From NCBI GenBank assembly GCA_963849495.1, contig CAWKHN010000022.1, positions 37,576 through 101,575 of the forward strand: a stretch of 64,000 nucleotides of DNA, given 5' to 3'. The notes under the pieces were generated by a model that saw only the letters and a list, made by a program, of their open reading frames with translations, ran no database searches and had not been told where the DNA came from. A program made the position numbers and the translations under genes. This stretch comes from an uncultured Chloroflexia bacterium (GTDB taxonomy: Bacteria > Chloroflexota > Limnocylindria > Limnocylindrales > CSP1-4). Positions 1-64,000 of the stretch are shown piece by piece; positions within the stretch are counted from its first letter, which is position 1; the number at the start of each line of letters is the position of its first letter.

Positions 1-666
1 GGTGGCGGCGAGAAGACGCACTACCGCCGGATCGACTTCAAGCGCGACAAGCCCGGCGTGCCGGCGCGCCTCGCGACGATCGAGTACGACCCGAACCGGT
101 CGGCCCGCATCGGCCTCCTCCACTACCGGGACGGCGAGAAGCGCTACATGCTGCTTCCCAACGGCCTCAAGGTGGGCGATGTCGTCGTGTCGGGTCCCGA
201 CGCCGAGGCCCGTCTCGGCAATGCGCTGCCGATCGCGAAGATCCCGCTCGGGACCACGATCCACAACATCGAGCTGATCCCCGGCAAGGGTGGCCAGATC
301 GTCCGGTCCGCCGGCGTCGCGGCCCAGCTGCTGGCCAAGGAGGGCGAGCTCGCGCAGGTGCGCCTCCCCTCGGGCGAGGTCCGGCGGGTCCCCATCCGGT
401 GCATGGCGACGATCGGCCAGGTCTCGAACGTCGATCACGAGAACCAGAGCCTCGGCAAGGCCGGTCGCGCCCGCCACATGGGGCTGCGACCGGAGGTCCG
501 GGGCGTCGCGATGACCCCGCGGGATCACCCGCACGGCGGTGGCGAGGGCAAGAGCCCGACCGGCATGCCGCCCAAGACCCCGTGGGGCAAGCCGGCGATG
601 GGCTATCGGACCCGGCGCGCGAAGACGACCGGCCGGCTGATCGTCCGCAGCCGGCACCGAAAGTAA
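1..666 (+). CDS. rplB: 50S ribosomal protein L2 (5' partial; continues upstream of window)
   Basis: Frame 1 is open from nt 1 ([20 protein letters not shown]...) into ORF 58..666. C-terminal L2 hallmarks [13 protein letters not shown] and [10 protein letters not shown] are present. It is followed by rpsS in canonical S10-operon order. Confidence 0.93.
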
Positions 667-682
667 CGAGAGGAGCTAGAGC

Positions 683-967
683 ATGTCGCGATCGGTCAAG
701 AAAGGGCCGTTCGTCCAGCCCCGGCTTCTCGGCCGGGTGCAGGAGATGAACAAGAGGAGCGAGCGCAAGGTCCTCAAGACCTGGTCGCGCGCCTCCGTGA
801 TCTTCCCGGACTTCATCGGGCACACGATTGCCGTCTACAACGGCAGGAAGCACGTGCCGGTGTACGTCACCGAGAACATGGTCGGCCACCGCCTCGGCGA
901 GTTTGCCCCCACCCGCACCTATCGCGGGCACGGCAAGAGCGCCGACCGGTCCGCCGGTCTGCGGTAG
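683..967 (+). CDS. rpsS: 30S ribosomal protein S19
   Basis: 94 aa with [11 protein letters not shown] start and the [26 protein letters not shown] motif. Position between rplB and rplV. Confidence 0.95.
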
Positions 968-979
968 AGGAGCGATAGC

Positions 980-1318
980 GTGCGCGTCTCTGCCACTGCC
1001 AAGTACCTGCGGGGCTCCACCCGGAAGGCCCGCCTCATCACCGAGGCGATCAAGGGCCGGCCGGTGGAGGAGGCCGCCGCGCTCCTGCGGTTCATGCCGC
1101 AGGCGGCCGCGCGCGACGTCGCGCGCGTGCTGAAGAGCGCGACGGCGAACGCCGAGAACAACCTGAACCGATCGGCCGATGAGCTGTTCATCGCCGATGC
1201 GGTCGCAAACGAGGGGCCGACGATCAAGCGCTGGCGGCCACGGGCCCAGGGTCGGGCATTCCCGATCCACAAGCCCATGACGCACATCACGATCGTCGTC
1301 GCCGACCGGGAGGCCTAG
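980..1318 (+). CDS. rplV: 50S ribosomal protein L22
   Basis: 112 aa, with L22-like start [22 protein letters not shown]. Sits between S19 and S3. Confidence 0.92.
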
Positions 1319-1320
1319 GC

Positions 1321-2004
1321 ATGGGACACAAGGTCCATCCGTACGGCTACCGCCTGGGCTACACCCGAACGTGGACCGCCAAGTGGTACGCCGACAAGGA
1401 GTACACGACCCTCCTCAAGGAGGACATCGCGATCCGGCAGCTGCTGGACCGGCGGCTCGCGAACGCCAGCGTGAGCGGGGTGGAGATCGAGCGGGGCATC
1501 AACCACGTCACGGTCTCGATCCACACCGCGAAGCCGGGCATCGTCATCGGCCGCGGCGGACAGAACGTCGAGATCCTGCGCAAGGAGATCGGCGAGCTGG
1601 CCCGGCGCAAGGTCAAGCTCGAGATCAAGGAGATCCGTCAGCCGGAGCTCGACGCGCACCTCGTGGCGCTCAACATCGCGCAGCAGCTGACCCGCCGCGT
1701 CGCCTACAAGAAGGCGATGAAGCAGTCCGTGCAGCGGTCGATGAAGGCCGGCGCGAAGGGCGTGAAGATCGCGCTCGCCGGCCGCCTCGGCGGCTCGGAG
1801 ATGGGCCGGCGCGAGTGGGACCGCGAGGGTCGCATCCCGCTCGGCACCCTGCGCGCGGACATCAGCTACGGCCAGGTGCATGCGCACACGACGTACGGCC
1901 GGATCGGCGTGAAGGTCTGGATCTACAAGGGCGACATCCCGGTCGAGAACCGGCGCCGTGAGGCTGCCGCCAGCGTCGCGGCCGCCGCCGGGCAGGGGGT
2001 GTGA
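1321..2004 (+). CDS. rpsC: 30S ribosomal protein S3
   Basis: 227 aa with [13 protein letters not shown] start and the KH domain segment [12 protein letters not shown]. Confidence 0.95.
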
Positions 2005-2008
2005 CGCC

Positions 2009-2446
2009 ATGCTGATGCCGAAACGCGTCAAGCACCGGAAGGTGATGCGCGGTCGCATGTCGGGGATGGCCAAGGGTGGCCACAGCGTCGCCTTCGGCGA
2101 GTACGGGCTGGCGACGCTCGAGCCGGCCTGGATCACGGCCCGGCAGATCGAGGCCGCCCGGCGCGCGATGACCCGCTCGGTCAAGCGAGGCGGGAAGATC
2201 TGGATCCGCGTGTTCCCGGACAAGCCGGCGACCAAGAAGCCCGCCGAGACCCGGATGGGCTCCGGCAAGGGTGCGCCGGACCACTGGGTGGCCGTCGTGC
2301 GACCCGGTCGGATCCTGTTCGAGATGGCGGGCGTGGAGCGCGAGGCGGCCGTGGAGGCCATGCGGCTTGCGTCGCACAAGCTCCCGGTCGCGACGCATGT
2401 CGTGACCCGCGACACCGCGAAGGAGGTCACCGATGGAGATCGGTGA
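2009..2446 (+). CDS. rplP: 50S ribosomal protein L16
   Basis: Internal ATG at 2009 gives [19 protein letters not shown], the canonical L16 start. The track ORF 1958.. is an upstream extension overlapping rpsC. Confidence 0.92.
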
Positions 2447-2639
2447 GGTCCGCAAGCTCACGGACGTCGAGCTCGACGACCGGCTGCGGGAGGCCAAGCA
2501 GGACCTCTGGCAGGCCCGGTTCGCCCTCTCGACGCGCCAGTTGAAGGATTACAGCCAGATCCCGGCGACGCGACGGACGATCGCCCGGATCCTCACCGTC
2601 AAGCGCGAGCGGGCGACCACTCGCAGCATGGCGGAGTAG
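2433..2639 (+). CDS. rpmC: 50S ribosomal protein L29
   Basis: 68 aa with [22 protein letters not shown]. Position after L16. Confidence 0.9.
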
Positions 2640-2649
2640 GAGCGTCGGG

Positions 2650-3051
2650 ATGACCACCGCAGGAGCCACAACCCCCGTGCAGGGACAGCGGAAGACCAAG
2701 ACCGGCCGCGTTGTCAGCGACAAGATGGACAAGACGATCGTCGTGTCCGTCGAGCGCCTGACGCGCCACCGGCTCTACAAGCGCGTCATGAAGGCCACGA
2801 CCAAGTTCGCGGCCCACGACGAGCTCAACGAGGCGAAGGTGGGCGACACCGTCCTGATCGAGGAATCGCGCCCGCTGTCCGCCACCAAGCGATGGCGCCT
2901 CGTGTCCGTCCTCTCCCGGACGGGCGAGGAGCGGGCCGGCGAGTCCGTGATGGCCGACGAGGCCGCGACGGACGAGGCGATCCACGGGTCGGCCCACCCC
3001 GGCAGGCATGCCGAGGGTGACGATGCGCCCTCCGGGGAGGGAGCAGCGTGA
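2650..3051 (+). CDS. rpsQ: 30S ribosomal protein S17 (with acidic/low-complexity C-terminal extension)
   Basis: Core [67 protein letters not shown] is S17-like. About 45 extra C-terminal residues. Stop overlaps the rplN start. Confidence 0.88.
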
Positions 3052-3416
3052 TCCAGGCCTCGACGCGCCTCCGCGTCGCCGACAACACGGGCGCCCGCAC
3101 GATCGAGTGCATCCGCATCATGGGCCGCTCGCGGAAGACCACGGCCGGCATCGGTGACGTGATCATCGCGAGCGTCAAGAGCGCGATCCCCAACGCGCCC
3201 GTGAAGAAGGGCGACGTCGTGCGGGCCGTGATCGTCCGCACATCCAAGGAGGTCGGCCGTCCGGACGGGAGCTACATCCGGTTCGACGAGAACGCGGCCG
3301 TCCTCATCAACAACCAGGGCAACCCGCGCGGCACCCGGATCTTCGGACCGGTCGCGCGCGAGCTGCGGGATCGGAACTACATGAAGATCGTGTCCCTCGC
3401 GCCGGAGGTGCTGTGA
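3048..3416 (+). CDS. rplN: 50S ribosomal protein L14
   Basis: 122 aa with [17 protein letters not shown]...FGPVARELR. Highly conserved L14. Confidence 0.95.
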
Positions 3417-3856
3417 TGGCCAAACGGGCAATCGAGCACCGGACCAAGGTGCCCGAGATCCGGAAGGGCGACACCGTGGTGGTGCTGGCCGGCAAGGACG
3501 CCGGCAAGCGCGGCACGGTGGAGCGCGTCGTCCGGATCGACCCCTCGCCGACGCCCCTGCGCTCCGGCTACCGCCGGACGTCGCTCAAGGGCGGGGTGTC
3601 GGTGGTGGTGGAGGGCCTGAACATCGCGCGCAGGCACGTCAAGCCGCACCAGAAGACCCAGGGTGGACCGGGCGCCATGCCGACCATGGACCCGGGCGGA
3701 ATCCTGGATCACGCGATGCCGCTGCCGGTCAGCCGGGTCATGGTGGTGTGCAACCACTGCGACCGGCCGACGCGCATCGGGCACCGCCTGCTCGACAACG
3801 GCTCCCGGGTGCGGATCTGTGGTCATTGCGGCGAGCCGCTGGAGGTGAGGGCGTGA
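3413..3856 (+). CDS. rplX: 50S ribosomal protein L24 (KOW domain plus C-terminal CxxC..CxxC zinc ribbon)
   Basis: KOW motif [20 protein letters not shown]-terminal [33 protein letters not shown]. At 147 aa it is longer than typical L24. Confidence 0.88.
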
Positions 3857-4395
3857 GCGGGCAGCTGCAGGAGCGATACCGGACGGAGATCATTCCGGCG
3901 CTGAACAAGCAGTTCGGGTACGTCAACCCGATGCAGGTGCCGGGCCTCGACAAGATCGTCCTCAACATCGGCCTGGGCGAGGCGCTCACGAACGCAAAGG
4001 CCGTGGATGCGGCGGTCGGCGACATCCAGCTCATCACGGGCCAGAAGCCGATCGTCACCCGCGCCAAGCGGTCCATCGCCCAGTTCAGGGTCCGGACCGG
4101 CAACACGATCGGCGTGAAGGTCACCCTTCGCGGCGAGCGGATGTGGGACTTCCTCGAGCGCCTCACGCGCATCGCGCTGCCGCGCATCCGCGACTTCCGG
4201 GGCGTCCCGGGGCGGTCGTTCGACGGCCGTGGCAACTACTCGCTCGGTCTCCGGGAGCAGCTCGCCTTCCCCGAGATCGACTACGACAAGGTGGACCGTC
4301 TCCGCGGGCTGGAGATCAGCATCGTGACGACGGCGAAGACCGACGAGGAGTCGAAGCGTCTGCTCGAGCTCCTCGGCATGCCCTTCGCCGGCTAG
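3853..4395 (+). CDS. rplE: 50S ribosomal protein L5
   Basis: GTG at 3853 overlaps the rplX stop (GTGA). [44 protein letters not shown] is the L5 N-terminus. The track ORF starts earlier as a frame extension. Confidence 0.9.
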
Positions 4396-4414
4396 GGCGC
4401 GGGGAGGAGTCCAG

Positions 4415-4600
4415 ATGGCCAAGAAATCCATGATCGCAAAGGCCAAGCGCACGCCGCGCCACGAGGTGCAGGGCTACCACCGCTGCTACGTGTGCGGCAG
4501 GCCTCGTGCCTACATGCGCCGCTTCGCGTTGTGCCGGATCTGCTTCCGCGAGCGAGCGCTCGTCGGCGAGCTGCCCGGCGTCACGAAGTCGAGCTGGTAA
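4415..4600 (+). CDS. rpsZ: 30S ribosomal protein S14 type Z (zinc-binding)
   Basis: 61 aa with [23 protein letters not shown], a Cys4 S14 type Z. Confidence 0.93.
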
Positions 4601-4604
4601 GAAG

Positions 4605-5003
4605 ATGAACATCTCCGACCCGATCGCGGACATGCTCACGCGAGTCCGCAATGCGTCACGGGCGCGCCATACGGAGGTTCTCGTTCCCGCCTCGCGCACC
4701 AAGCGCGAGATCGCGCGGATCCTCAAGGAGGAAGGCTTCATCGCCGACGTCAGTGAGGAGCGTGCGGGACCGTCCCAACTGCTGCGCCTCGAGCTCAAGT
4801 ACGTCGACGGCAAGGTGCCGGTCGTCTCGGGCCTCAAGCGGATCAGCAAGCCCGGTCTGCGCGTCTACGCGCAGAAGACCGACATCCCGCGGGTCCTCGG
4901 CGGCCTGGGCATCGTCATCGTCAGCACATCGAAGGGGATCATGACCGGCGCGCAGGCCAAGCAGGCCGCGCTGGGTGGCGAGATCCTCGCCTACGTCTGG
5001 TAA
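4605..5003 (+). CDS. rpsH: 30S ribosomal protein S8
   Basis: Internal ATG at 4605 gives [22 protein letters not shown], the canonical S8 start. The track ORF 4506.. is an upstream extension. Confidence 0.93.
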
Positions 5004-5007
5004 CGCG

Positions 5008-5559
5008 ATGTCCAGAATCGGCCGTCTCCCCATCACCGTTCCCGCCGGCGTCGACGTCACGTTCGACGGGCGGATCATCACCGTCAAGGGACCCAAGGGC
5101 TCCCTGACCCGCGAGCTTCCGCCGCGGATCGCGGTCGACCGCGAGGGCGACTCCCTCGTCGTCACCCGGCCCACGGAGACCAAGCTCGACAAGTCCCTGC
5201 ACGGCCTCACGCGGACGCTCGTGAACAACATGGTCGTCGGGGTCACCACCGGGTACCGCAAGGGCCTCGAGATCGTCGGCGTCGGCTACCGCGCGCAGAA
5301 GGTGGGCGAGAAGCTCCAGCTTGCGCTCGGGTACAGCCACCCGGTCGAGATCGATCCCCCGTCCGGCATCAGCTTCGAGGTCGAGACCCCCGTCCGGCTC
5401 GCCGTCGTGGGCATCGACAAGGAGCTGGTCGGCCAGATGGCGGCCAAGATCCGCGCCAGCCGCAAGCCCGAGCCGTACAAGGGCAAGGGCGTCCGGTATG
5501 CCGGTGAGCAGGTTCGCCGCAAGGCCGGCAAGGCCGGCAAGATCGGTGGGAAGAAGTAA
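5008..5559 (+). CDS. rplF: 50S ribosomal protein L6
   Basis: Internal ATG at 5008 gives [17 protein letters not shown]..., the canonical L6 start. Confidence 0.93.
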
Positions 5560-5561
5560 CG

Positions 5562-5924
5562 ATGACAAAGCTCGCCAGCCGCACCGCGGCGCGAACCAAG
5601 CGCCACGAGCGACTCCGCCTCCGCCTGTCGGGGACGCCCACGCGGCCCCGCCTCGCGATCTTCCGCAGCCTGAACCACATCTACGCCCAGGTCATCGACG
5701 ACACCAGCGGCAGCACGCTGGCGGCCGCCTCCTCGATCGAGGTCGGTCTCCGAGGTGCCGACGGGACGAAGACGGACGACGCCAAGCGCGTCGGCCAGCT
5801 CGTCGCCGAGCGGGCCAAGGCGGCCGGCATCGGCGCGGTGGTGTTCGATCGGGCCGGATTCAAGTACCACGGGCGAGTTCGCTCGCTCGCCGAGGCGGCC
5901 CGCGCGGCCGGCCTCGACTTCTAG
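5562..5924 (+). CDS. rplR: 50S ribosomal protein L18
   Basis: 120 aa with the motif [18 protein letters not shown]. Confidence 0.93.
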
Positions 5925-5935
5925 AGGACACGCCT

Positions 5936-6475
5936 GTGGCCCGCATCGACCCGAACAAGCTCGCGCTCGAGGAGCGTGTCGTCCAGATCAACCGCGTCGC
6001 CAAGGTCCACAAGGGCGGCCGCCGGTTCTCGTTCTCGGCGGTGATCGTCGTGGGCGACGGCAACGGCCACGTCGGCGTCGGCCTCGGCAAGGCCGGTGAC
6101 GTGCCCGAGTCCATCCGCAAGGGCGTCGAGGACGCGAAGAAGAACATCGTCCGGATCCCGATGGTCGGGACGACGATCCCGCACGAGGTGCGGGTGGAGT
6201 ACGCCGCCGCACGGGTGATGCTCAAGCCGGCCTCCAAGGGCACCGGCGTCATCGCCGGCGGTGCCGTGCGCGCCGTCGTCGAGGCCGCCGGCGTGCGCGA
6301 CATCCTGACCAAGGTCCACGGCTCCACCAACCCCGTGAACGTGACCCGCGCGACGCTCAATGCGCTGAACAGCCTCCGCTCCGTCGAGGAGCTGTCGCGA
6401 CAGCGCGGCGTCCGACTCCGCCTGGTCGTCCCCGGCCAGCCGGCCGCGATGCAGGAGGTCGCCGATGCCCGCTAG
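5936..6475 (+). CDS. rpsE: 30S ribosomal protein S5
   Basis: GTG at 5936 gives [33 protein letters not shown], the S5 dsRBD start. The long track ORF 5321..6475 is a frame extension across rplF/rplR. Confidence 0.92.
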
Positions 6476-6683
6476 GCTGCGCGTCACGCAGACGAGGAGC
6501 ACGATCAGTCACATCGCCCGCAACCGGGCGACCATCCGCGCGCTGGGTCTGCACGGCATCGGCAGCTCGTCGATCCTGCCGGACAACCCCGCGGTGCGCG
6601 GCATGGTCCGCCAGGTCCGGTTCCTCGTGATCGTCGAGGAGCTTCCCGAGGGCGCCGACACGACGACCCCGGAGAAGAGCTGA
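6465..6683 (+). CDS. rpmD: 50S ribosomal protein L30
   Basis: 72 aa. [25 protein letters not shown] is the L30 fold. Position between S5 and L15. Confidence 0.88.
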
Positions 6684-6684
6684 C

Positions 6685-7224
6685 ATGAAGATCCACGACC
6701 TCCACCCCGCCCCGGGGTCGGTCACCAGGCGGACCCGGGTCGGGCGCGGCATCGCGGCCGGCCAGGGCAAGACCGCGGGCCGCGGGACCAAGGGCCAGAA
6801 GTCGCGCGCCGGCGCCTCGATCCCGGCCTGGTTCGAAGGCGGCCAGACGCCGATCCACGTCCGGCTTCCGAAGCTCCGCGGCTTCCGCAACATCAACGAC
6901 ATCGAGTACGAGGTCGTCAACGTCGGGAAGATCAGCGCCGCCGTCGATGCCGGCAAGCTGCCGGTGGAGAAGGGCGCGCCGGTCACGGTCAACGCCGACA
7001 CCCTCAAGCAGGCCGGGCTCGTCCGTCGCGACCGCCTGCCGCTCAAGGTCCTCGGCAACGGCGATGTCACGACGAAGCTGTTCGTGCTGGCGGACGCCTT
7101 CACGCGGAGCGCCCGCGAGAAGATCGAGGCTGCCGGCGGCACCGCCCAGGTCATCGAGATCCCGAGCACGCCGCTCGCCGCCCTCGGCGTCGAGCCGGTG
7201 GCCGACGCGGAAGGCAACGGCTAG
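6685..7224 (+). CDS. rplO: 50S ribosomal protein L15
   Basis: 179 aa with the L15 motif GRGIAAGQGKTAGRGTKGQKSRAG. Confidence 0.93.
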   Translation: MKIHDLHPAPGSVTRRTRVGRGIAAGQGKTAGRGTKGQKSRAGASIPAWFEGGQTPIHVRLPKLRGFRNINDIEYEVVNVGKISAAVDAGKLPVEKGAPVTVNADTLKQAGLVRRDRLPLKVLGNGDVTTKLFVLADAFTRSAREKIEAAGGTAQVIEIPSTPLAALGVEPVADAEGNG

Positions 7225-7230
7225 CGGCCC

Positions 7231-8508
7231 GTGTTCGAAGCGCTGCTCAACGCATTCCGGGCGCCGGATCTCCGGCGCCGGATCCTGTACGTCGCGGGGA
7301 TCCTGCTGGTCTTCCGGCTCCTGGCCCACGTCCCGGTTCCGGGCGTCGACCCGGCGCAGCTGAAGAACTTCCTCGATACCAACGCGATCTTCGGGCTCCT
7401 CGACCTGTTCTCGGGCGGTGGCCTGACGAACTTCTCGATCGTGGCGCTGGGCGTCAACCCGTACATCAACGCGTCGATCATCATGCAGCTGATGACGGGC
7501 GTCGTCCCCTCGCTCCAGTCGCTCCAGCGCGAGGGTGAGTACGGACGAACCAAGATCAACCAGTACACCCGGTACCTGGCCGTGCCGATGGCGCTGCTCC
7601 AGTCATACGGGTTCCTTGCGCTGCTCAACGCGAACAACGTGCTCAAGACGCCGTTCGACCTCGGCAGCTGGGAGACGCTGACCCAGATCGTGACCCTGAC
7701 CGCCGGGTCCGTGGTGCTGATGTGGCTGGGCGAGCTGATCACCGAGAAGGGGATCGGCAACGGCGTCAGCTTCATCATCTTCGCGGGCATCGTGAGCCGG
7801 TCGCCCGGCGCCCTGACCGGGTTCCTGGACAACCCGGACCTCGCCCAGCTGGTCCTGTTCGGGATCCTCGCCATCGCCGCCGTCGCGGTGATCGTGTACA
7901 TCCAGGAAGGCCAGCGCCGGATCCCCATCCAATACGCGTCACGCGTGCGCGGGCGACGCATGTACCAGGGCGGCCAGACCTTCCTGCCCCTGCGGGTCAA
8001 CCAGGCCGGTGTCATCCCGATCATCTTCGCCGTCAGCATCCTGCTGTTCCCCAGCCAGATCGCCAGCTACTTCACGAGCTCCGGGGGGATCGTCGGCGAC
8101 GTCGCCCAGGGTGTCGTGAACCTGCTGGGACGCGGATCCGGCCTGTATGTCCTGCTGTACTTCCTGCTGACCTTCGGGTTCACCTACTTCTACACGGCGT
8201 TCACGTTCAAGCCGGACGAAACGGCGGAGCAGCTGCGCAAGAACGGCGGCTTCATTCCCGGGATCCGGCCGGGGCGTCCGACGCAGGACTACCTGGCCCG
8301 GGTCGTCACGCGGATCACCGTGGCAGGCGCCCTGTTCCTGGGCATCGTCGCCGCGGCCCCGCCGTTCATCGGCCTCGTCCAGCCCCAGTTCTCCAACCTC
8401 GCGCTGGGCGGTACGGGCATCCTGATCGTGGTCTCCGTCGTGGTCGAGACGATGAAGCAGCTCGAGGCCCAGCTGCTGGTCCGCCAATACGAGGGTTTCA
8501 TCCGGTGA
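7231..8508 (+). CDS. secY: preprotein translocase subunit SecY
   Basis: 425 aa polytopic membrane protein, with MFEALLNAFRAPDLRRRILYV...GVNPYINASIIMQL. Position after rplO. Confidence 0.95.
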   Translation: MFEALLNAFRAPDLRRRILYVAGILLVFRLLAHVPVPGVDPAQLKNFLDTNAIFGLLDLFSGGGLTNFSIVALGVNPYINASIIMQLMTGVVPSLQSLQREGEYGRTKINQYTRYLAVPMALLQSYGFLALLNANNVLKTPFDLGSWETLTQIVTLTAGSVVLMWLGELITEKGIGNGVSFIIFAGIVSRSPGALTGFLDNPDLAQLVLFGILAIAAVAVIVYIQEGQRRIPIQYASRVRGRRMYQGGQTFLPLRVNQAGVIPIIFAVSILLFPSQIASYFTSSGGIVGDVAQGVVNLLGRGSGLYVLLYFLLTFGFTYFYTAFTFKPDETAEQLRKNGGFIPGIRPGRPTQDYLARVVTRITVAGALFLGIVAAAPPFIGLVQPQFSNLALGGTGILIVVSVVVETMKQLEAQLLVRQYEGFIR

Positions 8509-9200
8509 ACGTGGTGGTCCTGCTCGGCGCCCCCGGCGCCGGGAAGGGCACCCAGGCGCCGCTTCTCGCGGCCCGCCTCGGGATTCCCGTCATCGCCACC
8601 GGCGACCTGTTCCGGGCCGCCGTCCGCGACGGCACCCCGCTCGGCCTGGAGGCGCGCCGGTTCATGGATGCCGGCCGGCTCGTGCCGGACGGGATCACCG
8701 TGCGGCTCCTGCTCGACCGCCTCGCGCGCCCCGATGCAGCCGCCGGTGCGATCCTCGACGGCTTTCCCAGGACGGGCGTCCAGGCAACCGCGCTCGAAGA
8801 TGCGCTCGCCAAGCAGGGCGCGGTCGTGCGGGCCGCTGTCCTGGTCGATGTCGCCCCGGAGGAGCTGGTCCACCGGATGTCCGGTCGCTGGATCTGCCGG
8901 GCGGCCGGGCACCCCTACAACGAGACGTCGAGCCCGCCCCGGGTCCCGGGTGTGTGCGATCTCGACGGGTCCGAGCTGTACCAGCGGACCGACGACCGAC
9001 CGGACACGATCCGGGCGCGCCTGGACCAGCAGATCGGCGCCCTGGGCGAGGTTCTCGACCACTACCGGGCCACGGGGGCCCTGCGCGTCGTGGACGGGCT
9101 GCAGCCGGTTGCGGACGTCGCCGCGGCCGTGATGCAGGAGGTCACCGCGTCGGGCGTCGAGCTCCCTGCGACACCGCCCGACGGCTCGGGCGGCCACTGA
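8505..9200 (+). CDS. adk: adenylate kinase
   Basis: GTG overlaps the secY stop. P-loop LLGAPGAGKGTQA. A LID region is present (RWICRAAGHPYNE...CDLDGSELYQRTDD). An alternative GTG lies at 8511. Confidence 0.9.
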   Translation: MNVVVLLGAPGAGKGTQAPLLAARLGIPVIATGDLFRAAVRDGTPLGLEARRFMDAGRLVPDGITVRLLLDRLARPDAAAGAILDGFPRTGVQATALEDALAKQGAVVRAAVLVDVAPEELVHRMSGRWICRAAGHPYNETSSPPRVPGVCDLDGSELYQRTDDRPDTIRARLDQQIGALGEVLDHYRATGALRVVDGLQPVADVAAAVMQEVTASGVELPATPPDGSGGH

Positions 9201-9988
9201 TGATCACGCGCAAGTCGAGATCGGAGATCGACAGGATGCGGTCGGCCGGCCGGATCGTGGCCGAGGTGCTCGCGCTGGTCGAGACCGAGCTCCGGCCGGG
9301 GATGTCCACGGCCGAGCTGGACCGGCTCGCCGATCGCCACATCCGGTCCTCGAACGGCATCCCGTCATTCCTCAACTATCTCGGTGGCCGCCGGTACGAC
9401 GCACGTGACCCGCATGCCTATCCGGCCTCGACATGCATCTCGATCGACGACGAGATCGTGCACGGCATCCCCGGTGACCGCGAGATCCGGGCCGGCCAGA
9501 TCGTGTCCGTGGACGTGGGCGTCATCTACGACGGCTGGCACGGCGATGGTGCCCGCTCGTTCATCTGCGGGGGTGACGACATGGCCACCCCGTCTGCGCG
9601 CGGGCTCGTCCAGGCCACCCGCATGGCGCTGATGGCGGGCATCGCGGCGGCCGTGCCGGGCAATCGGATCGGCGACATCTCGGCCGCGGTCGAGGACGTC
9701 GCGAAGGCGGGCGGCTTCGGGATCATCCGGCAGTACGTCGGCCACGGGATCGGCACCTCGATGCACGAGGATCCGCAGGTCCCGAACTTCCGCTCGCGAT
9801 CGACCGGCATCGAGCTCGCGCCCGGGATCTGCATCGCCATCGAGCCGATGCTCACCCTCGGCACCGAGGCAACCGAGACGCTCGACGACGGTTGGACCGT
9901 TGTCACCGCGGACGGGTCCCTGTCCGCCCACTTCGAGCACACGATCGCTATCACGGCGGCCGGGCCCGAGATCCTGACCAGGGTGTAG
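9200..9988 (+). CDS. map: type I methionine aminopeptidase
   Basis: ATG overlaps the adk stop. MITRKSRSEIDRMRSAG start. Metal-binding segments (DDEIVHGIPGDR, HGIGTSMHEDPQVPN, EPMLTLG). Confidence 0.93.
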   Translation: MITRKSRSEIDRMRSAGRIVAEVLALVETELRPGMSTAELDRLADRHIRSSNGIPSFLNYLGGRRYDARDPHAYPASTCISIDDEIVHGIPGDREIRAGQIVSVDVGVIYDGWHGDGARSFICGGDDMATPSARGLVQATRMALMAGIAAAVPGNRIGDISAAVEDVAKAGGFGIIRQYVGHGIGTSMHEDPQVPNFRSRSTGIELAPGICIAIEPMLTLGTEATETLDDGWTVVTADGSLSAHFEHTIAITAAGPEILTRV

Positions 9989-10087
9989 GCGCCATGTTGT
10001 CGGATCGGTGTGAGTTTGATATCCTCACCGTTCGTGTGTCGGCCCGGCCGGGCCGGCACTCGTGCTGAGAAGGACCAGGGAGCAAGG

Positions 10088-10306
10088 TTGGCGAAGAAGG
10101 ACGCGATCGAAGTCGAAGGGACCGTCATCGAGCCGCTGCCGAACACGATGTTCGCGGTGGAGCTCGAGAACGGCCATCGCGTCCTTGCGCACATCAGCGG
10201 CAAGCTCCGGATGAACTTCATCCGGATCCTGCCCGGAGACCGGGTCCGCGTTGAGCTGTCTCCGTACGACCTCACCCGGGGTCGGATCACGTACCGTTTG
10301 AAGTAA
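10088..10306 (+). CDS. infA: translation initiation factor IF-1
   Basis: TTG/GTG-type start gives [52 protein letters not shown], a 72-aa S1-like IF-1. The track ORF starts upstream in the same frame. Confidence 0.9.
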
Positions 10307-10318
10307 TCGAGGAACGCG

Positions 10319-10432
10319 GTGAAGGTCAGAGCGTCAGTCAAGGCGCGGTGTGACAACTGCAAGATCATCCGGCGCCACGGCACCGTGATGGTCATCTGCG
10401 CGAACCCCAAGCACAAGCAGCGGCAGGGCTGA
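10319..10432 (+). CDS. rpmJ: 50S ribosomal protein L36
   Basis: Missing from the ORF track because it is under 60 aa. Manual translation [37 protein letters not shown] (37 aa, zinc ribbon) lies between infA and rpsM. Coordinates are hand-counted and may be off by 1-2 nt. Confidence 0.85.
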
Positions 10433-10436
10433 CCCG

Positions 10437-10811
10437 ATGGCACGTATCGCCGGCATCGACATCCCGCGCGAGAAGCGCGTCGAGATCGCTCTCACCTACA
10501 TCTACGGGATCGGGCTGTCCTCCAGCCAGAAGATTCTCAAGCAGACCAGCGTCAATCCGGACACCCGCGTTCGGGATCTCACCGAGGACCAGGTCAACCG
10601 GCTTCGTGAGGTCATCGACCGCACGCACAAGGTCGAAGGCGATCTTCGTCGCGAGGTGGCGCTCAACATCAAGCGCCTCATCGAGATCGGGTCGTACCGC
10701 GGCATGCGGCATCGCCGCAACCTTCCGGTCCGGGGACAGCGCACCAAGACGAACGCCCGCCAGCGCAGGGGGCCGAAGCGAACGGTCGGCGCGCGCAAGA
10801 AGACGAAGTGA
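10437..10811 (+). CDS. rpsM: 30S ribosomal protein S13
   Basis: 124 aa with [26 protein letters not shown]. Confidence 0.95.
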
Positions 10812-10828
10812 CGAGGAACCGCTAAGGC

Positions 10829-11224
10829 ATGGCCGATCGAAAGCGCGCCGTCAAGCAGCGGCGACGGGAGCGGAAGAACGTTCCGCAGGGACACGTCCAC
10901 ATCCAGGCGACCTTCAACAACACGATCGTGACGATCACGGATCAGACCGGGAACGTCATCTCGTGGGGCTCTGCGGGGATCGCCGGGTTCAAGGGCTCCC
11001 GGAAGAGCACGCCGTATGCAGCCGCGCTCGCCGCGGAAGGCGCCGCACGGCGCGCCATGGAGCATGGGATGCGCCATGTCGAGGTCTACGTGAAGGGCCC
11101 GGGTGCCGGCCGCGAGCAGGCCATCCGATCGCTTCAGGCCGCCGGCCTCGAGGTGAGCGCCATCACCGACGTCACGCCCATCCCTCACAACGGATGCCGC
11201 CCGCCCAAGCGGCGCCGCGTCTGA
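10829..11224 (+). CDS. rpsK: 30S ribosomal protein S11
   Basis: 131 aa with [27 protein letters not shown]. Confidence 0.95.
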
Positions 11225-11237
11225 GCACCGAGAGACC

Positions 11238-11864
11238 ATGGCCCGATACATCGATCCTGTCTGCCGGCTCTGCCGTCGCGAAGGGCTGAAGCTCTTCCTG
11301 AAGGGCACGCGCTGCTATACCAAGAAGTGCTCGTTCGAGCGCCGGCCCTCGCCGCCGGGCCAGCACGGCGTTCGCCGTCGCAAGGTCGGCGACTACGGCC
11401 TGCAGCTGCGCGAGAAGCAGAAGGTACGCCGGGTCTACGGCGTCCTGGAGAAGCAGTTCCGCAACTACTTCGTCGAGGCCTCGCGCCATTCCGGCGTGAC
11501 CGGCGAGTACCTCCTCCAGTCGCTCGAGCTGCGCTTCGACAACGTCGCGTATCGTCTCGGCTTCGCGCCCTCCCGCGCGGCCGCCCGCCAGATGGTGACC
11601 CACGGTCACTTCGCGGTGAACGGCGTGCCGACCAACATCCCCTCGTACCGTCTCAAGATCGGCGACCGGGTCGAGGTGCGTGAGTCGCACCGGGAGCGGG
11701 AGCTGTTCAAGGTGGTCAAGGAGAGCCTCGGGTCGCATCAGCCGCCCGACTGGCTCAGCCTCGACGCGGCGAACCTCGCCGGATCCGTCCTCGCCCTCCC
11801 GCGCCGCGACCAGATGCCGCTCGACTTCAACGAGCAGCTCGTGGTCGAGTACTACTCGAGGTAA
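11238..11864 (+). CDS. rpsD: 30S ribosomal protein S4
   Basis: 208 aa with [26 protein letters not shown]. Confidence 0.95.
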
Positions 11865-11873
11865 TCGCCCTTC

Positions 11874-12899
11874 ATGATCGAACTCGAGACCCCGCAGATC
11901 GAGCCCGTCGCCGAGGCCGGCACGTACGCCAAGTACGAGGCCGGACCGTTGCAGGCGGGGTATGGCGTCACCCTTGGCAACGCGCTGCGCCGCGTGCTGC
12001 TCTCCTCCCTCGAGGGGGCAGCCGTCACGTCGATCCAGATCCGTGACGTGTACCAGGAGTTCTCGACGATCCCGGGCGTGAAGGAAGACGTCACGCAGAT
12101 CGTCCTCAACGTCAAGAAGCTGCGCCTCAAGAGCTACGCGACCCACCCGGTCCAGCTGCGCCTCATCAAGAGCGGCGCCGGCCCGGTCATCGCCGCGGAC
12201 ATCACCGAGTCGGCCGATATCGAGATCGTGAACTCCGACCTCGTCCTGATGACGATCGACTCGGACGACGTCACGATCGAGATGGACCTGACCGTCGAGC
12301 GCGGCGTCGGGTATCTCGCGGCCGAGCGCTCCGAGGCCCTTCCCATCGGCGTGATCGCCGTCGACGCGATCTTCACGCCCGTGCTCAAGGTCAACTACTG
12401 GGTCGAGAGCACCCGGGTCGGTCAGATGACCAACTTCGACAAGCTCACGATCGAGATCGAGACCGACGGCACGATCACCCCGGAAGAGGCGCTGTCGCGC
12501 TCCGCGGACATCCTGGTCCACCAGTTCCAGCCGTTCGTCACCGTCGGGGTCCAGGCCGTCGCGCCGGACAACGCCGCGCCGGGCGTGCCGCAGCTGCCGC
12601 CGAACATGCTCGACATGCCGATCGAGGAGCTGGACCTGCCGATGCGGGCCTACAACTCGCTCAAGCGCAACAACATCGTCAAGGTCGGGCAGCTGCTCCA
12701 GCTCAAGGACGACGACCTGCTCCGCATGCGCAACTTCGGCAAGAAGTCGCTGGACGAGATGAAGGAGCGCCTGCGGATGCGGGGCTTCATCCTCCCGGAG
12801 ACGGAGTCGGACGGCGCCGTCGACGGTGACGACGAGGACGCATCGCTCGACGACGCGTCGCTCGACGACGCGTCGCTGGGCGACGAGGAGGCAGGCTGA
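11874..12899 (+). CDS. rpoA: DNA-directed RNA polymerase subunit alpha
   Basis: 341 aa with an N-terminal domain (GYGVTLGNALRRVLLSS) and a C-terminal domain (ELDLPMRAYNSLKRNNIVKVGQL). Confidence 0.95.
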   Translation: MIELETPQIEPVAEAGTYAKYEAGPLQAGYGVTLGNALRRVLLSSLEGAAVTSIQIRDVYQEFSTIPGVKEDVTQIVLNVKKLRLKSYATHPVQLRLIKSGAGPVIAADITESADIEIVNSDLVLMTIDSDDVTIEMDLTVERGVGYLAAERSEALPIGVIAVDAIFTPVLKVNYWVESTRVGQMTNFDKLTIEIETDGTITPEEALSRSADILVHQFQPFVTVGVQAVAPDNAAPGVPQLPPNMLDMPIEELDLPMRAYNSLKRNNIVKVGQLLQLKDDDLLRMRNFGKKSLDEMKERLRMRGFILPETESDGAVDGDDEDASLDDASLDDASLGDEEAG

Positions 12900-12902
12900 G
12901 CG

Positions 12903-13256
12903 ATGGCCCATCGAATTGACGGGCGCAAGCTCTCCCGCAAGCGGGGGCCCCGTCTCGCCCTGTACAAGAACCTGATGGTCTCCGTGCTCCGCTACGAGCG
13001 GGTGCAGACCACCGAGGCCAAGGCCAAGGAGATCCGCGGTCAGGTCGAGCGCATGATCACCATCGCCAAGCGTGGCGACCTCGCGGCACGCCGGACGGTC
13101 GTCTCGCAGCTGCCGAATGAGCCGCTCGTGGTGAGCAAGCTGTTCGACGTGATCGCCCCCAAGTACGCCGACCGCCAGTCGGGGTTCACCCGCATCGTCC
13201 ATATCGGCCAGCGCAAGGGCGACGCCGCCGAGATCTTCCAGATCGAGCTGGTCTGA
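12903..13256 (+). CDS. rplQ: 50S ribosomal protein L17
   Basis: 117 aa with MAHRIDGRKLSRKRGPRLAL...TTEAKAKEIR. Confidence 0.93.
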   Translation: MAHRIDGRKLSRKRGPRLALYKNLMVSVLRYERVQTTEAKAKEIRGQVERMITIAKRGDLAARRTVVSQLPNEPLVVSKLFDVIAPKYADRQSGFTRIVHIGQRKGDAAEIFQIELV

Positions 13257-13284
13257 CACTGTCTGCTGGTCGCAGAGGCGACCG

Positions 13285-14091
13285 ATGAAGGCCCCGGAGG
13301 GCCAGGGCGCCCGAGAGGGCGCGCCGGTGCGCTACCGCGCAACGGTCGAATATGACGGCACGGACTACCTGGGCTTTCAGTTTCAGCCGAATGCCCGGAC
13401 GGTCCAGGGGGAGCTCGAGACGGCCCTCGCCGGCCTCGCCGGAGGTCAGCGAGTGGTGGTCGACGGGGCAGGACGCACCGATGCCGGGGTCCACGCCACG
13501 GGCCAGGTGATTGCCTTCACCTACCGCGGCAGGCTCTCGGAGCGGGAGCTCCAGCGGGCGGTCAACGCCCAGCTGCCGCCGGACGTCGCGATCCGCGACG
13601 TGCGACGGGTCCCCGACGGGTTCCATCCACGTTATGCGGCGCGGTACCGGGAATACCGCTACACCGTCTGGAACGGGCCGCGCAGCCCGCTCCGAGAGCG
13701 AACAGCCCTCGGGATGCGGACCCCGCTCAACGTCGCCGCGATGGCGAGCGCCGGGCTGGTCCTCGAGGGCCGGCACGACTTCTCGGCCTTCGCCGGCGGC
13801 ACGGACCGGTCCCCGGTCCGGACCGTTCACGCGGTCCGGGTCCGGAAGGCAGGACGCCAGGTGACGATCGACGTCACGGCGAACGCCTTCCTCCGGGGCC
13901 AGGTGAGACGAATGGTCGCCGGCCTCCTGGAGGTCGGCCTGGGCAAGATGGATGAGGAAGGCCTGCGGGCGGCACTGGCCGCACGCGAGCCGGCCCTCAA
14001 TGGGGCAGCAGCCCCGGCGAAGGGCCTGTGCCTCCGGCGCGTCGTCCTCGGACGGCGACGACCGACCGACGACGAGGAAGACGAGGAATGA
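13285..14091 (+). CDS. truA: tRNA pseudouridine(38-40) synthase
   Basis: 268 aa with the catalytic-Asp context RTDAGVHATGQV. Canonical position after rplQ. Confidence 0.88.
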   Translation: MKAPEGQGAREGAPVRYRATVEYDGTDYLGFQFQPNARTVQGELETALAGLAGGQRVVVDGAGRTDAGVHATGQVIAFTYRGRLSERELQRAVNAQLPPDVAIRDVRRVPDGFHPRYAARYREYRYTVWNGPRSPLRERTALGMRTPLNVAAMASAGLVLEGRHDFSAFAGGTDRSPVRTVHAVRVRKAGRQVTIDVTANAFLRGQVRRMVAGLLEVGLGKMDEEGLRAALAAREPALNGAAAPAKGLCLRRVVLGRRRPTDDEEDEE

Positions 14092-14519
14092 GCGCGAAGA
14101 CCTACACGCCTCGGGAGAGCGAGATCGAGCGACGCTGGTACGTCGTCGACGCGACGGACGAGACGCTCGGCCGCCTTGCGACGCGGATCGCGCGCGTTCT
14201 CGAAGGCAAGAACAAGCCCATCTATGCCGCCCACATGGACACCGGTGACCACGTCATCGTGCTCAACGCGGCGCGCATCACCGTGACTCGCGACAAGCTC
14301 GAGTCGAAGATCTACGCCCGCCACAGCGGGTATCCGAAGGGCTTCAAGGAGGAGACGCTGGGTCACCTTCTCGCCCGCCGGCCGGAGGAGGTCATCCGCC
14401 GCGCCGTCAAGGGGATGCTCCCGCACAACCGGCTGGGAACCCAGATGCTCCGGAAGATGAAGGTCTACGCGGGAAACGAACACCCGCACCAGGCCCAGAA
14501 GCCCGAGCCGCTCGCTTGA
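14088..14519 (+). CDS. rplM: 50S ribosomal protein L13
   Basis: An internal ATG (residue 21 of track ORF 14028..) gives [39 protein letters not shown] overlap with the truA stop. Confidence 0.92.
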
Positions 14520-14532
14520 TCGAGGAGGCCTG

Positions 14533-14931
14533 ATGTCGACGCCCGCGTTCTACTGGGGCACCGGCCGCCGCAAGACGGCGGTGGCCCGCGTCCGCCTCCT
14601 TCCCGGGGAGGGCCAGATGGTCGTGAACGGCCGCACTCCCGAGGAGCACTTCGGGGGCGTGTTCGCCGAATCCGAGCTGTTCCTGCCGTTCCGGGTCACC
14701 GGGACCGAGGGGCGCTTCAACGCCCTGATCAAGGTCGAAGGTGGCGGCGTCACCGGTCAGGCAGGCGCGATCCGGCACGGCATCGCGCGCGCCCTTCTCC
14801 AGTCCGATCCCGAGACGTACCGGCTGCCGCTGCGCCAGGCCGGGCTGCTGACCCGCGACCCTCGGATGAAGGAGCGCAAGAAGTACGGTCTGAAGCGAGC
14901 CCGCAAGGCCCCCCAGTACACCAAGCGGTAG
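14533..14931 (+). CDS. rpsI: 30S ribosomal protein S9
   Basis: 132 aa with C-terminal [17 protein letters not shown]. Confidence 0.95.
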
Positions 14932-15081
14932 ACGACGCCGGCTTGACGGCCGATGCGTGCGTTGGCCGCTCCACTCGCTCGCTCGCTCACGCACCTTCAG
15001 GTGCGCTCGCTCTCGTGCTCGCAGCCGCCTTCGCCTGGGCCGCCATCCGGCGGCCTGGGGCGGGTCCGGTAGGCTTGTCCC

Positions 15082-16023
15082 ATGAGCACCTCCTCGCTTC
15101 AGGGTCGGGACCTGATCTCGGCTGCGGACCTGTCCGCGGACGAGATCCGGCTCCTGTTCGCGCGCGCGGCCGAGCTGAAGTCCGAGTACCGGGCCGAGCG
15201 CCGGCACGCGACCCTGCCTCTTCTCGGCCGGACCCTGGCCATGCTGTTCCAGCGGCCGAGCCTGCGGACGCGGGTGACGTTCGAGGCCGGTATGACGCAG
15301 CTGGGCGGGCACGCGATCTACCTCACCGAGGGGGTCGTGCTCGGCGGGCGCGAGACCGTGAGCGATGTCGCCCGCAACCTGGACCGCTTCGTCGACGGGA
15401 TCATGGCGCGAACCGGGCCGCACGAGGTCGTGGTCGAGCTCGCGGCGCAGGCGTCGATCCCGGTCATCAACGGCCTCACGATCCGCGAGCATCCCTGCCA
15501 GTCGCTGGCGGACCTGTTCACGCTGTCCGAGCGCTTCGGCGAGCTGCGCGGTCTGCCGGTCGCGTTCATCGGCGACGGGAACAACGTGTACCACTCCCTC
15601 GCGCTGATGGGCGCCACGCTGGGTGTCGACATGCGTCTCGCCCACCCGCCCGGTTACGGGCCGAGCGAGCGCATCGTGGCCCTGGCGCGCGAGCTGGCCT
15701 CCGCGAGCGGCGGACGGCTCTCGTTCACCGGCGATGCACGCGAGGCGGTTGCCGGGGCGGCGGTCGTGTACACCGACGCATGGACGTCGATGGGCCAGGA
15801 GGCGGAGGCAGAGGAGCGCCGCGATGCATTCCTGCCGTTCCGGGTGGATGCGGACCTGCTCGCCGTCTCGCCCGACGCCGTCGTGATGCACTGCCTCCCC
15901 GCGCACCGGGGCGAGGAGATCACGTCCGACGTGATGGATGGTCCGAGGAGCATCATCTTCGAGCAGTCGGAGAACAGGCTCCACGCGCAGAAGGCGCTGC
16001 TGGTCGAGCTGCTGGCCGGCTGA
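15082..16023 (+). CDS. argF: ornithine carbamoyltransferase
   Basis: 313 aa. Carbamoyl-phosphate site SLRTR and the ornithine-site HCLP motif (HCLPAHRGEE) favour OTC over ATCase. Confidence 0.82.
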   Translation: MSTSSLQGRDLISAADLSADEIRLLFARAAELKSEYRAERRHATLPLLGRTLAMLFQRPSLRTRVTFEAGMTQLGGHAIYLTEGVVLGGRETVSDVARNLDRFVDGIMARTGPHEVVVELAAQASIPVINGLTIREHPCQSLADLFTLSERFGELRGLPVAFIGDGNNVYHSLALMGATLGVDMRLAHPPGYGPSERIVALARELASASGGRLSFTGDAREAVAGAAVVYTDAWTSMGQEAEAEERRDAFLPFRVDADLLAVSPDAVVMHCLPAHRGEEITSDVMDGPRSIIFEQSENRLHAQKALLVELLAG

Positions 16024-16053
16024 CCGGGAGCAAGGGGTGGAGGCGACACGGAG

Positions 16054-17307
16054 ATGAGCGGCGAAGCCCTCTACGAGCGGTACAAGGACGCGCTCAAGCG
16101 CGGCCACATCGCTGCGCTTCGAGGCAAGCTCGAGGACGCGCTCGTCGCCTATGCCGAGGCGGCCGGCATCGCCCCGGAGCGGGCGACGCCGCACACCAGC
16201 GCCGGAACGGTCCTCGTGCGCGCCGGACGCCCGGAGGATGCGCTCCGCCACTACTCCGTCGCGCTGCGGCTGGCGCCCAGGGACGAGGCGGCGCTGCTCG
16301 GTCGGGCCCAGGCGCTGGCCGCGCTCGAGCGGCCCGGCGAGGCGGCCGATGCGTACGATGCCGTTGCCGAGGCCCGGCTGGTCGCGGGCCGGCTCTCCGA
16401 TGCGGTGGACGCGGCGCGACGTGCGCTCGAGCTCGCGGAGGGTCGCGCCCGGCGCAGGATCCTGGCGCAGCTGATCGACCAGCTGCGGGCCTCCGAGCCC
16501 GACGAGCCGGGCCGCCGGGCGCTCGATCGGGCTCTGCAGGTCCTCGATGGCGTTGCCATGATCCACGCCGCCCGGTCCGGTCAGGCGGATGCGAGTGCGG
16601 ACGAGCAGCCCACGGCCGGCGAGGGCACGGTCGCCGGGTCGCTGGATTCCGAATCCGCGGCGGAAGCGCTGCCGGAGCCGCCGGAGGCTGCGGCGCCACC
16701 CGCTGTCCCGGTCATCCGCGCAGCGCTCGACCGGATCCCAGCCGAGGGCATGGACGCCGACGCGCTCCTGCGCACCGCCAACGAGGCGATCGATGCGGCG
16801 GACCCGCGGACGGCACTGGACCGGCTGCTCGACCTCGCTGCCGTGCATCGCCGCGGCGGCCACACCGATGCGGCCCTCGACGCGTGCTACTCGGCGCTGG
16901 CGCTGGTCCCGGACGACATGGATGTGCATCTCGCCCTCGTCGAGCTGTACGCGGACCGGGGCTGGGGCGCCCTGGCGGTGGAGAAGCTGGACCTCCTGGA
17001 GCGGATCGCGGAGCTGGATGCGGACGATGCGGCGGACCCGCGGACGGCACTGGACCGGCTGCTCGACCTCGCTGCCGTGCATCGCCGCGGCGGCCACACC
17101 GATGCGGCCCTCGACGCGTGCTACTCGGCGCTGGCGCTGGTCCCGGACGACATGGATGTGCACCTCGCCCTCGTCGAGCTGTACGCGGACCGGGGCTGGG
17201 GCGCCCTGGCGGTGGAGAAGCTGGACCTCCTGGAGCGGATCGCGGGACTGGATGCGGACGATGGGGCGCTGGCGCGGGTCTCGGCCGCTCGGACCGTCGC
17301 CGGCTGA
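16054..17307 (+). CDS. TPR-repeat protein with an internal 78-aa tandem duplication
   Basis: 417 aa, Ala/Leu-rich helical-repeat composition. Residues ADPRTALDRLL...EKLDLLERIAELDADDA occur twice in tandem. Confidence 0.55.
   Translation: MSGEALYERYKDALKRGHIAALRGKLEDALVAYAEAAGIAPERATPHTSAGTVLVRAGRPEDALRHYSVALRLAPRDEAALLGRAQALAALERPGEAADAYDAVAEARLVAGRLSDAVDAARRALELAEGRARRRILAQLIDQLRASEPDEPGRRALDRALQVLDGVAMIHAARSGQADASADEQPTAGEGTVAGSLDSESAAEALPEPPEAAAPPAVPVIRAALDRIPAEGMDADALLRTANEAIDAADPRTALDRLLDLAAVHRRGGHTDAALDACYSALALVPDDMDVHLALVELYADRGWGALAVEKLDLLERIAELDADDAADPRTALDRLLDLAAVHRRGGHTDAALDACYSALALVPDDMDVHLALVELYADRGWGALAVEKLDLLERIAGLDADDGALARVSAARTVAG
16792..17265 (+). repeat. Two tandem ~234-bp copies (~99% identical) inside the TPR gene
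   Basis: Copy 1 is about 16792-17025 and copy 2 about 17026-17259. Only 2-3 mismatches by eye (gtgcatctc vs gtgcacctc; gcggagctgg vs gcgggactgg). Confidence 0.8.
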
Positions 17308-17392
17308 TCAAGGCCCGCCGCGCCGGACGGATCCGCGGGCGCGGGCGCTCGCCGGCGGCTGCTGACCGGCCCCGGCCCGGTGCTACACTCGA

Positions 17393-18337
17393 TTGAAGAT
17401 GCCTCCGTTCGCCGAGTCGATCGCCCGTCAGATCACGCCGACGAGCCTCCTCGATATCGCGATCACCGCGCTGTTCATCTACGGGCTGTTCAGCATGATC
17501 CGGGGCACCCGGGCGGTCACGCTGGTCCTCGGGGTCACGATCCTGCTCGGCATGTACGAGCTGGCCCAGCTGCTCGACCTCCGCCTGTTCACCCAGCTCC
17601 TCCAGACCGGGGCCGTGGTCGGCCTGTTCGCCCTGGTCGTCGTGTTCCAGCCCGAGCTGCGCCGCGCGCTGGAGCGGATCGGCCGCGTGGGCACCTTCGG
17701 CTGGCTCCTGGCGCCGACGGCCCAGCGCGGGGTCGAGCACGTCGCCGCGGAGGTGGCCAAGGCGGCCGGAGCCCTCTCGCGCGACCGTCACGGTGCCCTG
17801 ATCGTCCTGGAGCGCGAAACCGGGCTCGAGGAGATCGCCGAGACCGGCGTGATGCTGCACTCCGAGCTGTCCGCCTCGCTGCTGGTCACGATCTTCTGGC
17901 CCAAGACGCCGCTGCATGACGGCGCCGTGATCATCCGGGGTGACGGCATCCTCGCCGCCGCGGCCCTGCTGCCGCTCACCGACATGAACCTGAGCCAGCG
18001 GTTCGGCACCCGGCATCGGGCCGCGCTGGGCATCACCGAAGACACGGATGCGATCGCGGTGGTGGTGTCCGAGGAGAGCGGCCAGATGAGCGTCGTGGAG
18101 CGCGCGCGGATCGTCCGTGTGCCCAGCGAGGGCCAGCTGGAGCGCGCACTGCACGGGTTGCTCGAGGCCCCGTCGGTCCAGGCAGGGTTCGGCCGGCGCC
18201 GGGCTGCGGTCCGAAGCGTGGGTGGTGGCCTGCGGCCACGGTTCACCCGCCGCGAGGCTGTCCGTCCGGACCGGGCCATCGCAGAGCCGGCCGGCGATGA
18301 CGACGATGGCATCGCGTCGGCGAGCACCCCGCAGTGA
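17393..18337 (+). CDS. cdaA: diadenylate cyclase CdaA (DisA_N/DAC domain)
   Basis: Three N-terminal TM helices followed by a DAC domain with the hallmark motifs HDGAVII (DGA) and GTRHRAA (RHR). Confidence 0.85.
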   Translation: MKMPPFAESIARQITPTSLLDIAITALFIYGLFSMIRGTRAVTLVLGVTILLGMYELAQLLDLRLFTQLLQTGAVVGLFALVVVFQPELRRALERIGRVGTFGWLLAPTAQRGVEHVAAEVAKAAGALSRDRHGALIVLERETGLEEIAETGVMLHSELSASLLVTIFWPKTPLHDGAVIIRGDGILAAAALLPLTDMNLSQRFGTRHRAALGITEDTDAIAVVVSEESGQMSVVERARIVRVPSEGQLERALHGLLEAPSVQAGFGRRRAAVRSVGGGLRPRFTRREAVRPDRAIAEPAGDDDDGIASASTPQ

Positions 18338-19620
18338 ACGTCCGCCGCTGGCTGCGACGTGTTGCCGCCCTCATCGTCCACAACTGGCCGCTCAAGCTGG
18401 CGGCCGTCGTGGTCGCGACGCTCCTGTACACAGGGCTCGTGGCCTCCCGCGACAGCAGCGTGTACCCGGGCCCGATCCAGGTGACCCCGATCCACCAGCC
18501 GGCCGGGACCAAGATCACGAGCGACATCCCGGACGTGGAATCGGTGCGCTACCTGGCGCCGACGGAGGACGGGCGGCTCACCGCCACCGACTTCCGGGCA
18601 ACCATCGACCTGACCGGCGTCAAGGCCGACGCGGTGCCGGTGAACATTCCCGTCAACATCCAGCCGATCGACCCTCGGGTGACGATCATCGAGGTGACCC
18701 CCCCGACCATCCAGGTGGTGCTGGACAAGGTCATCACCAAGATCGTCGACGTCGTCGTGGACCGGGGCACGCCGCCCGCCGGCATCGACGTCGGCGCCAC
18801 CGTCGTGAACCCGGCCCAGGTCACCATCCTGGGGCCGTCCGCGGCCGTCAACAAGGTCGTCGCGGTGCGCGTGAGCACCCCCATCGACTCCAGTGGGCTG
18901 GACATCGACCGCGAGATCCAGCCGATCCCGGTCGACGCCAACGGCGAGGCGGTCACCGGCGTCAACATCGAGCCCCGGACCGTGCGTGTCACGATCCCGG
19001 TCTACACCAACAGGCAGTCGCGATCACTGCCGGTCAACCCGATCATCACCGGGACCCCCGCGCCGGGGTTCCGGATCGCGGCGATCACGGTCTCGCCCCT
19101 CGCCGTGTCCGTCCAGGGCGACCAGAACCAGCTGGTGTCGCTGATCCAGGCCGACACCCAGCCGGTGGCCGTCTTCGGAGCCACCAGCGATGTCACGACG
19201 ACCGTGCCCCTTGCGTTGCCCAGTGGCGTGGTGCCCATCGGGACGGGGACCATCGACGTGACGGTCAAGATCGAGCCCGTGACGGCGACCCGGACCTATG
19301 CTGCCGGCGTGCGGCTCGACGGGTCACAGCCCGACCTGGACTACACGGTCTCACCCGACCGGGTGCTGCTCACGCTCTACGGCTCGGTGGCGGTGCTCGA
19401 CCGACTGGGATCCGCGCCGATCGTCGTGGGGCTCAACGTCTCGGCGCTCGGACCCGGCACGCACGACGTTCCGATCGTGCCCTCTCTGCCGTCGGGCATC
19501 ACCGTCGCGGCGATGTCGGTCCAGACGGTCACGGTGACGATCACCTCGCCGCTTGCGTCGCCGTCCCCGACAGCGTCCGGCCCCACCGGGTCGGCGAGTC
19601 CCTCCCCCGGCGCACCCTGA
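18334..19620 (+). CDS. cdaR: CdaA regulatory protein CdaR (YbbR-like repeats)
   Basis: 428 aa with an N-terminal TM segment. Repeated beta-rich YbbR-like units (VPVNIPVNI..., TVRVTIPVYT..., IDVTVKIEP...). Start overlaps the cdaA stop. Confidence 0.72.
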   Translation: MNVRRWLRRVAALIVHNWPLKLAAVVVATLLYTGLVASRDSSVYPGPIQVTPIHQPAGTKITSDIPDVESVRYLAPTEDGRLTATDFRATIDLTGVKADAVPVNIPVNIQPIDPRVTIIEVTPPTIQVVLDKVITKIVDVVVDRGTPPAGIDVGATVVNPAQVTILGPSAAVNKVVAVRVSTPIDSSGLDIDREIQPIPVDANGEAVTGVNIEPRTVRVTIPVYTNRQSRSLPVNPIITGTPAPGFRIAAITVSPLAVSVQGDQNQLVSLIQADTQPVAVFGATSDVTTTVPLALPSGVVPIGTGTIDVTVKIEPVTATRTYAAGVRLDGSQPDLDYTVSPDRVLLTLYGSVAVLDRLGSAPIVVGLNVSALGPGTHDVPIVPSLPSGITVAAMSVQTVTVTITSPLASPSPTASGPTGSASPSPGAP

Positions 19621-19663
19621 CACCCGGCATTCCCCACCACCCCTGGAAGTTGCGAGGAGCAGC

Positions 19664-20998
19664 ATGAGAAGCCTGTTCGGCACGGACGGCATCCGCGGCG
19701 CGGCCAACGTCGACCTGCGCCCGTCGCTGGCGTTCGCGCTCGGGCGGGCAACGGCCCACGAGGTGATCGGCGCCGGCGGCTCGCTCGTCGTGGGCCAGGA
19801 CACGCGCCGGTCGGGCGACATGTTCGTGGCCGCGATCACGGCGGGGGCGACGAGCATGGGCGTGGACGTTCACTCCGTGGGCGTGGTCCCGACGCCGGCC
19901 CTCGCGTTCCTCACCGCCGCCGGTGACTTCTCGGCGGGGATCATGGTCTCGGCGTCGCACAACCCGGCCGAGGACAACGGCCTCAAGGTGCTCGATCCAC
20001 GCGGCCTCAAGCTGGACGACGATGTCGAGGACGAGCTGGAGGCCGTCATCCTTCGCGCCGACGAGCTGCCGGGCGTCGCTCCGGCCGCGATCGGCCGCGC
20101 CGTGCCCGCGGGCGAGCTGGTGGGCCTGTACGCGGCCCACCGCGGTCGCCTGGCCTCGGCCGTCGATGCCGGTCGCCTGCACGTGGTCCTCGACACCGCG
20201 AACGGGGCGGCGCATCGCATCGGGCCCGACCTGCTGCGCGCGACGGGTGCCCGGATCACGGTCATCCATGACCATCCGGACGGCGACAACATCAACCTGG
20301 GCTGCGGCGCGACCGATCCCGCATCGCTGGCGGCGGCGGTCCGGGAGCACGGCGCGGACGTGGGGTTTGCGCTCGACGGTGACGCCGACCGCTGCGTGGC
20401 CGTGGATGCGCGCGGCGAGCTGGTCGATGGCGACCAGGTGCTGGGCATCCTTGCGCTGGAGCGGCTCACACGCGGCACGCTGGACCACGGCAGCCTGGTG
20501 GTGTCGGTGCTGTCCAACGGCGGCCTCCAGCACGCGGTCGAGGCTGCCGGCGGCCGGATCGTGCGGACGCCCGTCGGGGACAAGCACATCCTGGCGGCCA
20601 TGCTCGTCTCGGGCGCCGGCCTGGGCGGCGAGAAGAGCGGCCACGTGATCGTCCGCGAGCACGCCATGTCCGGCGATGGGATCGTCACCGCGATCGAGCT
20701 GCTGCGGGTCATGACGGAGGCCGGCGCAGACCTCCACGAGCTGGCCGCCGCGATCCAGCTGCTGCCCCAGCAGCAGCGGGCGATCCGCGTCCCGCACCGC
20801 GAGCAATGGGAGAACGACGACGTCCTGCGGCGGGCCATCTCGGACGCCGAGACGCGCCTCGCCCCGCACGGTCGGATCCTCGTCCGCCCGTCGGGCACGG
20901 AGCCGGTGCTGCGCGTGATGGTCGAAGGGGACGACGCCGCGGAGGTCGACCGGATCGCCGACGCGATCGCGGCACTCGCAGGGGAGCGACTACACTAG
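19664..20998 (+). CDS. glmM: phosphoglucosamine mutase
   Basis: Internal ATG gives MRSLFGTDGIRG. Active-site SASHNPAEDNG. Confidence 0.92.
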   Translation: MRSLFGTDGIRGAANVDLRPSLAFALGRATAHEVIGAGGSLVVGQDTRRSGDMFVAAITAGATSMGVDVHSVGVVPTPALAFLTAAGDFSAGIMVSASHNPAEDNGLKVLDPRGLKLDDDVEDELEAVILRADELPGVAPAAIGRAVPAGELVGLYAAHRGRLASAVDAGRLHVVLDTANGAAHRIGPDLLRATGARITVIHDHPDGDNINLGCGATDPASLAAAVREHGADVGFALDGDADRCVAVDARGELVDGDQVLGILALERLTRGTLDHGSLVVSVLSNGGLQHAVEAAGGRIVRTPVGDKHILAAMLVSGAGLGGEKSGHVIVREHAMSGDGIVTAIELLRVMTEAGADLHELAAAIQLLPQQQRAIRVPHREQWENDDVLRRAISDAETRLAPHGRILVRPSGTEPVLRVMVEGDDAAEVDRIADAIAALAGERLH

Positions 20999-21046
20999 GC
21001 CGTCCGCGGAGGGCTGCGGCGTTCCCAGGGGAGATCCACGAGCAGC

Positions 21047-22876
21047 ATGTGCGGAATCGTCGGCTACACGGGTCCACGCGAGGCCGGCCCGATCCTCATC
21101 GAGGGTCTCAGGCGCCTCGAGTACCGCGGCTACGACTCGGCCGGGATCGCCCTGGTGGACGAGAACGGCAGCCTGTTCGTCGAGAAGAAGGCGGGCAAGC
21201 TCGCCAACCTCCAGACCGCGATCGCCGACCGCACCCCGCACGCCGCGATCGGCCTGGCCCACACCCGCTGGGCAACCCACGGCCGGCCCAACGACCTCAA
21301 CGCGCATCCCCACCAGGACTGCAGCGGCGAGATCACGGTCATCCACAACGGGATCATCGAGAACTTCCGCGAGCTGCGGGACGGCCTCGAGGCCCGCGGC
21401 CACCTGCTGACGTCCGAGACGGACACCGAGGCGCTCGCCCACCTGGTCGAGGAGGCCTACACGGGCGATATCGCCGAGGCGGTCCGCACCGCGCTGCGGC
21501 GCGTCGAGGGTGCCTACGCGGTGGTGGTCATGCATCGCGGCGAGCGCGACCGTCTCGTCGGCGCCCGCCAGGATGTGCCGCTGGTCGTCGGCCTGGCCGA
21601 CGGCGAGTCCTTCCTCGCCTCGGACGTCGCCGCGATCCTGGCCCACACGAACCGGATCGTGTTCCTCGAGGAGGGCGACGTGGTCGACCTGCGACCATGG
21701 GGCGCGACGATCACCGGCGTGGACGGCGAGGCGCGGCTCCGCCCCGAGACCATCATCGACTGGTCGCCCGAGGCCGCCGAGAAGGGCGGCTACGAGCACT
21801 TCATGCTCAAGGAGATCCACGAGCAGCCGGTGGCGCTCCGCCAGTCGCTGGCCGGACGGGTCACGGCCGCCGGGCGCATCCAGGCGCCGGAGGTCGATGC
21901 CCTCGCGGACGTGTTCCGGCGGGTGACCCGCGTGGAGCTCGTGGCGTGCGGCACCGCGTCGTATGCGGCCCTCGTGGGCGCCGCTGCGATCCAGGAATGG
22001 ACCGGGCTGCCGGCCCGTGTCACGGTCGGCTCCGAGTTCCGCTATTCGCCGCCCCCGCTCGACGGCGACACGCTCGTGATCGCGGTCACGCAGTCGGGCG
22101 AGACGGCGGACACGATCGCCCCGACCCGCTGGGCCCGCGCCCAGGGCAGCCCGATCGTGGCCGTGACCAACACCGTGGGCTCCGCGATCACGCGCGAGGC
22201 CGACGCCGTGATGTTCCTCCAGGCGGGGCCCGAGATCGCGGTCGCGGCGTCCAAGACGTTCGTGACCCAGGTGACGACGCTGGTTGTCCTCGCCGCCGCG
22301 ATCGCACAGGCGCGCGGCGCCCTGGGCGCGGCACAGGAGCTGGAGCTGGCCACGGCGCTGCGGGCGCTCCCCGATGCCGCGGCCCGGACGCTGGAGCTCA
22401 ATGCCGGGATCGCCGCGGTTGCCCGGCGGTACGTCAACTCGCGCGGCTTCATGTTCATCGGCCGCGGCTACACGCTGCCCGGGGCGCTGGAAGGGGCGCT
22501 CAAGCTCAAGGAGATCAGCTACGTCCACGCCGAGGGCTACGCGGCCGGCGAGCTCAAGCACGGGCCGATCTCGCTGCTCGACGCCGAGTGCCCGCTGGTC
22601 GCGATCGCGACCCGGTCGCGGGTGTACGACAAGCTGATCAGCAACGTGATGGAGGGCCGCGCCCGCGACGCGAAGGTGATCGCGGTCGCCACCGAGGGAG
22701 ACCCCCAGATCGAGCGCTTTGCGGACGATGTCATGTGGGTGCCCGCCACGCACGAGACGCTGTCGCCGGTGCTGGCCGTGATCCCGCTCCAGCTGTTCGC
22801 CTACTACACCGCCGTGGCCCGGGGCACCGACGTGGATCAGCCGCGCAACCTCGCCAAGTCGGTGACGGTCGAGTAG
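21047..22876 (+). CDS. glmS: glutamine--fructose-6-phosphate aminotransferase
   Basis: 609 aa with N-terminal MCGIVGY (Ntn Cys) and two SIS domains. Confidence 0.95.
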   Translation: MCGIVGYTGPREAGPILIEGLRRLEYRGYDSAGIALVDENGSLFVEKKAGKLANLQTAIADRTPHAAIGLAHTRWATHGRPNDLNAHPHQDCSGEITVIHNGIIENFRELRDGLEARGHLLTSETDTEALAHLVEEAYTGDIAEAVRTALRRVEGAYAVVVMHRGERDRLVGARQDVPLVVGLADGESFLASDVAAILAHTNRIVFLEEGDVVDLRPWGATITGVDGEARLRPETIIDWSPEAAEKGGYEHFMLKEIHEQPVALRQSLAGRVTAAGRIQAPEVDALADVFRRVTRVELVACGTASYAALVGAAAIQEWTGLPARVTVGSEFRYSPPPLDGDTLVIAVTQSGETADTIAPTRWARAQGSPIVAVTNTVGSAITREADAVMFLQAGPEIAVAASKTFVTQVTTLVVLAAAIAQARGALGAAQELELATALRALPDAAARTLELNAGIAAVARRYVNSRGFMFIGRGYTLPGALEGALKLKEISYVHAEGYAAGELKHGPISLLDAECPLVAIATRSRVYDKLISNVMEGRARDAKVIAVATEGDPQIERFADDVMWVPATHETLSPVLAVIPLQLFAYYTAVARGTDVDQPRNLAKSVTVE

Positions 22877-22879
22877 CCG

Positions 22880-23581
22880 ATGGCATCCCCCCGGCGAGGC
22901 CCCGCTCCGGAGCGCCGGCGACGCGAGGATCCGCCCGCGACGCGCGACGCGGGCCTGCCGACCCCGACGGGCGACGCCGGCCTGCCGCCCGGCATCGTGC
23001 CCGCGGGCACCACCGAGCTGGGCATCGACATCATCAAGGTCGACCGCATCCGGCAGACGCTCGCGCGGTTCGGGACGCGGTTCACGCAGCGGGTGCTCAC
23101 CGAGGCGGAGCGACGCTACGTCCGCGACCGGCCCGAGACGTTCGCCGGCCGCTGGGCGGCGAAGGAGGCCGTGTCCAAGGTGCTCGGGCTCGGCGTGCGC
23201 GGCATCGGCTGGAAGGACATCGAGGTCGAGCGGCTGCCGACCGGCCAGCCGGCGGTCCGGCTTCACGGGCGGGCGGCCCAGCGGGCCGGGCAGCTGGGCA
23301 TGGGCCGGATTGCGCTCTCGATCACGCACGAGTCGGAGTACGCCGTGGCGATCGCGTTCGGGATCCGGACGGCGGGCGGCCGCTACGTCTTCCCGCTCGA
23401 CATCGACGAGCGCCTCGACGATCGCGAGCGGCGGCTCCTGGCGCGCTTCGAGCGGCTGCGCGAGCTCACCGAGGCGGCGCGCGGCGTGGCCGGAGATCCG
23501 GCGGCGCCGGATGCCGGGTCCAACGGTGCCGACGGACCGGGCCGCGAACCCGGCGCGCGCGAAGGGGGGACGACCCGGTGA
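22880..23581 (+). CDS. acpS: holo-[acyl-carrier-protein] synthase with ~70-aa C-terminal extension
   Basis: Core GIDIIKVDRIRQ...WAAKEAVSKVLG...ITHESEYAVAIA matches AcpS. The 233-aa ORF has N- and C-terminal low-complexity extensions. The true start is uncertain. Confidence 0.72.
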   Translation: MASPRRGPAPERRRREDPPATRDAGLPTPTGDAGLPPGIVPAGTTELGIDIIKVDRIRQTLARFGTRFTQRVLTEAERRYVRDRPETFAGRWAAKEAVSKVLGLGVRGIGWKDIEVERLPTGQPAVRLHGRAAQRAGQLGMGRIALSITHESEYAVAIAFGIRTAGGRYVFPLDIDERLDDRERRLLARFERLRELTEAARGVAGDPAAPDAGSNGADGPGREPGAREGGTTR

Positions 23582-24747
23582 CGGATCGCCGACCGCTGGG
23601 GTTCGGGCAGCTCGGCGGGGGAGCGGGCGTGGCGCCCGGAGCGGCGGCCGTGCCGCCGGGCTCGACTCTGCTCGACGACGACGCGATGGCCCGGCTGCTC
23701 CCGGAGCGGGAGAAGCGCGGCCACAAGGGAACGTTCGGGAAGCTGCTGGTGGTGGCGGGCTCGCTCGATTACGCGGGAGCGGCGCTGCTGGTGTGCCGGG
23801 CCGCCGGCCGCGCGGGGGCCGGCCTGGTGACGCTGGCCGTGCCGGAATCGCTGCAGCCGCTATTTGCCGCCAAGGTCGTCGAGGCGACGACGATGGCGCT
23901 CCCGGAGGACGACGTGGAGGAGGTGGACCCGGAGCCCGCGTTCGCCAAGATCCTCGATCACGAGCACGACGCGATCGTGATCGGCCCGGGTTTGCGACCC
24001 GCGCTGGCGATCGCCGACCTTCTCCGCCTGCTCCTCACCACGCCGGAGGAGCCGGGGAGCGCCCCGGCCGTCCTGGATGCCGAGGCCCTGCGCACGCTCG
24101 CGTCCGCGGACGGGTGGTGGACGTCGGTGCGACGGCCATGCGTGCTCACGCCGCACGCGGGCGAGTTCGCGCGGCTGCGGGCGGGATCCGGCCATCCACC
24201 GGGCGACGACGGCGACCTGAACGGCGACGACGAGGCGCGCGTGCGTGCCGCGACCGCGGCTGCGGCCGAGTGGCGCCAGGTGGTCGTGCTCAAGGGGGCG
24301 CGGACGGTCATCGCGCAGCCGGACGGATCCGCGGCGGTTGCGCCGTTCGAGAACCCGGCGATGGCGTCCGGCGGGACGGGCGACGTCCTCTCGGGCACGA
24401 TCGGCGCGCTGCTCGCCCAGGGGCTGCCGCCCTACGACGCGGCACGCCTGGGTGTCTACCTGCACGGCCTGGCCGGCGAGGCGATCCGGGAGCGGATCGG
24501 CGACGCGGGGCTCCTCGCGGGCGACCTGCCCGACGCGCTGCCGCTCGGCCGCAAGCGCCTCGCGCGGATCGCGGAGCGCCAGCGGTCCGGACGACGCCTC
24601 GGCTTCGGGGCGCGGGACGATGTGTCTGCCGAGCCGGCAGGCGATCCGGCACCGGCCCCGGCCGACGACCCGACCGTCGACGCCCCGGCCCACGACGTGG
24701 CACCCGCCCCGGCCGACCCCCCGCCTCCCGACGGGGCGTCGGGCTGA
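23578..24747 (+). CDS. nnrD: ADP-dependent NAD(P)H-hydrate dehydratase (YjeF C-terminal domain only)
   Basis: GTG overlaps the acpS stop. KGTFGKLLVVAGSLDYAGAALL...VLKGARTVIA...MASGGTGDVLSG is a YjeF_C carbohydrate-kinase-like fold. Pro/Ala-rich C-terminal tail. Confidence 0.75.
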   Translation: MTDRRPLGFGQLGGGAGVAPGAAAVPPGSTLLDDDAMARLLPEREKRGHKGTFGKLLVVAGSLDYAGAALLVCRAAGRAGAGLVTLAVPESLQPLFAAKVVEATTMALPEDDVEEVDPEPAFAKILDHEHDAIVIGPGLRPALAIADLLRLLLTTPEEPGSAPAVLDAEALRTLASADGWWTSVRRPCVLTPHAGEFARLRAGSGHPPGDDGDLNGDDEARVRAATAAAAEWRQVVVLKGARTVIAQPDGSAAVAPFENPAMASGGTGDVLSGTIGALLAQGLPPYDAARLGVYLHGLAGEAIRERIGDAGLLAGDLPDALPLGRKRLARIAERQRSGRRLGFGARDDVSAEPAGDPAPAPADDPTVDAPAHDVAPAPADPPPPDGASG

Positions 24748-24776
24748 GCGGGCCGACGGAGCGCTCGGACGCCGGC

Positions 24777-26033
24777 ATGGAGGCCCGTCCGCCGATCGAG
24801 GATCGCCTTGCTCGAGCCGGGCTGCCGTTGCTGCCCCGGACCGCCTGGCTGGAGGTGGACCTGGACGCCATTCGCACGAACCTCGCCGTGCTGCGCGGGG
24901 TGGTCGGGCCGACCGTGCGGCTGGAGCCGGTCGTCAAGGCGAATGCCTACGGTCACGGCGCCGGACCGGTTGCGCTGGCGCTCGAGGCGGCCGGCGCGGA
25001 CGGACTCTCGGTCGCGACGCTGGATGAGGCGCTCGAGCTGCGTGCAGCCGGTGTCGTCCTGCCGATCCTGGTCCTGTACCCGATCCCGCCGGATATGGTC
25101 GGCGAGGCGGTGCGCTCGGGGATTGCCGTGACCGTCGGACCCGGGCCGCTCACGGCGCGCACCCTCGCCGCCGCGGCGTCGCTCGCCGGGCCGGGGCATG
25201 ACGACCTCGACGTGCATGTCGAGGTCGAGACGGGGCTGGGGCGCGGCGGCGTGGCGCCCGACGCGCTGAAGGCGGCCGTCGAGTCGGTGGCACGGACCCC
25301 CGGCGCCCGGTTGGCCGGGGTGTGGACGCACCTCGCGGCAGCGGACAACGGTCCGCTGACCCGGGACCAGGACACCGTGTTCGCCCGGTCCGTGGTGGGG
25401 ATCGCCGATGCGGTCGCCTGGGGTCCCGCGGCGACTCGTCGGCACGTTGCGGCGAGCGGCGGTGTCCTCGGCGGCGACGTCGTTCCGTGGGATGTCGTTC
25501 GGACCGGCCTCGCGATCTACGGTCTCGTGCCCGACGGGCTCACCCCGCCGCCCGGGATCGCCGAAGCGGCGGCCGCGCTGCGACCGGCGATGGCGCTGGT
25601 TGCCCGCCCCGTCCGGGTGGTGGACCTACCGGCCGGTCACGGTGTCAGCTACGGCCCGACGTTCGTGACGGGGCGAGCGTCGCGGATCGCGACGCTCCCG
25701 CTGGGCTACGGCGACGGGTGGCGGCGCGCCCTGTCCGACCGCTCGGAAGCCCTGGTGCGTGGCGTGCGCGTGCCGCTGGTGGGGCGCGTGGCCATGGACG
25801 CGGTCATGGCCGACGTCACCGACGTGCCGGGGCCACCGGTGACCCAGGACGACGAGTTCGTCCTGCTCGGCGCCCAGGGCGGTTCGCGGATCACCGCGGT
25901 GGAGCTCGCCTCGTCGGTCGGGACGATCACCTACGAGATCGTCTCGGCCATGGCCCGGCGGCTGCCCCGGGTGTACCATGCCGCCGGTTTGCCCGTGGGC
26001 GTCGGGACGCTCACCGTCGGGAGGTCCGTGTGA
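24777..26033 (+). CDS. alr: alanine racemase
   Basis: PLP-lysine motif VVKANAYGHG. Has the typical N-terminal barrel and C-terminal beta domain (VSYG...LPLGYGDGW). Confidence 0.9.
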   Translation: MEARPPIEDRLARAGLPLLPRTAWLEVDLDAIRTNLAVLRGVVGPTVRLEPVVKANAYGHGAGPVALALEAAGADGLSVATLDEALELRAAGVVLPILVLYPIPPDMVGEAVRSGIAVTVGPGPLTARTLAAAASLAGPGHDDLDVHVEVETGLGRGGVAPDALKAAVESVARTPGARLAGVWTHLAAADNGPLTRDQDTVFARSVVGIADAVAWGPAATRRHVAASGGVLGGDVVPWDVVRTGLAIYGLVPDGLTPPPGIAEAAAALRPAMALVARPVRVVDLPAGHGVSYGPTFVTGRASRIATLPLGYGDGWRRALSDRSEALVRGVRVPLVGRVAMDAVMADVTDVPGPPVTQDDEFVLLGAQGGSRITAVELASSVGTITYEIVSAMARRLPRVYHAAGLPVGVGTLTVGRSV

Positions 26034-26596
26034 CGCGCATCGAGCTCTGGAACGGCGATATCTGCGACCTGGAGGTCGATGCCATCGTGAGCCCGGCCGT
26101 CACCTCGCTGTGGATGTCGACCGGGGTCGCAGGTGAGCTCAAGCGCCGGGGCGGCGACGAGATCGAGTTCGCCGCGCTCCGGCAGGCCCCGGTGCCGCTC
26201 GGCCACGCCGTGGTCACCCCGGCGGGCCGCCTCGCCGCGCGGGTGATCGTGCACGCGGTGTCCATGGACCGTGATCGGCGGACGACCGCTGCCGCGATCG
26301 ACCATGCGACCCGGAGTGCCCTCGCCCGGGTCCGGGAGCTCGGCCTCGGCAGCGTGGCGTTCCCTGCCCTCGGCACGGGCATCGGCGGCTTCCCGATCGA
26401 CGAGGCGGCGCAGGTCGCCGTGTACGCCATCCGCGACGAGCTGCGGACCCAGTCGTCGATCGAGCACGTGATCTTCGCGCTCCGGGGTGCTGCCGCGTAC
26501 CAGGCCTTCGCGGACGCGCTCTCCCGTGGCGAGCCCGCACCGGTCCCGGCGAAGCCGGTCGTGGGCGCACCGCGCGCGGAGGAAGTGCACCGATGA
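26030..26596 (+). CDS. macro-domain protein (O-acetyl-ADP-ribose deacetylase-like)
   Basis: GTG overlaps the alr stop. ICDLEVDAIVSPAV...GVAGELKRRGG...VAFPALGTGIGGFP resembles the MacroD/YmdB fold. Confidence 0.65.
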   Translation: MTRIELWNGDICDLEVDAIVSPAVTSLWMSTGVAGELKRRGGDEIEFAALRQAPVPLGHAVVTPAGRLAARVIVHAVSMDRDRRTTAAAIDHATRSALARVRELGLGSVAFPALGTGIGGFPIDEAAQVAVYAIRDELRTQSSIEHVIFALRGAAAYQAFADALSRGEPAPVPAKPVVGAPRAEEVHR

Positions 26597-26883
26597 GCTT
26601 CCCGATGGAGCCGCCGGACGAGCGCCGGGACGCCCTGGTCGAGGCCGTCGCGCAGGAGATCCGCCTGCGGGGCCTGACGACGCCTGCCGTGCACTTCCTC
26701 GAGGCGAGCCGGCCGTACCGGCCGCTGGGTGCCCCCGCAATGCTGTTCTTCGATCCCACCCTGGGCCAGCTGTTCGGGGGCGATCTGCCGTCGGCGAGCG
26801 AGCTGATGCGGGACGACATCGGGATCGAGGCGCTGATCGACCGGCTCGAGGAGATGGACGAGGCCGACGGCTGGGACGCCTGA
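26593..26883 (+). CDS. hypothetical protein (acidic, 96 aa)
   Basis: ATGA overlap with the upstream gene. Protein-like composition with no recognised motif. Confidence 0.4.
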   Translation: MSFPMEPPDERRDALVEAVAQEIRLRGLTTPAVHFLEASRPYRPLGAPAMLFFDPTLGQLFGGDLPSASELMRDDIGIEALIDRLEEMDEADGWDA

Positions 26884-26956
26884 GCCCCGGCCGGCCAGCC
26901 GGGCGGGCGGACGCGCGGGCCGGGCGAGCGGTCCGGGCGCTGGTAGGATCGGACCG

Positions 26957-28567
26957 GTGAGCAGCGAGCCCGTGGCCTTTGCGACGATCGACCGCGGGAC
27001 CGCGAGCGTCGCGGTGTCGCTGGTCGGCCGCGTGGACCGGCGCTGGCGCCTGCTCGGAGCGACCGCCGGTCCGGCGAGCGTGGGCGCCGAGCCCCTCCTC
27101 GAACGCCTGCGCACGCGGCTCACCGCGGCGGACCGTGCGCTCGCCGCGGCATGCCGGCTGGCGGGACCCGGCTGGGACGCCGAGCTGGCCCGCCTCGAGG
27201 TCCACACGGTCGCGCCGCCCGTCATGGTCGTGGTGGGGGCGACCGAGCGCGTTGTCGCGCCATTCGCCGCCGTCGCCGTCACGGCCGGCTGGCAGGTGCG
27301 ATCGTTGGCCCTGGCGGATGCGGACATCCTCGCCGTCGCGTCGGCGCTCGCGGATCCGTCGGTGACCGCGGTTCTCGCCGGTGCCTCGGACCCGCCCGGG
27401 GCCGACGAGCGGCCGCTGATCGCCGATCTCGAGGCTCTGGTCGCGGCCGCCACGCAGCGGCGGCCCGATCTCGTGATGATCCTCGGCGGCGGGCTTGCCG
27501 TGCCGGGCGGGCGTGGCGAGGCGGCGATCGCCCCCGATCGGCCCGGTCAGACTCTGCTCGCCCCGGCCCCGGCAGCCGCCGATGGGGCCAGGTTGCGACA
27601 GCTGCTCGACGACGTTCGTGGCGGGGCGGGCGACGCTCGCCGCATGCTGGTGCGATCGGTCACGACCCTTGCCGAGGTGCTCCAGCGGCGCGTCGAGGTG
27701 GTCGAGATCGGTCAGTCGGCCGGGGCCCGGATGTCGGCCGGCTGGTCGCCCGACGGGGTTGCGCCTCTGGCGGGCTCGGCGATCGTCGCCGATGCCGCGC
27801 TCATGCCCCCGGACGTCGACGACGCGACCGTGGATGCCGTGGTCGGCTGGCTCGGGATCTCCCTCGACCGGCTCCGGCTCCGGGACCGCCTGCACGAGCT
27901 GCTTCTGACACCGTGGGGCGATGCCGCCGGCGATGGGGCCCAGCTGCGCATCGCGGCCGCGCGAGCTGCGCTGGCCCGGCTCGTGGCCGCCACCCCGGCG
28001 CTGGACCGGATGCCCGCCCCCGATCTCATCATCGCCGTCGGAGGAGTCTGGACCCTTGCGCCGGGGCCCGCCGTGGCACTTGCGCTGGCCGACGTCCTGC
28101 GCCGCCCCGGGGTCCGGGCGCTCGGCCTCGACCACGCCCGCTTGCTCGGGCCGCTGGGGTCGATCGAGGATGCGGCGGAGCGACGGCAGGTGATCTCGGA
28201 CCTCCGCGACGAGCTGATCGTGCCCCTGGGCAGCGTCGTCATGGCGGGCTCCCTCCACGGCAGCCGCCCGGTCGGCCGCCTGAGCGTCGACGGGGCAGGT
28301 CAGCCGGTCGAGCTCGACCTCGTGCCCGGGAGCCTGGCGCTCGTCGACCTGCCGCCGGGGGAGCGCGCCCTGCTGGAGGCCACCTTCCGGGAGCCCGTCG
28401 ACATGGGGATCCGCGCCCGCCACTTCGCGGCCGAGGTGTCCGGTGGCCTGGGCGGACTGCTCGTGGACATGCGCGACATCCCGTTGAACCTGCCCGAGCG
28501 CCAGGACCGGCGCCGTGAGGTGATGGCCGCGTGGCAGGCGGCTCTGTGGGCGGGGATGGACGCATGA
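26957..28567 (+). CDS. hypothetical protein, possible ASKHA/MutL-like ATPase fold
   Basis: 536 aa. N-terminal FATIDRGTASVAVSLVG resembles the phosphate-1 loop of actin-like ATPases or glutamate-mutase-L family proteins. Confidence 0.5.
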   Translation: MSSEPVAFATIDRGTASVAVSLVGRVDRRWRLLGATAGPASVGAEPLLERLRTRLTAADRALAAACRLAGPGWDAELARLEVHTVAPPVMVVVGATERVVAPFAAVAVTAGWQVRSLALADADILAVASALADPSVTAVLAGASDPPGADERPLIADLEALVAAATQRRPDLVMILGGGLAVPGGRGEAAIAPDRPGQTLLAPAPAAADGARLRQLLDDVRGGAGDARRMLVRSVTTLAEVLQRRVEVVEIGQSAGARMSAGWSPDGVAPLAGSAIVADAALMPPDVDDATVDAVVGWLGISLDRLRLRDRLHELLLTPWGDAAGDGAQLRIAAARAALARLVAATPALDRMPAPDLIIAVGGVWTLAPGPAVALALADVLRRPGVRALGLDHARLLGPLGSIEDAAERRQVISDLRDELIVPLGSVVMAGSLHGSRPVGRLSVDGAGQPVELDLVPGSLALVDLPPGERALLEATFREPVDMGIRARHFAAEVSGGLGGLLVDMRDIPLNLPERQDRRREVMAAWQAALWAGMDA

Positions 28568-29589
28568 CCTCGCCGGGGTGGCTCGCCGAGATCCCGTCGC
28601 GGCAGCTGGTCGAAACCGGGCTCGAGACGCACCTGCCGCTGCTCCCGGGCGACCGCCCGCTGGTCGAGACCGGGACGGACGTCGTCCCCGGCGATCCCCT
28701 CCTCGAGCACATCCGGGATGCGCGGATCGACGAGGCGACGGTCCGCGTCACCGAGGGAGCGGCCTCGCACGTGGCCGGTGATCGCTGGTCCTCCGACGGC
28801 GCAATCGGACGGCGCGCCCGCAGGCGGGCGCGCGTCGAGGGGGAGCTGCTGGCACCGATCCCATCGCAGCGTGACCGCTGGCGGGTGGTCACCGGCGACC
28901 ACCGCGAGGAGGTGGCGTCGCCGGTCGGGGGCCGGGTGGTGGACGTGCGGCCCGGGGCCGAGGTGCGGATCCGTGTCTCCGGGTCGTCGCTGCGCGCCGC
29001 GTTCGCCGCCGGGTCTGCCGCGCGCGGGCGCCTTGCCCTCGCGACCGATCCGTTCGGCGAGCTGCGCCCCGGCGGCATCGACGTCGGCCGGGCCGGGAGC
29101 ATCCTGGTCGTGGGATCGCGGATCGATGCCGAGGCGCTCACGCGCGCCCGGGCGATGGGGGTGCGCGGCATCATCGTCGCATCGCTCCCGGGCAAGGAGC
29201 TGCGCGACTTCCTCGCGTCCGAGCGGCGCCAGCGGGCCGCCCTGCATGCGATGCCGCCGTTCGGGGTGCTGGTGCTCGAGGGCACGGTCCGCAGGTCGAT
29301 CCCGACCCCGGTCGTCGCCCTGCTCGAGCTCCTTGCCGGACGCGAGGTCGCCGTGCTGGTCGACCCACCAGCGCTCGTGTTCGACGAACCCGACCTGCCC
29401 CTGCCCGCGATCGACCCGGACTGGGTCTGGGTCCGGAGCGGACCCAACGCGGGTGCCGAGGGTCGCGTTCTCGGGTTGTCCGGACCGACCCGCTTTGCCT
29501 CCAACGTCGTGCTCGATGCCGCGCGCGTGCTCATCTCGGGCGAGACGCCGGTGGACGTCCCGCTGGGCGACCTCGAGCGGCTGGTCTGA
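28564..29589 (+). CDS. hypothetical protein (341 aa)
   Basis: ATGA overlap with the upstream ORF, giving likely start MTSPGWLAEIPSRQ. Sits between the ASKHA-like gene and tsaE. Confidence 0.45.
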   Translation: MTSPGWLAEIPSRQLVETGLETHLPLLPGDRPLVETGTDVVPGDPLLEHIRDARIDEATVRVTEGAASHVAGDRWSSDGAIGRRARRRARVEGELLAPIPSQRDRWRVVTGDHREEVASPVGGRVVDVRPGAEVRIRVSGSSLRAAFAAGSAARGRLALATDPFGELRPGGIDVGRAGSILVVGSRIDAEALTRARAMGVRGIIVASLPGKELRDFLASERRQRAALHAMPPFGVLVLEGTVRRSIPTPVVALLELLAGREVAVLVDPPALVFDEPDLPLPAIDPDWVWVRSGPNAGAEGRVLGLSGPTRFASNVVLDAARVLISGETPVDVPLGDLERLV

Positions 29590-29650
29590 GGCCTCGACGC
29601 CCGGTCGCCGGATCCGGCGCCGGGTCGGCGCTTCGGCTACCCTCGGTCCG

Positions 29651-30124
29651 ATGTCCGCCCCTGCCGTTCCCGAACGCGTGATCGCGACCCACGATGCCGC
29701 AGAGACGCGCGCCCTCGCGCGCCGCCTGGCGACGGTGGCCCGCGCCGGCGATCTCGTGGGGCTGATCGGTGATCTCGGGGCGGGGAAGACGCAGTTCGCC
29801 AAGGGCTTCGCCGCCGGCCTGGGGATCGAGGGCACCGTGAGCTCGCCGACCTTCGTGCTGATGGCCGAGTACGCCGGCCGGCTGCCGCTGTTCCACCTGG
29901 ACCTGTACCGGCTGGACGATGCCGAGGATGCGCTGGGTGGCGGCCTGCTCGACGAGCGCCAGCTGGCGGGCGTCGTGCTGGTCGAGTGGGCGGAGCGCCT
30001 GGGCGATGCCCTGCCCGCCGGCCGCCTCGACGTGCTGATCGACGGCACCGGCGACGACGAGCGGCGGATCACGCTGCGGGCGGGCGATCCCGAGTACGCG
30101 CGCTACCTGGAGGCCGCCGCGTGA
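29651..30124 (+). CDS. tsaE: tRNA t6A37 threonylcarbamoyladenosine biosynthesis protein TsaE
   Basis: Walker A GDLGAGKTQFAKG, 157 aa. Internal ATG of the longer track ORF. Confidence 0.85.
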   Translation: MSAPAVPERVIATHDAAETRALARRLATVARAGDLVGLIGDLGAGKTQFAKGFAAGLGIEGTVSSPTFVLMAEYAGRLPLFHLDLYRLDDAEDALGGGLLDERQLAGVVLVEWAERLGDALPAGRLDVLIDGTGDDERRITLRAGDPEYARYLEAAA

Positions 30125-30819
30125 CCGCGGGCGGACCGATCCTGGTCGTGGACACGGCGACGACGCGGGCGGTCATCGCGCTGGGCTCGCCCGGGGGCGC
30201 GCTGCTCGAGGGACGGAGCTGGGTTGCCGGCTACCGCCACGGTGAGGAGCTGCTGGCCGGGATCGAGGCCCTGCTGCGCGACCATCACCTGGCTCCCGGG
30301 GACCTGGGCGGCCTCATCGCCGGGACGGGCCCCGGCGCCTTCACCGGGCTGCGCGTCGGGCTGGCCACGATCAAGGGTCTCGGTCATGCGCTCGCCCTGC
30401 CGGTCGTCGGCATCGCCACCAGCGGGGCACTGATCGAGGCCGCCGCGGCGGCGACGGGAGACCGAGCCGCTGCCATGGTGCTGCTGCAGCCGGCCGGCCC
30501 GTCGGACCGGGTGGTGTCGCGGGCCGGTGTGCCGTCGCGGATCCTGCCCGGCGGCTCGGAGCAGGAGCTCGACGCCGGCAGCCTCCTGGTCGCCGTCGAC
30601 CTCGATGGGCGAGCGCCCGACGACGCCGTCGCCCGCGGCGACGCGGCCCGGGACGGGCTGGCGGCCGCGCTCCTCGCCGCGGGAGCCCCCCGGCTCGCGG
30701 CCGGCGACACCGACGACCTTGCGCGCCTCGTGCCCGAGTACGTGACGCTTCCCCGCGGCGTCCGCGCCGCGCCGCCCGACGGCGGGGTGGCGATGAGCGG
30801 CGGGACCCGGCGGCCATGA
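30121..30819 (+). CDS. tsaB: tRNA t6A37 biosynthesis protein TsaB
   Basis: GTGA overlap with tsaE. Inactive Kae1/YeaZ-like ILVVDTATTRAVIAL start. Confidence 0.8.
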   Translation: MTAGGPILVVDTATTRAVIALGSPGGALLEGRSWVAGYRHGEELLAGIEALLRDHHLAPGDLGGLIAGTGPGAFTGLRVGLATIKGLGHALALPVVGIATSGALIEAAAAATGDRAAAMVLLQPAGPSDRVVSRAGVPSRILPGGSEQELDAGSLLVAVDLDGRAPDDAVARGDAARDGLAAALLAAGAPRLAAGDTDDLARLVPEYVTLPRGVRAAPPDGGVAMSGGTRRP

Positions 30820-31418
30820 CCGCGACCCCCGTGCTCCGCATCCGGCCCATGGCGATCCCGGACCTCGCCGACGTCCAGCGCATCGAGCGCGCAAGCTTCA
30901 CGACGCCGTGGCCGCCGCAGGCATACCGCCAGGAGCTGGAGACGAACCGGCTGGCCCAGTACCTGGTGGCCCAGATCGGCGAGGAGATCGTCGCCTACGG
31001 CGGCATCTGGCTGATGGTGGACGAGGCGCACGTCACGACGTTCGCGGTTCACCCGCGCTACCGCCGGCGCCGGATCGGGGAGCGGCTGCTGCTCGCGCTC
31101 CTCGACCTGTCGCTCGATCGCCACGCGCACGAGGCCACGCTCGAGGTCCGGCTGTCCAACCTCGCCGCGCGGCGCCTGTACGAGAAGTATGGCTTCCGTC
31201 CCGTCGGGATCCGTCCGCGGTACTACACCGACAACGGGGAGGACGCGCTGATCATGACCACCGAGCCCCTCGCGGCGCCCGCGATGCGCGACCGCATCGC
31301 GAGGCTCCGGGCGGCGATCGACGCAGCTCCGCCGCCGGCGCGGGAGGCTGACGCCACGCTCGACGAGGCGATCGGCGGCCCGAACGACGTCGCCGCCGGC
31401 GCCGGGGGGCCTGCGTGA
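30816..31418 (+). CDS. rimI: ribosomal-protein-alanine N-acetyltransferase (GNAT) with C-terminal extension
   Basis: ATGA overlap with tsaB. GNAT motif VHPRYRRRRIGERLL. Position between tsaB and tsaD. Confidence 0.8.
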   Translation: MTATPVLRIRPMAIPDLADVQRIERASFTTPWPPQAYRQELETNRLAQYLVAQIGEEIVAYGGIWLMVDEAHVTTFAVHPRYRRRRIGERLLLALLDLSLDRHAHEATLEVRLSNLAARRLYEKYGFRPVGIRPRYYTDNGEDALIMTTEPLAAPAMRDRIARLRAAIDAAPPPAREADATLDEAIGGPNDVAAGAGGPA

Positions 31419-32479
31419 GCGGGCCGCTCGTCCTCGCCGTGGAGTCGAGCTGCGACGAGACGGCCATCGGGCTGGTCGAGGACGGCCGGCGGATCCACGC
31501 CAACATCGTCGCCAGCCAGATCGCGCTCCACGCGCCGACCGGGGGCATCGTCCCGGAGGTCGCCGCGCGTGCCCACCTGCGCTGGATCGTGCCGGTCCTC
31601 GACGAGGCGCTCGAGACCGCGGGCGTGACACCGCGCGACGTCGACGCCGTCGCCGTCACCTACGGCCCGGGGCTGGCCGGCTCGCTGCTGGTGGGCATCA
31701 ACTTCGCGAAGACGCTCGCCTGGGCCCACGGCAAGCCGCTCGTGCCGGTGAACCACCTCGAGGGCCACGTCTACGCCGGCTGGCTGCTGGACCCGGGCGA
31801 GACGGAACGCGAGGCGCCGCCGTTCCCGCTGGTGGCCCTGGTGGTCTCGGGCGGCCACACGTTCCTCGCCGAGATGCGCGACCACCTGACCTACCGGCTG
31901 CTGGGCCAGACCATCGACGACGCGGCCGGTGAGGCGTTCGACAAGGTCGGACGGTTGCTCGGGCTCGGCTATCCGGGGGGGCCGGCGATCTCGCGGGCCG
32001 CGGAGTCTGCGGTCGCACGGGATCGCGTGTTCCCGCGGGCCTGGCTGGGCGGCTCGTACGACGTGAGCTTCTCGGGGCTCAAGACCGCCGCCCGGCGGAT
32101 CATCGCCCAGGCCCGGGCCGACGAGGGGCTGCCGGCCGACGAGCGGGACGGCGTGCTCCCGGAGGCCGTCGTCGCGGAGCTCGCGTGGGGCTTCCAGGAT
32201 GCCGTCGTGGACGTCCTGGCGCGGAAGACGATCCGGGCGGCCGAGGAGATCGGCGCTCGCGGCATCGTGATCGGGGGCGGCGTCGCCGCGAACCGCGCGC
32301 TGCGCGAGCGGATCGCCGGCGAGGCCGAGGCCCGCGGGCTGGTGATGGTGATCCCGCGACCGGCTCTGTGCACCGACAACGGGGCGATGATCGGTGCCGC
32401 CGGGGCGCGCCGGTATGCGGCGGGCGTCCGGGCCGGTCTGGATCTCGACGCGCGGCCGTCGCTGCCGCTGGCCCGGTGA
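31415..32479 (+). CDS. tsaD: tRNA N6-adenosine threonylcarbamoyltransferase TsaD
   Basis: LVLAVESSCDETAIGLV start, with HLEGH and SGGV motifs. Confidence 0.93.
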   Translation: MSGPLVLAVESSCDETAIGLVEDGRRIHANIVASQIALHAPTGGIVPEVAARAHLRWIVPVLDEALETAGVTPRDVDAVAVTYGPGLAGSLLVGINFAKTLAWAHGKPLVPVNHLEGHVYAGWLLDPGETEREAPPFPLVALVVSGGHTFLAEMRDHLTYRLLGQTIDDAAGEAFDKVGRLLGLGYPGGPAISRAAESAVARDRVFPRAWLGGSYDVSFSGLKTAARRIIAQARADEGLPADERDGVLPEAVVAELAWGFQDAVVDVLARKTIRAAEEIGARGIVIGGGVAANRALRERIAGEAEARGLVMVIPRPALCTDNGAMIGAAGARRYAAGVRAGLDLDARPSLPLAR

Positions 32480-33354
32480 GCGAGCGACGCGCGGGCGATC
32501 TCCGGCTCGATCCGCTGCAGGTGCGGCGGACGCTCCGCGAGGCGGGTCTGCGGGCACGCCACAACCTGAGCCAGAACTTCCTGGCCGACGTCGACGTGCT
32601 CGAGGGGATCCTGCGCGAGGCGGACCCGTCGCCCGGGCGCGGCGTGCTGGAGATCGGCCCCGGGCTGGGGTTCCTCACCGGCGGGCTGCTGGCGGCCGGG
32701 GCGCGGGTGACGGCCGTGGAGCTGGACCGCGGCCTGGTCGCGATCCTCGGCGAGCGGTTCGCGGGCGAGCTCGACAGCGGCGCACTGCGCATCGTCGAGG
32801 GTGACGCGCTCGACCAGGACCTCGTCAACCTCGTGCCGCCGCCCTACGACGTGGTCGCGAACCTGCCATACCACATCACGAGCCCGATCCTGCACCGGCT
32901 GCTGGGCCGGCCGCCGCGCGCCGAGCGACTCGTCCTGATGGTCCAGCGCGAGGTCGCCGAGCGCATCGCCGCCGCCCCCGGCGGCCTGTCCTACCTGTCC
33001 GTGTTCGTCCAGTACCACGCCAGGGCCAGGGTGGCGTTCCGCGTTCCCGGCGAGGCGTTCGAACCGCCGCCGAAGGTTGGCTCCGCGGTGCTGGTCCTCG
33101 AGCCGTACCCGGCCGACGATCGCCTGGATGCCGCGGCCGAGGACCACCTGTGGCGGGTCGTCCAGGCCGGCTTCCGCGAGCGGCGCAAGATGCTCCACAA
33201 CGTCCTGACCCGCCAGCTCCCCATTCCCCCCGAGCGCGTGGATGCGGCCCTCACCGCGGTCGGGATCGACCGCAACCGCCGGCCCCAGACCGTGGCGGTG
33301 GGGGAGTGGCTCGCCCTCGCCGATGCGCTCGGCCCGATCCCGGACGCCCGGTGA
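32476..33354 (+). CDS. rsmA: 16S rRNA (adenine1518/1519-N6)-dimethyltransferase
   Basis: GTGA overlap with tsaD. SAM motif VLEIGPGLGFLT and NLPYHITSPIL. Confidence 0.88.
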   Translation: MSERRAGDLRLDPLQVRRTLREAGLRARHNLSQNFLADVDVLEGILREADPSPGRGVLEIGPGLGFLTGGLLAAGARVTAVELDRGLVAILGERFAGELDSGALRIVEGDALDQDLVNLVPPPYDVVANLPYHITSPILHRLLGRPPRAERLVLMVQREVAERIAAAPGGLSYLSVFVQYHARARVAFRVPGEAFEPPPKVGSAVLVLEPYPADDRLDAAAEDHLWRVVQAGFRERRKMLHNVLTRQLPIPPERVDAALTAVGIDRNRRPQTVAVGEWLALADALGPIPDAR

Positions 33355-34379
33355 GCGACGGGCCGGTCGATCCCGCTCGCCGCCTCGCGCCGGTGATCCG
33401 CCTGGCTCCGGCCAAGGTCAACCTGACGCTGGCGGTGCTCGGCACCCGGCCGGACGGCTACCACGCGCTGCACAGCGTGATGGTCCCCGTGGATCTTACC
33501 GACCGGCTGTCGGTGGCCCCGTTGCCGCCCGGGTCGCCCGACACCCTTCACGTCACCGGGTTCGACCCCGGTCCCGCGGCCGACAACCTCGTGCTCCGCG
33601 CGATCGCCGCGGCGCGGGCCGCCGCGCGCCCCGGCTGGGGTCGCCCCGAGCCGCCATTCCCGCTGGCCGCCCGGCTCGAGAAGCGGATCCCCGTGGCGGC
33701 GGGCCTCGCGGGCGGGTCGTCCGATGCGGCCTCCGCCGTCGATGCCGCGCTGGAGGCCTGGGGCGTGGTGCTGGATGCCGACGAGCACCGGCAAATCGCG
33801 GCCGGCCTCGGTTCGGACGTGCCGTTCTTCCTGGCCGGGGGCCCGGCGCTGGTCGAGGGCCGCGGCGAGACCGTGACGCCGCTGGCCTGGCTGCGCGACG
33901 GCGACGACGCCCACGATCGACCGGGGATCCTGCTCGTGACGCCTGCCATCGGCGTCGCCACCCCGGCCGTGTTCCGGGCGTGGGACGCTGGCGCCCGGGC
34001 CGCCGGCGGCGCGGCCCGGCTCGCCTCGCTGCACCTGGCGGAGGAGCTCCGGACGGGGCTGCGGGTTGGGGACCTCCTGGTCCGGTCGTCTGTCCTTGCC
34101 GCCGCCAACGACCTGGTGGTGGCCGCATCGGCCGTCGAGCCTGCGCTCGTGCCGTTCCGGCGGGCTCTGCTCCGGCTCCTCGGCCGGCCGGTCGGCCTGT
34201 CCGGGTCGGGGCCCACGCACTGGGCGCTCTATCCTTCTCATGCCGAGGCATCGGAGGCGGCGGACGGGATCCGCCGCGCCATCGCCGCAGGCGACCTGCC
34301 CAGCCCGGGCCGGGACGAGCCGTTCGTCGTGCCCGCCCGGATCCTCGCCCCGGACCGCCACCCTCGGAGGGAGCCATGA
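33351..34379 (+). CDS. ispE: 4-diphosphocytidyl-2-C-methyl-D-erythritol kinase
   Basis: GTGA overlap with rsmA. GHMP-kinase motifs APAKVNLTLAVLG and IPVAAGLAGGSSDAAS. Confidence 0.85.
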   Translation: MSDGPVDPARRLAPVIRLAPAKVNLTLAVLGTRPDGYHALHSVMVPVDLTDRLSVAPLPPGSPDTLHVTGFDPGPAADNLVLRAIAAARAAARPGWGRPEPPFPLAARLEKRIPVAAGLAGGSSDAASAVDAALEAWGVVLDADEHRQIAAGLGSDVPFFLAGGPALVEGRGETVTPLAWLRDGDDAHDRPGILLVTPAIGVATPAVFRAWDAGARAAGGAARLASLHLAEELRTGLRVGDLLVRSSVLAAANDLVVAASAVEPALVPFRRALLRLLGRPVGLSGSGPTHWALYPSHAEASEAADGIRRAIAAGDLPSPGRDEPFVVPARILAPDRHPRREP

Positions 34380-34762
34380 CCCGACAGCCCATCACCACGG
34401 CCGGTGCGCCGGCCGCCCTCGGTCCCTACAGCCAGGCCATCGACACAGGGGACCTGCTGTTCTGCAGCGGGCAGCTCGGGATGGACCCGGCAACCGGCGA
34501 GCTGGCCGACGGGGTGGAGGCGCAGGCCGACCGGGCGATGCGCAACCTCGTGGCCGTCCTCGACGCCGCCGGGGCGACACTCGCCGACGTCGTGAAGACC
34601 ACGATCTTCCTCGCCGACATGGGGGACTTCGCAGCCGTGAACGCCGTCTACGGGCGGTATGTGCCGGATCCGCCGCCCGCCCGCTCCACGGTCCAGGTGG
34701 CCGCGCTGCCCAAGGCCGGGCGGGTGGAGATCGAGGCGATCGCGCGCCGGTCGGTCCGCTGA
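34376..34762 (+). CDS. ridA: RidA family reactive-enamine deaminase
   Basis: ATGA overlap with ispE. APAALGPYSQAI...CSGQLGMDP...TTIFLADMGDFAAVNAVY is the YjgF/RidA fold. Confidence 0.85.
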   Translation: MTRQPITTAGAPAALGPYSQAIDTGDLLFCSGQLGMDPATGELADGVEAQADRAMRNLVAVLDAAGATLADVVKTTIFLADMGDFAAVNAVYGRYVPDPPPARSTVQVAALPKAGRVEIEAIARRSVR

Positions 34763-34948
34763 CGGCGGGTTGCACGTGCCAGATGCTTCCCCGGCGCCGC
34801 CGTCCCCCGGGCGTTCGGTTGACACCCCGGCGGGACGGCCCGCAGAATCGAGCTCGCCTCACATGACAACCACGCTCTCTCCCTCGGGCGCCGGCGCCGC
34901 CGCTCCACCTGCGGCCGGCGCCGCGCGATCTGCCCGGCGCCCGACCCC

Positions 34949-36460
34949 GTGACTCCAGAAAGTCCCGTGCCGCCCCGGCAACGGACAGTCGCCGTCGTGC
35001 TGGCGGCCGGTCTCGGCACGCGCATGAAGTCGAGCCAGCCGAAGGTCCTGCACCAGGTCTGTGGCCGCCCGATGATCGGCTACGTGCTGGACGCGGCGGT
35101 GGCCGCCACCGCCTCGCGGCCGCTCGTCGTTTACTCGCCGGCCACCGCGGCCGTGCGCGATGCCGTCGTCGCGGTGGCGGACGGAGCGCTCCAGGACGAG
35201 CCGCGCGGAACCGGCGACGCGCTGCGGGCTGCCCTGGCCGCCCTTCCCGACGACCTAGAGGAGGTTCTGGTGCTGTCGGGCGACGTGCCGCTCGTGCGGC
35301 CGGAGCTGCTGGCCGCGCTCCTCGAGGCCCGTGCGCTCGACCATGCCGCGATCTCCCTGGTCGCCGTGGATGCGATCGATCCCACCGGCCTGGGCCGCGT
35401 CGTCCGCAACGACGGTGGGACCGTCGAACGGATCGTGGAGGACAAGGACGCGTCGGACGAGGAGCTCCAGATCGGGGAGATCAACGCCGGCCTCTACGCC
35501 CTCGACGCCGCCTGGCTGCGCCGCCGGATCGGCGACCTCCGCCCGTCACCGTCGACCGGTGAGCTGTATCTGACCGACCTCGTCGCGTTCGCCCGCGAGG
35601 ATGGCCGGATCGTGGCCGCCCTCGAGGTCGAGGACGACGGGCGCCTGACCGGCATCAACGACCGGGCGCAGCTCGCGCGGGCCGAGTGGGACATGCGGGT
35701 GGAGCTCAACGACCGCTGGATGCGGGCGGGGGTCACGATGCTGGACCCCTCGACGGTGTACCTCGATCATGCCGTGGAGCTCGCGCAGGACGTGGTCCTG
35801 GAGCCCAACGTGACCCTGCGCGGACCGACGCGGGTGGGCGAGCGGACCAGGATCGCGACCGGGTCGCAGATCGTGGACTCGGAGATCGGCGCGGACTGCG
35901 TCATCTGGGCCAGCGTCATCGAGCGGTCGCGGGTCGAGGACGAGGTGACCGTCGGCCCCTTCTCGCACCTGCGCCCGGGATCCCACGTCGGACGGCGTTC
36001 CCAGATCGGCAACTTCGCCGAGATCAAGAACAGCCGGCTGGGCGAGCACGTGCGCCAGCACCACATGAGCTACCTCGGCGACGCGGACGTGGGGGTCGAC
36101 ACCAACGTCGGTGCGGGCACGATCACCGCGAACTACGACGGGGTCCGCAAGCACCGGACCACGATCGGCAAGGGCGTGTTCCTGGGCGTGGACACGATGC
36201 TCCGCGCGCCCGTGACACTGGGCGACGGCGCGAAGACGGGCGCCGGCGCCGTGGTCACCAGGGACGTCCCGCCGGGCAAGCTCGCCGTGGGCGTCCCGGC
36301 GCGGATCCGCGAGCCTCGCCCGCTCCTGCCGGATGACGGCCAGCCGCGGACCGGCGGCGAGCCGGCGGCCCAGCGGGAGCGGGCGGCCGGCCCCGCAGAC
36401 GCGGCCGGCGGGCAGGACCCGGCCGGCAGCGACAACCCGGCAGGGGATGGGGACGCGTGA
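34949..36460 (+). CDS. glmU: bifunctional UDP-GlcNAc pyrophosphorylase / GlcN-1-P acetyltransferase
   Basis: VVLAAGLGTRMKS nucleotidyltransferase motif. C-terminal left-handed beta-helix hexapeptide repeats. Pro/Ala-rich tail. Confidence 0.9.
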   Translation: MTPESPVPPRQRTVAVVLAAGLGTRMKSSQPKVLHQVCGRPMIGYVLDAAVAATASRPLVVYSPATAAVRDAVVAVADGALQDEPRGTGDALRAALAALPDDLEEVLVLSGDVPLVRPELLAALLEARALDHAAISLVAVDAIDPTGLGRVVRNDGGTVERIVEDKDASDEELQIGEINAGLYALDAAWLRRRIGDLRPSPSTGELYLTDLVAFAREDGRIVAALEVEDDGRLTGINDRAQLARAEWDMRVELNDRWMRAGVTMLDPSTVYLDHAVELAQDVVLEPNVTLRGPTRVGERTRIATGSQIVDSEIGADCVIWASVIERSRVEDEVTVGPFSHLRPGSHVGRRSQIGNFAEIKNSRLGEHVRQHHMSYLGDADVGVDTNVGAGTITANYDGVRKHRTTIGKGVFLGVDTMLRAPVTLGDGAKTGAGAVVTRDVPPGKLAVGVPARIREPRPLLPDDGQPRTGGEPAAQRERAAGPADAAGGQDPAGSDNPAGDGDA

Positions 36461-37794
36461 GCCTGCCGATCGGCGAGATCCTGTTCCTGGTCCTCCTGAC
36501 ACTTCTCGAGGCGTTCTTCGTCGCGGCCGAGATCGCCCTTGTCTCGATCCGCCGGAGCCGCGTGGAGCAGCTGGTCGAGGAGGGCGAGCCCGGGGCGCGC
36601 CGGGTGCGGCGCCTGCTCGAGGATCCGGGCCGCTTCCTGGCGGTCGGCCAGCTGGGCCTGACGTTCATCGGGTTCCTGGCCTCGGCGTTCGCCGCCGTGA
36701 GCCTGAGCCAGCGCCTGTCGGACACGCTCGTGTCGGCCGGCATGGACACGGGCACGGCGGACGGCGTGTCGCTCCTGGTCGTGACCGTGATCCTGGCCCT
36801 GTTCACGATCGTGTTCGCGGAGCTGGTGCCCAAGTCGCTTGCGCTGGCGCACCCCGAGCGCTTTGCGCTGGTGCTGTCCGGACCGCTCGACCTGCTGGGC
36901 AGCCTCCTGGCGCCCGTGGTCGCCATGCTCACCGGGCTCACCCGCGCGATTGCCCGGCCGCTCGGCGCGGACGTGAACGCCGAGGCCCAGATCACCGCGC
37001 AGGAGCTGCGGCTGATCGTGGAGCGCGGCGGCGAGCAGGGCATCCTCGAGGCCGAGGAGGAGCAGATGATCAACGCGGTCATCGAGCTCGGCGACAGGCG
37101 CCTCCACGAGGTGATGGTGCCGCGGATCGCGATCGCCGCCCTGCCCGCGTCGGCCTCGTTCGAGGAGGCGATCGACGAGGTCATCGCGGAGGGGCACTCG
37201 CGGGTGCCCGTGTACCAGGCGTCCATGGACGAGGTCATCGGCATCCTCTACGCGAAGGACCTGCTGCCGTTTCTCAAGGCCGGCTCCGGGGAGCGGCCGA
37301 CCCTGCGCACGCTGCTCCGCACGCCGGTCTTCGTGCCCGAGTCGATGACCATCGATGACCTGCTCCACGAGTTCCAGCGCCGCAAGGTGCACATCGCGAT
37401 CGTGCTCGACGAGTACGGCGGCACGGCGGGGCTGGTGACGATCGAGGACCTGCTCGAGGAGATCGTGGGCGAGATCCAGGACGAGTACGACGTCGAGGAG
37501 CCGCTCATCGAGCGCCTGGACGATGACCGGGCCCGGATCGATGGACGCGCCTCGGTCGATGACCTCCTGGATATCTTCGACCTGAGGCTGCAGCTCGAGG
37601 ACGAGGACGAGTACGACACGGTCGGCGGTCTCGTCTACCACCGGATCGGCGGTGTCCCCGTGCCCGGCGACGAGATCCAGGTGGACGGGCTCCGGCTGAC
37701 GGTCGAGACGACGGACGGGCGCCGCGTCGGCAAGGTGATGGTCATCCGCGAGCACGACGCCGACGGAGACTCCCAGGACGACCGCGAGGGATAG
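36457..37794 (+). CDS. DUF21-CBS-CorC/HlyC family membrane protein (TlyC/CorC-like)
   Basis: GTG overlaps the glmU stop. N-terminal DUF21 TM region, CBS pair and C-terminal CorC_HlyC transporter-associated domain. Confidence 0.8.
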   Translation: MSLPIGEILFLVLLTLLEAFFVAAEIALVSIRRSRVEQLVEEGEPGARRVRRLLEDPGRFLAVGQLGLTFIGFLASAFAAVSLSQRLSDTLVSAGMDTGTADGVSLLVVTVILALFTIVFAELVPKSLALAHPERFALVLSGPLDLLGSLLAPVVAMLTGLTRAIARPLGADVNAEAQITAQELRLIVERGGEQGILEAEEEQMINAVIELGDRRLHEVMVPRIAIAALPASASFEEAIDEVIAEGHSRVPVYQASMDEVIGILYAKDLLPFLKAGSGERPTLRTLLRTPVFVPESMTIDDLLHEFQRRKVHIAIVLDEYGGTAGLVTIEDLLEEIVGEIQDEYDVEEPLIERLDDDRARIDGRASVDDLLDIFDLRLQLEDEDEYDTVGGLVYHRIGGVPVPGDEIQVDGLRLTVETTDGRRVGKVMVIREHDADGDSQDDREG

Positions 37795-37815
37795 CCGCCG
37801 GCGGGCGGCCGGCGG

Positions 37816-38838
37816 CTACGCGCTGATGACCGAGACGATGATCTGGTTCAGCTTGTCCCGCGCGGCGGACTCGACCACGTCGAGACCGCGCAGCTCGTCG
37901 ATCGCCTCGTCCCGGTAGCGGCGGGCCTCGGACCGCGTGAACTCCTGCGCCCCCGAGCGCTCCAGGATGGCCACGATCTCGGCCACGTCGTCCGGGGACG
38001 GGTCGGCGGTTCCGTACAGCCGGGACAGGCGGTCACGATCGGCCGGGGTGGCGTGCTCGAACGCGTACAGCACCGGCAGCGTCTTCTTGTGGCGGGCCAC
38101 GTCGGTGGGCTCCTTGCCGGTCGTGCGCTCCAGGCCCCAGATCCCCAGCACGTCATCGTTGAGCTGGAAGGCGAGGCCGAGCGCCCAGCCGAACCGGCGA
38201 TAGCTGGCGATGACGTTCTCGTCGTCGGTGGCAAGGAGCGCCCCGGCCTCGATCGAGGCCGAGATCAGCGCGGCCGTCTTGCGACCGATCATGTCGAAGT
38301 ACAGCTCGACCGTCATCGGCTCGTCCGTCGCCGACGAGGCGATGTCGATGTACTGGCCCTCGCACAGCATCACGCACGTCTCGTCGTACAGGCGCATCAG
38401 CCGCAGGACCTTGGCGTCGCTGAAGCCGAGGTCCGACAGGCGGTGGAGGGCAACGCGGGACAGGCTGAAGATGAGGTCGCCGGTGTTGATCGCCTGGGGT
38501 ACGCCGTGGAGCGACCAGAGCGTCGCCCGGTGGCGCCGCTCCACGTCACCGTCCTCGATGTCGTCGTGGACGAGGCTGAAGTTGTGGCCCAACTCCACGG
38601 CCGCGGCCCCGGGCAGGGCGGCGGCGTGGTCGCCGGCGATCGAGGCGTACGCGAGGAGGCCGAGCAGCGGGCGCATCCGCTTGCCGCGCGGGCCGTCCGA
38701 CCCGTCGAGCCCGAGGTGGTAGCGGATCATCTCGTACACGCCGGCGGTGGACGGGCCGTGGTCGCGGACGACGCGCAGGATCTCCGACTCCGTATCGGCG
38801 AGCAGCAGCGACAGATCGAGGTCGTTCAGGACGGTCAT
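37816..38838 (-). CDS. polyprenyl diphosphate synthase (trans-isoprenyl diphosphate synthase family)
   Basis: The internal ATG (MTVLNDL) of the longer track ORF gives a 340-aa protein. It has FARM LVHDDIEDGD and SARM FQLNDDVLG motifs. Confidence 0.85.
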   Translation of the reverse strand: MTVLNDLDLSLLLADTESEILRVVRDHGPSTAGVYEMIRYHLGLDGSDGPRGKRMRPLLGLLAYASIAGDHAAALPGAAAVELGHNFSLVHDDIEDGDVERRHRATLWSLHGVPQAINTGDLIFSLSRVALHRLSDLGFSDAKVLRLMRLYDETCVMLCEGQYIDIASSATDEPMTVELYFDMIGRKTAALISASIEAGALLATDDENVIASYRRFGWALGLAFQLNDDVLGIWGLERTTGKEPTDVARHKKTLPVLYAFEHATPADRDRLSRLYGTADPSPDDVAEIVAILERSGAQEFTRSEARRYRDEAIDELRGLDVVESAARDKLNQIIVSVISA

Positions 38839-38959
38839 GTCAGGTGAAGTGTAGCGGCTTCCCCATGCAAACGTGTTCGCCTTAGGTAGCCTGTTGGCTG
38901 GCCCGCAGAGTGCGCCGCCCGCTCGACCGGACCGCCTCCGCCCACTATCCTCTCGCCTC

Positions 38960-39295
38960 GTGTACGCCAACCTGGCCCTCCGGTTCCTGCTCGAGCTGGC
39001 CGGGATCGGCGCGCTCGCGTACTGGGGGTGGCAGGCGGCCGAGCCGCCGGCCGGGCTCGTGGTGGCGCTGGGTGCACCCGTTGCGCTCGTCGTGGCATGG
39101 GCCTTCGTGGTCGCGCCGAAGGCGCGCAACCGCATCCCGCAGACCGGCCGGATGCTGGTGGGGACCGGGCTGCTCCTCGTTGCCGCGGGCTCGCTGGGGT
39201 TCGCCGGGCAGCCCGTCATCGGCGTCGCGCTCGCGATCGCCATCGTGGGCAACGCGGCCGTGCTGCTCAGGCCAGGCATGAGGGGAGAGGCGTAG
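38960..39295 (+). CDS. small membrane protein (YrdB/DUF2568-like)
   Basis: Candidate GTG start VYANLALRFLLELAGIGALAYWGW. Three predicted TM helices. Start is uncertain. Confidence 0.4.
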   Translation: MYANLALRFLLELAGIGALAYWGWQAAEPPAGLVVALGAPVALVVAWAFVVAPKARNRIPQTGRMLVGTGLLLVAAGSLGFAGQPVIGVALAIAIVGNAAVLLRPGMRGEA

Positions 39296-39299
39296 GCCC

Positions 39300-40022
39300 G
39301 TGGAGATCGCATCCCGGATCCGGCGCGTCGGCGGCGACAGCATCGTCAACGCGTACCTGGTCGAGGACGGCGGAGAGATCACGATCGTCGATGCCGGCGC
39401 GCCCGGCATGTGGGGGATGCTCCCGGCCGAGCTTGCCGCGATGGGTCGCTCGCCGGCCGATGTCCGCGCGATCGTGCTGACGCACGGACACAGCGACCAC
39501 ATCGGGTTCGCCGAGCGGGGCCGCGTGGAACGGGGCTGGCCCGTGTGGGTCCACGAGACGGATGCCGCGCTTGCGCGCGGTGAGGTGGGCAACCCCGCGA
39601 AGGGCAGCGCGACGCGGATGGGGCCGATGCTCGGCTTTCTGTGGTGGTCGCTGCGTCATGGGCTGCTCCGAGTCCGGCACCTGGGCGAGGTTGCGACCTA
39701 CGGTGACGGCGCCACCCTCGATCTTCCGGGGGCGCCGCGGGTGCTGCTCGTGCCCGGTCACACGCCCGGCAGCGCGGCGCTCCACTTCGCCGGTCACGAC
39801 GCCGTGATGGTCGGGGATGCGCTGTGCACGTACGCGGTTACCACCGGCCGCACGGGGCCCCAGGTCGCGCCGTTCTCGGCGGACTACGAGCAGGCCCGGG
39901 CGTCGCTCACGCGGCTCGACGCGGTGGCCGCGCGCCTGGTCCTGCCGGGTCACGGGGATGCCTTCGATGGTGGTGCGAGCGAGGCCGTGCGCCTCGCACA
40001 GGCAGCGCCGCTGCCCGGCTGA
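39300..40022 (+). CDS. MBL-fold metallo-hydrolase
   Basis: VLTHGHSDHIGF is the HxHxDH motif. Confidence 0.75.
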   Translation: MEIASRIRRVGGDSIVNAYLVEDGGEITIVDAGAPGMWGMLPAELAAMGRSPADVRAIVLTHGHSDHIGFAERGRVERGWPVWVHETDAALARGEVGNPAKGSATRMGPMLGFLWWSLRHGLLRVRHLGEVATYGDGATLDLPGAPRVLLVPGHTPGSAALHFAGHDAVMVGDALCTYAVTTGRTGPQVAPFSADYEQARASLTRLDAVAARLVLPGHGDAFDGGASEAVRLAQAAPLPG

Positions 40023-40082
40023 CCGTCGGCCGCCCGCTGCCCGGGCCACCGGGCACGGCCCCCGGGGTGGTACCGTCGGCTC

Positions 40083-40907
40083 GTGCCCGCTCCCCGCCGT
40101 TACGTCACCGATGCGATCGTCCTGTCCCGGTTCGACCTGGGCGAGGCCGACCGGGTCCTGACCCTGATCACGCCCGGCTACGGCAAGCTGAAGGCGATCG
40201 CGAAGGGCGTGCGGCGTCCGACGTCGCGCCTCGGGGGATCGCTGGAGCCGTTCGCGGAGCTCACGATCGCGCTCGCTCGCGGCCGGACGTTCGATGTCGT
40301 CACCGAGGTCCGCGTCGGGCACGCGTGGCTGGGCCTCCGCGACCGGCTGGAGAGCGCGGCGACCGCGTGGTACCTGGCGGAGCTTGCCGATCGGTCCCTC
40401 GAGGAGCGTCACGAGGCCGAGCCGCTGTACGCGCTGCTCCGGCGGGCGTACGAGCTGCTGGACGCCGGCATGGCGCCCGGGCGGGTCGCCCGCTGGTACG
40501 AGATGCATCTCGCGGACGAGCTCGGCCAGCGGCCGGAGGTGGACCGCTGCGTCGAGTGCGACCGGATGCTGGAGACCACCGAGATCTTCCGCTGGGTGCC
40601 GCCCCTCGGCGGGGTGCTGTGCAGCCGCTGCCCGGGTCCGCCCGCGGACCGGGCCGGCCTGTCGCTCGACGCGCTCAAGCTGCTCAAGGCCTACCAGCGC
40701 CTGGACATCGAGGCGATCGCCGGCCTGCGGCTGTCGGAAGCCGTGGAGCGCGAGGTCGAGGCCGGCATGCGGGACTTCCTGCGCGTCGCTCTCGAACGGG
40801 ACGCCCGCTCGCTCGCCTTCCTGGACGAGGTTCGATCGGGCGCGGCGGCCCGCGCGGCGACGCGGGCACGGGCACGCCCGGCCACAGTCGGCCCGGCGCC
40901 GGCCTGA
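40083..40907 (+). CDS. recO: DNA repair protein RecO
   Basis: An N-terminal OB fold is followed by the zinc finger CVECDRML...CSRC. Confidence 0.88.
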   Translation: MPAPRRYVTDAIVLSRFDLGEADRVLTLITPGYGKLKAIAKGVRRPTSRLGGSLEPFAELTIALARGRTFDVVTEVRVGHAWLGLRDRLESAATAWYLAELADRSLEERHEAEPLYALLRRAYELLDAGMAPGRVARWYEMHLADELGQRPEVDRCVECDRMLETTEIFRWVPPLGGVLCSRCPGPPADRAGLSLDALKLLKAYQRLDIEAIAGLRLSEAVEREVEAGMRDFLRVALERDARSLAFLDEVRSGAAARAATRARARPATVGPAPA

Positions 40908-40922
40908 CGAGGAGGAGGCAAG

Positions 40923-41348
40923 GTGGTCTTCGACACCGGCAGCCCGTCGGACGCTCACGCCCTGGAGCGGCTCCGGACGGACCGCATCGGCTGGCTCACG
41001 ACCGTCAGGCCCGACGGCCAGCCGCAGACGTTCCCGATCTGGTTCCTGTGGGAGGACGGCGAGGCCCTCGTCTACAGCGACCGCCGGGCGAAGCGCAACG
41101 AGAACATCCGGACCAACCCGCGCGTCTCGCTGCACCTCGACGATGACGGCAGCGGCGGTGACATCGTGATCGTGGAGGGCGAGGCCCGGATCGACGATGC
41201 GACGCCGCCGGTGACCGATCATGCCGGGTACCTGGCCAAGTACGGGCAGTGGATCACCGAATACCTGACCTCGGCCGAGGAGATGGCCACCATCTACAAC
41301 GTGCCGATCCGGATCCGCCCGACGCGCGGCAGGGCCTTCGGCGCGTGA
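40923..41348 (+). CDS. pyridoxamine 5'-phosphate oxidase-like (PPOX class, possibly F420-dependent) protein
   Basis: 141 aa with IGWLTTVRPDGQPQTFPIWFLWEDGEALVYSD split-barrel signature. Confidence 0.6.
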   Translation: MVFDTGSPSDAHALERLRTDRIGWLTTVRPDGQPQTFPIWFLWEDGEALVYSDRRAKRNENIRTNPRVSLHLDDDGSGGDIVIVEGEARIDDATPPVTDHAGYLAKYGQWITEYLTSAEEMATIYNVPIRIRPTRGRAFGA

Positions 41349-42556
41349 GCTCTGCCAGGGGCCGGATCGCCCTCGCCGCCGGCGCGGCCGCCGTCGGGGC
41401 GCTCGCGGTCGCCCGGCCGGCCCTCGATGCGCTCGTGGCACGCACCGAGCGTCGCCTCAATCCCGTCCACCCACAGGCGCTCGCGCCCGTCTCCGAGCGG
41501 GCGCGAGCCCTCCACGCCACGCTCCGCGTGGCGGACCTCCACGCGGACTCACTGCTCTGGGGACGCGACCTCGTCGAGCGCGGCGCTCGCGCTCACGTGG
41601 ACATCCCCAGGCTGATCGAGGGCGGGGTGGTCCTGCAGGTGCTGTCGGCCTCGGTCAAGGTGCCGCGCCGCCTGAACATCGAGCGCAACGAGGACACCAG
41701 CGACGAGATCCTCGCCCTCGCCCTCGCCCAGCGCTGGCCGCCCCGGACCTGGACGAGCATCCTCGCCCGGGCGCTGCACCTGGCCGCTGCCGCCCGCCGG
41801 TTCGAGGCGCGCTCCGGTGGCGCCTTCCGGATCATCGAGACCCGTGCAGACCTGGCGGCGTACCTGGCGGCCCGGGCCGAACACCCGGCGATGTCCGCCG
41901 GGCTGCTGTCGATCGAGGGCGCCCAGGCGCTCGACGACGATCCGGCCAACGTGGAGGTCGTGGCCGATGCCGGCTTCCGGATGATCTCGCCGGCGCACTT
42001 CTACGACACCGTGTTCAGCGGGTCCGCGCACGGCGTGCGCCAGGGCGGGCTCACCGGACTCGGCCGCGAGATGGTCGGCCGGATGGAGGCCCGCGGCGTG
42101 ATCCTCGACGTCGCCCACGCCTCGGCCGCGACGATCGACGATGCGCTGGCGATCTCCACGCGCCCGGTCGTGGCGTCGCACACCGGCGTCCGGGGCGTGT
42201 GCGACAACGCCCGCAACCTCTCGGACGCGCACCTCGCCGGGATCGCGGCAAGCGGCGGGCTGGTCGGAATCGGCTTCTGGCCGACCGCGTGCGGAGGCGA
42301 CGACGCGGCAGCCATCGCGCGCTCGATCGCCTACGCGGTGGATCGGATCGGCGCGAGCCACGTCGCGCTCGGCTCGGACTGGGACGGCGCGGTGGCGGTG
42401 CCCTTCGATGCGGCCGGCGTGGTGCGGCTCACCGAGGCGCTCCTCGACGCCGGCCTGGACGAGGCCGCCATCCGGGCGGTGATGGGCGAGAACGTGCTGC
42501 GGCTGCTGGCGGACGCCCTGCCGGAGCCGCCGCAGGCACCGCTGTCGGGAGCGTGA
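41345..42556 (+). CDS. membrane dipeptidase (peptidase family M19)
   Basis: GTGA overlap with the upstream gene. A signal-like N-terminus is followed by ADLHADSLLW...VASHTGVRGVCDNARNLSDAHL...ALGSDWDG, renal-dipeptidase-like. Confidence 0.72.
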   Translation: MSSARGRIALAAGAAAVGALAVARPALDALVARTERRLNPVHPQALAPVSERARALHATLRVADLHADSLLWGRDLVERGARAHVDIPRLIEGGVVLQVLSASVKVPRRLNIERNEDTSDEILALALAQRWPPRTWTSILARALHLAAAARRFEARSGGAFRIIETRADLAAYLAARAEHPAMSAGLLSIEGAQALDDDPANVEVVADAGFRMISPAHFYDTVFSGSAHGVRQGGLTGLGREMVGRMEARGVILDVAHASAATIDDALAISTRPVVASHTGVRGVCDNARNLSDAHLAGIAASGGLVGIGFWPTACGGDDAAAIARSIAYAVDRIGASHVALGSDWDGAVAVPFDAAGVVRLTEALLDAGLDEAAIRAVMGENVLRLLADALPEPPQAPLSGA

Positions 42557-42616
42557 CCGCTCTCTGCTAGGATCGGCCGGCGCCCCTTCGCGTCAAATGA
42601 GCCCCTTCGCGCGTCC

Positions 42617-44059
42617 ATGCCACGGCCGCGCGACCCACCGGAGCACCTCGTGACCCCCGACGCCATCGACCCGAACAGCGTCGCGCCCGCCTTCGCCAAC
42701 CTCGAGACCATCGTGTCGCTGTCCAAGCGCCGCGGATTCGTCTTCCCCTCGTCCCAGATCTACGGCGGGATCAATGCCGTCTGGGACTACGGCCCCCTCG
42801 GCGTGGAGCTCAAGAACAACGTCAAGCGCGCCTGGTGGCGGGCGATGGTCCAGGACCGGAACGACATCGTGGGCCTCGACGCGGGCATCCTGATGCATCC
42901 GCAGGTGTGGGTGACCTCCGGGCATGTCGGCTCCTTCAGCGACCCGCTGGTGGAGTGCGGAACCTGCCGCCGTCGCTACCGCCTCGACGAGCTGCCCGGC
43001 GCGGAGGACCTGTCGGCGACGGACCTGCGCGACGAGACGATCGTCACCCGGCTCGGCCTCGTCTGCCCCAACGACGGCGGCCCGCTGTCCGCGCCGCGCC
43101 GGTTCAACCTGATGTTCACGTCGCACATGGGTCCCGTCGAGGACGAGGGCTCGATCGTCTACTTCCGGCCCGAGACCGCACAGGGCTCCTACGTCAACTT
43201 CAAGAACGTCCAGCAGAGCTCGCGCAAGAAGATCCCATTCGGCATCGCGCAGATCGGCAAGTCGTTCCGCAACGAGATCTCGCCCGGCAACTTCGTGTTC
43301 CGGATGCGCGAGTTCGAGCAGATGGAGATGCAGTACTTCGTGCGGCCCGGCGAGGGCGCCGAGCGGGCGTTCGAGGAGTGGCTGCCCAGGCGCAGGGCGT
43401 GGTACGAGGCGTATGGCGTGACCCCGGAGCGGCTCCGCTTCCGCGAGCACGCCGCCGACGAGCTGGCCCACTACGCGAAGAAGGCCGTGGACGTCGAGTA
43501 TCGGTTCCCGTTCGGCTGGAAGGAGCTCGAGGGCATCCACAATCGCGGCGACTTCGACCTCGGCAATCACGCGAGGGCGTCCGGCGAGAACCTCGAGTAC
43601 TTCGACCAGGCGACCGACGAGCACTTCATCCCGTGGATCGTCGAGACCGCCGCAGGGGCGGATCGGGCGGCATTCACGTTCCTCATCGACGCCTATCGCG
43701 AGGAGGAGGTCCGCGGCGAGAAGCGCGTCGTCCTCGGCCTCCACCCGGAGCTCGCCCCGTACAAGGTGGCGGTCCTGCCCCTGCTCAAGAAACGGCCCGA
43801 GATCGTCGAGATGTGCCACCGCCTGCTCGCGGATCTCAAGCGCGACCTGATGGCGGTCTACGACGACACCGCGGCGATCGGCAAGCTCTACCGGCGCCAG
43901 GACGAGATCGGCACGCCGTGGTGCGTGACGGTGGACGTCGACTCCCTCGATGACGGGGCGGTGACCATTCGCGACCGCGATTCGATGACCCAGGAGCGCG
44001 TGCCGCTCGAGGGTGTCAAGCGCCTGATCCTCGACCGGATGGCGGCCGTCCGGCCGTAG
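42617..44059 (+). CDS. glyQS: glycine--tRNA ligase (dimeric class II GlyQS)
   Basis: [11 protein letters not shown]..., class II motifs [25 protein letters not shown], and a C-terminal anticodon-binding domain. Confidence 0.92.
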
Positions 44060-44061
44060 AG

Positions 44062-44094
44062 CCGGCGGCCGACCGCGCGAGCGGGCGGTCGGCG
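44062..44094. terminator. GC-rich hairpin (9-bp stem gccgaccgc / gcggtcggc) between convergent glyQS and nfnB
   Basis: A perfect inverted repeat lies immediately after the glyQS stop. There is no U-tract, as is usual at this GC content. Confidence 0.3.
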
Positions 44095-44349
44095 AACCCG
44101 TCGTTGACGCACCCGCGGTGCGACGCGGCACCGTACCGGGACGACCGGGCTATGGCACGTGCCGGAGCGCCCGACGATGATCTCAGGCAGGGACGCGGTC
44201 GTCACGCGAGGGTGCGCTGACGGCCGCGCCCATCCATGTCGGGCGCGACCGCCGGCCTGAGCCGGAATCCGGCGTCGCGAGGCCGCCTGGGCTCGATCCG
44301 CCGGCTGATACCGGTCGCGAGGCTCCAGCCGGCGCGCGAAGGACGTGGA

Positions 44350-45900
44350 TCAGGCGGGGGTCGGCGTCGCCGTGGCCGCGTGGTCACGGGCTGCCTTCTT
44401 GGCCTCCGCGGCCGCCGCGGCGACCTCCTGCTCCGTCGGCTCCGGCGGCCAGACGCCCCGTAGCCAGGAGTCGATCGCCCGCGCCGAATCCTTGCCGTCG
44501 CCCATCGCGAGGATCACGGTCGCCGCGCCGCGGACGATGTCGCCGCCGGCGAACACGCCCGGCATGCTCGTCATCCCGAACTCGTCGGTGACCAGGTAGC
44601 CCCACTCGTTGACCGTGAGCTCCGGGGCGCTGCCCGTGAGCAGCGGGTTGGCCTTGGTCCCGATCGCCACGACCACCAGGTCGCAGTCGATCACGAACTC
44701 GGTGCCCGGGATCGGCTTGGGTCGCCTGCGCCCGCTGGCGTCGGGCTCGCCGAGCTCCATGCGGATGCACTTCAGGCCGGTCACCCAGCGGTTCTCGTCG
44801 GCGACGACCTCCAGCGGCGCGGCAAGGAACTCGAACCTGACGCCTTCGGCCTCCGCGTGGTGGACCTCCTCCTTGCGGGCAGGCAGCTCGTCGGCGGAGC
44901 GGCGGTAGACGATCGTCGCCTCCGCGGCGCCCAGCCGGCGCCCCGTCCGCACCGAGTCCATCGCGACGTTGCCGCCGCCGACCACCACGACCCGCTGGCC
45001 GTGGAGCACGGGTGTCTGCGAGTCCGCGTTCCAGGCGCCCATGAGGTTGACGCGGGTGAGGTACTCGTTGGCCGAGTAGACGCCCTTGAAGTTCTCGCCG
45101 GGCACGTTCATGAACACCGGCAGGCCGGCGCCCACCGCGAGGAACAGCGCGTCGTAGTCCTCGCGAAGCTCGGGGATTGTGTACGTGCGGCCGATGATCG
45201 AATCGACCTCGATCTTGACGCCGTCGGCGACCAGCCGGTCGACCTCGGCCTGGACGATGTCCTTGGGCAGCCGGAACTCCGGGATGCCGTAGATCAGGAC
45301 GCCGCCCGGGGCGTGGAACGCCTCGAACACCGTGACGTCGTGGCCCTGCTTGCGGAGCTCGCCGGCGGCCGTCAGGCCGGCGGGACCGGACCCCACGATG
45401 CCGACCTTCCTGCCCGTGTCGTGCGGTTCGCGCGCGGGCAGCGCATCGGGGTTCTGCTGGGCCCAGTCCGCGACGTATCGCTCGAGGTACCCGATGGCGA
45501 CCGGGTTGCCCTTCTTGGCCCGGACGCAGACACCCTCGCACTGCGTCTCCTGCGGGCACACGCGGCCCGTCACGCACGGCAGCGCGTTGTCGTCGAGCAG
45601 GCTCTCCGCGGCCGCGGGAAGGTCGCCGTCGCGCAGGAGCTTGATGAACCGCGGGATGTTGACGCGGACCGGGCAGCCGTCCACGCAGAACGGCTTGGGG
45701 CACTGGATGCACCGCTCGGCCTCCAGCATCGCCAGCTGGTAGGTGAGCCCGAGGTTGACCTCGCGGAAGTTGGCGGCACGGATGTCGCCCTCCTGCTCGG
45801 GCATGGCGACGCGGTCGATCGCCATCCGCTCCTTGTTGCTGAGCTTGGGCTTCTCGCCCTCGGTGGGGGACGCAGGGGTGGGGGACGCTGGATCGGTCAT
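44350..45900 (-). CDS. nfnB: GltD-like FAD/NADPH oxidoreductase, large subunit of an NfnAB / sulfide-dehydrogenase-type complex
   Basis: N-terminal [4Fe-4S] Cys clusters (CIQCPKPFCVDGCPV, CPQETQCEGVC). Two Rossmann GxGxxG motifs (VGIVGSGPAG, VVVVGGGNVAMD). ATG overlaps the nfnA stop. Confidence 0.8.
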   Translation of the reverse strand: MTDPASPTPASPTEGEKPKLSNKERMAIDRVAMPEQEGDIRAANFREVNLGLTYQLAMLEAERCIQCPKPFCVDGCPVRVNIPRFIKLLRDGDLPAAAESLLDDNALPCVTGRVCPQETQCEGVCVRAKKGNPVAIGYLERYVADWAQQNPDALPAREPHDTGRKVGIVGSGPAGLTAAGELRKQGHDVTVFEAFHAPGGVLIYGIPEFRLPKDIVQAEVDRLVADGVKIEVDSIIGRTYTIPELREDYDALFLAVGAGLPVFMNVPGENFKGVYSANEYLTRVNLMGAWNADSQTPVLHGQRVVVVGGGNVAMDSVRTGRRLGAAEATIVYRRSADELPARKEEVHHAEAEGVRFEFLAAPLEVVADENRWVTGLKCIRMELGEPDASGRRRPKPIPGTEFVIDCDLVVVAIGTKANPLLTGSAPELTVNEWGYLVTDEFGMTSMPGVFAGGDIVRGAATVILAMGDGKDSARAIDSWLRGVWPPEPTEQEVAAAAAEAKKAARDHAATATPTPA

Positions 45901-46736
45901 GCCTTGACCTCGGTGGTGGCGCAGGCGCCCCGTTGCTCGAGGGCCCGCTGTTCGAACTCGCGGTACGTGGTGAGCCGGTCGGCCAGCTCGGCGAAGTTGA
46001 CCTGGTGTGCGTCGAACTCGGGGCCGTCGACGCATGCGTACTTCGTTTCGCCACCGATGCTCACGCGGCAGCCGCCGCACATCCCGGTGCCGTCGACCAT
46101 GATCGCGTTGAGCGACGCCATCGTGTGCACGCCGTACGGGCGCGTGAGCTCGGCCACGGCCTTCATCATCGGCACCGGGCCCACGGCGTAGACGGCATCG
46201 ATGCCGCCCTCGTCGAGCAGGTCCTTGAGCGCCTGGGTCACGAAGCCGTGACGGCCGTAGCTGCCGTCGTCCGTGCACGGGACGACCTCGCCGGCCTCCC
46301 GCAGCTCGGGCTCGAGGATGACCCACTCCTTCGAGCGGCCGCCGATCACGCTGGTGACCGTGACGCCGCGTCGCGCGAGCTCGCGGGCGATCGGCAGGAT
46401 GACCGCCGTGCCCACGCCGCCGCCGACGCACACCGCGTGGCCCTGCTCGATGAGCTCGGTGGCGCTGCCGAGCGGACCGGCGACATCGGTGATCGCGTCG
46501 CCCACCTGGAGGTCGCACAGATCGCTCGTGCTGACGCCGATGGCCTGGATCATGAGCGTGATCGTGCCGGCCTCGGGATCGGTGTCGGCGATCGTGAGCG
46601 GGATGCGCTCGGCGCCCGGTCCCTTGCGGACGATGACGAACTGGCCGGGACGCCGGACCTTCGCCACCCGGGGCGCCTCGACGACGAGGCGGACGACGTT
46701 GGGGGAGAGCTGCTCACGCTCGATGACGGGATGCAT
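45897..46736 (-). CDS. nfnA: PyrK/SudB-like FAD and [2Fe-2S] subunit (NfnA-like)
   Basis: Internal ATG (MHPVIEREQ) of the longer track ORF gives a ferredoxin-reductase-type FAD domain. C-terminal Cys cluster MCGGCRV...C. Confidence 0.72.
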   Translation of the reverse strand: MHPVIEREQLSPNVVRLVVEAPRVAKVRRPGQFVIVRKGPGAERIPLTIADTDPEAGTITLMIQAIGVSTSDLCDLQVGDAITDVAGPLGSATELIEQGHAVCVGGGVGTAVILPIARELARRGVTVTSVIGGRSKEWVILEPELREAGEVVPCTDDGSYGRHGFVTQALKDLLDEGGIDAVYAVGPVPMMKAVAELTRPYGVHTMASLNAIMVDGTGMCGGCRVSIGGETKYACVDGPEFDAHQVNFAELADRLTTYREFEQRALEQRGACATTEVKA

Positions 46737-46892
46737 TCGACCTCGCTGGTGCTGTTGGTGATCCGATCGTCGCCCAGGGAGCGTCGCCGGCGTCACCCTC
46801 TGTCGGCCCCGTGCTGCGGTCCGAAGGTCACCTTGGAGGCGGGCCGACTGGCGGGCTCCGTCAGGGACGGGCGATCGCCGGCGGCGCGGATC

Positions 46893-47696
46893 TCAGACGG
46901 CCACCGGCGCCTTGCCCTTCGGCCAGTAGAGCTCTTTCTTGACGTGGAACTCCGGGAATCCCCGCTCCATGAGGACATGCTCCACGTTGATGATCATCTC
47001 CGGATTGCCGCAGATGTACACGACGGTCCTGTCCGGCTCCAGGCCCTGCTCCTCGCACACCCGCCCGATCACCTGCTCGGCGCGGCCCACCAGGCCGGTC
47101 CAGCCGGCGTTGCGCGGATCGCTCGCCCTCGAGATCGAGGGCAGGTAGCGCAGGCTGTAGGCCGGATCCCGCTCCCATGCCTGGAGCTCGCTGCGATACC
47201 CGAGCTCGTCCTCGTACGAGCAGCCGTTGAGCAGCACCGTCCGGCGGGGACGCCCCTGGGCCATCGTCTCGCGGATCATCGAGATGAACGGCGCGATCCC
47301 GGTGCCGGTGGACACGTAGAGGTGCGTCCTGTCGTCCTCCGGCTCGAGCATGAACCTGCCCTTGGGGCCGATCATCCGCATGCGCTGGCCGATCGGCAGC
47401 CGCCACAGCGCGGTCGTGAACCGGATGATGGGCACCAGCCGCACGAAGAACTCGTAGCCCTCGGTGTCGGCCACGGACGGTGCCGATGCTACGGAGTACG
47501 GCCGCTGGAGCAGCTTGCCGTCCACGACCACGCCCGTGGTCATGTACTGGCCGGACTCGAACGGGGTCGCCTGCGCGTCCAGCTTCACCCAGAAGCTGGC
47601 GAGATCGTGCGTCAGGTCCTCACGCCGGACCAGCGTCGCGTTGTAGGCGTCCGCCGCCGGTTCGATGACGCGGGTGTCCTCAGCGATGTCGCTCAC
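46893..47696 (-). CDS. fpr: ferredoxin--NADP(+) reductase (FNR/FPR family)
   Basis: From the GTG (VSDIAED). RPYSVAS FAD motif, GTGIAPF NAD(P) motif, and C-terminal aromatic ...WPKGK. Confidence 0.75.
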   Translation of the reverse strand: MSDIAEDTRVIEPAADAYNATLVRREDLTHDLASFWVKLDAQATPFESGQYMTTGVVVDGKLLQRPYSVASAPSVADTEGYEFFVRLVPIIRFTTALWRLPIGQRMRMIGPKGRFMLEPEDDRTHLYVSTGTGIAPFISMIRETMAQGRPRRTVLLNGCSYEDELGYRSELQAWERDPAYSLRYLPSISRASDPRNAGWTGLVGRAEQVIGRVCEEQGLEPDRTVVYICGNPEMIINVEHVLMERGFPEFHVKKELYWPKGKAPVAV

Positions 47697-47969
47697 GGGC
47701 TCGGGCTCCTGCAGCACTCGTCGGGGCCGCGAAGGATGCGTCGTCCCGACAGGCGGCCACCTCCAGTGTAGCCCGCGTGCGACGGGGCGGCCCTTGCGCA
47801 GGCCGCCGCGCTGCCGGCGCCGCGCGACCCGAACGCGTGAGCCCGGGCGATATCCGGCGTGCAACCGGGGCGCCGGGAGCGACGCGCGTACAATCGTGTG
47901 GATTGTTCCGGTCTCACCCGCGGGCCGCACTGACCGCCGCCCGCCAGCTCAGCAAGGAGCTTCTCCGCG

Positions 47970-50774
<2,805 letters not shown>

Positions 50775-50835
50775 CGCGACAGCGGGGCGGCGCAGCGCGA
50801 CACGCCGCACCACACCGACAACCCCGAGCCATCCC

Positions 50836-50865
50836 GGAGCCCGGCGGAGCGATCCGCCGGGCTCC
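50836..50865. terminator. 12-bp perfect GC hairpin (ggagcccggcgg-agcgat-ccgccgggctcc) ~60 nt downstream of ppdK
   Basis: A perfect inverted repeat in the intergenic region; candidate intrinsic terminator or attenuator. Confidence 0.35.
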
Positions 50866-51031
50866 GTCGCGTCCGGCGACGGCTGCGCCGGCCGGCGGTC
50901 GTTCGCCGTGCTGACCTCCGGATAGGGCAACCCACCCACGCTTTCGAGGGTGGACCGGAGGTGCGTCGCGGTGGCACGATAGGCCCCCGGAACGCTGACG
51001 CGAGTCGGGAGCCTAACGGGGAGGGCTGCGA

Positions 51032-52804
51032 TTGCGAGAGCCAGGATCCGGCAGCGGAGCCGGACGAGCCCGAGGACCGGATCCCGTGCCGCCCGTGGTC
51101 CCGGCCAAGATCCGGGTGCCGTCGCCGGCGGCCTTGCCGCGCGAGCGCCTCGAGTCGCGGCTGCGCGAGGCGCTCCGGCGGCGCCTGACCCTTGTCGTCG
51201 CCCCGGCCGGCTCCGGCAAGACCACCCTTGTCGCGCGGCTCGCGGGTACCTGCGGCATGCCGGTGGGCTGGTACCGCGCCGAGACATGGGACGCGGACGA
51301 GCGATCCTTCATCCGGCACGTGGAGGCGGCACTCCTGGCCGCGGTTCCCGGGCTGCCCGCGGGCTGGGCCGGCGTGGAGGATGCCGCACGCAACCTGGAG
51401 ACCCGATTGGAATCGGGTCCCGTCCTGCTCGTCATCGACGACTTCCACACGCTCGAGGACACTGAGGCCGAATCCGCGTTCGGGCGGCTGGTCGACTACG
51501 CGCCACCATGGCTCGCGATCGTCGTCGCGTCGCGGGTGGTGCCCCGTGTGAACCTGACCAGGCTCCGGGTTGCCGGGGAGCTCCTGGAGCTCGGACCGGA
51601 CGACCTCCGGTTTCGGGCCTGGGAGGTCGAGGAGCTGTTCCGTGACATCTACCACGACCCGGTTCCGCCTGGCGACCTGGCCGTGCTGGCGAGGCGCACG
51701 GAGGGCTGGGCCGCCGGCCTCCAGCTGTACCACCTCGCGACCCGCGGCAAGTCGGTCGAGGAGCGCCGCCGGGTCCTGACCGGGGCTGGCTCGAGCGTCC
51801 GCCTGGTCCGCGAATACCTCGCGAGCAACGTGCTGTCCGGGCTCCCCGACGAGCTTCGGCGGTTCCTGCTCGACACCTGCGTGCTCGGCCGGTTGTCGGG
51901 CCGGCTGTGTGACGAGCTGCGCGGAGAGCACGGCAGCACGGCGATCCTCGAGGATCTTGCCCACCGCGGCGTGTTCACAGTTCCCGTGGAGGATGCGGAC
52001 GACGCATACCGGTACCACGAGGTGCTGCGTCAGCACCTGGACCGCATGCTCGTGGAGGAGGTCGGCGAGGCACGGGCCCGGGCACGCCATGCGGCCGCCG
52101 GCAGGCTGCTGGAGACCGACGGCGCGCTGTCCGAGGCTCTCCGCGCGTACTGTCGGGCCGAGGATTGGGACGCCCTGCGCCGCCTCCTCGGGATGCAGGG
52201 AGAGCGGCTGGCGGCCACCAGCGAGCGCGCCTGGGTGGACGTGGTGCCGCCGGCGATCGAGCGGCACGACCCGTGGGTGGCCCTGGCCGCGGCACGACGG
52301 GCACGGAACGCCGGGCGCTGGGCGGCGGCGCTGGACGCCTACGCGCGGGCTGCATCAGCGTTCGGGGCAGCGCCCGCGGCCGACATCGCGCGCCGGGAGC
52401 GGCGGGCCCTGGCGGGCTGGCTCGACCCGGCCGCGACACAACCGACGACCGCCGTCGGCCAGCTCCGCGGCGGACTGATCCGCGAGCCCGCGGCCGCGGC
52501 CCGCGACGCGTCGCGGCTGGACGACCGCGAGACCCCGGTCGTCCACGGTCTGCTGGCACTCGCGGCCGGCGACGTTCTCGCGGCCAGGCGCCAGCTCGAG
52601 TCGGCGGCCGACACCGGGGAGGCCGGTCCCATTGCGTGCGCAGCGGCACGTCTCGCGGCTGCGGTGGCCGGCGTGCTGGCCGGAGAGCCCGTGGACCCGC
52701 GGATCCGTCGACCGGGCCGTGGACGAGGCGGAGAGGGCGGGTGTGCCGTGGCTTGCGCGCCTGGCACGGGAGATCGGCGTTCGTCTCGGCGACGAGCCGG
52801 ATGA
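51032..52804 (+). CDS. STAND/AAA-type NTPase regulatory protein (N-terminal part of a probable frameshifted large regulator)
   Basis: Walker A LVVAPAGSGKTTLVARLAG and Walker B LLVIDDFHTLED, followed by a helical/TPR-like region. The frame closes at 52804 while a +1 frame carrying SARP-like sequence opens at 52632. Confidence 0.6.
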   Translation: MREPGSGSGAGRARGPDPVPPVVPAKIRVPSPAALPRERLESRLREALRRRLTLVVAPAGSGKTTLVARLAGTCGMPVGWYRAETWDADERSFIRHVEAALLAAVPGLPAGWAGVEDAARNLETRLESGPVLLVIDDFHTLEDTEAESAFGRLVDYAPPWLAIVVASRVVPRVNLTRLRVAGELLELGPDDLRFRAWEVEELFRDIYHDPVPPGDLAVLARRTEGWAAGLQLYHLATRGKSVEERRRVLTGAGSSVRLVREYLASNVLSGLPDELRRFLLDTCVLGRLSGRLCDELRGEHGSTAILEDLAHRGVFTVPVEDADDAYRYHEVLRQHLDRMLVEEVGEARARARHAAAGRLLETDGALSEALRAYCRAEDWDALRRLLGMQGERLAATSERAWVDVVPPAIERHDPWVALAAARRARNAGRWAAALDAYARAASAFGAAPAADIARRERRALAGWLDPAATQPTTAVGQLRGGLIREPAAAARDASRLDDRETPVVHGLLALAAGDVLAARRQLESAADTGEAGPIACAAARLAAAVAGVLAGEPVDPRIRRPGRGRGGEGGCAVACAPGTGDRRSSRRRAG

Positions 52805-53993
52805 CGCCGCCGACGGCGCCCGGCGAGCCTCCGCGCCGGGCCTCGCGGATGATGAGTGGGGCCCTGCCCTCCTGGCGCTCGCCGATGCCTGGACCGGTGG
52901 CGCCGATCCCGAGGACCGCCTGACCTCGGCCGAGATCGCCGCCGCCGCGTTCCGGCGCGTCGGCGCCGCCGTGCTCGAGGCGTGGTCCCGCGGCCTGGCC
53001 GCAATCGCCCTTGCCCAGTCGGGCGCACCCGATGCCCGGGACGTCGCGCTCTCGGTCGAGAGCCTGGGACGCGCGACGGGTACGCCGGCGGCGCGGCTGC
53101 TGGCCTATGCGGCCCTCGCGGGCATGGGCGAGGAGCGGAGCGAGGAGTTCGCCGTCCTGGCCGCATCCGTCGCCACGGAGACGGGGCTGGAGGTGCCGCA
53201 ATCCATGGCCGTGCCGCCGGATGACGTCGCGACGCGCCCCGGGCCGGCGGGGTCACAGGGCATCGTCCGTCTTCACACGTTCGGAGGATTCATTTTCGAG
53301 CTGGATGGACGGCGCGTGCCGCTCGATGGAGCAAAGCCGCGGGTTCGAGCGCTCCTCCGTCTGCTTGCCGTCAGGGGCGGTGCCCCGGTCCACCGTGAGG
53401 TGATCCAGGACGCGCTGTGGCCCGAGGCCGACGCGGCCGCAGGTGCCCGCAGCCTGCACGTCGCCGTGTCGGCTCTCCGGCGGCTGCTCGACGACGTTGC
53501 GCAGCCGGTCGGCGGAGGGCTGGTGGCCCGGCAGGGGGATGCCTATCGGCTTGACCTGTCCCCGGACGACGTTGACACCGGGCGGTTCGAGCGCGCGATC
53601 GCCGATGGCCGTGCGGCCCGGGCACGCGGAGAGAGTGCGTCGGCCGCGTTCGAGTCCGCGCTGGAGCTCTACGCCGGCGAGCTGCTGCCCGAGGACGGAC
53701 CAGCGGACTGGGTGATCGACGATCGGGAGCGATACAGGAACGAGGCACTGGAGGCGGCTCAGGCGATCGCCGAGAAGGCGCTGCTCGACGGCGACTTCTC
53801 AGTTGCCGTCCGCGCATGCCGGTTCGGCATCGGGCTCGACCGCTACCAGGACAGCCTGTGGCGCGTGCTCATCGAGGCGCGAGATCGCGCCGGGGACGCA
53901 GGGGCCGCGGCTCGTGACCGCCGGGACTATGCGCAGGTGCTCGAGGGCCTCGGCGTCACGATCCCGGACCAGTCTCCCGTCAGCCCGAACTGA
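52632..53993 (+). CDS. SARP-type (OmpR-family winged helix + BTAD) domain protein; probable C-terminal continuation of the upstream STAND ATPase
   Basis: HTFGGFIFELDGRRVPLDGAKPRVRALLRLLAVRGGAPVHREVIQDALWPEADAAAGARSLHVAVSALRRLL matches a trans_reg_C winged helix. ALELYAGELLPED...WRVLIEA is BTAD-like. Confidence 0.6.
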   Translation: MRAQRHVSRLRWPACWPESPWTRGSVDRAVDEAERAGVPWLARLAREIGVRLGDEPDDAADGARRASAPGLADDEWGPALLALADAWTGGADPEDRLTSAEIAAAAFRRVGAAVLEAWSRGLAAIALAQSGAPDARDVALSVESLGRATGTPAARLLAYAALAGMGEERSEEFAVLAASVATETGLEVPQSMAVPPDDVATRPGPAGSQGIVRLHTFGGFIFELDGRRVPLDGAKPRVRALLRLLAVRGGAPVHREVIQDALWPEADAAAGARSLHVAVSALRRLLDDVAQPVGGGLVARQGDAYRLDLSPDDVDTGRFERAIADGRAARARGESASAAFESALELYAGELLPEDGPADWVIDDRERYRNEALEAAQAIAEKALLDGDFSVAVRACRFGIGLDRYQDSLWRVLIEARDRAGDAGAAARDRRDYAQVLEGLGVTIPDQSPVSPN

Positions 53994-54371
53994 GATCGGG
54001 GGACAGCTGCCAGGCTGTTGCCGTCACACGTCCGACGTCGGCGGCGGTCACGGGATCGGAGATCCTGCGCTCGTCACGCCCAGGCAACCGCCACGCGATC
54101 GAAGCTCCCGCGTTCGGGGGCGCTGCTCGTGATCGCCAGGTTTCCCGCTCACGCACCTCGAGTGTCTACCCGAGCCAACTCTGTGTCGCGACCTCGGACG
54201 TCGGCGGAACGACGTCGGCTGCCTGAGGACGGCAGCAACGGGGTCGGTCGAGGTGACAGACCGTAATGACGCCGAGCCTGTCGGGACCCACGATCGTCGT
54301 GCACTGCAATTACAGCCCTGTCCGGCTGCGTGGATTGGCGTGGCCCGCTCCAGCTTAGAGGGTGGCGGCGA

Positions 54372-55946
54372 ATGAAATCTGCACTGATTCGCCGCTTCCC
54401 ACCCGCCGCCACGCGGAAGGTGTTGCCCCTCGCCGCGCTGCTGGCCTTCGTCGTGGTCAGCACGTCCGTGCGAGCGGCAGAGCAGGTGAACCTCGGAACG
54501 GCCACAGGCTTCGCGGTTCTGGCCGGCACCACCATCACGAACAACAATTCGACCACGATCACCGGTGACATCGGCGTGAGCGGCCCCGCCACCACCTCGA
54601 TAACGGATAACGGCACCTTGACGCTGAACGGCACCAGCTACTACGGCGAAACCGTCGCTGACACTGCCCAGGCCGACCTGCACGCCGCGTACGACGCGAC
54701 TGCCGCGCTCCCATCGACGTCCTCAATCGGTGGAGCCCTCGGTCCTCTCCAGACGCTTGGCCCAGGCGTCTACTCTTCGGACGCCGCCTTCAACCTGACG
54801 GGCACCCTGACTCTCGACGGCGAGGGCAACTCGGACGCCGTGTTCATCCTCCGGACAGGGGCCGCGCTCACCACCGCGGCATCCAGCGTTGTCTCGCTCG
54901 AGAACGGCGCAGATGCCTGCAACGTCTTCTGGGTGGTCAACGACGCGGCAACCCTTGGCGCATCGACGGTCTTCAAGGGGACCATCATGGCGGGGGCGGC
55001 GATCACGCTGGGCGCCGGAGCGAGGATCGATGGTCGTGCGCTGTCTCTCAGCGCCGCAGTCACCATGGACGCGAACACAATTGACGTCGGCACATGTGGG
55101 GCCCCGACCGCGATGCCGAGCCTCAGGCTCGCCAAGCACGTCATCAACGACAACGGCGGCACCGCCGTCGCGGGCGACTGGACCCTCTCTGCCGGCGCCT
55201 TCTCGGTGACCGGCTCGGAGGCGGCCCAGGAGGTCACCGACCAGGCCGGCACCTACGCCCTCTCCGAGACGTCGGTCCCGGGCTACGCCACCACCTCGAT
55301 CACCTGTGACGACGCCCCCGGCGTCGGGGTCACCTCGGTGACGATCGGGCCCGGTGAGACCACGACCTGCACGTTCGTCAACGACGACACCGCACCCGAT
55401 GCGACGCCCACACCGGCCCCGACGCCGACCCCGACACCGACCCCGACACCGACGCCGACCCCGACGCCGACCCCGACACCGACCCCGACACCGACGCCGA
55501 CCCCGACGCCGACCCCGACGCCGACCCCGACGCCGACCCCGACCCCGACGCCCACGCCCATCCCGACACCCACGCCCATCCCGACCCCTACCCTGACACC
55601 GACCCCGACGCCGACCCCGACGCCGACCCCGACGCCCACGCCCATCCCGACCCCTACCCTGACACCGACCCCGACGCCGACCCCGACGCCGACCCCTACC
55701 CTGACCCCGACCCCCACCCTGACCCCGGATCCGACCGTGGGTCCGACCGTGGATCCGACCCCTACTGGGTCGATCGAGGCTGGGGACATCGCCCTACCGC
55801 CCACGGACGTGACCGGTCCAGGTCCAGGCCCGGCCGGGGGCCAAACGTGGATTTCGTTCCTGCTCTTCCTGGCCCTGGCCTCATCCGCCCTGCTTGTATC
55901 CGCCCTGATACCTGGGCTGCCGAAGCGGCGGCGCGGACGACGGTGA
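54372..55946 (+). CDS. secreted DUF3494 (ice-binding-like) protein with prealbumin-like domain, (PT)n linker and C-terminal hydrophobic anchor
   Basis: Signal peptide MKSALIRRF...[17 protein letters not shown]3494/IBP-like beta-solenoid segment [38 protein letters not shown]...[41 protein letters not shown]. Then DWTLSAG...TTCTFVND, ~100 aa of TPTPTP, and a C-terminal [32 protein letters not shown]. An alternative start lies at 54330. Confidence 0.6.
55405..55730 (+). repeat. coding hexanucleotide tandem repeat (ACNCCN)n encoding (TP)n linker
   Basis: ccgacaccgaccccgacgccgacc units repeated >50 times. This produces spurious ORFs in the other frames and strand (55283..55987-, 55354..55596+). 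Confidence 0.85.
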
Positions 55947-55996
55947 GAAGCGCCGCGAGGCGGCTGTCGCCGGCCAGATGGTGGCAACCGGCAAGC

Positions 55997-57469
55997 TCAG
56001 CCCTTGCTGAAGAACTCCAGCTCGGACAACACGACCGGGGTGCCGGTCGGCCCGTTGGTGTCGACGACCTTGATCTGCACCGAGTCGACCTTTGAGGCCG
56101 ACAGGTCGAACGTCTGCGAATCGTGGACGTCCTCGAGGTTCAGCGTCGTTGAGGTGCCGTCGGAGAACGTGAGCTGCAGCGTCGCCGGACGGCGCATGTC
56201 GACGAACGAGTTTTCCGAGCCCGAGTGCACGATCACGGCCCCCAGGTCCACGGGTGTCTTGAACGTGATCGTGAGCGACGGCGTGGCGCCGTTGGCCTCC
56301 CAGTCCGTGTTGGTGTAGGTGTCGAATGCGAGCCGGCCCTCGTGGCCCTTGATCTCCTCGGAGGCAGTGACGGTCACTGGTCGCACCGGCTCGAGCGTCG
56401 GCGAGACGATCTTGCGGATGTTGTCGATGACGCCCGGAACGCCGCCGCCGATGGCCTCGTCGATGTACTTGTGGAACGAGGGGACGCCGATGTAGCCGAA
56501 GATGCCGACCGCAACGACGAGCCCGAGCCCGATCTGGAGGAGGCTTCGCAGCCGCAGGATCGACCGGATGCCCGAACGGGCCCCGGCTTTCATCGAGCCC
56601 CCGCGCTCCCCGGCGGCGAATGCCTTGGGCGGCTTCCGCTTGCGTCGGAAGATCCGGCGCCACCAGGGGAGGGTCTTCTCCGACACGACGGCCGCCGCCA
56701 CAAGGCTTTCACCGCAGCGCCGGCAGAACCGGCGCGCGGGATCGTTCGGCTCGGCGCAGGTGCCGCAGATGCGGTCACCGGGCTGGGCCACACGGGCCTC
56801 GACACCGGCGACGGGCCTGGGTCGAGCGGGAGATGCCTCGGTCGGCATCCGCGCGGCCGGCTGTTGCGAGACCGGTTCGCTGGGCATGCGCGGCGCAGGT
56901 TCGACCGGAGGCGCGGCAGCCGGGCCGGGGCGGGCCGGTGGGATGGCGCCGGGGCGGACGGGCGCCGGCTGGAGCGGGGGGGCCGGCTGCGAGGGCGCCG
57001 GCTGGGGCGCCGGTCCGACGGCAGGCGGCGGGACGATCCCACCGGTGCCGGCTGCCCCGAAGGTCACTGACGCTGCACGCGACGGACCCCCGTGGCGGGC
57101 GACCGGCGCGGGAGCTGGTTCCGGCTCGGGCTCGGGCTCAGGTTCCGGCTCTCGGTCGGGTTCGGGCGTGGGTTCCGGCTCGGGCTCGGGCTCAGGTTCC
57201 GGCTCTGGTTCGGGTTCGGGCGTGGGTTCCGGCACCGGTTCGGGTTCCCGCATCGGTTCGGGTTCCGGCACCGGTTCGGGTTCGAGGACGGTCTGGGGCT
57301 GCGGCTCGGGCTCAGGTTCCGGCTCGGGCTCCGGTTCTGGCTCCGGTTCGGGAACGGGCTCCGGCTCCGGTTCGGGCTCCGGCGCACGCGTGGGTTCCAC
57401 CACCGGCTCCGGTTCGGGAACGGGCTCCGGCTCCGGTTCGGGCTCCGGCGCACGCGTGGGTTCCACCAC
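55997..57469 (-). CDS. membrane protein: (PE)n disordered region, zinc ribbon, single TM helix, C-terminal discoidin-like (F5/8 type C-like) ectodomain
   Basis: N-terminal EPEPEP repeats and a Pro-rich segment. [19 protein letters not shown] zinc ribbon. TM helix [20 protein letters not shown]. The C-terminal ~170 aa ([16 protein letters not shown]...[12 protein letters not shown]...[10 protein letters not shown]...) has the hallmarks of a discoidin/carbohydrate-binding domain. Probably fused with the ORF 57528..57995. Confidence 0.55.
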
Positions 57470-57760
57470 CGGCTCCGGTTCGGGCTCGGGCTCAGGTTCC
57501 GGCTCTGGCTCGGGTTCGGGCGTGGGTTCACACCGGCTCCGGTTCGGGCTCGGGCTCAGGTTCCGGCTCAGGCTCAGGTTCCGGCTCAGGCTCAGGTTCC
57601 GGCTCAGGCTCAGGTTCCGGCTCAGGCTCAGGTTCCGGCTCAGGCGCGGGTTCGGGCTCCGGCTCGGGTTCGGGCTCCGGCTCCGGCTCAGGTTCGGGCT
57701 CCGGCTCAGGCTCAGGTTCCGGCTCAGGCGCGGGTTCGGGCTCCGGCTCCGGTTCTGGTT
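57115..57760 (-). repeat. coding hexanucleotide tandem repeat encoding (PE)n / (EP)n
   Basis: ggttccggctcgggctcaggttcc... units on the + strand (GSGS in + frames, PEPE on the minus frame) over ~650 bp. This spawns multiple spurious ORFs (57092..57985+, 56502..58031+, 57064..57531-). Confidence 0.85.
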
Positions 57761-57995
57761 CGATCACCACGACGCGGTCCGCGGGAGACCAGCCACCTCT
57801 CGACAGGCCGGTGGGGGTCGCGGGCGGTGCCGGTTTGGCGGGGGCCGTCGGCGTCGGGGCGTCCGTCCCGGGGGCCTCGGTGCCCTGGTCAGCCTCCTTC
57901 TGGCCGACCCATTCGAGGAACTGGCCGCAGTTCCCGCAGAACGCGTCCGTCGCCTCGTTCCGGTGGCCGCAGTTCCCGCAGATGATCACGCACAC
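57528..57995 (-). CDS. double zinc-ribbon N-terminal module followed by (PE)n repeats; probably the N-terminus of the 55997..57469 gene separated by a frameshift inside the repeat
   Basis: [29 protein letters not shown] is two CxxC pairs. The ORF ends inside the PE repeat. The next ORF starts 59 nt later in a different frame, with the same repeat and orientation. Confidence 0.5.
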
Positions 57996-58062
57996 ACTCC
58001 CCGAGGTCCTCGCCGGTGGGGCAGAGGATAGTCGGGCGCCGCCGCTCGCGGGAGCCCGCCCG

Positions 58063-58620
58063 TCACGCCTTCGCCGCCGTGCCCTTCACGATCTCGATCC
58101 GGTGCAGGACATGAGCCGGCTTGGCCGCCGCCACGAGCGCGTCGAGCCGCTGCGTGTCGACGGCCCGCGGGTCGGGCACCGTCACCCGGACCACGACCAG
58201 GGGCTCCGGCGAGCCGGGCAGCTCGCCTCCCGGGTCCACCGACCAGCCGGTCGCGCCATTCTCGACGATCTCGACGTGGCCGCCGGTCTGGATCTCCACC
58301 TGGCCCGCAAGACCAACCGCCGTGCCCCGCATCCGGTACAGCTCGACCGCACGGGCCACGATGGCTCGCCGCCGGTCCTCGTCCCAGCCCTCGTCCAGGG
58401 CGATCCCCACCCAGCCGGCCAGCCAGGACAGGAAGTCCTCTGGAGCCAGCCATGGGTCGAGGTAGGCGTCGAAGTTGTCCAGCGTGCTGAACACCGGTGC
58501 CAGCACCTCGTCGAGGCCCGACAGGAACCGCTGGGCGAAGTCGTCGTCCTGGTACAGCGCGGGCAGCGATGGTCCCAGCGGATGCGGTGACCGGAGCCCG
58601 GCGATGGTGCCGCGCATCAC
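58063..58620 (-). CDS. phage tail protein I-like baseplate protein (eCIS Afp12/Cis12-like, TIGR02242-type)
   Basis: [82 protein letters not shown] matches the P2 gpI / 'phage tail protein domain' family. ATGA overlap with the upstream baseplate J gene. Confidence 0.8.
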
Positions 58621-60563
58621 GCCCCCTCGACCAGCACCTGGTGCTCGTAGCTGAAGACGAGCGCGTGCGTCTCGAGCTCGAGGCGCTGGGTCTGCTGGCC
58701 GCGCTGCCCGGTCACCGGGTCGGCCCCGAACAGGCGGGCGTCCTCCACCACCTCCGTGCCGCGCAGGGCCTGGAGAACCGAGTAGACCTCGCCCACGCTG
58801 ATCGGCCGGCCGAACGGCCAGCCGGTCCCGTCCGGGCCTCCGGTGATCGGGTGGAAGTACTCGTACAGGGCGGCGAGCGCCTCCTCCTGGAGCCGCGTCG
58901 GGTTGACGCGCGGCCTCGCCTTGAGCTTGGCCACGATCGTGATGCCGCGGTAGACGGGCGGCTCGACGATGGCGCGGGTTCCGATCACGCGGCTCTCGTC
59001 CAGCCGGTCGGTGATCTTCTGGAGGGCGTCCGGGCTGGGAACGAGCTGCTCGAACCGCAGGCGGCCCTGCTCGGCGATGGCGGACGGCACGATCAGCACC
59101 CGGACCGAGCCCGCGTCGGCACCGTCACCGGCGGCGACCGCGCGCACGCGGGCGACATCGGGAGCGGCGTCGCGGGCCAGCTGCTCGTAGTCCTCGGTGG
59201 TCACCGCGCGGCCACGGGCGCGCAGCCGGATCGGCCCCCGGATCTTGGCGTTCTCGATGTCCTCACCGTCCACGCCGCCCCGCGCCGGCCGCCGGTTCTC
59301 GACGCGCGACACGAACGGGATCGAAGACTTGAGGACGCTGATCGACCGCGGGGCCACGTTGCCGCGGCGGCCGCCACCGGTGCGGTACTCCCGAAGCCGG
59401 AGGTGGGCACCCTTGGCCGGCACCGCCCCGTAGCGCCGCAGCACGCCGTCGGCTTGCCGGACCGCCGGTCCGAGGCGCACCTCACCCGCCGACAGGTCGA
59501 GCACGAAGTGGTTGTCGTCCGGGCCGCTGCCCGCGAAGTCGGCGACGTGGGTCCACTCGTCCCAGCCCTCACCGCCGGTGACCTCGAGGACCGGCGTGCC
59601 GTCGCCGGGCACGACGGGGCCACGCTTGAGGGGGAAGCGCTGGCCGGACACGCCGTCGGAGATGCCGACCTCCTCCTCGTGGACGAGATCCGCGTTCACC
59701 GCGTCGACCGTGCCGCCGATCGTGATCGCGGTGAGGCCCGTGATGTTCGGGGACCCGCTGTACGCGGGCTGGCCCTCGGACAGCTCCGTGACGCGAGCCC
59801 GGAGCCAGCCGGCCCGCTGCTTCGAGATGAGCGATGCGACGTGGCCCTTCGGGACGTGGACCACGACGTCGCCGTCCCGGTTGAGGCCGCCGGTCGAGTC
59901 CGCGTCCAGCTCGCATGGCTCCCACTCGTCGCCCGTCCAGGCCTCCCAGGCAAGCGGCGGGTTCGTCGGGTCCACGCCGACCCCGTCGATGTCCGCCTTG
60001 AACCGGAGCCGGACGGCGTTCGACGGGACCGCCTCGGACAGCCCGATGTACAGCGCGTCGCCGGGTTGGGGAACCTGCTGGAAGCAGAACACCTCGGTGC
60101 CCTTCTCGAGGGCGCTGCCATGATCGCGAAGCGTCTTGCCGTCGATCATCGAGCCGATCCGTGCCAGCGAGCTCGGCACGATCGGCAGGTCCTCGATGGT
60201 CGCGAACGCGATCGCCTCGTCCGTGTCGGTGCGGATCGTGGCCACCTGGGTGCCGGCCGCGATCGTGACCACGTCCGGCTGAGGCCCCGAGAGCCAGAAC
60301 GTGACGGCGGTCCGCGCGGCGGTGGGCGGATAGAGGCTGACGCCGATCAGCTCCAGGAACTTCACGTAGTTGCGGTCCGGCACGCGGTTGAGGCGGTACA
60401 CCACCTGGTCGGTCATCCAGGCAAACAGCTCGATGAGCGTCACGCCCGGGTCGGAGACGTTGTGGTCGGTCCATTCCGGGCAGCGCTGCTGGACGAGCCG
60501 CTTGGCATCGTCCACGAGGTCCTGGAAGCGGCGGTCGTCGAGGTTGGGAACCGGCAGGGCCAT
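58617..60563 (-). CDS. baseplate J-like assembly protein (eCIS Afp11/Cis11-like)
   Basis: 648 aa. MALPVPNLDDRRFQDLVDDAKRLVQQRCPEWTDHNVSDPGVTLIELFAWMTDQVVYRLNRVPDRNYVKFLELIGV is the conserved N-terminus of the 'putative baseplate assembly protein' (gpJ/gp6-like) family. Overlaps the gp25 gene stop. Confidence 0.85.
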   Translation of the reverse strand: MALPVPNLDDRRFQDLVDDAKRLVQQRCPEWTDHNVSDPGVTLIELFAWMTDQVVYRLNRVPDRNYVKFLELIGVSLYPPTAARTAVTFWLSGPQPDVVTIAAGTQVATIRTDTDEAIAFATIEDLPIVPSSLARIGSMIDGKTLRDHGSALEKGTEVFCFQQVPQPGDALYIGLSEAVPSNAVRLRFKADIDGVGVDPTNPPLAWEAWTGDEWEPCELDADSTGGLNRDGDVVVHVPKGHVASLISKQRAGWLRARVTELSEGQPAYSGSPNITGLTAITIGGTVDAVNADLVHEEEVGISDGVSGQRFPLKRGPVVPGDGTPVLEVTGGEGWDEWTHVADFAGSGPDDNHFVLDLSAGEVRLGPAVRQADGVLRRYGAVPAKGAHLRLREYRTGGGRRGNVAPRSISVLKSSIPFVSRVENRRPARGGVDGEDIENAKIRGPIRLRARGRAVTTEDYEQLARDAAPDVARVRAVAAGDGADAGSVRVLIVPSAIAEQGRLRFEQLVPSPDALQKITDRLDESRVIGTRAIVEPPVYRGITIVAKLKARPRVNPTRLQEEALAALYEYFHPITGGPDGTGWPFGRPISVGEVYSVLQALRGTEVVEDARLFGADPVTGQRGQQTQRLELETHALVFSYEHQVLVEGA

Positions 60564-60565
60564 GA

Positions 60566-60964
60566 TCAGTCTCCTCCCGGGATCACGTAGAACGGGAACA
60601 CCAGGTTGCGGCGGTCGTTCGTCCGCCGGATCGCGTACCGGATGTCGATGTACATGACGGTGGGGTCCTTCGCGTCGAAGCTCACGACGACGTCCTCGAC
60701 CTCGATCCGGGGCTCCCAGCGGCGCAGCGCCGCCTTGACCTCTGCCGCGATCGCCGATGCCGTCGTCCCGTCGGCGGATGCGAAGACGTAGTCGTGGATC
60801 CGGCAGCCGAAGTCGGGACGCATCGGGCGCTCGCCCGGCGCGGTGCCGAGGATCAGGCGGATCGCCTCCTCGATCTCGCGCTCGCGCGAGACCAGCGCGA
60901 TGCCGCCGGTCGCGTCGGTTCGCAGCGGGAACGCCCAGCCGCGTCCGATGAACTCGTCGCTCAC
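60566..60964 (-). CDS. GPW/gp25 baseplate wedge protein (eCIS Afp9/Cis9-like)
   Basis: 132 aa. GRGWAFPLRTDATGGIALVSREREIEEAIRLILGTAPGERPMRPDFGCRIHDYVF...RWEPRIEV is a textbook gp25/GPW lysozyme-like fold signature. Confidence 0.88.
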   Translation of the reverse strand: MSDEFIGRGWAFPLRTDATGGIALVSREREIEEAIRLILGTAPGERPMRPDFGCRIHDYVFASADGTTASAIAAEVKAALRRWEPRIEVEDVVVSFDAKDPTVMYIDIRYAIRRTNDRRNLVFPFYVIPGGD

Positions 60965-60974
60965 GCCGGCCTCC

Positions 60975-61364
60975 TCACGCCACGCTCACGTCGGTGACCG
61001 TCGCCAGCGGCTGGCCCGGCACCTGGGCGCACATCGCGACCTGCGAGCTGGTGGTCGCGATCGGCTTGCCGCCGGCCGTCACCGTGGGGCTGCCGCTGAG
61101 CACCCTCCCCTGCTCGGTCGTCGGCACCATGAACGGGTCCGCCGGGTGGAGGCCCACGTGCGGCGGCGTGTTGAAACCGGACGAGCCCACGACGGCGACG
61201 GCCTTGCCGCCGATGGTCACCGTCGCCTCCAGGCCCTGGAGCAGCGGAGCGGAGAAGGGGAGCGGGGCGGGCGAGGGCTGCGGCGCCCCCGTTGCCGGGT
61301 TGGGCACCTGGTGGATCGTGCACTGGCCCTGGATCTTGTCGCCCATGACGAGGGGTTGTGCCAT
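60975..61364 (-). CDS. PAAR-like spike tip protein (eCIS Afp10/Cis10-like)
   Basis: Only the C-terminal 129 aa of track ORF 60975..62456 (from MAQPLVMGDKIQGQC). Gly/Val-rich beta-prism-like sequence with Cys/His (CTIHQV, HVGLHPADP, AMCAQ). Lies between vgrG and gp25, so the PAAR call rests on position and composition. ATG verified at 61362-61364. Confidence 0.65.
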   Translation of the reverse strand: MAQPLVMGDKIQGQCTIHQVPNPATGAPQPSPAPLPFSAPLLQGLEATVTIGGKAVAVVGSSGFNTPPHVGLHPADPFMVPTTEQGRVLSGSPTVTAGGKPIATTSSQVAMCAQVPGQPLATVTDVSVA

Positions 61365-61375
61365 CTCCTGCTCGT

Positions 61376-63073
61376 TCAGTTCAGCGCGACCGTGGCGCCC
61401 TTGATGGCCGTCTGGCCGGACGCCTTGATCTCGACGCTGGAGGCGTCGACCTTGAAGCTGCCCTGCGTCTTGACCTCCACGTCGCCCGTGCCTTCGAGCA
61501 GCAGCTTGCCGTCGAAGTAGACGTGGACCTGTCCCTTGGTCTCGTTGAGCGAGATCCGGAACTTGTTGTCCGCCGAGATCAGGGCGATCCCGGACTCGCC
61601 CGGGTCGTCGAAGAACACCAGCTTGTGGCCGCCGCGCGACACGAACCCGGAGCGCTTGACGGTGCCCGCGTCGAACAGGCCGTCGCCCAGGGGGGCCGTG
61701 TCCTTGCCGTTCCACAGGCCGCCGATGACGATCGGGTGGGAGATGTCTCCCTGCTCGAAGGCGACCAGCACCTCGTCGCCGACCTGCGGCACCCAGACCA
61801 TCCCGTATTCCTTGCCTGCCCCGGGCTGGGACAGGCGGGCCCAGGACGACTCGGCGTCGTCGGACAGCCACGGGAAACGGAGCTTCACCCGGCCCATCGA
61901 CTGGGGGTCGTCGTTGTCGGTCACGATCCCGGGGACGACGCCCGGGATCCGGTTGCCGCCCCCGCCTCCGCTCCCGCCCGAGCCCTGGGCGAGGAGCCCG
62001 TGGATGGAGCGATCCTGGCGGCCGGTGAACTCCAGGAACGTGCGATAGGCGCCGGCCCCGAACTCGTGGCGGGAGCCCGTGATGACCCACTTCCCGGCCA
62101 GTGCGGGATCGACGCCGCTGATGCTCACCGCGACGCCCGCCTTGAGGGCCGGGGAGCCGACGGCCACGGCTGTCGCCTCGAAGGCGGCGCTGCCCACCTG
62201 CTGGCTCCGGGCCGTGGCGAGATCGTCCGCCGTTCCCTGTGACCCCACGGGGTGATCCACGACGGTGAGCGTCTGCCCGCCCACCTTGCCGGCGAGGTCC
62301 GCGGGGCTGACCGAGAGCTGGGCGTTGGCTGCGGTCACGGTTGCCTGGCCGACGATGGCCTCCTTGGCATGCGGGTCCCAACCCCGCACCTTGACGTCTG
62401 CCACCTGCGACACCGCGCTGATCCGGGCGCGGAACTCGAGCAGGTTGTGGCCCCACACGAGCTGGACGGGGTTTTCGGTGTCGAGATCGCCCGCACCCGG
62501 AGCGCCGGAGGACTCGACCGGCTTCTTGAACAGCAGCGTCTCGTCGTCGACACGGCAGTCGAACCCGATCCGGCGAGCGACCCCGTACAGGAACTCCAGG
62601 TCCGACTGGTTCGCCTGGATGACATGCTCGACGGTGCTGCCGGAATCGTCGACGTCCGCACCCAGGCCGGCGTCGCCGGCGATCCGGGACGCGATGTCGG
62701 AGTACTTCACGTTCTGGTAGGTGGTGGTCTTCCGGCCGGCCGCCAGCCGGTGGGACTTGTCGTAGCCGCGGACCACGGCCCGCGTGCCGAGCGAGTCATA
62801 GTCGGCTTCGATCGAGGTGACCTCACCCGTGATGAGCGGCTCCGGGCTGTCGCCGGTGAGCGCCGTCGTCGAGATCCGGACCTTCCTGCCGACCTCGAGG
62901 CCGGCCCGTCCGAGGATGTCGCGCTCCGGGTCCCGGAACACGAGCGTGAACATGTCGGGCATCGCGAGGCGATCCACCACGAGCGCGCTCTCCAGCTGGT
63001 GCTCGACGTCGGGCGCGAGCTCGGCGCCCTCGACCTCGACGATCCGCTGGGTGGAGGCGGTGGAGGTGGCCAT
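61376..63073 (-). CDS. VgrG / phage late control D - gp5-like spike protein (eCIS Afp8/Cis8-like)
   Basis: 565 aa. N-terminal gpD-like domain. Central GIVTDNDDPQSMGRVKLRFPWLSDDAESSWARLSQPGAGKEYGMVWVPQVGDEVLVAFEQGDISHPIVIGGLWNGKD (Phage_base_V/OB-fold signature). C-terminal beta-helix-like GQVHVYFDGK...VEIKASGQ. Confidence 0.88.
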   Translation of the reverse strand: MATSTASTQRIVEVEGAELAPDVEHQLESALVVDRLAMPDMFTLVFRDPERDILGRAGLEVGRKVRISTTALTGDSPEPLITGEVTSIEADYDSLGTRAVVRGYDKSHRLAAGRKTTTYQNVKYSDIASRIAGDAGLGADVDDSGSTVEHVIQANQSDLEFLYGVARRIGFDCRVDDETLLFKKPVESSGAPGAGDLDTENPVQLVWGHNLLEFRARISAVSQVADVKVRGWDPHAKEAIVGQATVTAANAQLSVSPADLAGKVGGQTLTVVDHPVGSQGTADDLATARSQQVGSAAFEATAVAVGSPALKAGVAVSISGVDPALAGKWVITGSRHEFGAGAYRTFLEFTGRQDRSIHGLLAQGSGGSGGGGGNRIPGVVPGIVTDNDDPQSMGRVKLRFPWLSDDAESSWARLSQPGAGKEYGMVWVPQVGDEVLVAFEQGDISHPIVIGGLWNGKDTAPLGDGLFDAGTVKRSGFVSRGGHKLVFFDDPGESGIALISADNKFRISLNETKGQVHVYFDGKLLLEGTGDVEVKTQGSFKVDASSVEIKASGQTAIKGATVALN

Positions 63074-63082
63074 GCCGGGACC

Positions 63083-63832
63083 TCAGGCGTTCCGCGCCGC
63101 GTCGGCGAGGCTCGGGATCAGCAGCACGGTGCCGGCCGGCAGCCGCATCGGGTCGTCGATTCCGTTGAGCGCCGCGATCGCCCGCCAGTACGCCGGCTTG
63201 CCGAGCTCGCTGTGGGCGACGGACTGGAGGGTGTCGCCCTCGATCATGGTGTGGACGCGCCGGCTGTTGGCTGCGTGCGAGGTCGGGTTCTGGCTGCCGA
63301 TCTGCTCCTGCTGGCCCTCGATCGTGATGTCGACCTTGGCCTGGACCGGCGTGCCGTCCTTGCGGAACACGGTGTAGTTGACGACGACGCTCTTGAGGTA
63401 GCCGCTGAAATCGTCCAACTGGGGGTTGCCGCCCCACTTGAACGAGACCGCGGGCGGGCACGGCTTCTTCCTGTCCCGCGAGGCCGCCGTCGGCCGCGTC
63501 CACGAGAGCAAGGTCGTGATCTTGGGGGTGACGTTGCCCTCCCCTGAAGCGAAGTCGTCGAAGAACAGCTGGGTCGTGAGCGTCATCGCGTTGGTGCCGC
63601 TGAACTCCGGCGTGCCGCCATCCGTGGCGGGGGTCCGGTTGCGGGTCACGTTGAGGGTCTGGGTCAGGCGGTACTCGGTCGGGTTGAACATGCACTCGAT
63701 CTCGGTCACACCCGAGGGCAGGTTGCTCCCGACGCAGACGATCCTGGCCCTGTCGACGTGTTGACCCGCACGCTGGGTCAGGTCGCCCGCACCGATCGTT
63801 CCGGTGTCCGATTGGAGTGATTGCAGCACCAT
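63083..63832 (-). CDS. tail tube-initiator-like protein with C-terminal LysM domain (eCIS Afp7/Cis7-like)
   Basis: N-terminal T4 gp19/tube-like segment (EIECMFNPTEYRL). C-terminal LysM (HTMIEGDTLQSVAHSELGKPAYWRAIAALNGIDDPMRLPAGTVLLIP). Confidence 0.75.
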   Translation of the reverse strand: MVLQSLQSDTGTIGAGDLTQRAGQHVDRARIVCVGSNLPSGVTEIECMFNPTEYRLTQTLNVTRNRTPATDGGTPEFSGTNAMTLTTQLFFDDFASGEGNVTPKITTLLSWTRPTAASRDRKKPCPPAVSFKWGGNPQLDDFSGYLKSVVVNYTVFRKDGTPVQAKVDITIEGQQEQIGSQNPTSHAANSRRVHTMIEGDTLQSVAHSELGKPAYWRAIAALNGIDDPMRLPAGTVLLIPSLADAARNA

Positions 63833-63907
63833 CGCGCCGGCCTCAGACGGACCCGTCCGGCGACGGGCCGCCGGTCGGGGTGTCGGTCCGCGATCCGCCG
63901 CGGGCGC

Positions 63908-64000
63908 TCATCCGGCGATCTCCTGGTACGCGATCTCGAGCGACTCGGTGGCCACGCTGTTGCTCATCACGTCGAGGCTGGGGCCGGTCCACTTGACCGG
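63908..64000 (-). CDS. 3' end of an upstream minus-strand gene (truncated by window edge); possibly a further CIS component
   Basis: The open frame ends ...PVKWTGPSLDVMSNSVATESLEIAYQEIAG, with its stop at ~63908-63910. Identity cannot be assigned from 30 aa. Confidence 0.3.
   Translation of the reverse strand, partial: PVKWTGPSLDVMSNSVATESLEIAYQEIAG

Follow-up and report, generated by a model that had tools for sequence, protein, structure and literature searches.

A probable single regulator gene with a MalT-type STAND module and a C-terminal SARP module, split by one extra base beside a contractile injection system operon in a Limnocylindria genome

Two overlapping open reading frames, ORF A and ORF B, lie on the + strand of the window, the whole stretch of 64,000 nucleotides that was analysed (Table 1). 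They represent one gene, for a probable signal-gated activator, beside a contractile injection system (Afp/eCIS-type) operon. The gene is broken by a single extra base, for which an assembly error is the favoured explanation, with a probability of roughly 60 %. The initial annotation had described the coordinates of the two frames, the +1 offset of ORF B and an overlap of ~170 bp, and had proposed one gene of ~980 aa with a 1-nt indel near 52700-52715; the overlap proves to be 173 nt, and the extra nucleotide can be placed at 52703-52706. Removal of one base within these four positions restores a protein of 968-986 aa. The likely true start is the GTG at 51086, which is also the start called in the nearest relative, and the earliest possible start is the TTG at 51032.

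Table 1. Positions of the regulator gene, its parts and the neighbouring operon within the window.
Feature	Position	Strand	Remarks
ORF A	51032-52804	+	590 aa (ORF listing)
Regulator gene, 5′ part, frame A	51032..52703	+	NOD and first half of the helical sensor
ORF B	52632-53993	+	453 aa; +1 frame relative to ORF A; overlap 173 nt
ORF B out-of-frame head (MRAQRHVSRLRWPACWPESPWTRG)	52632..52702	+	No homology; homologues follow frame A here
Site of the single extra nucleotide	52703..52706	+	DNA alignment with L001; protein consensus RxxDRAVE
Regulator gene, 3′ part, frame B	52704..53993	+	Second sensor half, linker, winged helix, BTAD; stop 53991-53993
ORF A out-of-frame tail (IRRPGRGRGGEGG...)	52707..52804	+	No homology; homologues follow frame B here
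OmpR-type winged helix	about 53265-53567	+	Trans_reg_C (Pfam), 28.4 bits, cut-off 26.2
BTAD	about 53574-53948	+	Pfam, 44.3 bits, cut-off 22.1
Contractile injection system (Afp/eCIS-type) operon, 3′ half	55997..64000	-	Convergent on the regulator
Zn-ribbon/Pro-Glu-repeat/TM/F5-8C-like protein	55997-57995	-	Frame-broken near 57520
Tail_P2_I	58063-58620	-	Pfam
Baseplate_J	58617-60563	-	Pfam
gp25	60566-60964	-	Pfam
Small ORF	60961-61323	-	PAAR match in L001
VgrG-like spike	61376-63073	-	Pfam
CIS_tube+LysM	63083-63832	-	Pfam

The nearest relative, contig_28154 of ERZ25039483 (hereafter L001), shares 92-94 % DNA identity with the window and is without the extra base. In the DNA alignment, the window reads CGG-ATCC-GTC and L001 reads CGG-ACC-GTC, so that a single codon of L001 is matched by four nucleotides in the window. 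The GC content of the three codon positions follows frame A up to about 52640-52700 and frame B beyond it. The homologue alignment fits the family consensus in frame A as far as ...GEPVDPR and, one residue later, in frame B (VDRAVDE...), which agrees with the earlier view that the overlap is protein-like in frame A up to about 52710 (...VLAGEPVDPR) and in frame B thereafter. In an alignment of 41 sequences the junction fits the family consensus with its length unchanged, and the tail of ORF A and the head of ORF B are by-products of the frame break. A frame-segmentation scan of the + strand of the window identifies the same region as the only junction at which the frame changes in the absence of a stop codon, the change occurring 183 nt before the next stop; the remaining + strand looks clean, with this single junction among roughly 45 + strand genes. 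A second + strand junction called by the scan sits in a Pro-Thr repeat and was rejected as a composition artefact.

Homology points to one polypeptide. The repaired protein matches more than 1,660 proteins, and more than 1,000 single-polypeptide homologues align with it end to end. Among the 120 best homologues, 115 are single chains of 950-1050 aa (coverage at least 93 %, identity 55-77 %) that carry WHD_MalT, Trans_reg_C and BTAD, and L001 reads through the site uninterrupted. The single polypeptides considered in the initial annotation are therefore what the family consists of for the most part, and homologues occurring consistently as two genes with the same overlap, the opposite outcome that it had envisaged, were not seen. 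On this comparison, ORF A and ORF B are two halves of one gene. In the AF2 model (mean pLDDT 81.5), residues 557/558 fall within a continuous helical-repeat domain (pLDDT 87-94), which would place the break point inside a folded domain and away from any domain border. A genuine pair of genes, with an NTPase/sensor protein and a sensor/SARP protein encoded separately and acting together, would accord with the two ORFs that a gene caller would report at this locus and with the separately called 225-aa Trans_reg_C+BTAD ORF of L001. However, such an arrangement is very improbable given the single-chain homologues and a predicted break within, rather than between, domains; in addition, the overlap consists of out-of-frame sequence that has no homology, and before the junction ORF B has a TTG within that sequence as its sole start.

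A single surplus nucleotide is all that separates the two frames, which otherwise join seamlessly, as would be expected if the unaltered sequence yielded the full-length regulator through programmed +1 ribosomal frameshifting of the kind known from prfB. However, the local CCG CGG AUC CGU contains no in-frame stop or rare codon, and a Shine-Dalgarno-like stimulator with the spacing known from prfB is likewise lacking; the GGAG closest to the site lies about 18 nt upstream. L001 stays in one frame at this site, and so do the 22 orthologues from non-MFD MAGs, none of which is interrupted (22/22); the frame breaks of other MAGs occur at scattered positions. Because the +1 site is not conserved, programmed frameshifting is effectively refuted, and the break is neither programmed nor a conserved or evolved gene split.

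Purifying selection persists downstream of the break, also on the window's own branch. Values of dN/dS are 0.07-0.22 in every regulator segment, as compared with 0.14 for the PPDK control, and on the window's own branch the ratio of nonsynonymous to synonymous changes downstream of the break, 7:19, is no different from the 6:21 found upstream, the neutral expectation being 72 % nonsynonymous (binomial p=2.4e-6).

Circumstantial evidence suggests that the extra base most probably arose as an indel error in the consensus of a long-read metagenome assembly. The nearest public relatives of the window are the MFD MAGs, which are Nanopore-only and were assembled with Flye and given one Medaka polishing round (PMC12313526). 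The regulator is frame-broken in 7/24 MFD loci and in 0/22 others (p=0.0097), and when six conserved genes are considered, PPDK and Baseplate_J among them, 13/24 MFD loci have at least one that is broken, as against 0/22 (p=2.9e-5). Together with a second frame-broken gene in the window near 57520, 4.8 kb from the regulator break, the latter difference favours an assembly indel over a real mutation.

Less likely, the extra base is real and marks a very recent inactivation, or a truncation to a NOD protein that lacks the DNA-binding module, with an independent loss in L001 through a different 1-nt insertion. L001 indeed has its own extra base about 230 nt further downstream (L001:7849), and thus two close relatives have independent breaks within about 230 nt in the same gene. 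Across about 14 kb shared by the window and L001, no non-3n coding indel other than these two lies outside repeats, no further + strand frame break occurs in the window, and the site is not within a long homopolymer. Against a real mutation stand the second broken gene and the housekeeping genes that are often broken in the Nanopore-only MAGs of the clade and never in the other MAGs; moreover, L001 is itself a 1.9-Mb metagenome contig with ‘contig_N’ naming like that of the MFD contigs, which suggests a long-read origin. Constraint downstream of the break is not relaxed on either branch, and so any real mutation must be extremely recent in both lineages.

Independent breaks in the same 3-kb gene of two sister genomes are somewhat unexpected for random errors and could instead reflect parallel real loss; the clean remainder of the window and the position of the base outside a long homopolymer likewise run counter to an artefact. 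That two sister Limnocylindria lineages independently and very recently knocked out an eCIS master regulator is more doubtful still. If they did, parallel selection to silence the contractile injection system would be possible; alternatively, an internal start could free a sensor/SARP fragment from the NTPase switch, leaving the system deregulated. An assembly indel remains the preferred reading, and it counsels caution: wherever a high-GC metagenome-assembled genome shows a neat ‘frameshifted regulator’, a consensus indel is the likeliest cause, and in data of this type more than half of the related loci examined contain broken housekeeping genes. Methylation-linked basecalling error was rejected as a cause, since GATC occurs at 5 of 24 well-localised frame-break junctions from related MAGs, against an expectation of 3.7 (p=0.31), and none of the other 4-mers is conspicuous there once multiple testing is allowed for. 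The indel sites of the window and L001 both involve GATC in the window sequence.

At the N terminus of the restored protein is a NOD (NBD-HD-WHD), covering residues ~23-345, of a STAND NTPase of the MalT/LAL clade. It contains a Walker A motif (GxxxxGK[ST]; APAGSGKTT, residues 57-65, 51200-51226), a Walker B motif (hhhhDD; LLVIDDF, residues 132-138, 51425-51445) and the WHD motif YRYH with its histidine (52007-52018), a MalT-type RYHxL motif that corresponds to the MHD motif of NLRs. Residues G60, G62, K63, T65, D136, D137, R168, R327, Y328 and H329 do not vary among the 41 aligned sequences. Pfam AAA_22 reaches 27.1 bits (cut-off 27), ORF A matches the NCBIfam MalT model (E=3.5e-58, model positions 3-389, 197 bits) and the solved MalT structure PDB 8bob (8bob_C, 6e-34), and PF25873 WHD_MalT is precomputed on homologues and on the L001 product. 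The AF2 model, in which helices are followed by a strand at 326-328, also matches MalT in Foldseek (2.7e-11, 28 % identity). These motifs and matches confirm the earlier assignment of ORF A as a P-loop NTPase with helical repeats.

Comparison with MalT extends beyond this module. In both proteins the STAND NOD is N-terminal and contains the two Walker motifs, a sensor arginine and the WHD RYH motif, and in both the order is NOD, helical-repeat sensor and C-terminal DNA-binding output. However, the output of MalT is a LuxR/GerE HTH and that of the regulator is a SARP, comprising an OmpR-type winged helix and BTAD, and the sensor region has no detectable similarity to the MalT sensor. Assignment as a MalT orthologue or LAL regulator was rejected on account of this Trans_reg_C + BTAD C terminus; the 197 bits also fall far below the MalT equivalog cut-off of 537, and the protein is therefore not a MalT orthologue.

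The second half of the helical sensor ends at ~53190 and is followed by a disordered linker and the SARP module (residues about 745-972 of 986), in which the winged helix is directly followed by BTAD. ORF B matches EmbR (2fez, 2.6e-10), and Foldseek also finds EmbR 2ff4. The AF2 model superimposes on the AfsR SARP of RNAP-promoter complexes (8k60_I/8hvr_I) with a target TM of 0.72-0.74 and an rmsd of 3.6-3.8 A over about 241 columns. The Pfam and structural matches uphold the description of ORF B as an OmpR-type winged helix plus BTAD, and the domain searches support the proposed MalT/LuxR-type order in which a C-terminal SARP replaces the LuxR HTH.

Like AfsR and other large SARPs (SARP-NB-ARC-TPR), and like EmbR, the regulator has a complete SARP module, which in the large SARPs is likewise joined to a STAND NTPase and helical repeats. 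It differs from AfsR and the large SARPs in that the order is reversed, the NTPase is of the MalT clade rather than NB-ARC, no biosynthetic cluster lies near the gene and the family occurs mainly in Chloroflexota rather than in Streptomyces. The SARP module is N-terminal in all SARP classes of a 2024 review (PMC10972967), whereas the module described here is C-terminal. The MalT-type order of NOD, sensor and C-terminal SARP thus lies outside every recognised SARP class, and yet it is the rule for a large family, so far uncharacterised, that occurs in Chloroflexota (Limnocylindria) and in some Actinomycetota. The initial annotation had called this order unusual, which holds with respect to characterised SARPs but not within the regulator's own large family, where it is standard.

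The regulator is flanked by PPDK, oxidoreductases and eCIS structural genes, and ten large ORFs sampled elsewhere in the window are mostly housekeeping genes (SecY, RpoA, GlmS-like). The initial annotation had noted that large SARPs typically control secondary metabolism and had asked about the target here; no biosynthetic cluster adjoins the locus, so that the regulator does not qualify as a cluster-situated activator of secondary metabolites, and what does adjoin it is the eCIS operon. Genes for Tail_P2_I, Baseplate_J, gp25 and VgrG lie downstream of the regulator in about 31/50 loci, which are practically all the related loci whose downstream flank reaches 3 kb or more; the operon is convergent with the regulator there, and the linkage holds in loci that have no PPDK neighbour and in two Actinomycetota MAGs (L035, L041). 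From this conserved synteny, the most likely target of the regulator would be the adjacent eCIS operon.

SlpR, the product of a Streptomyces gene, is also a large ATPase-containing LAL. Like eCIS GerE/BTAD shell genes and SCO4263/SlpR, the regulator is found at the end of a contractile injection cluster, and it differs from SlpR, which is LuxR-type, in its SARP output. Deletion of the cluster-end slpR, an SCO4263 homologue, resulted in no SLP particles being seen (PMC8505568), and SCO4263/SlpR has been described as a cluster-specific regulator (PMC8505568; PMC10020575). Geller et al. (2021, PMC8213781) count BTAD (PF03704) among the eCIS shell domains and propose GerE/BTAD genes as operon regulators. 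The present locus, with a BTAD gene beside an eCIS operon and conserved across taxa, fits the definition of an eCIS-associated gene in that study (PMC8213781). The published association is at the level of domain counts only, and the linkage seen here extends it. No published description was found of a MalT-NOD with a C-terminal SARP or of its near-universal CIS linkage in Limnocylindria. A family with this output falls outside the current SARP classification, in which the SARP is expected at the N terminus, and, being linked in nearly all cases to an eCIS in Limnocylindria and in some Actinomycetota, it offers a concrete candidate for a signal-gated master activator of the little-studied eCIS systems.

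By analogy with MalT and AfsR, the N-terminal module (NBD, helical domain and WHD with the YRYH histidine) would act as an ADP/ATP switch. The central alpha-solenoid could serve as a sensor that keeps the regulator inactive as long as no ligand or partner is bound. Upon binding, oligomerisation, which in STAND NTPases depends on inducer and ATP, might present the C-terminal SARP module to tandem DNA sites, where it would recruit RNA polymerase. The regulated target, as synteny suggests, would most likely be the neighbouring eCIS operon.

SARP proteins bind heptameric direct repeats with 11-nt (or 22-nt) spacing that overlap the -35 region. Conserved heptamer direct repeats at either spacing were not found upstream of the regulator in 45 loci, which gives no sign of autoregulation through such repeats. 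The case for eCIS regulation is one of synteny and analogy with the literature. Repeats at 54030-54220 had been put forward as a possible binding site. The repeats, at 54014-54236, comprise imperfect inverted copies (27-nt arms, 70 %; 13-nt arms, 92 %) and two direct copies 163-177 nt apart; with this orientation and spacing, and with the whole 2-kb segment 54001-55989 missing from L001, they were rejected as a binding site or RNA element. They fold no better than shuffled sequences (z=0.36), an Rfam search of 50700-56100 gave no match, and a scan of the same interval for sigma-70 promoters and intrinsic terminators found nothing.

A metagenome scan for the CIS tube protein returned mostly short contigs, and a clear eCIS operon start was not found in the best of them (L064). 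This contig does carry eCIS 5′ structural genes, namely those for sheath and tube, a 653-aa protein that has no Pfam match, and more tube genes.

ORF calls reproduced the coordinates, frame and overlap first reported for ORF A and ORF B, the two plus-strand frames read as halves of one regulator gene (see table). ORF A contains a P-loop NTPase (Pfam AAA_22/AAA_16) and covers positions 3-389 of the NCBIfam MalT model (E=3.5e-58), at a score of 197 bits that lies below the equivalog cut-off of 537, and ORF B ends in Trans_reg_C and BTAD domains, both exceeding Pfam thresholds. The codon-position GC pattern changes from that of frame A to that of frame B at ~52640-52700, and when the window's plus strand was scanned by frame segmentation this junction was the sole frame change that lacks a junction stop codon. 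A second plus-strand call, within a Pro-Thr repeat, is a composition artefact.

The gene is a frame-broken copy of a MalT-type STAND regulator with a C-terminal SARP module, belonging to a widespread, uncharacterised family. Joining frame A to 52702 with frame B from 52704 yields a protein of 986 aa, or 968 aa from GTG 51086, the more likely start. A database search with this protein matched >1,660 proteins; among the best 120 matches, 115 are single polypeptides (~950-1050 aa, at least 93 % query coverage, 55-77 % identity), all carrying WHD_MalT, Trans_reg_C and BTAD. The closest relative is P0016, the regulator on L001 (ENA ERZ25039483 contig_28154, 1.9 Mb), a locus collinear with the window at 92-94 % DNA identity. 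P0016 is uninterrupted across the break site (...GEPVDPRTVDRAVDEAERAG...), where pairwise DNA alignment pairs CGG-ATCC-GTC in the window with CGG-ACC-GTC in L001, one additional nucleotide in the window. The junction consensus of a 41-sequence alignment, GEPxDxRxxDRAVE, therefore indicates exactly one supernumerary nucleotide within 52703-52706. Together, the single-chain homologues, the L001 alignment and this consensus bear out the initial annotation's proposal of one gene split by a 1-nt indel. P0016 itself has a product of only 686 aa because L001 contains a separate extra base, ~230 nt downstream of the window's break.

An AlphaFold2 model of the repaired protein, built with the 41-sequence alignment (mean pLDDT 81.5), displays the domains listed in the table. 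In Foldseek searches the N-terminus matches MalT (8bob, 2.7e-11), a TPR-STAND protein (6mfv), Apaf-1, plant NLRs and ORC/Cdc6, and the C-terminal ~240 residues match EmbR, as well as the SARP module of AfsR from RNAP-promoter complexes (8k60_I, 8hvr_I; target TM 0.72-0.74). Invariant in the alignment are Walker A G60, G62, K63 and T65, Walker B D136 and D137, R168, and the WHD motif R327-Y328-H329. The break corresponds to residues 557/558, a helix start within the predicted solenoid (pLDDT 87-94) and no domain boundary, which is evidence against two naturally separate genes. Functionally, the layout is that of MalT/LAL regulators but with SARP in place of the LuxR HTH, as had been suggested. 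The domain order is indeed unusual relative to characterised SARPs, whose module is N-terminal in the small, medium, large and SARP-LAL classes (2024 review, PMC10972967), but it is standard within its own large database family, mostly Chloroflexota ("Ca. Limnocylindria") with a few Actinomycetota. Members are named "DNA-binding SARP family transcriptional activator" or "BTAD domain-containing putative transcriptional regulator"; a literature search found no paper with the phrase "C-terminal SARP" or "C-terminal BTAD".

By sequence comparison, the break is extremely recent if it is real at all. Between the window and L001 (dS ~0.18; NG86 throughout), dN/dS comes to 0.081 ahead of the window's indel, 0.069 between both indels and 0.218 past them (0.134 for the SARP part alone), as compared with 0.143 for the adjacent PPDK gene. 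When single-nucleotide differences were polarised by three outgroups, the window's own branch showed 6 nonsynonymous and 21 synonymous changes before the break against 7 and 19 after it (Fisher p=0.76). In the latter part, nonsynonymous changes fall far short of the 72 % expected under neutrality (binomial p=2.4e-6), and therefore frame B has been translated past the break for essentially the whole history of the lineage. A real mutation would thus need extreme recency, and the window also harbors a second frame-broken gene, near 57520. This orthologue of a 614-aa L001 protein runs through frame -2 (57989-57519) and frame -3 (57526-56000), with its junction (~57519-57526) inside a PEPEPV repeat. 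Otherwise the window is clean, and the breakage of the same gene in two sister genomes is a mild oddity; a real, very recent mutation therefore keeps some probability, though less than an assembly indel.

Homologues are single chains rather than two genes sharing the overlap: 22/22 orthologues from outside the MFD series (Nanopore-only, Flye-assembled MAGs with one Medaka polishing round; PMC12313526) are in one frame, versus one to five scattered frame changes in 7/24 MFD orthologues (Fisher p=0.0097). Breaks also affect PPDK, Baseplate_J, gp25 and the VgrG-like gene in MFD loci (L002, L004, L008, L025, L036, L037, L038, L043 and others), with one to six frame changes each, against none in the 22 loci of other series. 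Of six conserved genes compared, one or more are broken in 13/24 MFD loci versus 0/22 others (p=2.9e-5), so that frameshift findings in Nanopore-only MAGs call for caution in general. Programmed frameshifting was rejected: the site is not conserved, and the break shows no in-frame stop, rare codon or correctly spaced SD-like element. Selection, the breaks in MFD orthologues but not in those of other series, the second lesion and the lack of a frameshift signal together favor an assembly indel as the probable source of the extra base.

Features of the window and domains of the repaired regulator
Feature	Position	Strand	Remarks
SecY	7231-8508	+	sampled large ORF
RpoA	11874-12899	+	sampled large ORF
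GlmS-like protein	21047-22876	+	sampled large ORF
GlmU-like protein	34949-36460	+	sampled large ORF
Class II aminoacyl-tRNA synthetase	42617-44059	+	sampled large ORF
CNNM/CorC protein	within 1-44100	+	sampled large ORF
PPDK	47970-50774		upstream of regulator
ORF A	51032-52804	+	590 aa
ORF B	52632-53993	+	453 aa; +1 frame; 173-nt overlap with ORF A
Alpha/beta NBD	residues ~23-190		AlphaFold2 model
Helical domain	residues 196-297		AlphaFold2 model
WHD	residues 302-344		AlphaFold2 model
Long alpha-solenoid	residues ~345-720		AlphaFold2 model
Disordered linker	residues 725-741		AlphaFold2 model
Winged helix	residues 745-845		AlphaFold2 model
Helical BTAD	residues 848-972		AlphaFold2 model
Secreted protein gene	54330-55946		Ice_binding domain (4.5e-49), SpaA prealbumin-like domain, long Pro-Thr repeat, C-terminal hydrophobic/basic anchor
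Zinc-ribbon/Pro-Glu-repeat/TM/F5-8 type C-like protein	55997-57995	-	frame-broken; orthologue of L001 614-aa protein
Afp/eCIS-type operon, 3' half	55997-64000	-	convergent, downstream of regulator

A secondary-metabolism target, raised as a question at the outset, is not borne out by the neighbourhood, which holds no biosynthetic genes but instead PPDK and an operon for an extracellular contractile injection system (eCIS). Its 3' half encodes the zinc-ribbon/Pro-Glu-repeat protein, Tail_P2_I, Baseplate_J, gp25, a small PAAR-like ORF, a VgrG-like spike and CIS_tube+LysM. Structural genes of the 5' part were found on L064 (1-10200), a related metagenome contig, and encode the sheath, two gp19-type tube proteins and a 653-aa protein without a Pfam match. 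Limnocylindria MAGs share this operon, as do some Actinomycetota. The same CIS genes follow the regulator in ~31/50 related loci, essentially all those whose downstream flank reaches 3 kb or more, including loci without a PPDK neighbour (L015-L019, L030, L031, L039, L048) and two Actinomycetota MAGs (L035, L041), and therefore the tie is to the CIS and is not merely inherited gene order. This linkage agrees with published work, in which BTAD counts among the eCIS "shell" domains and neighbouring GerE/BTAD genes have been put forward as eCIS regulators (PMC8213781). The Streptomyces eCIS cluster has a LuxR-type regulator, SCO4263/SlpR, at its end, and SLP particles were not observed in mutants lacking slpR (PMC8505568; PMC10020575). 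By this analogy and from gene order, the family likely comprises cluster-situated activators of the contractile injection system. The zinc-ribbon/Pro-Glu-repeat protein, conserved between operon and regulator in ~31 loci, may serve the CIS as a membrane adaptor.

Directly after the regulator's stop codon, a 1,990-nt segment (54001-55989) missing from L001, a 93 %-identical relative, looks like a lineage-specific insertion; its secreted protein gene has no relatives in 50 loci. The palindromes at 54014-54236, initially put forward as a possible regulator binding site, make poor candidates: they are imperfect, sit inside this segment, fold no better than shuffles and have no Rfam match. SARP binding sites are direct rather than inverted repeats; none of this type was found upstream of the regulator.

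Window positions 1-44100 (+) form a dense housekeeping region in which no plus-strand frame breaks were detected; the regulator/eCIS locus therefore lies on the chromosome rather than on a mobile element. Approximately 60 nt past the PPDK stop is a perfect 13-bp GC-rich hairpin (50835-50867; CGGAGCCCGGCGG-agcgat-CCGCCGGGCTCCG), probably a T-tract-less terminator between PPDK and the regulator.

Follow-up and report, generated by a model that had tools for sequence, protein, structure and literature searches.

A 64-kb stretch of DNA from an uncultured Chloroflexia bacterium (the window, 64,000 nucleotides) carries, on the plus strand at 54372..55946, a gene of 524 codons plus stop that encodes a DUF3494 surface protein and converges on the last gene of a CIS operon. 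This arrangement raises the question of whether the product serves the CIS or is a surface protein in its own right. The latter is favored here, with a probability of roughly 80%: the protein is read as a Sec-exported, C-terminally anchored surface fibril with a DUF3494 binding face, encoded by an accessory cassette that is not part of the CIS.

A putative ribosome-binding site, AGAGGGTGG, lies ahead of the ATG, and a GTG at 54330 was judged unlikely as an alternative start. Together with a short upstream ORF, AGAGGGTGG belongs to a leader/promoter region (54166..54371, plus strand) that was recognized by DNA comparison and is 74–77% identical to the regions upstream of the orthologous genes at three loci (L001, L004, and L005); no consensus promoter or terminator was found for the gene, and no Rfam match was obtained in 53800-56100. 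Antisense ORFs over the TP repeat described below (e.g., 55283-55987, minus strand) were set aside as repeat artefacts. Hydropathy revealed only two hydrophobic segments in the 524-aa protein, at aa ∼17-33 and aa ∼494-516. The first forms the core of a putative signal peptide (aa 1-35; 54372..54476, plus strand), which has a basic n-region and no lipobox Cys on sequence inspection, and for which the −3/−1 rule predicts cleavage between VRA and A near aa 35; the N-terminus is conserved among the orthologues. Export and orientation are predicted by these sequence rules, and an RRF/RRRF close to the N-terminus, at least 8 residues ahead of the hydrophobic core, makes Tat export a minority possibility.

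The region that follows was identified as a DUF3494 (IBP-1) beta-solenoid flanked by a single alpha-helix (54516..55082, plus strand) by profile search, PDB match, and structure prediction. Residues 49-237 matched Ice_binding (PF11999; E = 4.3e-49; 167.4 bits vs. a cutoff of 28.7) and covered positions 1-207 of the 208 in the profile, and 25 solved ice-binding proteins were matched by sequence, the best being PDB 5UYT (E = 8e-48). The AF2 model (mean pLDDT 89.2) predicted a beta-solenoid at aa ∼40-240 braced by one long helix (aa 94-111), and Foldseek aligned this predicted fold with the solved ice-binding protein 7BWY at a TM score of 0.94 and an rmsd of 1.1 Å. A SpaA_2/CnaB-type prealbumin-like Ig domain is located at aa 250-334 (55119..55373, plus strand; PF19403; E = 5e-15; 56.3 bits vs. 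a cutoff of 25); it is all-beta in the AF2 model, its Foldseek matches to Gram-positive pilins are weak, and sequence motifs (LAK, YALSE, and FVND, as expected) suggest a candidate triad for an intramolecular Lys-Asn isopeptide, namely K255, E299, and N337.

The C-terminal part consists of a linker and an anchor module. The (TP)n linker at aa 346-460 (55407..55751, plus strand) contains 52 P and 51 T among 115 residues, is encoded by a DNA array with a period of 6/12 (55402-55727), and differs in length between orthologues. It is followed on the plus strand by an LPPTD box (aa 475-479; 55794..55808), situated 14 residues ahead of the transmembrane helix identified by hydropathy (aa ∼494-516; 55851..55919), and by a basic stop-transfer tail, PKRRRGRR (aa 517-524; 55920..55943), of which RRRGRR is conserved among orthologues. 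A preliminary description made from the DNA letters had proposed a signal peptide with a DUF3494 solenoid, a prealbumin-like Ig domain, a ∼100-residue (TP)n stalk, and a C-terminal anchor other than LPXTG; all of these were borne out, but the LPPTD box had been missed.

As a fibril, the protein would be exported by Sec and lose its signal peptide, leaving the DUF3494 beta-solenoid as its mature N-terminus, held off the cell by the single SpaA/CnaB-type Ig domain and by the (TP)n linker of ∼115 residues, whose extended length could be about 35 nm. The C-terminal module of LPxTD box, 14-residue spacer, transmembrane helix, and Arg-rich tail would provide retention. The flat face of the solenoid would be the working part and may bind an ordered surface (ice, ordered water, polysaccharide, or a particle surface), and the stalk would set the reach, with a length that varies between orthologues: the one at L004 has IBP, seven SpaA_2 domains, and TP, and the one at L005 has IBP, one SpaA domain, and a longer TP.

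Retention could also take a different form, in which LPxTD is a sortase-type or other peptidase site, the helix and Arg tail are removed, and the protein is linked covalently to the wall rather than permanently anchored in the membrane. This is a possible, though less likely, reading of the tail. The pattern L-P-x-T-D, with x variable, is retained in four orthologues (LPPTD, LPRTD, or LPNTD in L004, L005, and L001), LPxTD is among the known sortase motif variants (PMC9210967), and the sortase-substrate layout is present in part, in that the protein ends in a hydrophobic helix and then a short basic stretch. PxTD occurred in 45 of 100 tail-anchored DUF3494 relatives vs. 4.5 ± 2.2 in shuffles, a tenfold enrichment, although these relatives are not independent samples. 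Its distance from the helix among them is fixed at 12-18 residues, and in other relatives the same position is taken by boxes that resemble LPXTG (28) or GVDTG (15), with PPATG in one member. The PxTD tail also ends giant SpaA/DUF7507/DUF11 proteins without an IBP at four Chloroflexia MAG loci, and the DUF3494 gene of another locus (L069), which has a GVDTG tail, overlaps with a gene for a sortase-like protein. Against cleavage, however, no sortase-like gene was found within 5-10 kb of the PxTD-tailed genes examined (L002-L006, L009, L019, L030, L044, L056, L066, L089, and L090), nor any TLxTC-type sortase-like ORF in the window, and classical LPXTG signals have a shorter gap than the 14 residues that separate box and helix here.

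The profile searches also weigh against it. The LPXTG pentapeptide itself is absent, the box being LPPTD, and neither TIGR01167 nor PF00746 was matched; the tail searched alone against the NCBIfam sorting models (PEP-CTERM, PGF-CTERM, GlyGly-CTERM, MYXO-CTERM, and GVDTG_CTERM) hit zero families at E ≤ 10, and the orthologous tails likewise matched none of the NCBIfam models. The comparison with sortase-, exosortase-, and archaeosortase-type signals that the preliminary description had proposed returned no match for this C-terminus. Searches with the tail as a query recovered short fragments, four with a word-indexed profile search and 16 with a HMMER scan of 1.84 billion representatives, and neither number is a measure of how widely the tail is spread or of its passengers. 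It is possible, though doubtful, that PxTD, ∼14 residues, a transmembrane helix, and a basic end together form an uncatalogued sorting signal of a Chloroflexota lineage, positionally equivalent to LPXTG and GVDTG, processed by a sortase-like enzyme of its own, and present on DUF3494 proteins and giant SpaA/DUF7507/DUF11 adhesins alike. The PxTD tail is the one mildly novel point of the protein and is possibly worth a dedicated model; were it a true sorting signal, such a model would aid surface-proteome annotation in the poorly known monoderm Chloroflexota.

Cleaved or not, the solved structures nearest to the solenoid of the proposed surface fibril all belong to active ice-binding proteins, and the protein could be a genuine ice adhesin or recrystallization inhibitor that aids a soil bacterium through freeze-thaw cycles. 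The relatives closest to it belong to MAGs and to metagenome assemblies with the isolate-name prefix ‘MFD’, samples that we take to be temperate soil. Additionally, the combination of anchor, Ig tether, and DUF3494 is the arrangement that has been suggested for ice adhesins (Vance 2018, cited in PMC9957290). However, DUF3494 occurs widely outside icy habitats and is also found in substrate-binding or adhesive proteins (PMC12337378), the match to the NCBIfam equivalog IBP_CFB (NF045625) reached 80.6 bits vs. a cutoff of 400, and activity is not predictable by any sequence rule. An ice-binding function is rather doubtful.

The proposed surface fibril is encoded in a gap whose neighbors are conserved. 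Upstream is a STAND-ATPase/SARP (BTAD) regulator (51032..53993, plus strand), present here as two overlapping ORFs with a frameshift near 52,700 and as a single gene in L084 and L088 (964-1000 aa); downstream is the CIS operon, which is real and encodes, on the minus strand, tube-LysM, VgrG, gp25, baseplate J, tail protein I, Zn-ribbon, and discoidin proteins. The last of these genes (55997..57469, minus strand; NF047619, E = 6e-14) codes for (PE)n, a Zn-ribbon, a transmembrane segment, and an NADase-type discoidin domain. The order PPDK, STAND/SARP regulator, and CIS is syntenic in nine closely related loci, all nine of which have the discoidin gene, whereas only three have the DUF3494 gene. 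At the other six (L083-L088), where baseplate J is 84–89% identical, no IBP was detected by tblastn, the regulator and discoidin genes are immediate neighbors with ends 20-390 bp apart, and homology with the window breaks off at ∼53946-53957 and resumes at ∼55995-56001, except that L085 has no match on the discoidin side. These homology breakpoints define an accessory cassette of ∼2.04 kb (53957..55996, plus strand), in which the DUF3494 gene is preceded by the final ∼12 regulator codons and a 378-nt leader and is followed by a 50-nt spacer. The cassette was found in L004, L005, and L001, in the last of which it is retained between flanking genes that are mere stubs.

The cassette shows compositional deviation, described below, and presence or absence at a fixed site, as in an accessory island, and this distribution fits acquisition of a cassette; hallmarks of mobility were not seen. 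The window contains no tRNA, neither integrase nor direct repeats were found at the cassette boundaries, and the only hint of mobility comes from L001, where an ORF for an excisionase-like HTH protein adjoins the cassette. No cassette remnants were found in the empty sites of L083-L088; however, loss rather than gain may explain some of these sites, given that L087, which lacks DUF3494, nests among carriers in the CIS-block tree. Loci that share 90% identity in baseplate J have DUF3494 proteins that are 58–67% identical. In the proposed history, some members of a Chloroflexia-like lineage would have acquired the ∼2 kb cassette at the site where the STAND/SARP regulator gene and the final CIS gene converge.

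Base composition bears on the source of the cassette. The 5′ half of the gene (54372-55106) had been described as GC-poor by eye, and its GC of 0.661 vs. the window mean of 0.717 places it in the lowest 3% of 735-bp windows. Of the two causes suggested for this dip, composition and acquisition, both apply, the latter also in view of the presence/absence pattern: about half of the dip stems from amino acid composition, which lowers GC1 to 0.60, and about half is a real third-position deficit (GC3 of 0.813 vs. 0.92 expected from amino acids in the IBP domain, z = −5.8; 0.844 vs. 0.924 for the whole gene, z = −7.1). Codon adaptation, for which a comparison with ribosomal genes had been advised, also distinguishes the gene from core genes, with a CAI of 0.57 for the gene and 0.53 for the IBP domain vs. 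0.75-0.83 (about 0.78) for ribosomal, housekeeping, and CIS core genes. Similar codon deficits occur in the neighboring non-core genes (regulator, discoidin, and Zn-ribbon). In the discoidin gene, whose lower GC had been noted at the same time, the discoidin domain (GC3 0.93) is low in GC for purely compositional reasons.

Recent horizontal transfer from a distant phylum would account for the GC3 and CAI deficits and for best whole-protein relatives that are merely 58–67% identical, and horizontal transfer is described for DUF3494 in PMC7783341 and PMC6892780. Such an origin was nonetheless rejected as unlikely, since the IBP-domain GC3 deficit is common to all four orthologues (0.65-0.80) and is therefore old, not recent. 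The codon deficits of the neighboring genes and the absence of mobility features at the boundaries also oppose it, as does the occurrence of the same PxTD tail and TP linker type in other Chloroflexia-labelled MAGs (L006, L009, and L019), which points to a within-phylum donor.

A role for the protein as a CIS accessory, be it as an adhesin resembling a tail fibre, as an outer anchor, or as cargo, is very improbable and is largely refuted by the presence/absence pattern: the gene does end 50 nt from the last CIS gene (55946 vs. 55997), as first described, the convergent arrangement is retained in L004 and L005, and the adjoining CIS gene itself codes for a membrane-spanning glycan-binding protein, but the DUF3494 gene is missing at six of nine syntenic CIS loci with core proteins 84–89% identical, is located on the other strand, behind a conserved leader of its own, and encodes a Sec-type signal peptide and membrane anchor that are unlike CIS cargo or fibres and misfit loading into a cytoplasmic sheath-tube particle. 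Among 79 DUF3494/SpaA loci from 185,579 species genomes, CIS genes were within 10 kb in two syntenic loci only, and about 75 other DUF3494 loci had none nearby. With the discoidin gene as a probe, a metagenome scan yielded one further locus (L083) and a scan of viral contigs yielded no relatives. The literature searched contained no link between DUF3494 and CIS, and profile searches found Ice_binding and SpaA domains only, with no homology to CIS parts. The DUF3494 gene is separated from the CIS by co-occurrence, transcription unit, and homology, and of the functions first suggested, the surface, fibre-like role stands, whereas the tie to the CIS and the idea of a cargo are not supported. Given the convergent arrangement in three genomes, a functional connection with the CIS or with the SARP regulator upstream, specific to this lineage, is a slight possibility. 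Removing this false lead means that the gene is not to be counted as a CIS part, fibre, or cargo, and that this Chloroflexia-type CIS has the STAND/SARP regulator and the membrane protein with the discoidin domain as its conserved partners.

The proposed surface fibril is best compared with other exported proteins that carry this solenoid or a similar stalk. DUF3494 proteins with LPXTG, GVDTG-CTERM (NF058571), PEP-CTERM-like, and T9SS tails show the same passenger joined to the sorting module of the host lineage, and several relatives with the IBP and SpaA plan have LPXTG ends (P0009, P0014, P0022, and P0039); DUF3494 proteins of this kind can therefore be seen as routine passengers anchored at the surface. 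The PxTD tail here and in 44 relatives differs in that it is unmatched by NCBIfam or Pfam sorting models. SfIBP_1 of Shewanella frigidimarina (PDB 6BG8), also matched by the protein, likewise combines a DUF3494 solenoid with an Ig-like tether and is exported and cell-attached, and the tandem-domain IBPv (PDB 5UYT) likewise joins a DUF3494/IBP-1 solenoid to beta-sandwich tether domains. SfIBP_1, however, comes from a cold-marine diderm and is presumably tethered at its N-terminus in lipoprotein fashion, whereas the protein from this apparently soil-dwelling Chloroflexia-like host is predicted to have an N-terminal, distal solenoid, a SpaA/CnaB and (TP)n tether, and a C-terminal PxTD, transmembrane, and Arg anchor. 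Gram-positive fibrillar adhesins or ‘periscope’ proteins (Monzon and Bateman, 2022; PMC9210967) differ in that LPPTD, 14 residues from the helix, is found here, with no sortase nearby and with DUF3494 as the binding domain; they share the signal peptide, distal binding domain, Ig-like stalk, low-complexity linker, and tripartite anchor, and the range from one to seven SpaA domains among the orthologues is a periscope-like variation in stalk length. The locus adds one more case of DUF3494 as a modular surface passenger on stalks of variable length, in a non-polar lineage.

The DUF3494 gene (54372-55946, plus strand) encodes 524 residues, with its downstream ATG separated from AGAGGGTGG by 5 nt. 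Pfam searches placed an Ice_binding/DUF3494 domain (PF11999; here, the IBP domain) at aa 49-237 (E=4.3e-49; 167 bits, cutoff 28.7) and a prealbumin-like SpaA_2 domain (PF19403) at aa 250-334 (E=5e-15). Hydropathy revealed only two hydrophobic segments, one at each terminus: a signal-peptide core at aa ~17-33 followed by VRA-A, and a helix at aa ~494-516 followed by PKRRRGRR. The linker from the Ig domain to the tail spans 115 residues, 103 of them T or P, and is encoded by a period-6/12 array (55402-55727). An AlphaFold2 model of aa 1-345, computed with 50 homologues as input (mean pLDDT 89.2), contained a beta-solenoid with one long helix (aa 94-111), then an all-beta domain; the modelled solenoid had 31 Foldseek matches at E<=0.001 and superposed on solved ice-binding proteins such as 7BWY (TM 0.94, rmsd 1.1 Å), and the top solved relative by sequence was 5UYT (E=8e-48). 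These results bore out the domain reading of the preliminary description, specifically a signal peptide, DUF3494 domain, prealbumin-like Ig domain, TP stalk, and C-terminal helix with a basic end. Its statement that the tail lacks LPXTG also stood, but it had overlooked an LPPTD box 14 residues N-terminal of the helix.

The gene converges on the minus-strand contractile injection system (CIS) operon, and a role as a CIS-associated adhesin or fibre, or as CIS cargo, had been proposed. When the discoidin gene, the last gene of that operon, was used as a probe and the genomic contexts were read, six more loci (L083-L088) were obtained with the same gene order as the window: PPDK ... STAND/SARP regulator, followed by convergent discoidin, Zn-ribbon, tail I, baseplate J (84-89% identical to that of the window), gp25, and VgrG. 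The DUF3494 gene was found by tblastn in none of the six, and a gap of only 20-390 bp separated the regulator and discoidin ends. At the DNA level, homology to the window ended at ~53946-53957 in all six and restarted at ~55995-56001 in all except L085, which had no discoidin-side match; these break points thus define a cassette of about 2.04 kb, no remnants of which were found in the empty sites. When the DUF3494/SpaA protein was searched against one genome per species, a CIS gene lay within 10 kb in only two (L004 and L005) of the 79 loci obtained. Homologues are ubiquitous and, apart from these two syntenic relatives, not CIS-linked, the pattern that the preliminary description had named as refuting its proposal. 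No paper in the literature searched connected DUF3494 with a CIS, and a Sec-type signal peptide with a transmembrane anchor, as predicted here, would be out of keeping with a sheath-tube particle's cargo or fibres. The gene is not tied to the CIS, and the proposed role was set aside; it encodes an ordinary DUF3494 surface protein, and its accessory cassette lies by coincidence at the end of the CIS operon.

L087, which lacks the DUF3494 gene, clustered with L004/L005 and not with the window when a tree was built from the gp25–baseplate J–tail I block; therefore, gain or loss of the cassette has occurred on at least two occasions, or it has been exchanged at the regulator–discoidin site. Two copies of a GC-rich element of ~60 nt (…TTCGTGGACGCCCGGCCACGGCCGTGTGGCCTGGCACGCCACGATCCCGGGCTGAC…) lie in the empty site of L087 (7883-8260) and possibly represent a small repeat at the insertion hotspot. 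In L001 (1-705 on the minus strand, 586-2619), the cassette is flanked only by the last 77 bp of the regulator and about 8 terminal codons of the discoidin gene; outside them lies unrelated DNA that contains an excisionase-like HTH ORF (…RTVYRQLAEGRLPAIRIGWFVLVRRKDLEEW…). This arrangement could reflect cassette mobility, CIS loss, or a chimeric contig, and, coming from a single 3-kb contig of an ENA metagenome, is a hint only; the TP repeat of this copy is frameshifted in the assembly.

Two neighbouring gene models also appear to be affected by frameshifts. STAND-ATPase and SARP/BTAD ORFs overlap in different frames at 51032-53993, with a junction near 52,690-52,700 reading '...GEPVDPR' / 'SVDRAVDEAERAG...'; the L084 and L088 homologues are single genes (964-1000 aa), and the window copy of this CIS-adjacent regulator is therefore frameshifted, through sequencing error or as a pseudogene. 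Similarly, the Zn-ribbon+(PE)n ORF (57528-57995, minus strand) and the (PE)n–Zn-ribbon–TM–discoidin ORF (55997-57469, minus strand) correspond to one 651-aa ORF in L004 and are probably one gene, split by a frameshift within the PE repeat.

The nearest whole-protein relatives, 59-67% identical, were P0001 from L001 and the proteins of L004 and L005, two MAGs labelled 'uncultured Chloroflexia bacterium' that share whole-region synteny with the window (baseplate J 90% identical, tail protein I 86-88%). The host of the window is therefore probably a Chloroflexia-like relative of these two. The signal peptide, solenoid, linker, and tail were kept in these orthologues and the stalk was remodelled, with seven SpaA_2 domains in L004 (1,037 aa) and, in L005, a single SpaA domain plus a lengthened TP linker. 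The DUF3494 gene was the fastest-evolving of the neighbourhood, at 58-67% identity vs. 84-91% for the CIS core. The ~200-nt leader (54166-54371) was 74-77% conserved in all three and carries a short ORF, MT[WP]xLSG[LP]TI[VI]V[HD]..., which in the relatives shares the reading frame of the main ORF but in the window is stopped by TAG; an Rfam search of the leader gave no match, and a uORF or regulatory leader is possible.

The 5′ half (54372-55106) had been described as GC-poor through either acquisition or compositional bias. Windowed GC confirmed the dip (0.661 vs. 0.717 on average for the window, among the bottom 3% of 735-bp windows), which is the sum of two effects. First codon positions of the IBP domain are AT-rich (GC1 0.60) owing to its high Thr, Asn, Ser, and Ile content, as the compositional explanation held, and third positions fall short of the GC3 expected from amino-acid composition and window codon usage: 0.844 vs. 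0.924 for the whole gene (z -7.1), 0.813 vs. 0.920 for the IBP domain (z -5.8), and 0.72 vs. 0.915 for the C-terminal tail (z -5.7), but 0.95 vs. 0.918 for the SpaA domain (z +1.2). Referenced to the ribosomal-protein/SecY/RpoA operon at the window start, CAI was low (gene 0.57, IBP domain 0.53, against 0.75-0.83 in housekeeping and CIS core genes). The codon-level deficit is real, but low IBP-domain GC3 recurs in all orthologues (0.65-0.80) and is thus an old property of the gene and no mark of recent arrival in the host genome. Similar deficits (GC3 0.77-0.85) occur in the STAND/SARP regulator, discoidin, and Zn-ribbon genes; the low GC also noted for the discoidin gene holds for its domain, where it is purely compositional (GC3 0.93). 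The single SpaA domain (55119-55373) is 75-80% identical to SpaA repeats in otherwise unrelated proteins, from MAGs labelled Anaerolineales and Actinomycetota (L037, L042) and JGI metagenome proteins with no taxon shown (P0024, P0040); this resemblance, together with its native-like GC3 against that of the IBP domain, suggests a mosaic origin through domain shuffling.

Only one lead deserves to be retained, the PxTD tail, which is uncatalogued and for which a plain membrane anchor is the default reading. The box reads LPPTD, LPPTD, LPRTD, and LPNTD in the four orthologues, each continuing with V, a spacer rich in Gly and Pro, W, the helix, and RRRGRR. That the tail is cleaved or serves as a sorting signal is a tentative alternative: of 174 DUF3494 relatives in an unbiased census, 100 had a C-terminal helix and basic end, and 45 of these carried PxTD before the helix vs. 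4.5 ± 2.2 expected from shuffles of the same segments, although the sequences share ancestry and are not independent samples. The remainder had LPXTG-like (28), GVDTG-like (15), or other (12) boxes, and one family member had PPATG. Against cleavage, no sortase-like gene lay near any PxTD-tailed gene read, the 14-residue gap to the helix (12-18 in the census, mode 14) is longer than in classical LPXTG signals, and the tail, earlier likened to a sorting signal, matched no NCBIfam or Pfam sorting model; NCBIfam GVDTG_CTERM exists for the actinobacterial variant. The same kind of ending, PPTD...TM...RR, is also present in four Chloroflexia MAG loci on giant proteins (974-1,729 aa) that have no IBP domain (L030 7100-12289, L044 9383-13432, L056 8681-13585, L066 993-3917); these proteins are composed of SpaA_2, SpaA_4, DUF7507, and DUF11 repeats and end in PPTDML[PL]xTD, spacer, W, TM helix, and RR; no sorting-signal model exceeded cutoff for the motif itself in these tails.

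In an Actinomycetota MAG (L069 1-1279), the start of a sortase-like ORF (…HVD…TLVTC…R) is overlapped by a DUF3494 gene whose tail is of the GVDTG type (NF058571, 24.8 bits; cutoff 29, so below it). This gene neighbour directly supports DUF3494 proteins as sortase substrates in some lineages. Short (~290 aa) PxTD-tailed DUF3494 genes in L002, L003, L089, and L090 (P0098, P0086, P0079, P0071) had a gene for a Transgly_assoc (GlsB/YeaQ/YmgE-type) small membrane protein within about 0.1-2 kb in all four contexts, often with a PadR or OmpR-type regulator and with neither sortase nor CIS; this neighbourhood looks like a stress-response type.

As an anchored surface protein, the product would be exported by Sec, with removal of the signal peptide, and held on the cell by its C-terminal module. 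The (TP)n segment, if extended, would reach about 35 nm and, with the Ig domain, could carry the solenoid through and past the wall, where its flat face may bind an ordered surface. On sequence grounds ice is no more than a candidate ligand; substrate-binding proteins from a wide range of habitats likewise contain DUF3494 (PMC12337378). The layout so predicted is that of fibrillar adhesins or 'periscope' proteins (PMC9210967), and it also matches the one put forward for DUF3494 ice adhesins, with anchor, Ig tether, and signal peptide, as discussed in PMC9957290.

Follow-up and report, generated by a model that had tools for sequence, protein, structure and literature searches.

To our knowledge, no factor other than CisA has been described that links a cytoplasmic contractile injection system (CIS), a phage-tail-like machine, to the membrane and lets it fire, and the work on CisA to date has been confined to Streptomyces. 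CisA (SCO4242) was described as a membrane adaptor without which the cytoplasmic subtype IId CIS neither contracts nor fires (Casu et al. 2025; PMC12237407), and earlier notes on the same protein exist (PMC10066040, PMC10020575). Its N-in/C-out topology was demonstrated experimentally, while the genetic and cryo-ET proof that firing needs it comes from S. coelicolor only (PMC12237407). Cis11 was put forward as the partner of CisA in S. coelicolor, the binding of the two being predicted only. The C-terminal domain of CisA was called similar to solute-binding domains, not to discoidin, in an eLife 2025 paper, and two 2023 papers took it to be sugar-binding or related to carbohydrate-degrading domains. 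The CIS of Roseiflexus and of other Chloroflexota and Deinococcota are Streptomyces-like, probably cytoplasmic and of lineage IId; no close cisA homologue was reported in Roseiflexus, and its firing mechanism may differ (PMC12998442). Here we describe a locus from a phylum-level relative of Roseiflexus, with a CIS that is Streptomyces-like as well, which lies in a stretch of DNA of 64,000 nucleotides (the whole stretch analysed, called the window below). Its last gene is very probably the cisA of a Streptomyces-like (subtype IId-like) cytoplasmic CIS in a high-GC Chloroflexota-type genome, and the intact product would be a bitopic membrane adaptor.

A cisA-like gene follows the baseplate genes

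The cisA-like gene was found as two ORFs in different frames of the minus strand, namely ORF A, an N-terminal fragment (57528–57989; 154 aa from GTG 57989), and ORF B, the remainder of the gene (55997–57469; 490 aa from its first GTG). The ORF listing had placed ORF A at 57528–57995 (155 aa, from GTG 57995). However, the likely start is GTG 57989 and not GTG 57995, because the former yields VIICGNCG, matching the starts of the homologues (V/M-I-[IV]-C), and has a Shine-Dalgarno-like GGGGAG 7 nt upstream. A scan of 55800–58200 for promoters and terminators returned nothing above chance.

All the CIS genes upstream are on the minus strand as well. The nearest is a cis12-like baseplate wedge gene of the Tail_P2_I family (58063–58620; Pfam PF09684 E 1e-15; TIGR02242 121 bits), which ends 67 nt before the cisA-like gene, the same gap that the preliminary description had given for a gpI-like gene. 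It is preceded by a cis11-like baseplate J gene (58617–60563; TIGR02243 516 bits), whose product is 54% identical over its full length to Cis11 of a Streptomyces CIS cluster. Further baseplate and spike genes (60566–63832) comprise a 132-aa ORF (60566–60964) that takes the gp25 position in the order of the Streptomyces cluster and was assigned by position alone, a PAAR gene (about 60975–61358), a VgrG-like spike gene (61376–63073) and a gene for a LysM/CIS_tube protein (63083–63832); the remaining CIS cluster extends past the end of the window. Downstream of the cisA-like gene lies a convergent surface protein gene.

This order agrees with that of the Streptomyces cluster L080 (LysM, VgrG, gp25, baseplate J, tail protein, zinc-ribbon protein), in which a gene annotated as GPW/gp25 separates VgrG from baseplate J. 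Similar to CisA, which is encoded by the last gene of its cluster, directly 3' of cis11 and cis12, the window gene comes directly after cis11 and cis12. The two arrangements differ in the PAAR gene, which stands between VgrG and the gp25-position ORF in the window, whereas the annotation of the Streptomyces plasmid locus shows no such gene at that point.

Related loci carry the same gene at the same place

A total of 79 related loci were collected, almost all from Chloroflexota MAGs, with the closest relatives in MAGs labelled Chloroflexia or Candidatus Limnocylindrales. The expectation that homologues would adjoin cis11 and cis12 in related genomes was borne out, as LysM/tube, VgrG, Cis11 and Cis12 genes were found directly upstream in 62 of the 62 loci with enough upstream DNA. 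The gene was a single uninterrupted ORF in 41 of these (372–935 aa) and was split in the other 21. The lineage of the window has a full-length cisA homologue, unlike Roseiflexus as reported (PMC12998442). At the level of the family, for which there were 3746 hits, 470 clusters at 50% identity were matched with E <= 1e-30, and the cluster-member names retrieved for 10 family representatives included one that was informative (Pseudonocardiaceae). The best JGI protein was at most 73% identical to the core of the window protein, so the window species is unlikely to be among the JGI metagenomes.

Across the family, the plan of the protein is fixed, with three parts: an N-terminal ribbon, a spacer, and a block of a ribbon, the PWWRR segment, a TM helix and a discoidin domain. 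Only the linker varies, in both length and composition.

The two ORFs are halves of one gene

Addition of 2 nt at 57524–57536 restored a single open frame of 664–666 aa. Together with the 41 single-ORF homologues, this indicates that ORF A and ORF B are two halves of one gene, in line with the earlier proposal of one protein of about 650 aa. The break had also been placed correctly between different frames and within the PE repeat. We located it to CCGGTGTGAACCC (57524–57536, minus strand), where the PE pattern of frame A ends and that of frame B begins, and which is 2 nt short compared to CCGGTGGTGGAACCC, the reading of two downstream repeat copies at 57472 and 57406; GGTGGTGGAA exemplifies the in-frame version. 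The TGA that ends ORF A is a product of this frameshift. The separation of 59 nt given earlier has to be amended as regards the spacing, since 58 nt separate the ORF A stop from the first GTG of ORF B, and the ORF B frame upstream of that GTG has no stop back to the frameshift site and the ORF A stop.

The shift lies in tandem-repeat DNA that encodes the acidic Pro-Glu linker (57117–57762; TRF periods 6, 18 and 66 nt). The length of each unit is divisible by three, and slippage between units therefore preserves the frame. An assembly collapse of the repeat, one of the causes first suggested, was rejected on this ground, as a loss between in-phase 6-nt units would leave the frame intact. Phase variation, another of the suggested causes, was rejected as well: the shift site carries GGTGTGAA, with no homopolymer and no repeat unit off a multiple of three, and the surrounding units are again those of 6, 18 and 66 nt. 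Programmed frameshifting was rejected because neither a homopolymer nor a slippery heptamer was found at 57524–57536 and the split sites are not conserved. That the two ORFs are separate by design, or are governed by programmed frameshifting or phase variation, is therefore very improbable, even though two ORFs are what the assembly contains and 21 related loci are split too. The same gene is one ORF in 41 homologues, and the splits vary in position and are confined to a single set of MAGs in which core genes are broken too. The first start of ORF B lies inside the repeat, without a well-spaced ribosome-binding site.

Two options remain for the frameshift, a 2-nt error in the consensus or a real small deletion. 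We consider a consensus error of the assembly to be the somewhat better explanation. Split copies made up 21 of 45 loci in the MFD MAG set and none of 17 in other assemblies (Fisher p = 2.3e-4), and the MFD MAG set also had frame-broken Cis11 (10/45) and VgrG (9/45) genes, with none elsewhere. Because the splits are confined to a set with such broken core genes, and the break positions differ from locus to locus, the frameshift in the window is probably of the same kind.

An alternative explanation, to which we give tentative weight, is a real and recent inactivating mutation. It would leave a soluble 154-aa fragment of head plus linker, possibly with a headless membrane protein, and a CIS that assembles without being recruited to the membrane or fired, i.e. 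a natural cisA-null. Some 30 further genes of the window were checked and proved to be full length, among them all CIS genes present; the assembly is therefore not generally error-prone, and a real mutation has to be taken seriously. The lesion itself is a small indel that does not fall in a long homopolymer, and loss of the gene can be tolerated, since the cisA deletion of S. coelicolor is viable and sporulates earlier (PMC12237407). Natural disruption nevertheless seems uncommon, with 0 of 17 loci split outside the MFD MAG set; both halves have kept a coding-type composition, and no second lesion was seen. The site also falls into a GC-rich tandem repeat, where base calling is more difficult than anywhere else in the window, and it is in such repeats that residual consensus errors gather, as the 21 split MAG loci illustrate.

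Domain plan of the repaired protein

The repaired protein consists, in this order, of a zinc ribbon, a PE linker, a second zinc ribbon, a PWWRRIF stretch, one TM helix and a putative ectodomain of discoidin (CBM32-like) type. The N-terminal ribbon (57909–57980, minus strand) has the pattern CxxCG-x9-FCxxCG-xxLxW and just passed the cut-off of Pfam Zn_Ribbon_1 (25.1 bits; cut-off 25). The pattern occupies residues 4–27 in 41 of the 41 intact homologues. It is a single four-Cys ribbon rather than the double zinc ribbon of the preliminary description, and a short conserved motif comes after it. The PE linker, the second ribbon, the basic stretch and the one TM helix of that description were all present in the sequence.

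The linker is strongly acidic (P 37%, E 25%; net charge -80 over 378 aa). Its dipeptide repeat drew weak, composition-driven matches to Trypan_PARP (Pfam) and TonB (NCBIfam); the (EP)n segments of TonB and of trypanosome procyclin share the dipeptide repeat, but the likeness of these rigid Pro-Glu spacers to the linker described here is one of composition and not of homology. The second, juxtamembrane ribbon (56714–56767, minus strand) gave a partial match to Pfam DZR and was modelled with confidence (AlphaFold2 pLDDT 91–93). It is followed by a basic membrane-proximal segment with the motifs PWWRR and AG[DE]R (56603–56668, minus strand), near-invariant in both family alignments (A1 and A2), and by a single TM helix at the hydropathy maximum (56483–56542, minus strand), where the AlphaFold2 model has a helix across model residues 82–109 that covers the TM segment. 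The flanks of the helix carry 7 K/R against 1 D/E on the N side and 3 against 3 on the C side, and an N-in/C-out topology would fit this charge bias, as it would the position of the Cys4 ribbons on the N side of the helix.

The C-terminal part, the predicted ectodomain, is an NADase-type discoidin (F5/8 type C, CBM32-like) domain (56000–56395, minus strand), which ends in the family motif SELEFF. It scored 52.2 bits with NCBIfam NF047619 (cut-off 38) and 23.7 bits with Pfam PF25302, under the cut-off of 27. The AlphaFold2 model (pLDDT 96–98) is a beta-sandwich of the galactose-binding-domain-like type, and a Foldseek search with it returned 244 PDB matches at E <= 1e-3, topped by CBM32, F5/8 type C, APC10/DOC and muskelin discoidin domains; the top match was 7blg, a CBM (E 2e-8, TM 0.77 normalised to target). 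Profile and structure prediction thus agree on the discoidin-like beta-sandwich that had been proposed at the outset, and the domain is predicted to be a discoidin-type glycan-binding domain. Compared to discoidin and CBM32 proteins, it shares the profile (NF047619/PF25302) and the beta-sandwich fold, but it would be the outer domain of a bitopic protein and is joined to neither an enzyme nor a toxin.

With a carbohydrate-binding-type domain and a gene that follows the baseplate wedge genes, at the place of a tail-fibre gene, the protein could also be read as a tail-fibre-like receptor-binding protein of the particle, which would bind target-cell carbohydrate for extracellular injection. Such a fibre role was the first to be proposed for Sco4242, whose peptides were found in purified particles (PMC10020575). 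We consider this reading improbable for the window protein, given its single, strongly hydrophobic TM helix, the positive-inside bias around it and the lack of fibre-like trimeric repeats; the Pfam and NCBIfam scans returned no fibre family. In S. coelicolor, moreover, CisA is absent from the cryo-EM structure of the particle and fractionates with membranes, its C terminus outside (PMC12237407).

The window protein is a homologue of Streptomyces CisA

The preliminary description had likened the protein in concept to the Streptomyces membrane protein; the kinship stood, but the wording was too cautious, as the alignments indicate true homology to CisA (SCO4242), beyond analogy. The SCO4242 sequence used here comprised residues 1–310, taken from the AlphaFold3 mmCIF supplement of the eLife 2025 paper. 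It matched the family profile in hhalign with 98.6% probability (E 8e-16) over the ribbon, PWWRR, AG[DE]R and the TM segment, and matched the repaired window protein in BLASTP (E 8e-12), with a collinear extra match at the N-terminal ribbon (E 1e-4). Residues 1–310 were also matched by 174 of 233 family proteins. The N-terminal ribbon is found at residues 6–29 of S. coelicolor CisA, and an alignment of 12 N termini also has it at the protein start. The second ribbon of the window protein aligns to CPWCSTPNRPDRHYCARC of SCO4242, and the basic segment is common to both, reading PWWRRLF...AGDR in SCO4242.

For the C-terminal domain, homology rests on an orthologue from Streptomyces sp. NBC_01426, found by tblastn against plasmids and encoded in the Streptomyces cluster compared above, which stands in for residues 310–468 of SCO4242 and is 78% identical to the SCO4242 fragment of residues 205–310. 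This orthologue matched the family profile from the second ribbon onwards, up to its C-terminal end (hhalign 99.7%, E 2.8e-25, 232 columns) and scored 77.5 bits with NF047619.

CisA and the window protein therefore have in common the N-terminal ribbon CxxCG-x9-FCxxCG-xxLxW, a low-complexity cytoplasmic linker, the second ribbon, PWWRR, AG[DE]R and a single TM helix, and the window protein shares with the NBC_01426 orthologue an NF047619 C-terminal domain of about 130 aa, which ends in ..EIEFF in Streptomyces. They differ in that identity is only about 26–30%, in the host (a Chloroflexota-type organism compared to an actinomycete), and in the linker, which is about twice as long in the window protein and almost pure (PE)n, whereas that of CisA is rich in Ala, Pro, Gly and Thr. 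Unlike cisA, the window gene is frameshifted as assembled and lacks the one uninterrupted frame of the family, which concerns its intactness and not its family membership.

Zinc-binding membrane anti-sigma factors resemble this layout in general terms, with a zinc-binding cytoplasmic head, a TM helix and an outside sensor. An anti-sigma-factor-like or other envelope sensor that merely adjoins the CIS cluster is nevertheless hardly credible here, given that the gene is linked to cis12 in all 62 loci, that no sigma-factor gene adjoins it (the downstream gene being the convergent one for a surface protein), and that the protein is a homologue of CisA, in the absence of which the CIS does not fire (PMC12237407).

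Discussion

If the window protein works as its homologue does, the N-terminal ribbon, the short motif and the long acidic Pro-Glu tether would lie in the cytoplasm, with the PE array plausibly acting as an extended acidic spacer. The second ribbon and the basic PWWRR segment would lie against the cytoplasmic side of the membrane, a single helix would span it, and the predicted glycan-binding domain of discoidin type would face the cell wall, where it may act as an envelope sensor or promote oligomerisation. Judging from its homologue in S. coelicolor, the adaptor would draw free-floating CIS particles to the cytoplasmic membrane via the baseplate, and sheath contraction would require it. A real frameshift would cut the putative baseplate-binding head from the membrane anchor, and the expected outcome is a cisA-null phenotype.

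Most likely, the frameshift itself has no significance beyond a caution that genes with long GC-rich repeats come out broken in MAG assemblies. Should the 2-nt deficit be real, which we regard as doubtful, the CIS baseplate cluster would be complete while its CisA had been severed naturally. The conserved N-terminal ribbon head would then be made in soluble form, as an acidic fragment no longer tied to the membrane anchor, and the locus would represent a natural disarmed state of a suicide-type CIS, as well as a ready-made test of the N-terminal ribbon as baseplate hook and of the PE array as spacer.

The published description of CisA can be refined in two respects, as S. coelicolor CisA starts with the same zinc ribbon and a close Streptomyces orthologue has an NADase-type discoidin domain at its C terminus, which makes the two domains concrete targets for mutagenesis. 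The CisA family now extends to a Chloroflexota lineage, and this soil lineage retains a full cisA that is invariably placed after cis12.

The split gene and its neighbourhood

The gene for the baseplate protein Cis12 (Tail_P2_I/TIGR02242; 58063-58620, minus strand) was followed after a gap of 67 nt by two open reading frames on the same strand, ORF A (57528-57995, 155 aa) and ORF B (55997-57469, 490 aa). Three-frame translation showed that the Pro-Glu pattern of ORF A ends in ...EPEPV and a TGA codon, and that the +1 frame takes up the same pattern at exactly this point (CEPTPEPEP...). The frameshift site (57536-57524) reads CCGGTGTGAACCC. In two copies of the 66-nt unit further downstream (at 57472 and 57406) the sequence is CCGGTGGTGGAACCC, and the first unit comprises 64 nt instead of 66 nt. 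With two bases restored, a single frame runs through 666 codons; it has 664 when counted from the likely true start, a GTG at 57989 that has GGGGAG 7 nt upstream and yields VIICGNCG, as in all homologues.

The repaired protein consists of an N-terminal four-Cys zinc ribbon (residues 4-21), a linker of ~380 aa (37% P, 25% E, net charge -80), a second ribbon (residues 409-426), a basic segment, a single hydrophobic helix (residues 484-503) and a C-terminal domain. Seven K/R residues were found in the 30 residues before the helix and three after it. The repeat DNA spans 57117-57762 with periods of 6, 18 and 66 nt (TRF). Two plus-strand ORFs of 509 and 656 aa (56502-58590), Gly-Ser- and Arg-rich, overlap the gene; they were rejected as genes and put down to the GC-rich PE repeat being read in antisense, with coding-typical GC3 in the minus-strand frame.

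Upstream of cis12, also on the minus strand, are cis11 (Baseplate_J/TIGR02243, 516 bits), a 132-aa ORF placed by its gp25 position only, a VgrG-like spike gene and a LysM/CIS_tube gene, with a PAAR-motif gene (60975-61358) between the VgrG gene and the gp25-position ORF; the remaining contractile injection system (CIS) cluster lies beyond the window end. In contrast, the Streptomyces plasmid cluster used for comparison (L080) has a gap without an annotated gene (2138-2200) where the window has the PAAR gene. The downstream neighbour is a convergent surface-protein gene (54330-55946, plus strand), which makes the zinc-ribbon gene the final one of the CIS cluster. The surface protein is secreted, with ice-binding-like (DUF3494) and SpaA prealbumin-like domains, a long Pro-Thr repeat (TRF 55402-55727), a C-terminal hydrophobic anchor and an RRRGRR tail; a homologue is also found downstream of the cisA-like gene in two related loci (L002 and L003). 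Two further plus-strand frames overlap each other, one with AAA/STAND NTPase matches (51017-52804) and one with Trans_reg_C and BTAD matches in its C-terminal half only (52479-53993). SARP-type regulators do not usually show this domain order, and the pair may hold a second frame problem.

Domains and fold

Pfam returned zinc-ribbon matches at threshold level. The C-terminal domain scored 23.7 bits against PF25302 (NADase translocation F5/8 type C; Pfam), below the cut-off of 27, and 52.2 bits against NF047619 (NADase-type glycan-binding discoidin domain; NCBIfam), for which the cut-off is 38. The last 271 residues were modelled with AlphaFold2 from 84 aligned sequences; the model had a mean pLDDT of 85.6 (91-93 for the ribbon and 96-98 for the beta-sandwich) and placed a long helix at the TM position. 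Foldseek retrieved 244 PDB matches for this model (E <= 1e-3), headed by CBM32 modules, an F5/8 type C domain, the muskelin discoidin domain and APC10/DOC domains; the best match was 7blg (E 2e-8, TM-score 0.77 normalised to the target). Taken together, the profile, model and fold matches bear out the discoidin-like ectodomain proposed in the preliminary description.

Related loci

An initial search of proteins, with the core (second ribbon through C terminus) as query, found 89 metagenomic proteins, many called from internal starts, and a scan of species-representative genomes found 79 loci. Almost all of these were Chloroflexota MAGs with the label Chloroflexia or Candidatus Limnocylindrales, the latter being an order of Chloroflexota, and a few were Actinomycetota MAGs. 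The 17 loci without upstream DNA end at a contig end; in every one of the other 62, genes for LysM/tube, VgrG, Cis11 and Cis12 and then the N-terminal ribbon directly precede the core, which confirmed the suggested co-occurrence with cis11 and cis12. In 41 loci, a single unbroken frame (372-935 aa) holds both the N-terminal ribbon and the discoidin domain. Together with the window frame opened by two restored nucleotides, this upheld the view that the two ORFs represent one protein.

Linker length varied strongly among loci L001-L076 and the linkers were of two flavours, P/E-rich as in the window or A/E/R-rich (e.g. L025, L028, L033, L038, L060 and L063), the latter composition suggesting charged single-helix-like spacers. 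When the core profile was searched exhaustively with HMMER, 3746 cluster representatives scored E <= 1e-3 (1240 of them <= 1e-10 and 470 <= 1e-30). Those inspected shared the plan of two ribbons, TM helix and discoidin domain, and one named family member belongs to the Pseudonocardiaceae. A second short cytoplasmic motif follows the N-terminal ribbon at residues ~45-75 of CisA-family proteins. At least 44 of 120 members carry it as PG[LIF][IVL]xRV[KR]xAVG[LI][DE]; the clade of the window has GGWSxSDRVV[VL]IEP, which lies at 57765-57800 (minus strand) in the window itself. It is a candidate linear interaction motif.

Homology to Streptomyces CisA

The gene for CisA (SCO4242), the membrane adaptor of Streptomyces coelicolor, lies just downstream of the baseplate genes; the N-terminal part of its product is cytoplasmic and unstructured, a single TM helix follows, and the domain outside is conserved. 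The protein is needed for the CIS to contract, for stress-induced death and for development to proceed normally (PMC12237407). Vladimirov et al. had earlier described residues ahead of the TM helix that are rich in Cys and probably bind zinc, as well as a carbohydrate-related C-terminal domain (PMC10020575), and Casu et al. 2023 named the latter sugar-binding (PMC10066040).

We used SCO4242 residues 1-310, taken from the AlphaFold3 mmCIF file in the eLife supplement, as the query. Its N terminus, MTTQNCAECGTPAEPGQSFCDACGAVLSW, carries the same CxxCG-x9-FCxxCG-xxLxW ribbon as the window protein and is followed by CPWCSTPNRPDRHYCARC...PWWRRLF...AGDR and the TM helix. The query aligned to the family with 98.6% probability (hhalign, E 8e-16) and to the repaired window protein over the juxtamembrane block (BLASTP, E 8e-12), with a collinear match in the N-terminal ribbon (E 1e-4); altogether, 174 of 233 family proteins matched it. 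The C-terminal comparison was made on a Streptomyces orthologue of 545 aa, found by tblastn on the linear plasmid NZ_CP109501, which is 78% identical to SCO4242 fragment 205-310 and has a nearly identical N terminus. Between the second ribbon and the C-terminal ..EIEFF, this orthologue aligned to the profile of the family over 232 columns (99.7% probability, E 2.8e-25), and it scored 77.5 bits against NF047619. Its cluster has the order LysM, VgrG, gp25, baseplate J, tail protein and zinc-ribbon protein, and the window Cis11 is 54% identical to Streptomyces Cis11 over the full length. On the basis of these alignments, gene order and Cis11 identity, we conclude that the window gene is a homologue of cisA by both position and sequence.

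The protein family, position and role of CisA are already published. New is a full, strictly syntenic cisA homologue in a Chloroflexota lineage from soil; Roseiflexus was reported in a 2026 study to be without close cisA homologues (PMC12998442), and Roseiflexus is absent from the CisA homologue table of the eLife supplement. Also new is the N-terminal ribbon, which is universal in the family and present in SCO4242 too, whose residues 1-29 form a canonical four-Cys zinc ribbon (CAECG...FCDACGAVLSW; eLife 2025 supplement file 14); the word zinc is absent from the main text of the CisA paper, where the N-terminal part is called largely unstructured (PMC12237407). The profile-based assignment of the C-terminal domain to the NADase-type discoidin family, made on the Streptomyces side for the NZ_CP109501 orthologue, and the two linker flavours are further additions.

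Origin of the frameshift

All 21 split loci came from MAGs with MFD isolate names, which we take to be long-read assemblies. This set held 21 split and 24 intact loci, compared to none split and 17 intact in other assemblies (Fisher p = 2.3e-4). Cis11 (10/45), VgrG (9/45) and LysM/tube (3/45) genes were also frame-broken in the MFD set and in no other assembly, and the break points of the closest relatives vary by locus and do not coincide with that of the window. The splits thus track assembly quality rather than lineage, and gene calls from these genomes should be read with caution. The lesion is a small indel, not a repeat-unit change, in the hardest-to-call part of the window. We favour a consensus error, with some reservation, and the frameshift is probably not biology. 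A real recent mutation is a distinctly less probable reading, against which both the confinement of splits to the MFD set and the location of the site speak. In its favour, no other broken gene was found among ~30 checked in the window, including ribosomal proteins, GlmS, PPDK, TsaD and all CIS genes. The ribosomal proteins of the operon at 1-12000 (plus strand; S19, L22, S3, L16, S17, L14, L6, L18, S11 and S4) match Pfam over essentially full profile length; with the housekeeping genes added, this shows that frameshifts are not widespread in the window. Any other cause appears very improbable. Phase variation and assembly collapse of the repeat, both raised in the preliminary description, did not hold up: the shift does not fall in a homopolymer and every repeat unit has a length divisible by three, which makes phase variation unlikely, and a collapse would have kept the frame. 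No slippery site that would point to programmed frameshifting was seen at the shift.

Proposed mechanism

From homology with CisA, we infer a mechanism in which the cytoplasmic head would meet the baseplate. The N-terminal ribbon and the post-ribbon motif are the only conserved cytoplasmic elements besides the juxtamembrane block and would therefore be the best candidates for this contact. For S. coelicolor CisA, a contact with Cis11 from the unstructured cytosolic portion has been predicted in silico and is experimentally unconfirmed (PMC12237407). The PE array would serve as a long acidic spacer in an extended state, and the second ribbon, PWWRR and basic residues would lie at the inner membrane face. 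Outside, the discoidin domain may recognise a cell-wall glycan, detect envelope stress or assemble into oligomers; a CisA pentamer has been predicted. If the frameshift were real, head and anchor would be uncoupled, and cisA-null behaviour would be expected, with particles that stay extended.

Follow-up and report, generated by a model that had tools for sequence, protein, structure and literature searches.

Spike-baseplate genes of a probable class IId (Streptomyces-type) contractile injection system, with a CisA homologue, in a Limnocylindria-type Chloroflexota chromosome

Introduction

The contractile injection system (CIS) of Streptomyces coelicolor, CIS-Sc, is a solved member of class IId. 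PMC12237407 identifies PDB entries 9GTP and 9GTR as this system and states that the models 9GTP-9GTS cover SCO4243-4248, SCO4252-4253 and SCO4260. All class IId systems that have been imaged, in Streptomyces, Roseiflexus and Deinococcota, are cytoplasmic (PMC10066040, PMC12998442). The spike-tip protein Cis10 is missing in S. coelicolor and present in S. venezuelae (PMC10066040).

Firing in Streptomyces requires the membrane adaptor CisA (PMC12237407). The descriptions in PMC10020575 and PMC12237407 give CisA/Sco4242 a Cys-rich, Zn-binding region just before its transmembrane helix and a carbohydrate-related C-terminal domain of ~150 aa, and in these texts its homologues are reported only from Actinomycetes. 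For Roseiflexus, an "absence of close cisA homologues" has been noted (Gaisin et al., ISME J 2026, PMC12998442). Here we describe a related locus in a 64,000-nucleotide stretch of Chloroflexota DNA, called the window below.

Results

The cluster consists of six tightly packed minus-strand genes (58063-63832; GC3 0.87-0.94), preceded by the end of a seventh:

63910-64000, minus strand: second tube or tube-initiator gene (cis1b/Afp5-like), last 30 codons only, translation ending in SLEIAYQEIAG and a stop; the remainder lies past the window edge
63083-63832, minus strand: Cis7/Afp7-like tube initiator with C-terminal LysM, 249 aa (Pfam CIS_tube 2.7e-24, LysM 1.3e-4)
61376-63073, minus strand: Cis8/Afp8 VgrG-like spike, 565 aa (Phage_base_V 1.8e-30, Phage_GPD 1.2e-9)
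60975-61364, minus strand: Cis10 PAAR-like spike tip, 129 aa (PAAR_motif 2.4e-8, 34.5 bits against a cut-off of 27)
60566-60964, minus strand: Cis9/Afp9 gp25-like sheath initiator, 132 aa (GPW_gp25 2e-28)
58617-60563, minus strand: Cis11/Afp11 baseplate-J wedge protein, 648 aa (Baseplate_J 2.1e-18)
58063-58620, minus strand: Cis12/Afp12 P2 gpI-like wedge protein, 185 aa (Tail_P2_I 1.1e-15)

All six proteins match Pfam families above the curated cut-offs; gp25, VgrG and baseplate J were each recovered. The preliminary description had reported co-directional genes with gaps of 12 bp or less or 4-bp overlaps, and the coordinates bear this out, with gaps of 9, 11, 10 and 2 bp and one 4-bp overlap. 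The order 7-8-10-9, continuing with 11-12 on the minus strand, was also correctly described, and the motif GRVKLRFPWL...VGDEVLV is present in Cis8 as quoted. The PAAR gene occupies the 3' part of a long open reading frame (60975-62456) and is kept at the same position in most Chloroflexota loci; a shadow reading frame that overlaps it (60961-61323) was rejected as the Cis10 gene. The cluster genes are conserved in more than 40 loci of other genomes, and thus the cluster is far beyond chance.

The S. coelicolor CIS (9GTP/9GTR) is the closest PDB relative of five of the six proteins. Cis11 matches its S. coelicolor counterpart end to end (9gtp_1K, residues 1-647 with 1-649, E=1e-236, 791 bits). 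The best match of Cis8 is S. coelicolor Cis8 (9gtr_q, 4.2e-86), that of Cis9 is 9gtp_V (2.2e-50), and the sole match of Cis12 is 9gtp_E (2.2e-47). Cis7 matches 9gtp_P best (1.5e-34), followed by AlgoCIS, tCIS, Pvc7 and Afp7. A PDB sequence search with the PAAR protein returned no match. In this ranking AlgoCIS, tCIS, PVC and AFP are far weaker than the S. coelicolor CIS. From the ranking, and from a crude neighbour-joining tree of Cis11 that contains the fetched loci only and none of the dbeCIS reference clades, we assign the system to class IId. The core had earlier been likened to both the Afp/PVC and the Streptomyces type; the second half of that comparison stands, whereas the first does not, since the Afp and Pvc matches are far weaker and a fibre is absent.

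The rest of the machine is seen in a close relative. A locus on a 1.9-Mb contig, L048, has 95.4% nucleotide identity to window positions 57264-64000, and the ribosomal-protein region of the same contig is 98% identical to that of the window. Window position 64000 aligns to position 9833 of L048, inside a 139-aa Phage_T4_gp19 gene (9506-9925); the homologue of this second tube gene in another locus, L006, matches Phage_T4_gp19 at 3.7e-24. The order in L048 is eCIS_core, WHD+AAA ATPase, Pvc16_N, sheath, tube, a 144-aa protein, DUF6760, a 653-aa protein and tube2, then the six baseplate-spike genes and a 614-aa CisA-like reading frame. About 25 Chloroflexota loci share this architecture, as do loci in Actinomycetota. 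As had been noted, the cluster here runs off the window edge (63910-64000 is the 3' end of a further gene). The sheath, tube, ATPase and cap expected beyond it are found within 8 kb upstream, together with tube2, in L048 and not in the window's own record. By analogy with this 95-98% identical contig, the sequence past 64000 presumably encodes a tape-measure-like cargo protein, a small DUF6760 protein, the conserved 144-aa protein, tube and sheath, and, divergently transcribed, the cap, the AAA+ ATPase and an eCIS_core protein.

A membrane-protein gene directly follows cis12, and a regulator gene converges on it:

55997-57995, minus strand: CisA/Sco4242-like membrane adaptor (Pfam Zn_Ribbon_1/DZR; weak NADase_transloc F5/8 type C)
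51032-53993, plus strand: STAND/AAA ATPase with a C-terminal SARP DNA-binding module (AAA_22/AAA_16 in 51032-52804; Trans_reg_C and BTAD in 52632-53993)

The CisA-like product has an N-terminal Zn ribbon, a ~390-aa (EP)n-rich linker, a second Zn ribbon, a PWWRR basic stretch, a transmembrane helix and a CBM32/F5-8-type-C-like domain. HHalign of the Chloroflexota group against its Actinomycetota positional orthologues, Streptomycetaceae included, gave a probability of 100% (E=3.3e-45, 236 columns), and the C-terminus from the window finds the Streptomycetaceae locus L033 by tblastn (8.8e-21). On these sequence comparisons we identify the gene as a CisA/Sco4242 homologue, with orthology traced through the Streptomycetaceae positional orthologues and the published descriptions, not the SCO4242 sequence. 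The final 266 aa were modelled with AF2 at a mean pLDDT of 85.5, which rises above 90 within the C-terminal domain, and Foldseek places galactose-binding CBM32, F5/8 type C and APC10/DOC domains at the top (E about 1e-8); the modelled C-terminal domain thus has a CBM32-like fold. The protein is predicted to span the membrane once, with the zinc ribbons and acidic EP linker in the cytoplasm and the carbohydrate-binding-like domain outward.

It shares with Sco4242/CisA the position directly after cis12, a low-complexity cytoplasmic N-terminal region, a Cys-rich Zn-binding segment abutting a single transmembrane helix, and a conserved external carbohydrate-binding-like domain of ~150 aa. It differs in a very large (EP)n expansion: the linker between the Zn ribbons is ~390 aa and 60% E+P here, compared with 109-309 aa in Actinomycetota loci. 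The N-terminal Zn ribbon is unmentioned in the passages searched of the published accounts (the term "zinc" is in neither PMC10020575 nor PMC12237407). However, the Streptomycetaceae loci L031 and L033 have it too, and both ribbons are conserved in Chloroflexota and Actinomycetota. In the window the gene is split between two frames at about 57530 by two bases missing within a repeat unit; it is a single reading frame in L048 and in most relatives. Should the frame change be real, this strain would be like a cisA mutant, unable to fire.

The regulator is likewise in two frames in the window (switch at about 52700) and in one frame of at least 969 aa in L006. It adjoins the CisA-like gene on the opposite strand in Chloroflexota and several Actinomycetota loci, and we regard it as associated with the CIS locus.

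The host had been considered possibly a deep-branching actinobacterium; SecY, the ribosomal-protein region and the CIS genes all point instead to Chloroflexota. SecY is identical (100%) to the protein on the contig carrying L048 and 88-90% identical to SecY of Chloroflexota MAG contigs with related CIS loci. Soil Chloroflexota MAGs supply the matches to SecY and to the entire ribosomal-protein region, and the nearest relatives of the CIS genes are in Limnocylindria-type Chloroflexota. By these matches the host is an uncultured, high-GC soil Chloroflexota bacterium of Limnocylindria type.

Discussion

We consider it very probable that the locus is the spike-baseplate module of a class IId CIS in a Limnocylindria-type Chloroflexota chromosome. 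It could be argued that it encodes a canonical Afp/PVC-type extracellular CIS, whose lysis-released particles bind other cells and inject toxin, with the downstream membrane protein either unrelated or a receptor-binding "fibre". The core gene set is common to eCIS, a protein with an eCIS_core domain and a tape-measure-like protein that may be cargo are both encoded in L048, and Vladimirov et al. found Sco4242 in purified particles and named it a putative fibre (PMC10020575). We nevertheless think this unlikely. There is no Afp13-like fibre gene from cis12 to the end of the operon, and the protein in the fibre position is a CisA homologue with a strongly basic stretch followed by a transmembrane helix. 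CisA itself, a bitopic membrane protein, is not part of the solved particle, the imaged class IId systems are all cytoplasmic (PMC10066040, PMC12998442), and the Afp and Pvc matches lie many orders of magnitude below those of CIS-Sc. Another alternative is a T6SS-like system, anchored in the membrane of a monoderm cell and firing outward at neighbouring cells, with CisA as the anchor and the tape-measure-like protein as the delivered effector; this seems very unlikely. It would fit the requirement of Streptomyces firing for a membrane protein (PMC12237407), the translocation of Sle1-type tape-measure-like cargo to membranes (PMC13277306) and an external CBM32-like domain that could sense or bind the cell wall. 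However, in neither L048 nor L006 was a TssB/C-type split sheath, TssJLM, TssK or ClpV seen, the Streptomyces particles are free-floating and rarely at the membrane, and no interbacterial delivery is known for class IId.

The idea of a tail module from a defective myovirus prophage or an R-type tailocin draws on the fact that all six families are common to contractile phage tails (gp25, gpJ, gpI, gpD/gp5, gp19-like tube), but we regard it as highly improbable. No phage capsid, terminase, portal or integrase family was found among the ~47 other window reading frames scanned. More broadly, neither the 58 kb of the window on one side nor 10 kb on the other (in L048 and L006) yielded genes for capsid, portal, terminase, integrase, lysis or tail fibres. 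The rest of the window is housekeeping (ribosomal operon, SecY, RpoA, GlmS, PPDK), composition is continuous across the cluster and its flanks (GC 0.70-0.73), and the locus occupies the same chromosomal place beside the same regulator in many MAGs. Hallmarks of a CIS are present in the form of the Pvc16_N cap, WHD+AAA ATPase, eCIS_core and CIS_tube-LysM proteins. The preliminary description had preferred an injection system to a prophage on the absence of such phage genes, and our scan agrees.

Homology to the solved S. coelicolor particle suggests how the parts of the class IId system may work. The spike would be a trimer of Cis8 with the PAAR protein Cis10 at its tip. Cis7 and the second tube protein (3' end of its gene at 63910-64000) could provide the transition from threefold spike to sixfold tube, Cis9 (gp25) would initiate the sheath, and Cis11 and Cis12 could form six wedges. 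By analogy with Streptomyces, the particle is probably cytoplasmic and would assemble free in the cytoplasm; under envelope stress, CisA could recruit particles to the cell's own membrane, where firing might lead to death of the producer cell.

This lineage's CIS had been supposed to be essentially uncharacterised. That does not hold: the Streptomyces class IId particle has been solved (PMC12237407), and other Chloroflexota class IId systems were imaged in 2026 (PMC12998442). The family is known and the locus is largely an ordinary further representative, with the modest novelty of a CisA homologue in Chloroflexota.

As in CIS-Sc (sco4242-sco4260/4263), the order is cis7-cis8-(cis10)-cis9-cis11-cis12-cisA, cis16 and cis15 lie upstream in divergent orientation, the tube protein has two paralogues, an Afp13 fibre is lacking, and the cluster is bordered by genes for a CisA/Sco4242-type protein and a regulator. 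In contrast to CIS-Sc, the host is a member of the Chloroflexota and not the Actinomycetota, Cis10 is present, as in S. venezuelae, and the regulator joins a STAND ATPase to a SARP module at its C-terminus. Among the listed genes of L048, none was recognised as a TM effector gene of the Sco4256-4258 type. The cytoplasmic CIS clade of Roseiflexus, other Chloroflexota and Deinococcota (PMC12998442) shares the Chloroflexota host, class IId membership, Streptomyces synteny and a proposed cytoplasmic action. By its published description, the Roseiflexus system differs from ours, which has a clear CisA homologue, and the hosts in that study are thermophiles or extremophiles, whereas ours are MAGs of soil, fen and freshwater type.

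Afp, PVC, AlgoCIS and the cyanobacterial tCIS have the Afp7, 8, 9 and 11 (and 12) core families and a PAAR tip in common with our locus, although Afp8 matches Cis8 at 2e-11, compared with 4e-86 for Cis8 of CIS-Sc. Those systems have tail fibres (Afp13) and a tape measure (Afp14), and their afp15 and afp16 lie downstream of the baseplate genes. The downstream set here had been called non-canonical, which is right in that no Afp13 fibre gene is present. However, the Afp13-16 set appears to be missing because cis15 and cis16 are upstream and divergent, there is no tail fibre, and a CisA/Sco4242 homologue takes the fibre position downstream, as in Streptomyces.

Organization of the spike-baseplate cluster

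The window has a GC content of about 70%, and third-position GC above 0.85 marks its real genes. Six such genes lie on the minus strand at 58063-63832, separated by 9, 11, 10 and 2 bp and in one case overlapping by 4 bp. Their products, named here after the Streptomyces homologues of Afp7-Afp12, have Pfam matches that all exceed the curated cut-offs.

Genes of the cluster and their Pfam matches
63083-63832, minus: Cis7 (Afp7); CIS_tube (2.7e-24) and LysM
61376-63073, minus: Cis8 (VgrG); Phage_base_V (1.8e-30) and Phage_GPD
60975-61364, minus: Cis10; PAAR_motif (2.4e-8)
60566-60964, minus: Cis9; GPW_gp25 (2e-28)
58617-60563, minus: Cis11; Baseplate_J (2.1e-18)
58063-58620, minus: Cis12; Tail_P2_I (1.1e-15)

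The preliminary description proposed that these are six co-directional genes for the spike and baseplate of a contractile injection system (CIS), and all six expected families were recovered. Among the proteins that define the CIS superfamily, a gp25-like sheath initiator and the baseplate-J and gpI wedge proteins are present (from Pfam and from chains of PDB 9GTP), as are a VgrG-like spike, a LysM tube initiator and a PAAR tip (from Pfam and, for the first two, from PDB matches). Homology to a solved particle assigns the six to their roles: the spike and its tip, the adaptor between tube and spike, the sheath initiator, and the wedges. The final 91 bases of the window belong to a further gene and encode its C-terminus, the last 30 codons of a second tube protein (tube2).

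The PAAR gene is the 3' portion of a long ORF. An ORF at 60961-61323 was considered as the PAAR gene and rejected as a shadow frame, the PAAR_motif match falling in 60975-61364. An Rfam scan of the whole window found no RNA family, and a promoter and terminator scan of 53900-58200 found nothing above shuffled expectation.

Genes beyond the end of the window

A Cis7 scan of species-representative genomes found 46 loci, and a search for homologues of SecY and Cis7 found a 1.9-Mb metagenomic contig (ENA ERZ25039483 contig_28154) that is nearly identical to ours. Cis7, Cis8, Cis9 and Cis11 of the window themselves had no exact match in a sequence index. The contig matches window 1-18760 with 98% identity in its ribosomal-protein region and window 57264-64000 with 95.4% identity in its CIS locus (L048). 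Position 64000 maps inside the L048 gene for tube2 (139 aa, Phage_T4_gp19).

Genes of L048
Upstream of tube2: 653-aa protein with no Pfam match
Upstream of tube2: 52-aa protein, DUF6760
Upstream of tube2, 6939-7373: 144-aa protein encoded between the tube gene and the DUF6760 gene
Upstream of tube2: tube, 144 aa
Upstream of tube2: sheath, 503 aa
Divergent from the tube and sheath side: Pvc16_N cap, WHD+AAA ATPase and eCIS_core-domain protein

The WHD+AAA ATPase and Pvc16_N proteins are also encoded in L006, a locus on a related Chloroflexota chromosome. In a tblastn matrix, the L048 layout, sheath and tube genes included, recurs in about 25 loci of Chloroflexota and, at a greater distance, in loci of the Actinomycetota Streptomycetaceae, Yinghuangia, Parafrankia and Actinomadura. 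The preliminary description had predicted genes for sheath, tube, ATPase and cap past position 64000. Because the near-identical L048 and related genomes carry all four, this prediction is borne out, by relatives rather than by a reading of the window's own continuation.

The 144-aa protein encoded at 6939-7373 of L048 belongs to no Pfam family and had no match in a PDB sequence search. It is 61-82% identical between Chloroflexota and Actinomycetota and, with the sheath and gp25 proteins, is among the most conserved of the cluster. On its far side, past the eCIS_core gene, the L048 cluster is bordered by a gene for a cell-wall-binding protein with fn3 repeats and CW_binding_2 (1-782, minus strand; 714 aa, cut by the end of the locus).

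Host and genome setting

The SecY protein of the window is 100% identical to one on contig_28154 and 88-90% identical to SecY on contigs that bear related CIS loci: JBFMAT010000005 ('Chloroflexota bacterium', L001), chromosome OY970218 (L006), CAVUFD010000001 (L023) and JAICUI010000004 (L025). Several relatives are labelled Candidatus Limnocylindrales (Chloroflexota, class Limnocylindria). Cis7 is only 34-45% identical to its Actinomycetota homologues versus 61-87% for the main Chloroflexota group. Based on these comparisons of sequence, we therefore conclude that the host is a high-GC soil Chloroflexota bacterium. The actinobacterial host that was first suggested does not fit the low Actinomycetota Cis7 identity or the SecY matches to Chloroflexota MAGs. 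A contig of 5.7 kb that was binned as 'uncultured Kineosporiaceae' (CAYYCE010000206.1, L027) is 96.4% identical to window 57661-63402, and is probably mis-binned because all other close relatives are Chloroflexota.

About 47 other ORFs of the window were scanned. They encode ribosomal proteins L2 to L15, SecY, S4, RpoA, OTCase, CdaA, GlmM, GlmS, ACPS, TsaB/TsaD, RimI, KsgA, IspE, GlmU, CorC, polyprenyl synthase, RecO, M19 dipeptidase, a class II aminoacyl-tRNA synthetase, oxidoreductases and pyruvate phosphate dikinase. GC peaks at 0.75-0.76 in the stretch 23600-31300, where the ORFs at 23860-24693 (minus), 26837-28567 (plus) and 28519-29589 (plus) have no Pfam family.

A CisA homologue next to the baseplate genes

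A gap of 67 bp separates cis12 from a gene (55997-57995, minus strand) whose product has six elements.

Elements of the CisA-like protein
1: N-terminal C4 zinc ribbon
2: linker of about 390 residues, 60% Glu+Pro
3: second zinc ribbon
4: basic PWWRR stretch
5: single transmembrane (TM) helix
6: C-terminal domain of about 150 residues

AlphaFold2 modelled the last 266 residues with confidence, at a mean pLDDT of 85.5 overall and above 90 in the C-terminal domain, for which Foldseek found galactose-binding CBM32, F5/8 type C and APC10/DOC folds (E about 1e-8, target TM-score up to 0.77). The same 266 residues match the positional orthologue in L033, a Streptomycetaceae locus, at 8.8e-21 (tblastn). 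Alignment of Chloroflexota and Actinomycetota profiles with HHalign gave a probability of 100% and E=3.3e-45 over 236 columns, spanning the second ribbon, PWWRR motif, TM helix and C-terminal domain. Both zinc ribbons are kept in the two phyla, and the N-terminal ribbon motif C-x2-CG-x9-FC-x2-CG-x-[FY]LEW is kept from Streptomycetaceae to Chloroflexota. The length past the second ribbon is almost constant in both phyla (224-262 residues); the linker that joins the two ribbons spans 109 to 692 residues among the CisA-like proteins of the loci compared (L001-L048).

As described in PMC10020575 and PMC12237407, the Streptomyces membrane adaptor CisA (Sco4242) has a cytoplasmic low-complexity N-terminus, a Cys-rich, putatively Zn-binding segment directly before a single TM helix, and a conserved carbohydrate-related C-terminal domain of about 150 residues, and its gene directly follows the baseplate genes. 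This published architecture is that of the CisA-like protein of the window. Judged from the Streptomycetaceae positional orthologues and these descriptions, we conclude that the product of 55997-57995 is a CisA homologue. It occupies the fibre position, with no Afp13 there, in keeping with the earlier remark that the genes past Cis12 differ from the Afp13-16 set. For the N-terminal part of CisA, the passages searched in these papers describe only a TM-adjacent Cys-rich region or an 'unstructured' N-terminus.

In S. coelicolor, CisA is reported to be needed both for contraction and for cell death, to be absent from the purified particle, and to have a cytoplasmic part predicted to contact Cis11 (PMC12237407). 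Roseiflexus has no close cisA homologues according to Gaisin et al. (PMC12998442), Vladimirov et al. (PMC10020575) report Sco4242 homologues from actinomycetes only, and a literature search on Limnocylindria and contractile injection found no paper. Thus, a CisA homologue in Chloroflexota is, modestly, the one new element of the locus.

Frame changes, a regulator and an insertion

The CisA-like gene lies in two frames. At about 57530 one repeat unit reads ccggtgtgaaccc and the next copy ccggtggtggaaccc; two bases are missing from the repeat unit, giving a stop. L048 and most relatives have the orthologue as one uninterrupted ORF. We considered two small genes (57528-57995 and 55997-57469) and favor one gene with a frame change, because the bases are missing inside a repeat and the orthologous reading frame is unbroken in L048 and in most loci.

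A convergent regulator gene (51032-53993, plus strand), encoding a STAND/AAA ATPase that ends in a SARP module at its C-terminus, has a frame change at about 52700, with two overlapping frames. In L006 a single ORF of at least 969 aa encodes it, and in L048 the gene is split at another point along its length. The regulator is conserved beside the CIS cluster in Chloroflexota and also in several loci of Actinomycetota. Two frame changes within 7 kb suggest indel errors of long-read assembly; real inactivation of both genes in this strain is a possible alternative.

Between these two genes is a 2-kb insertion relative to L048 (54001-55995). It carries a gene (54330-55946, plus strand) for a secreted protein of 538 aa that has an Ice_binding match (4.5e-49), a SpaA-like prealbumin fold, a (TP)n tract of about 130 residues and a C-terminal TM anchor. 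This gene is in the same place in the CIS loci L004 and L010, is absent from L006 and L048, and is probably unrelated to the CIS.

Alternative readings of the locus

The locus lacks the features that define prophages, R-type tailocins and type VI secretion systems. The approximately 47 further ORFs encode neither capsid, portal nor terminase proteins, and neither integrase nor lysis proteins, and neither the 58 kb of the window nor the 10 kb on the upstream side in L048 and L006 contains head, packaging, integration, tail-fibre or lysis genes. There is also no break in composition in the window. The earlier argument against a prophage therefore holds, in the window and in the flanks of its relatives. 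A type VI secretion system would have TssB/TssC, TssJLM, TssK and ClpV; no Tss family was found among the Pfam matches of the L006 and L048 cluster genes, and the single sheath is of the Phage_sheath_1 type.

The main alternative is an extracellular CIS, with particles released from the cell. We disfavor this because the fibre gene is missing, because the CisA-like protein has a membrane topology, and because all imaged systems of class IId, the Streptomyces-type clade, behave otherwise. The reading we prefer is a probable cytoplasmic CIS that would act at the membrane of its own cell.

A possible mechanism and its implications

By analogy with class IId relatives, CIS particles would be assembled free in the cytoplasm, perhaps with a tape-measure-like protein as cargo; cargo of the Sle1/Sle2 type is described in PMC13277306. 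Under stress, CisA would recruit the particles to the cell's own membrane, where they would fire and the producer cell would die. Cytoplasmic particles, firing in the producer and stress-induced death are reported for Streptomyces in PMC10066040 and PMC12237407, and cytoplasmic localization is known in Roseiflexus and Deinococcota (PMC12998442).

We speculate, tentatively and with more doubt than confidence, that CisA-dependent self-directed firing also occurs in widespread uncultured soil Limnocylindria. CisA might then be a membrane-anchored 'leash', in which the N-terminal ribbon, on an acidic EP spacer of 200-700 residues, takes over the part of tail fibres and captures the Cis11/Cis12 wedges (instead of the juxtamembrane Cys-rich region proposed earlier), and an external CBM32-like domain might read cell-wall damage. 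Limnocylindria are not known to be filamentous. If the leash reading is true, class IId CISs could serve monoderm soil bacteria in general for altruistic death or as an abortive device, and the differences in linker length found in nature would be a direct handle on docking-triggered contraction.

The interest of the locus is modest and rests on the Chloroflexota CisA homologue and its zinc-ribbon and EP-linker anatomy. The Streptomyces-type (probably class IId) injection system, with a homologue of its firing factor CisA, is extended to an abundant uncultured soil Chloroflexota lineage, and the paired ribbons and highly variable linker are targets for testing membrane docking of fibre-less CISs. 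The locus is otherwise a textbook CIS cluster with hundreds of close relatives known from soil metagenomes; metagenome collections contain 704 Cis7 homologues at E<=1e-30.

Comparison with known contractile injection systems

The top solved relative of Cis7, Cis8, Cis9, Cis11 and Cis12 is the S. coelicolor CIS (PDB 9GTP/9GTR; Casu et al. 2025, PMC12237407), with E-values of 1.5e-34, 4.2e-86, 2.2e-50, 1e-236 and 2.2e-47, respectively. Matches to AlgoCIS, the cyanobacterial tCIS, PVC and AFP are weaker by many orders of magnitude. The PAAR protein (Cis10) had no match in a PDB sequence search. Of the preliminary interpretation, a CIS spike-baseplate that is not part of a prophage stands; the host is corrected from an actinobacterium to Chloroflexota, and the subtype to a probable class IId (Streptomyces-type) CIS rather than the Afp/PVC type.

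In a rough neighbor-joining tree of Cis11, built without dbeCIS reference clades, the two Chloroflexota groups fall together, nested among Actinomycetota. This nesting is only indicative; together with the PDB ranking it is indirect evidence for class IId, and it would agree with the inter-phylum transfer of class IId CISs proposed by Gaisin et al. 2026 (PMC12998442).

The likeness to the Streptomyces class IId cluster extends to its organization. Both lack an Afp13 fibre, both have two tube paralogues, with cis15 and cis16 upstream and divergent, and the gene order is the same. Cis10 is present here, as in S. venezuelae.
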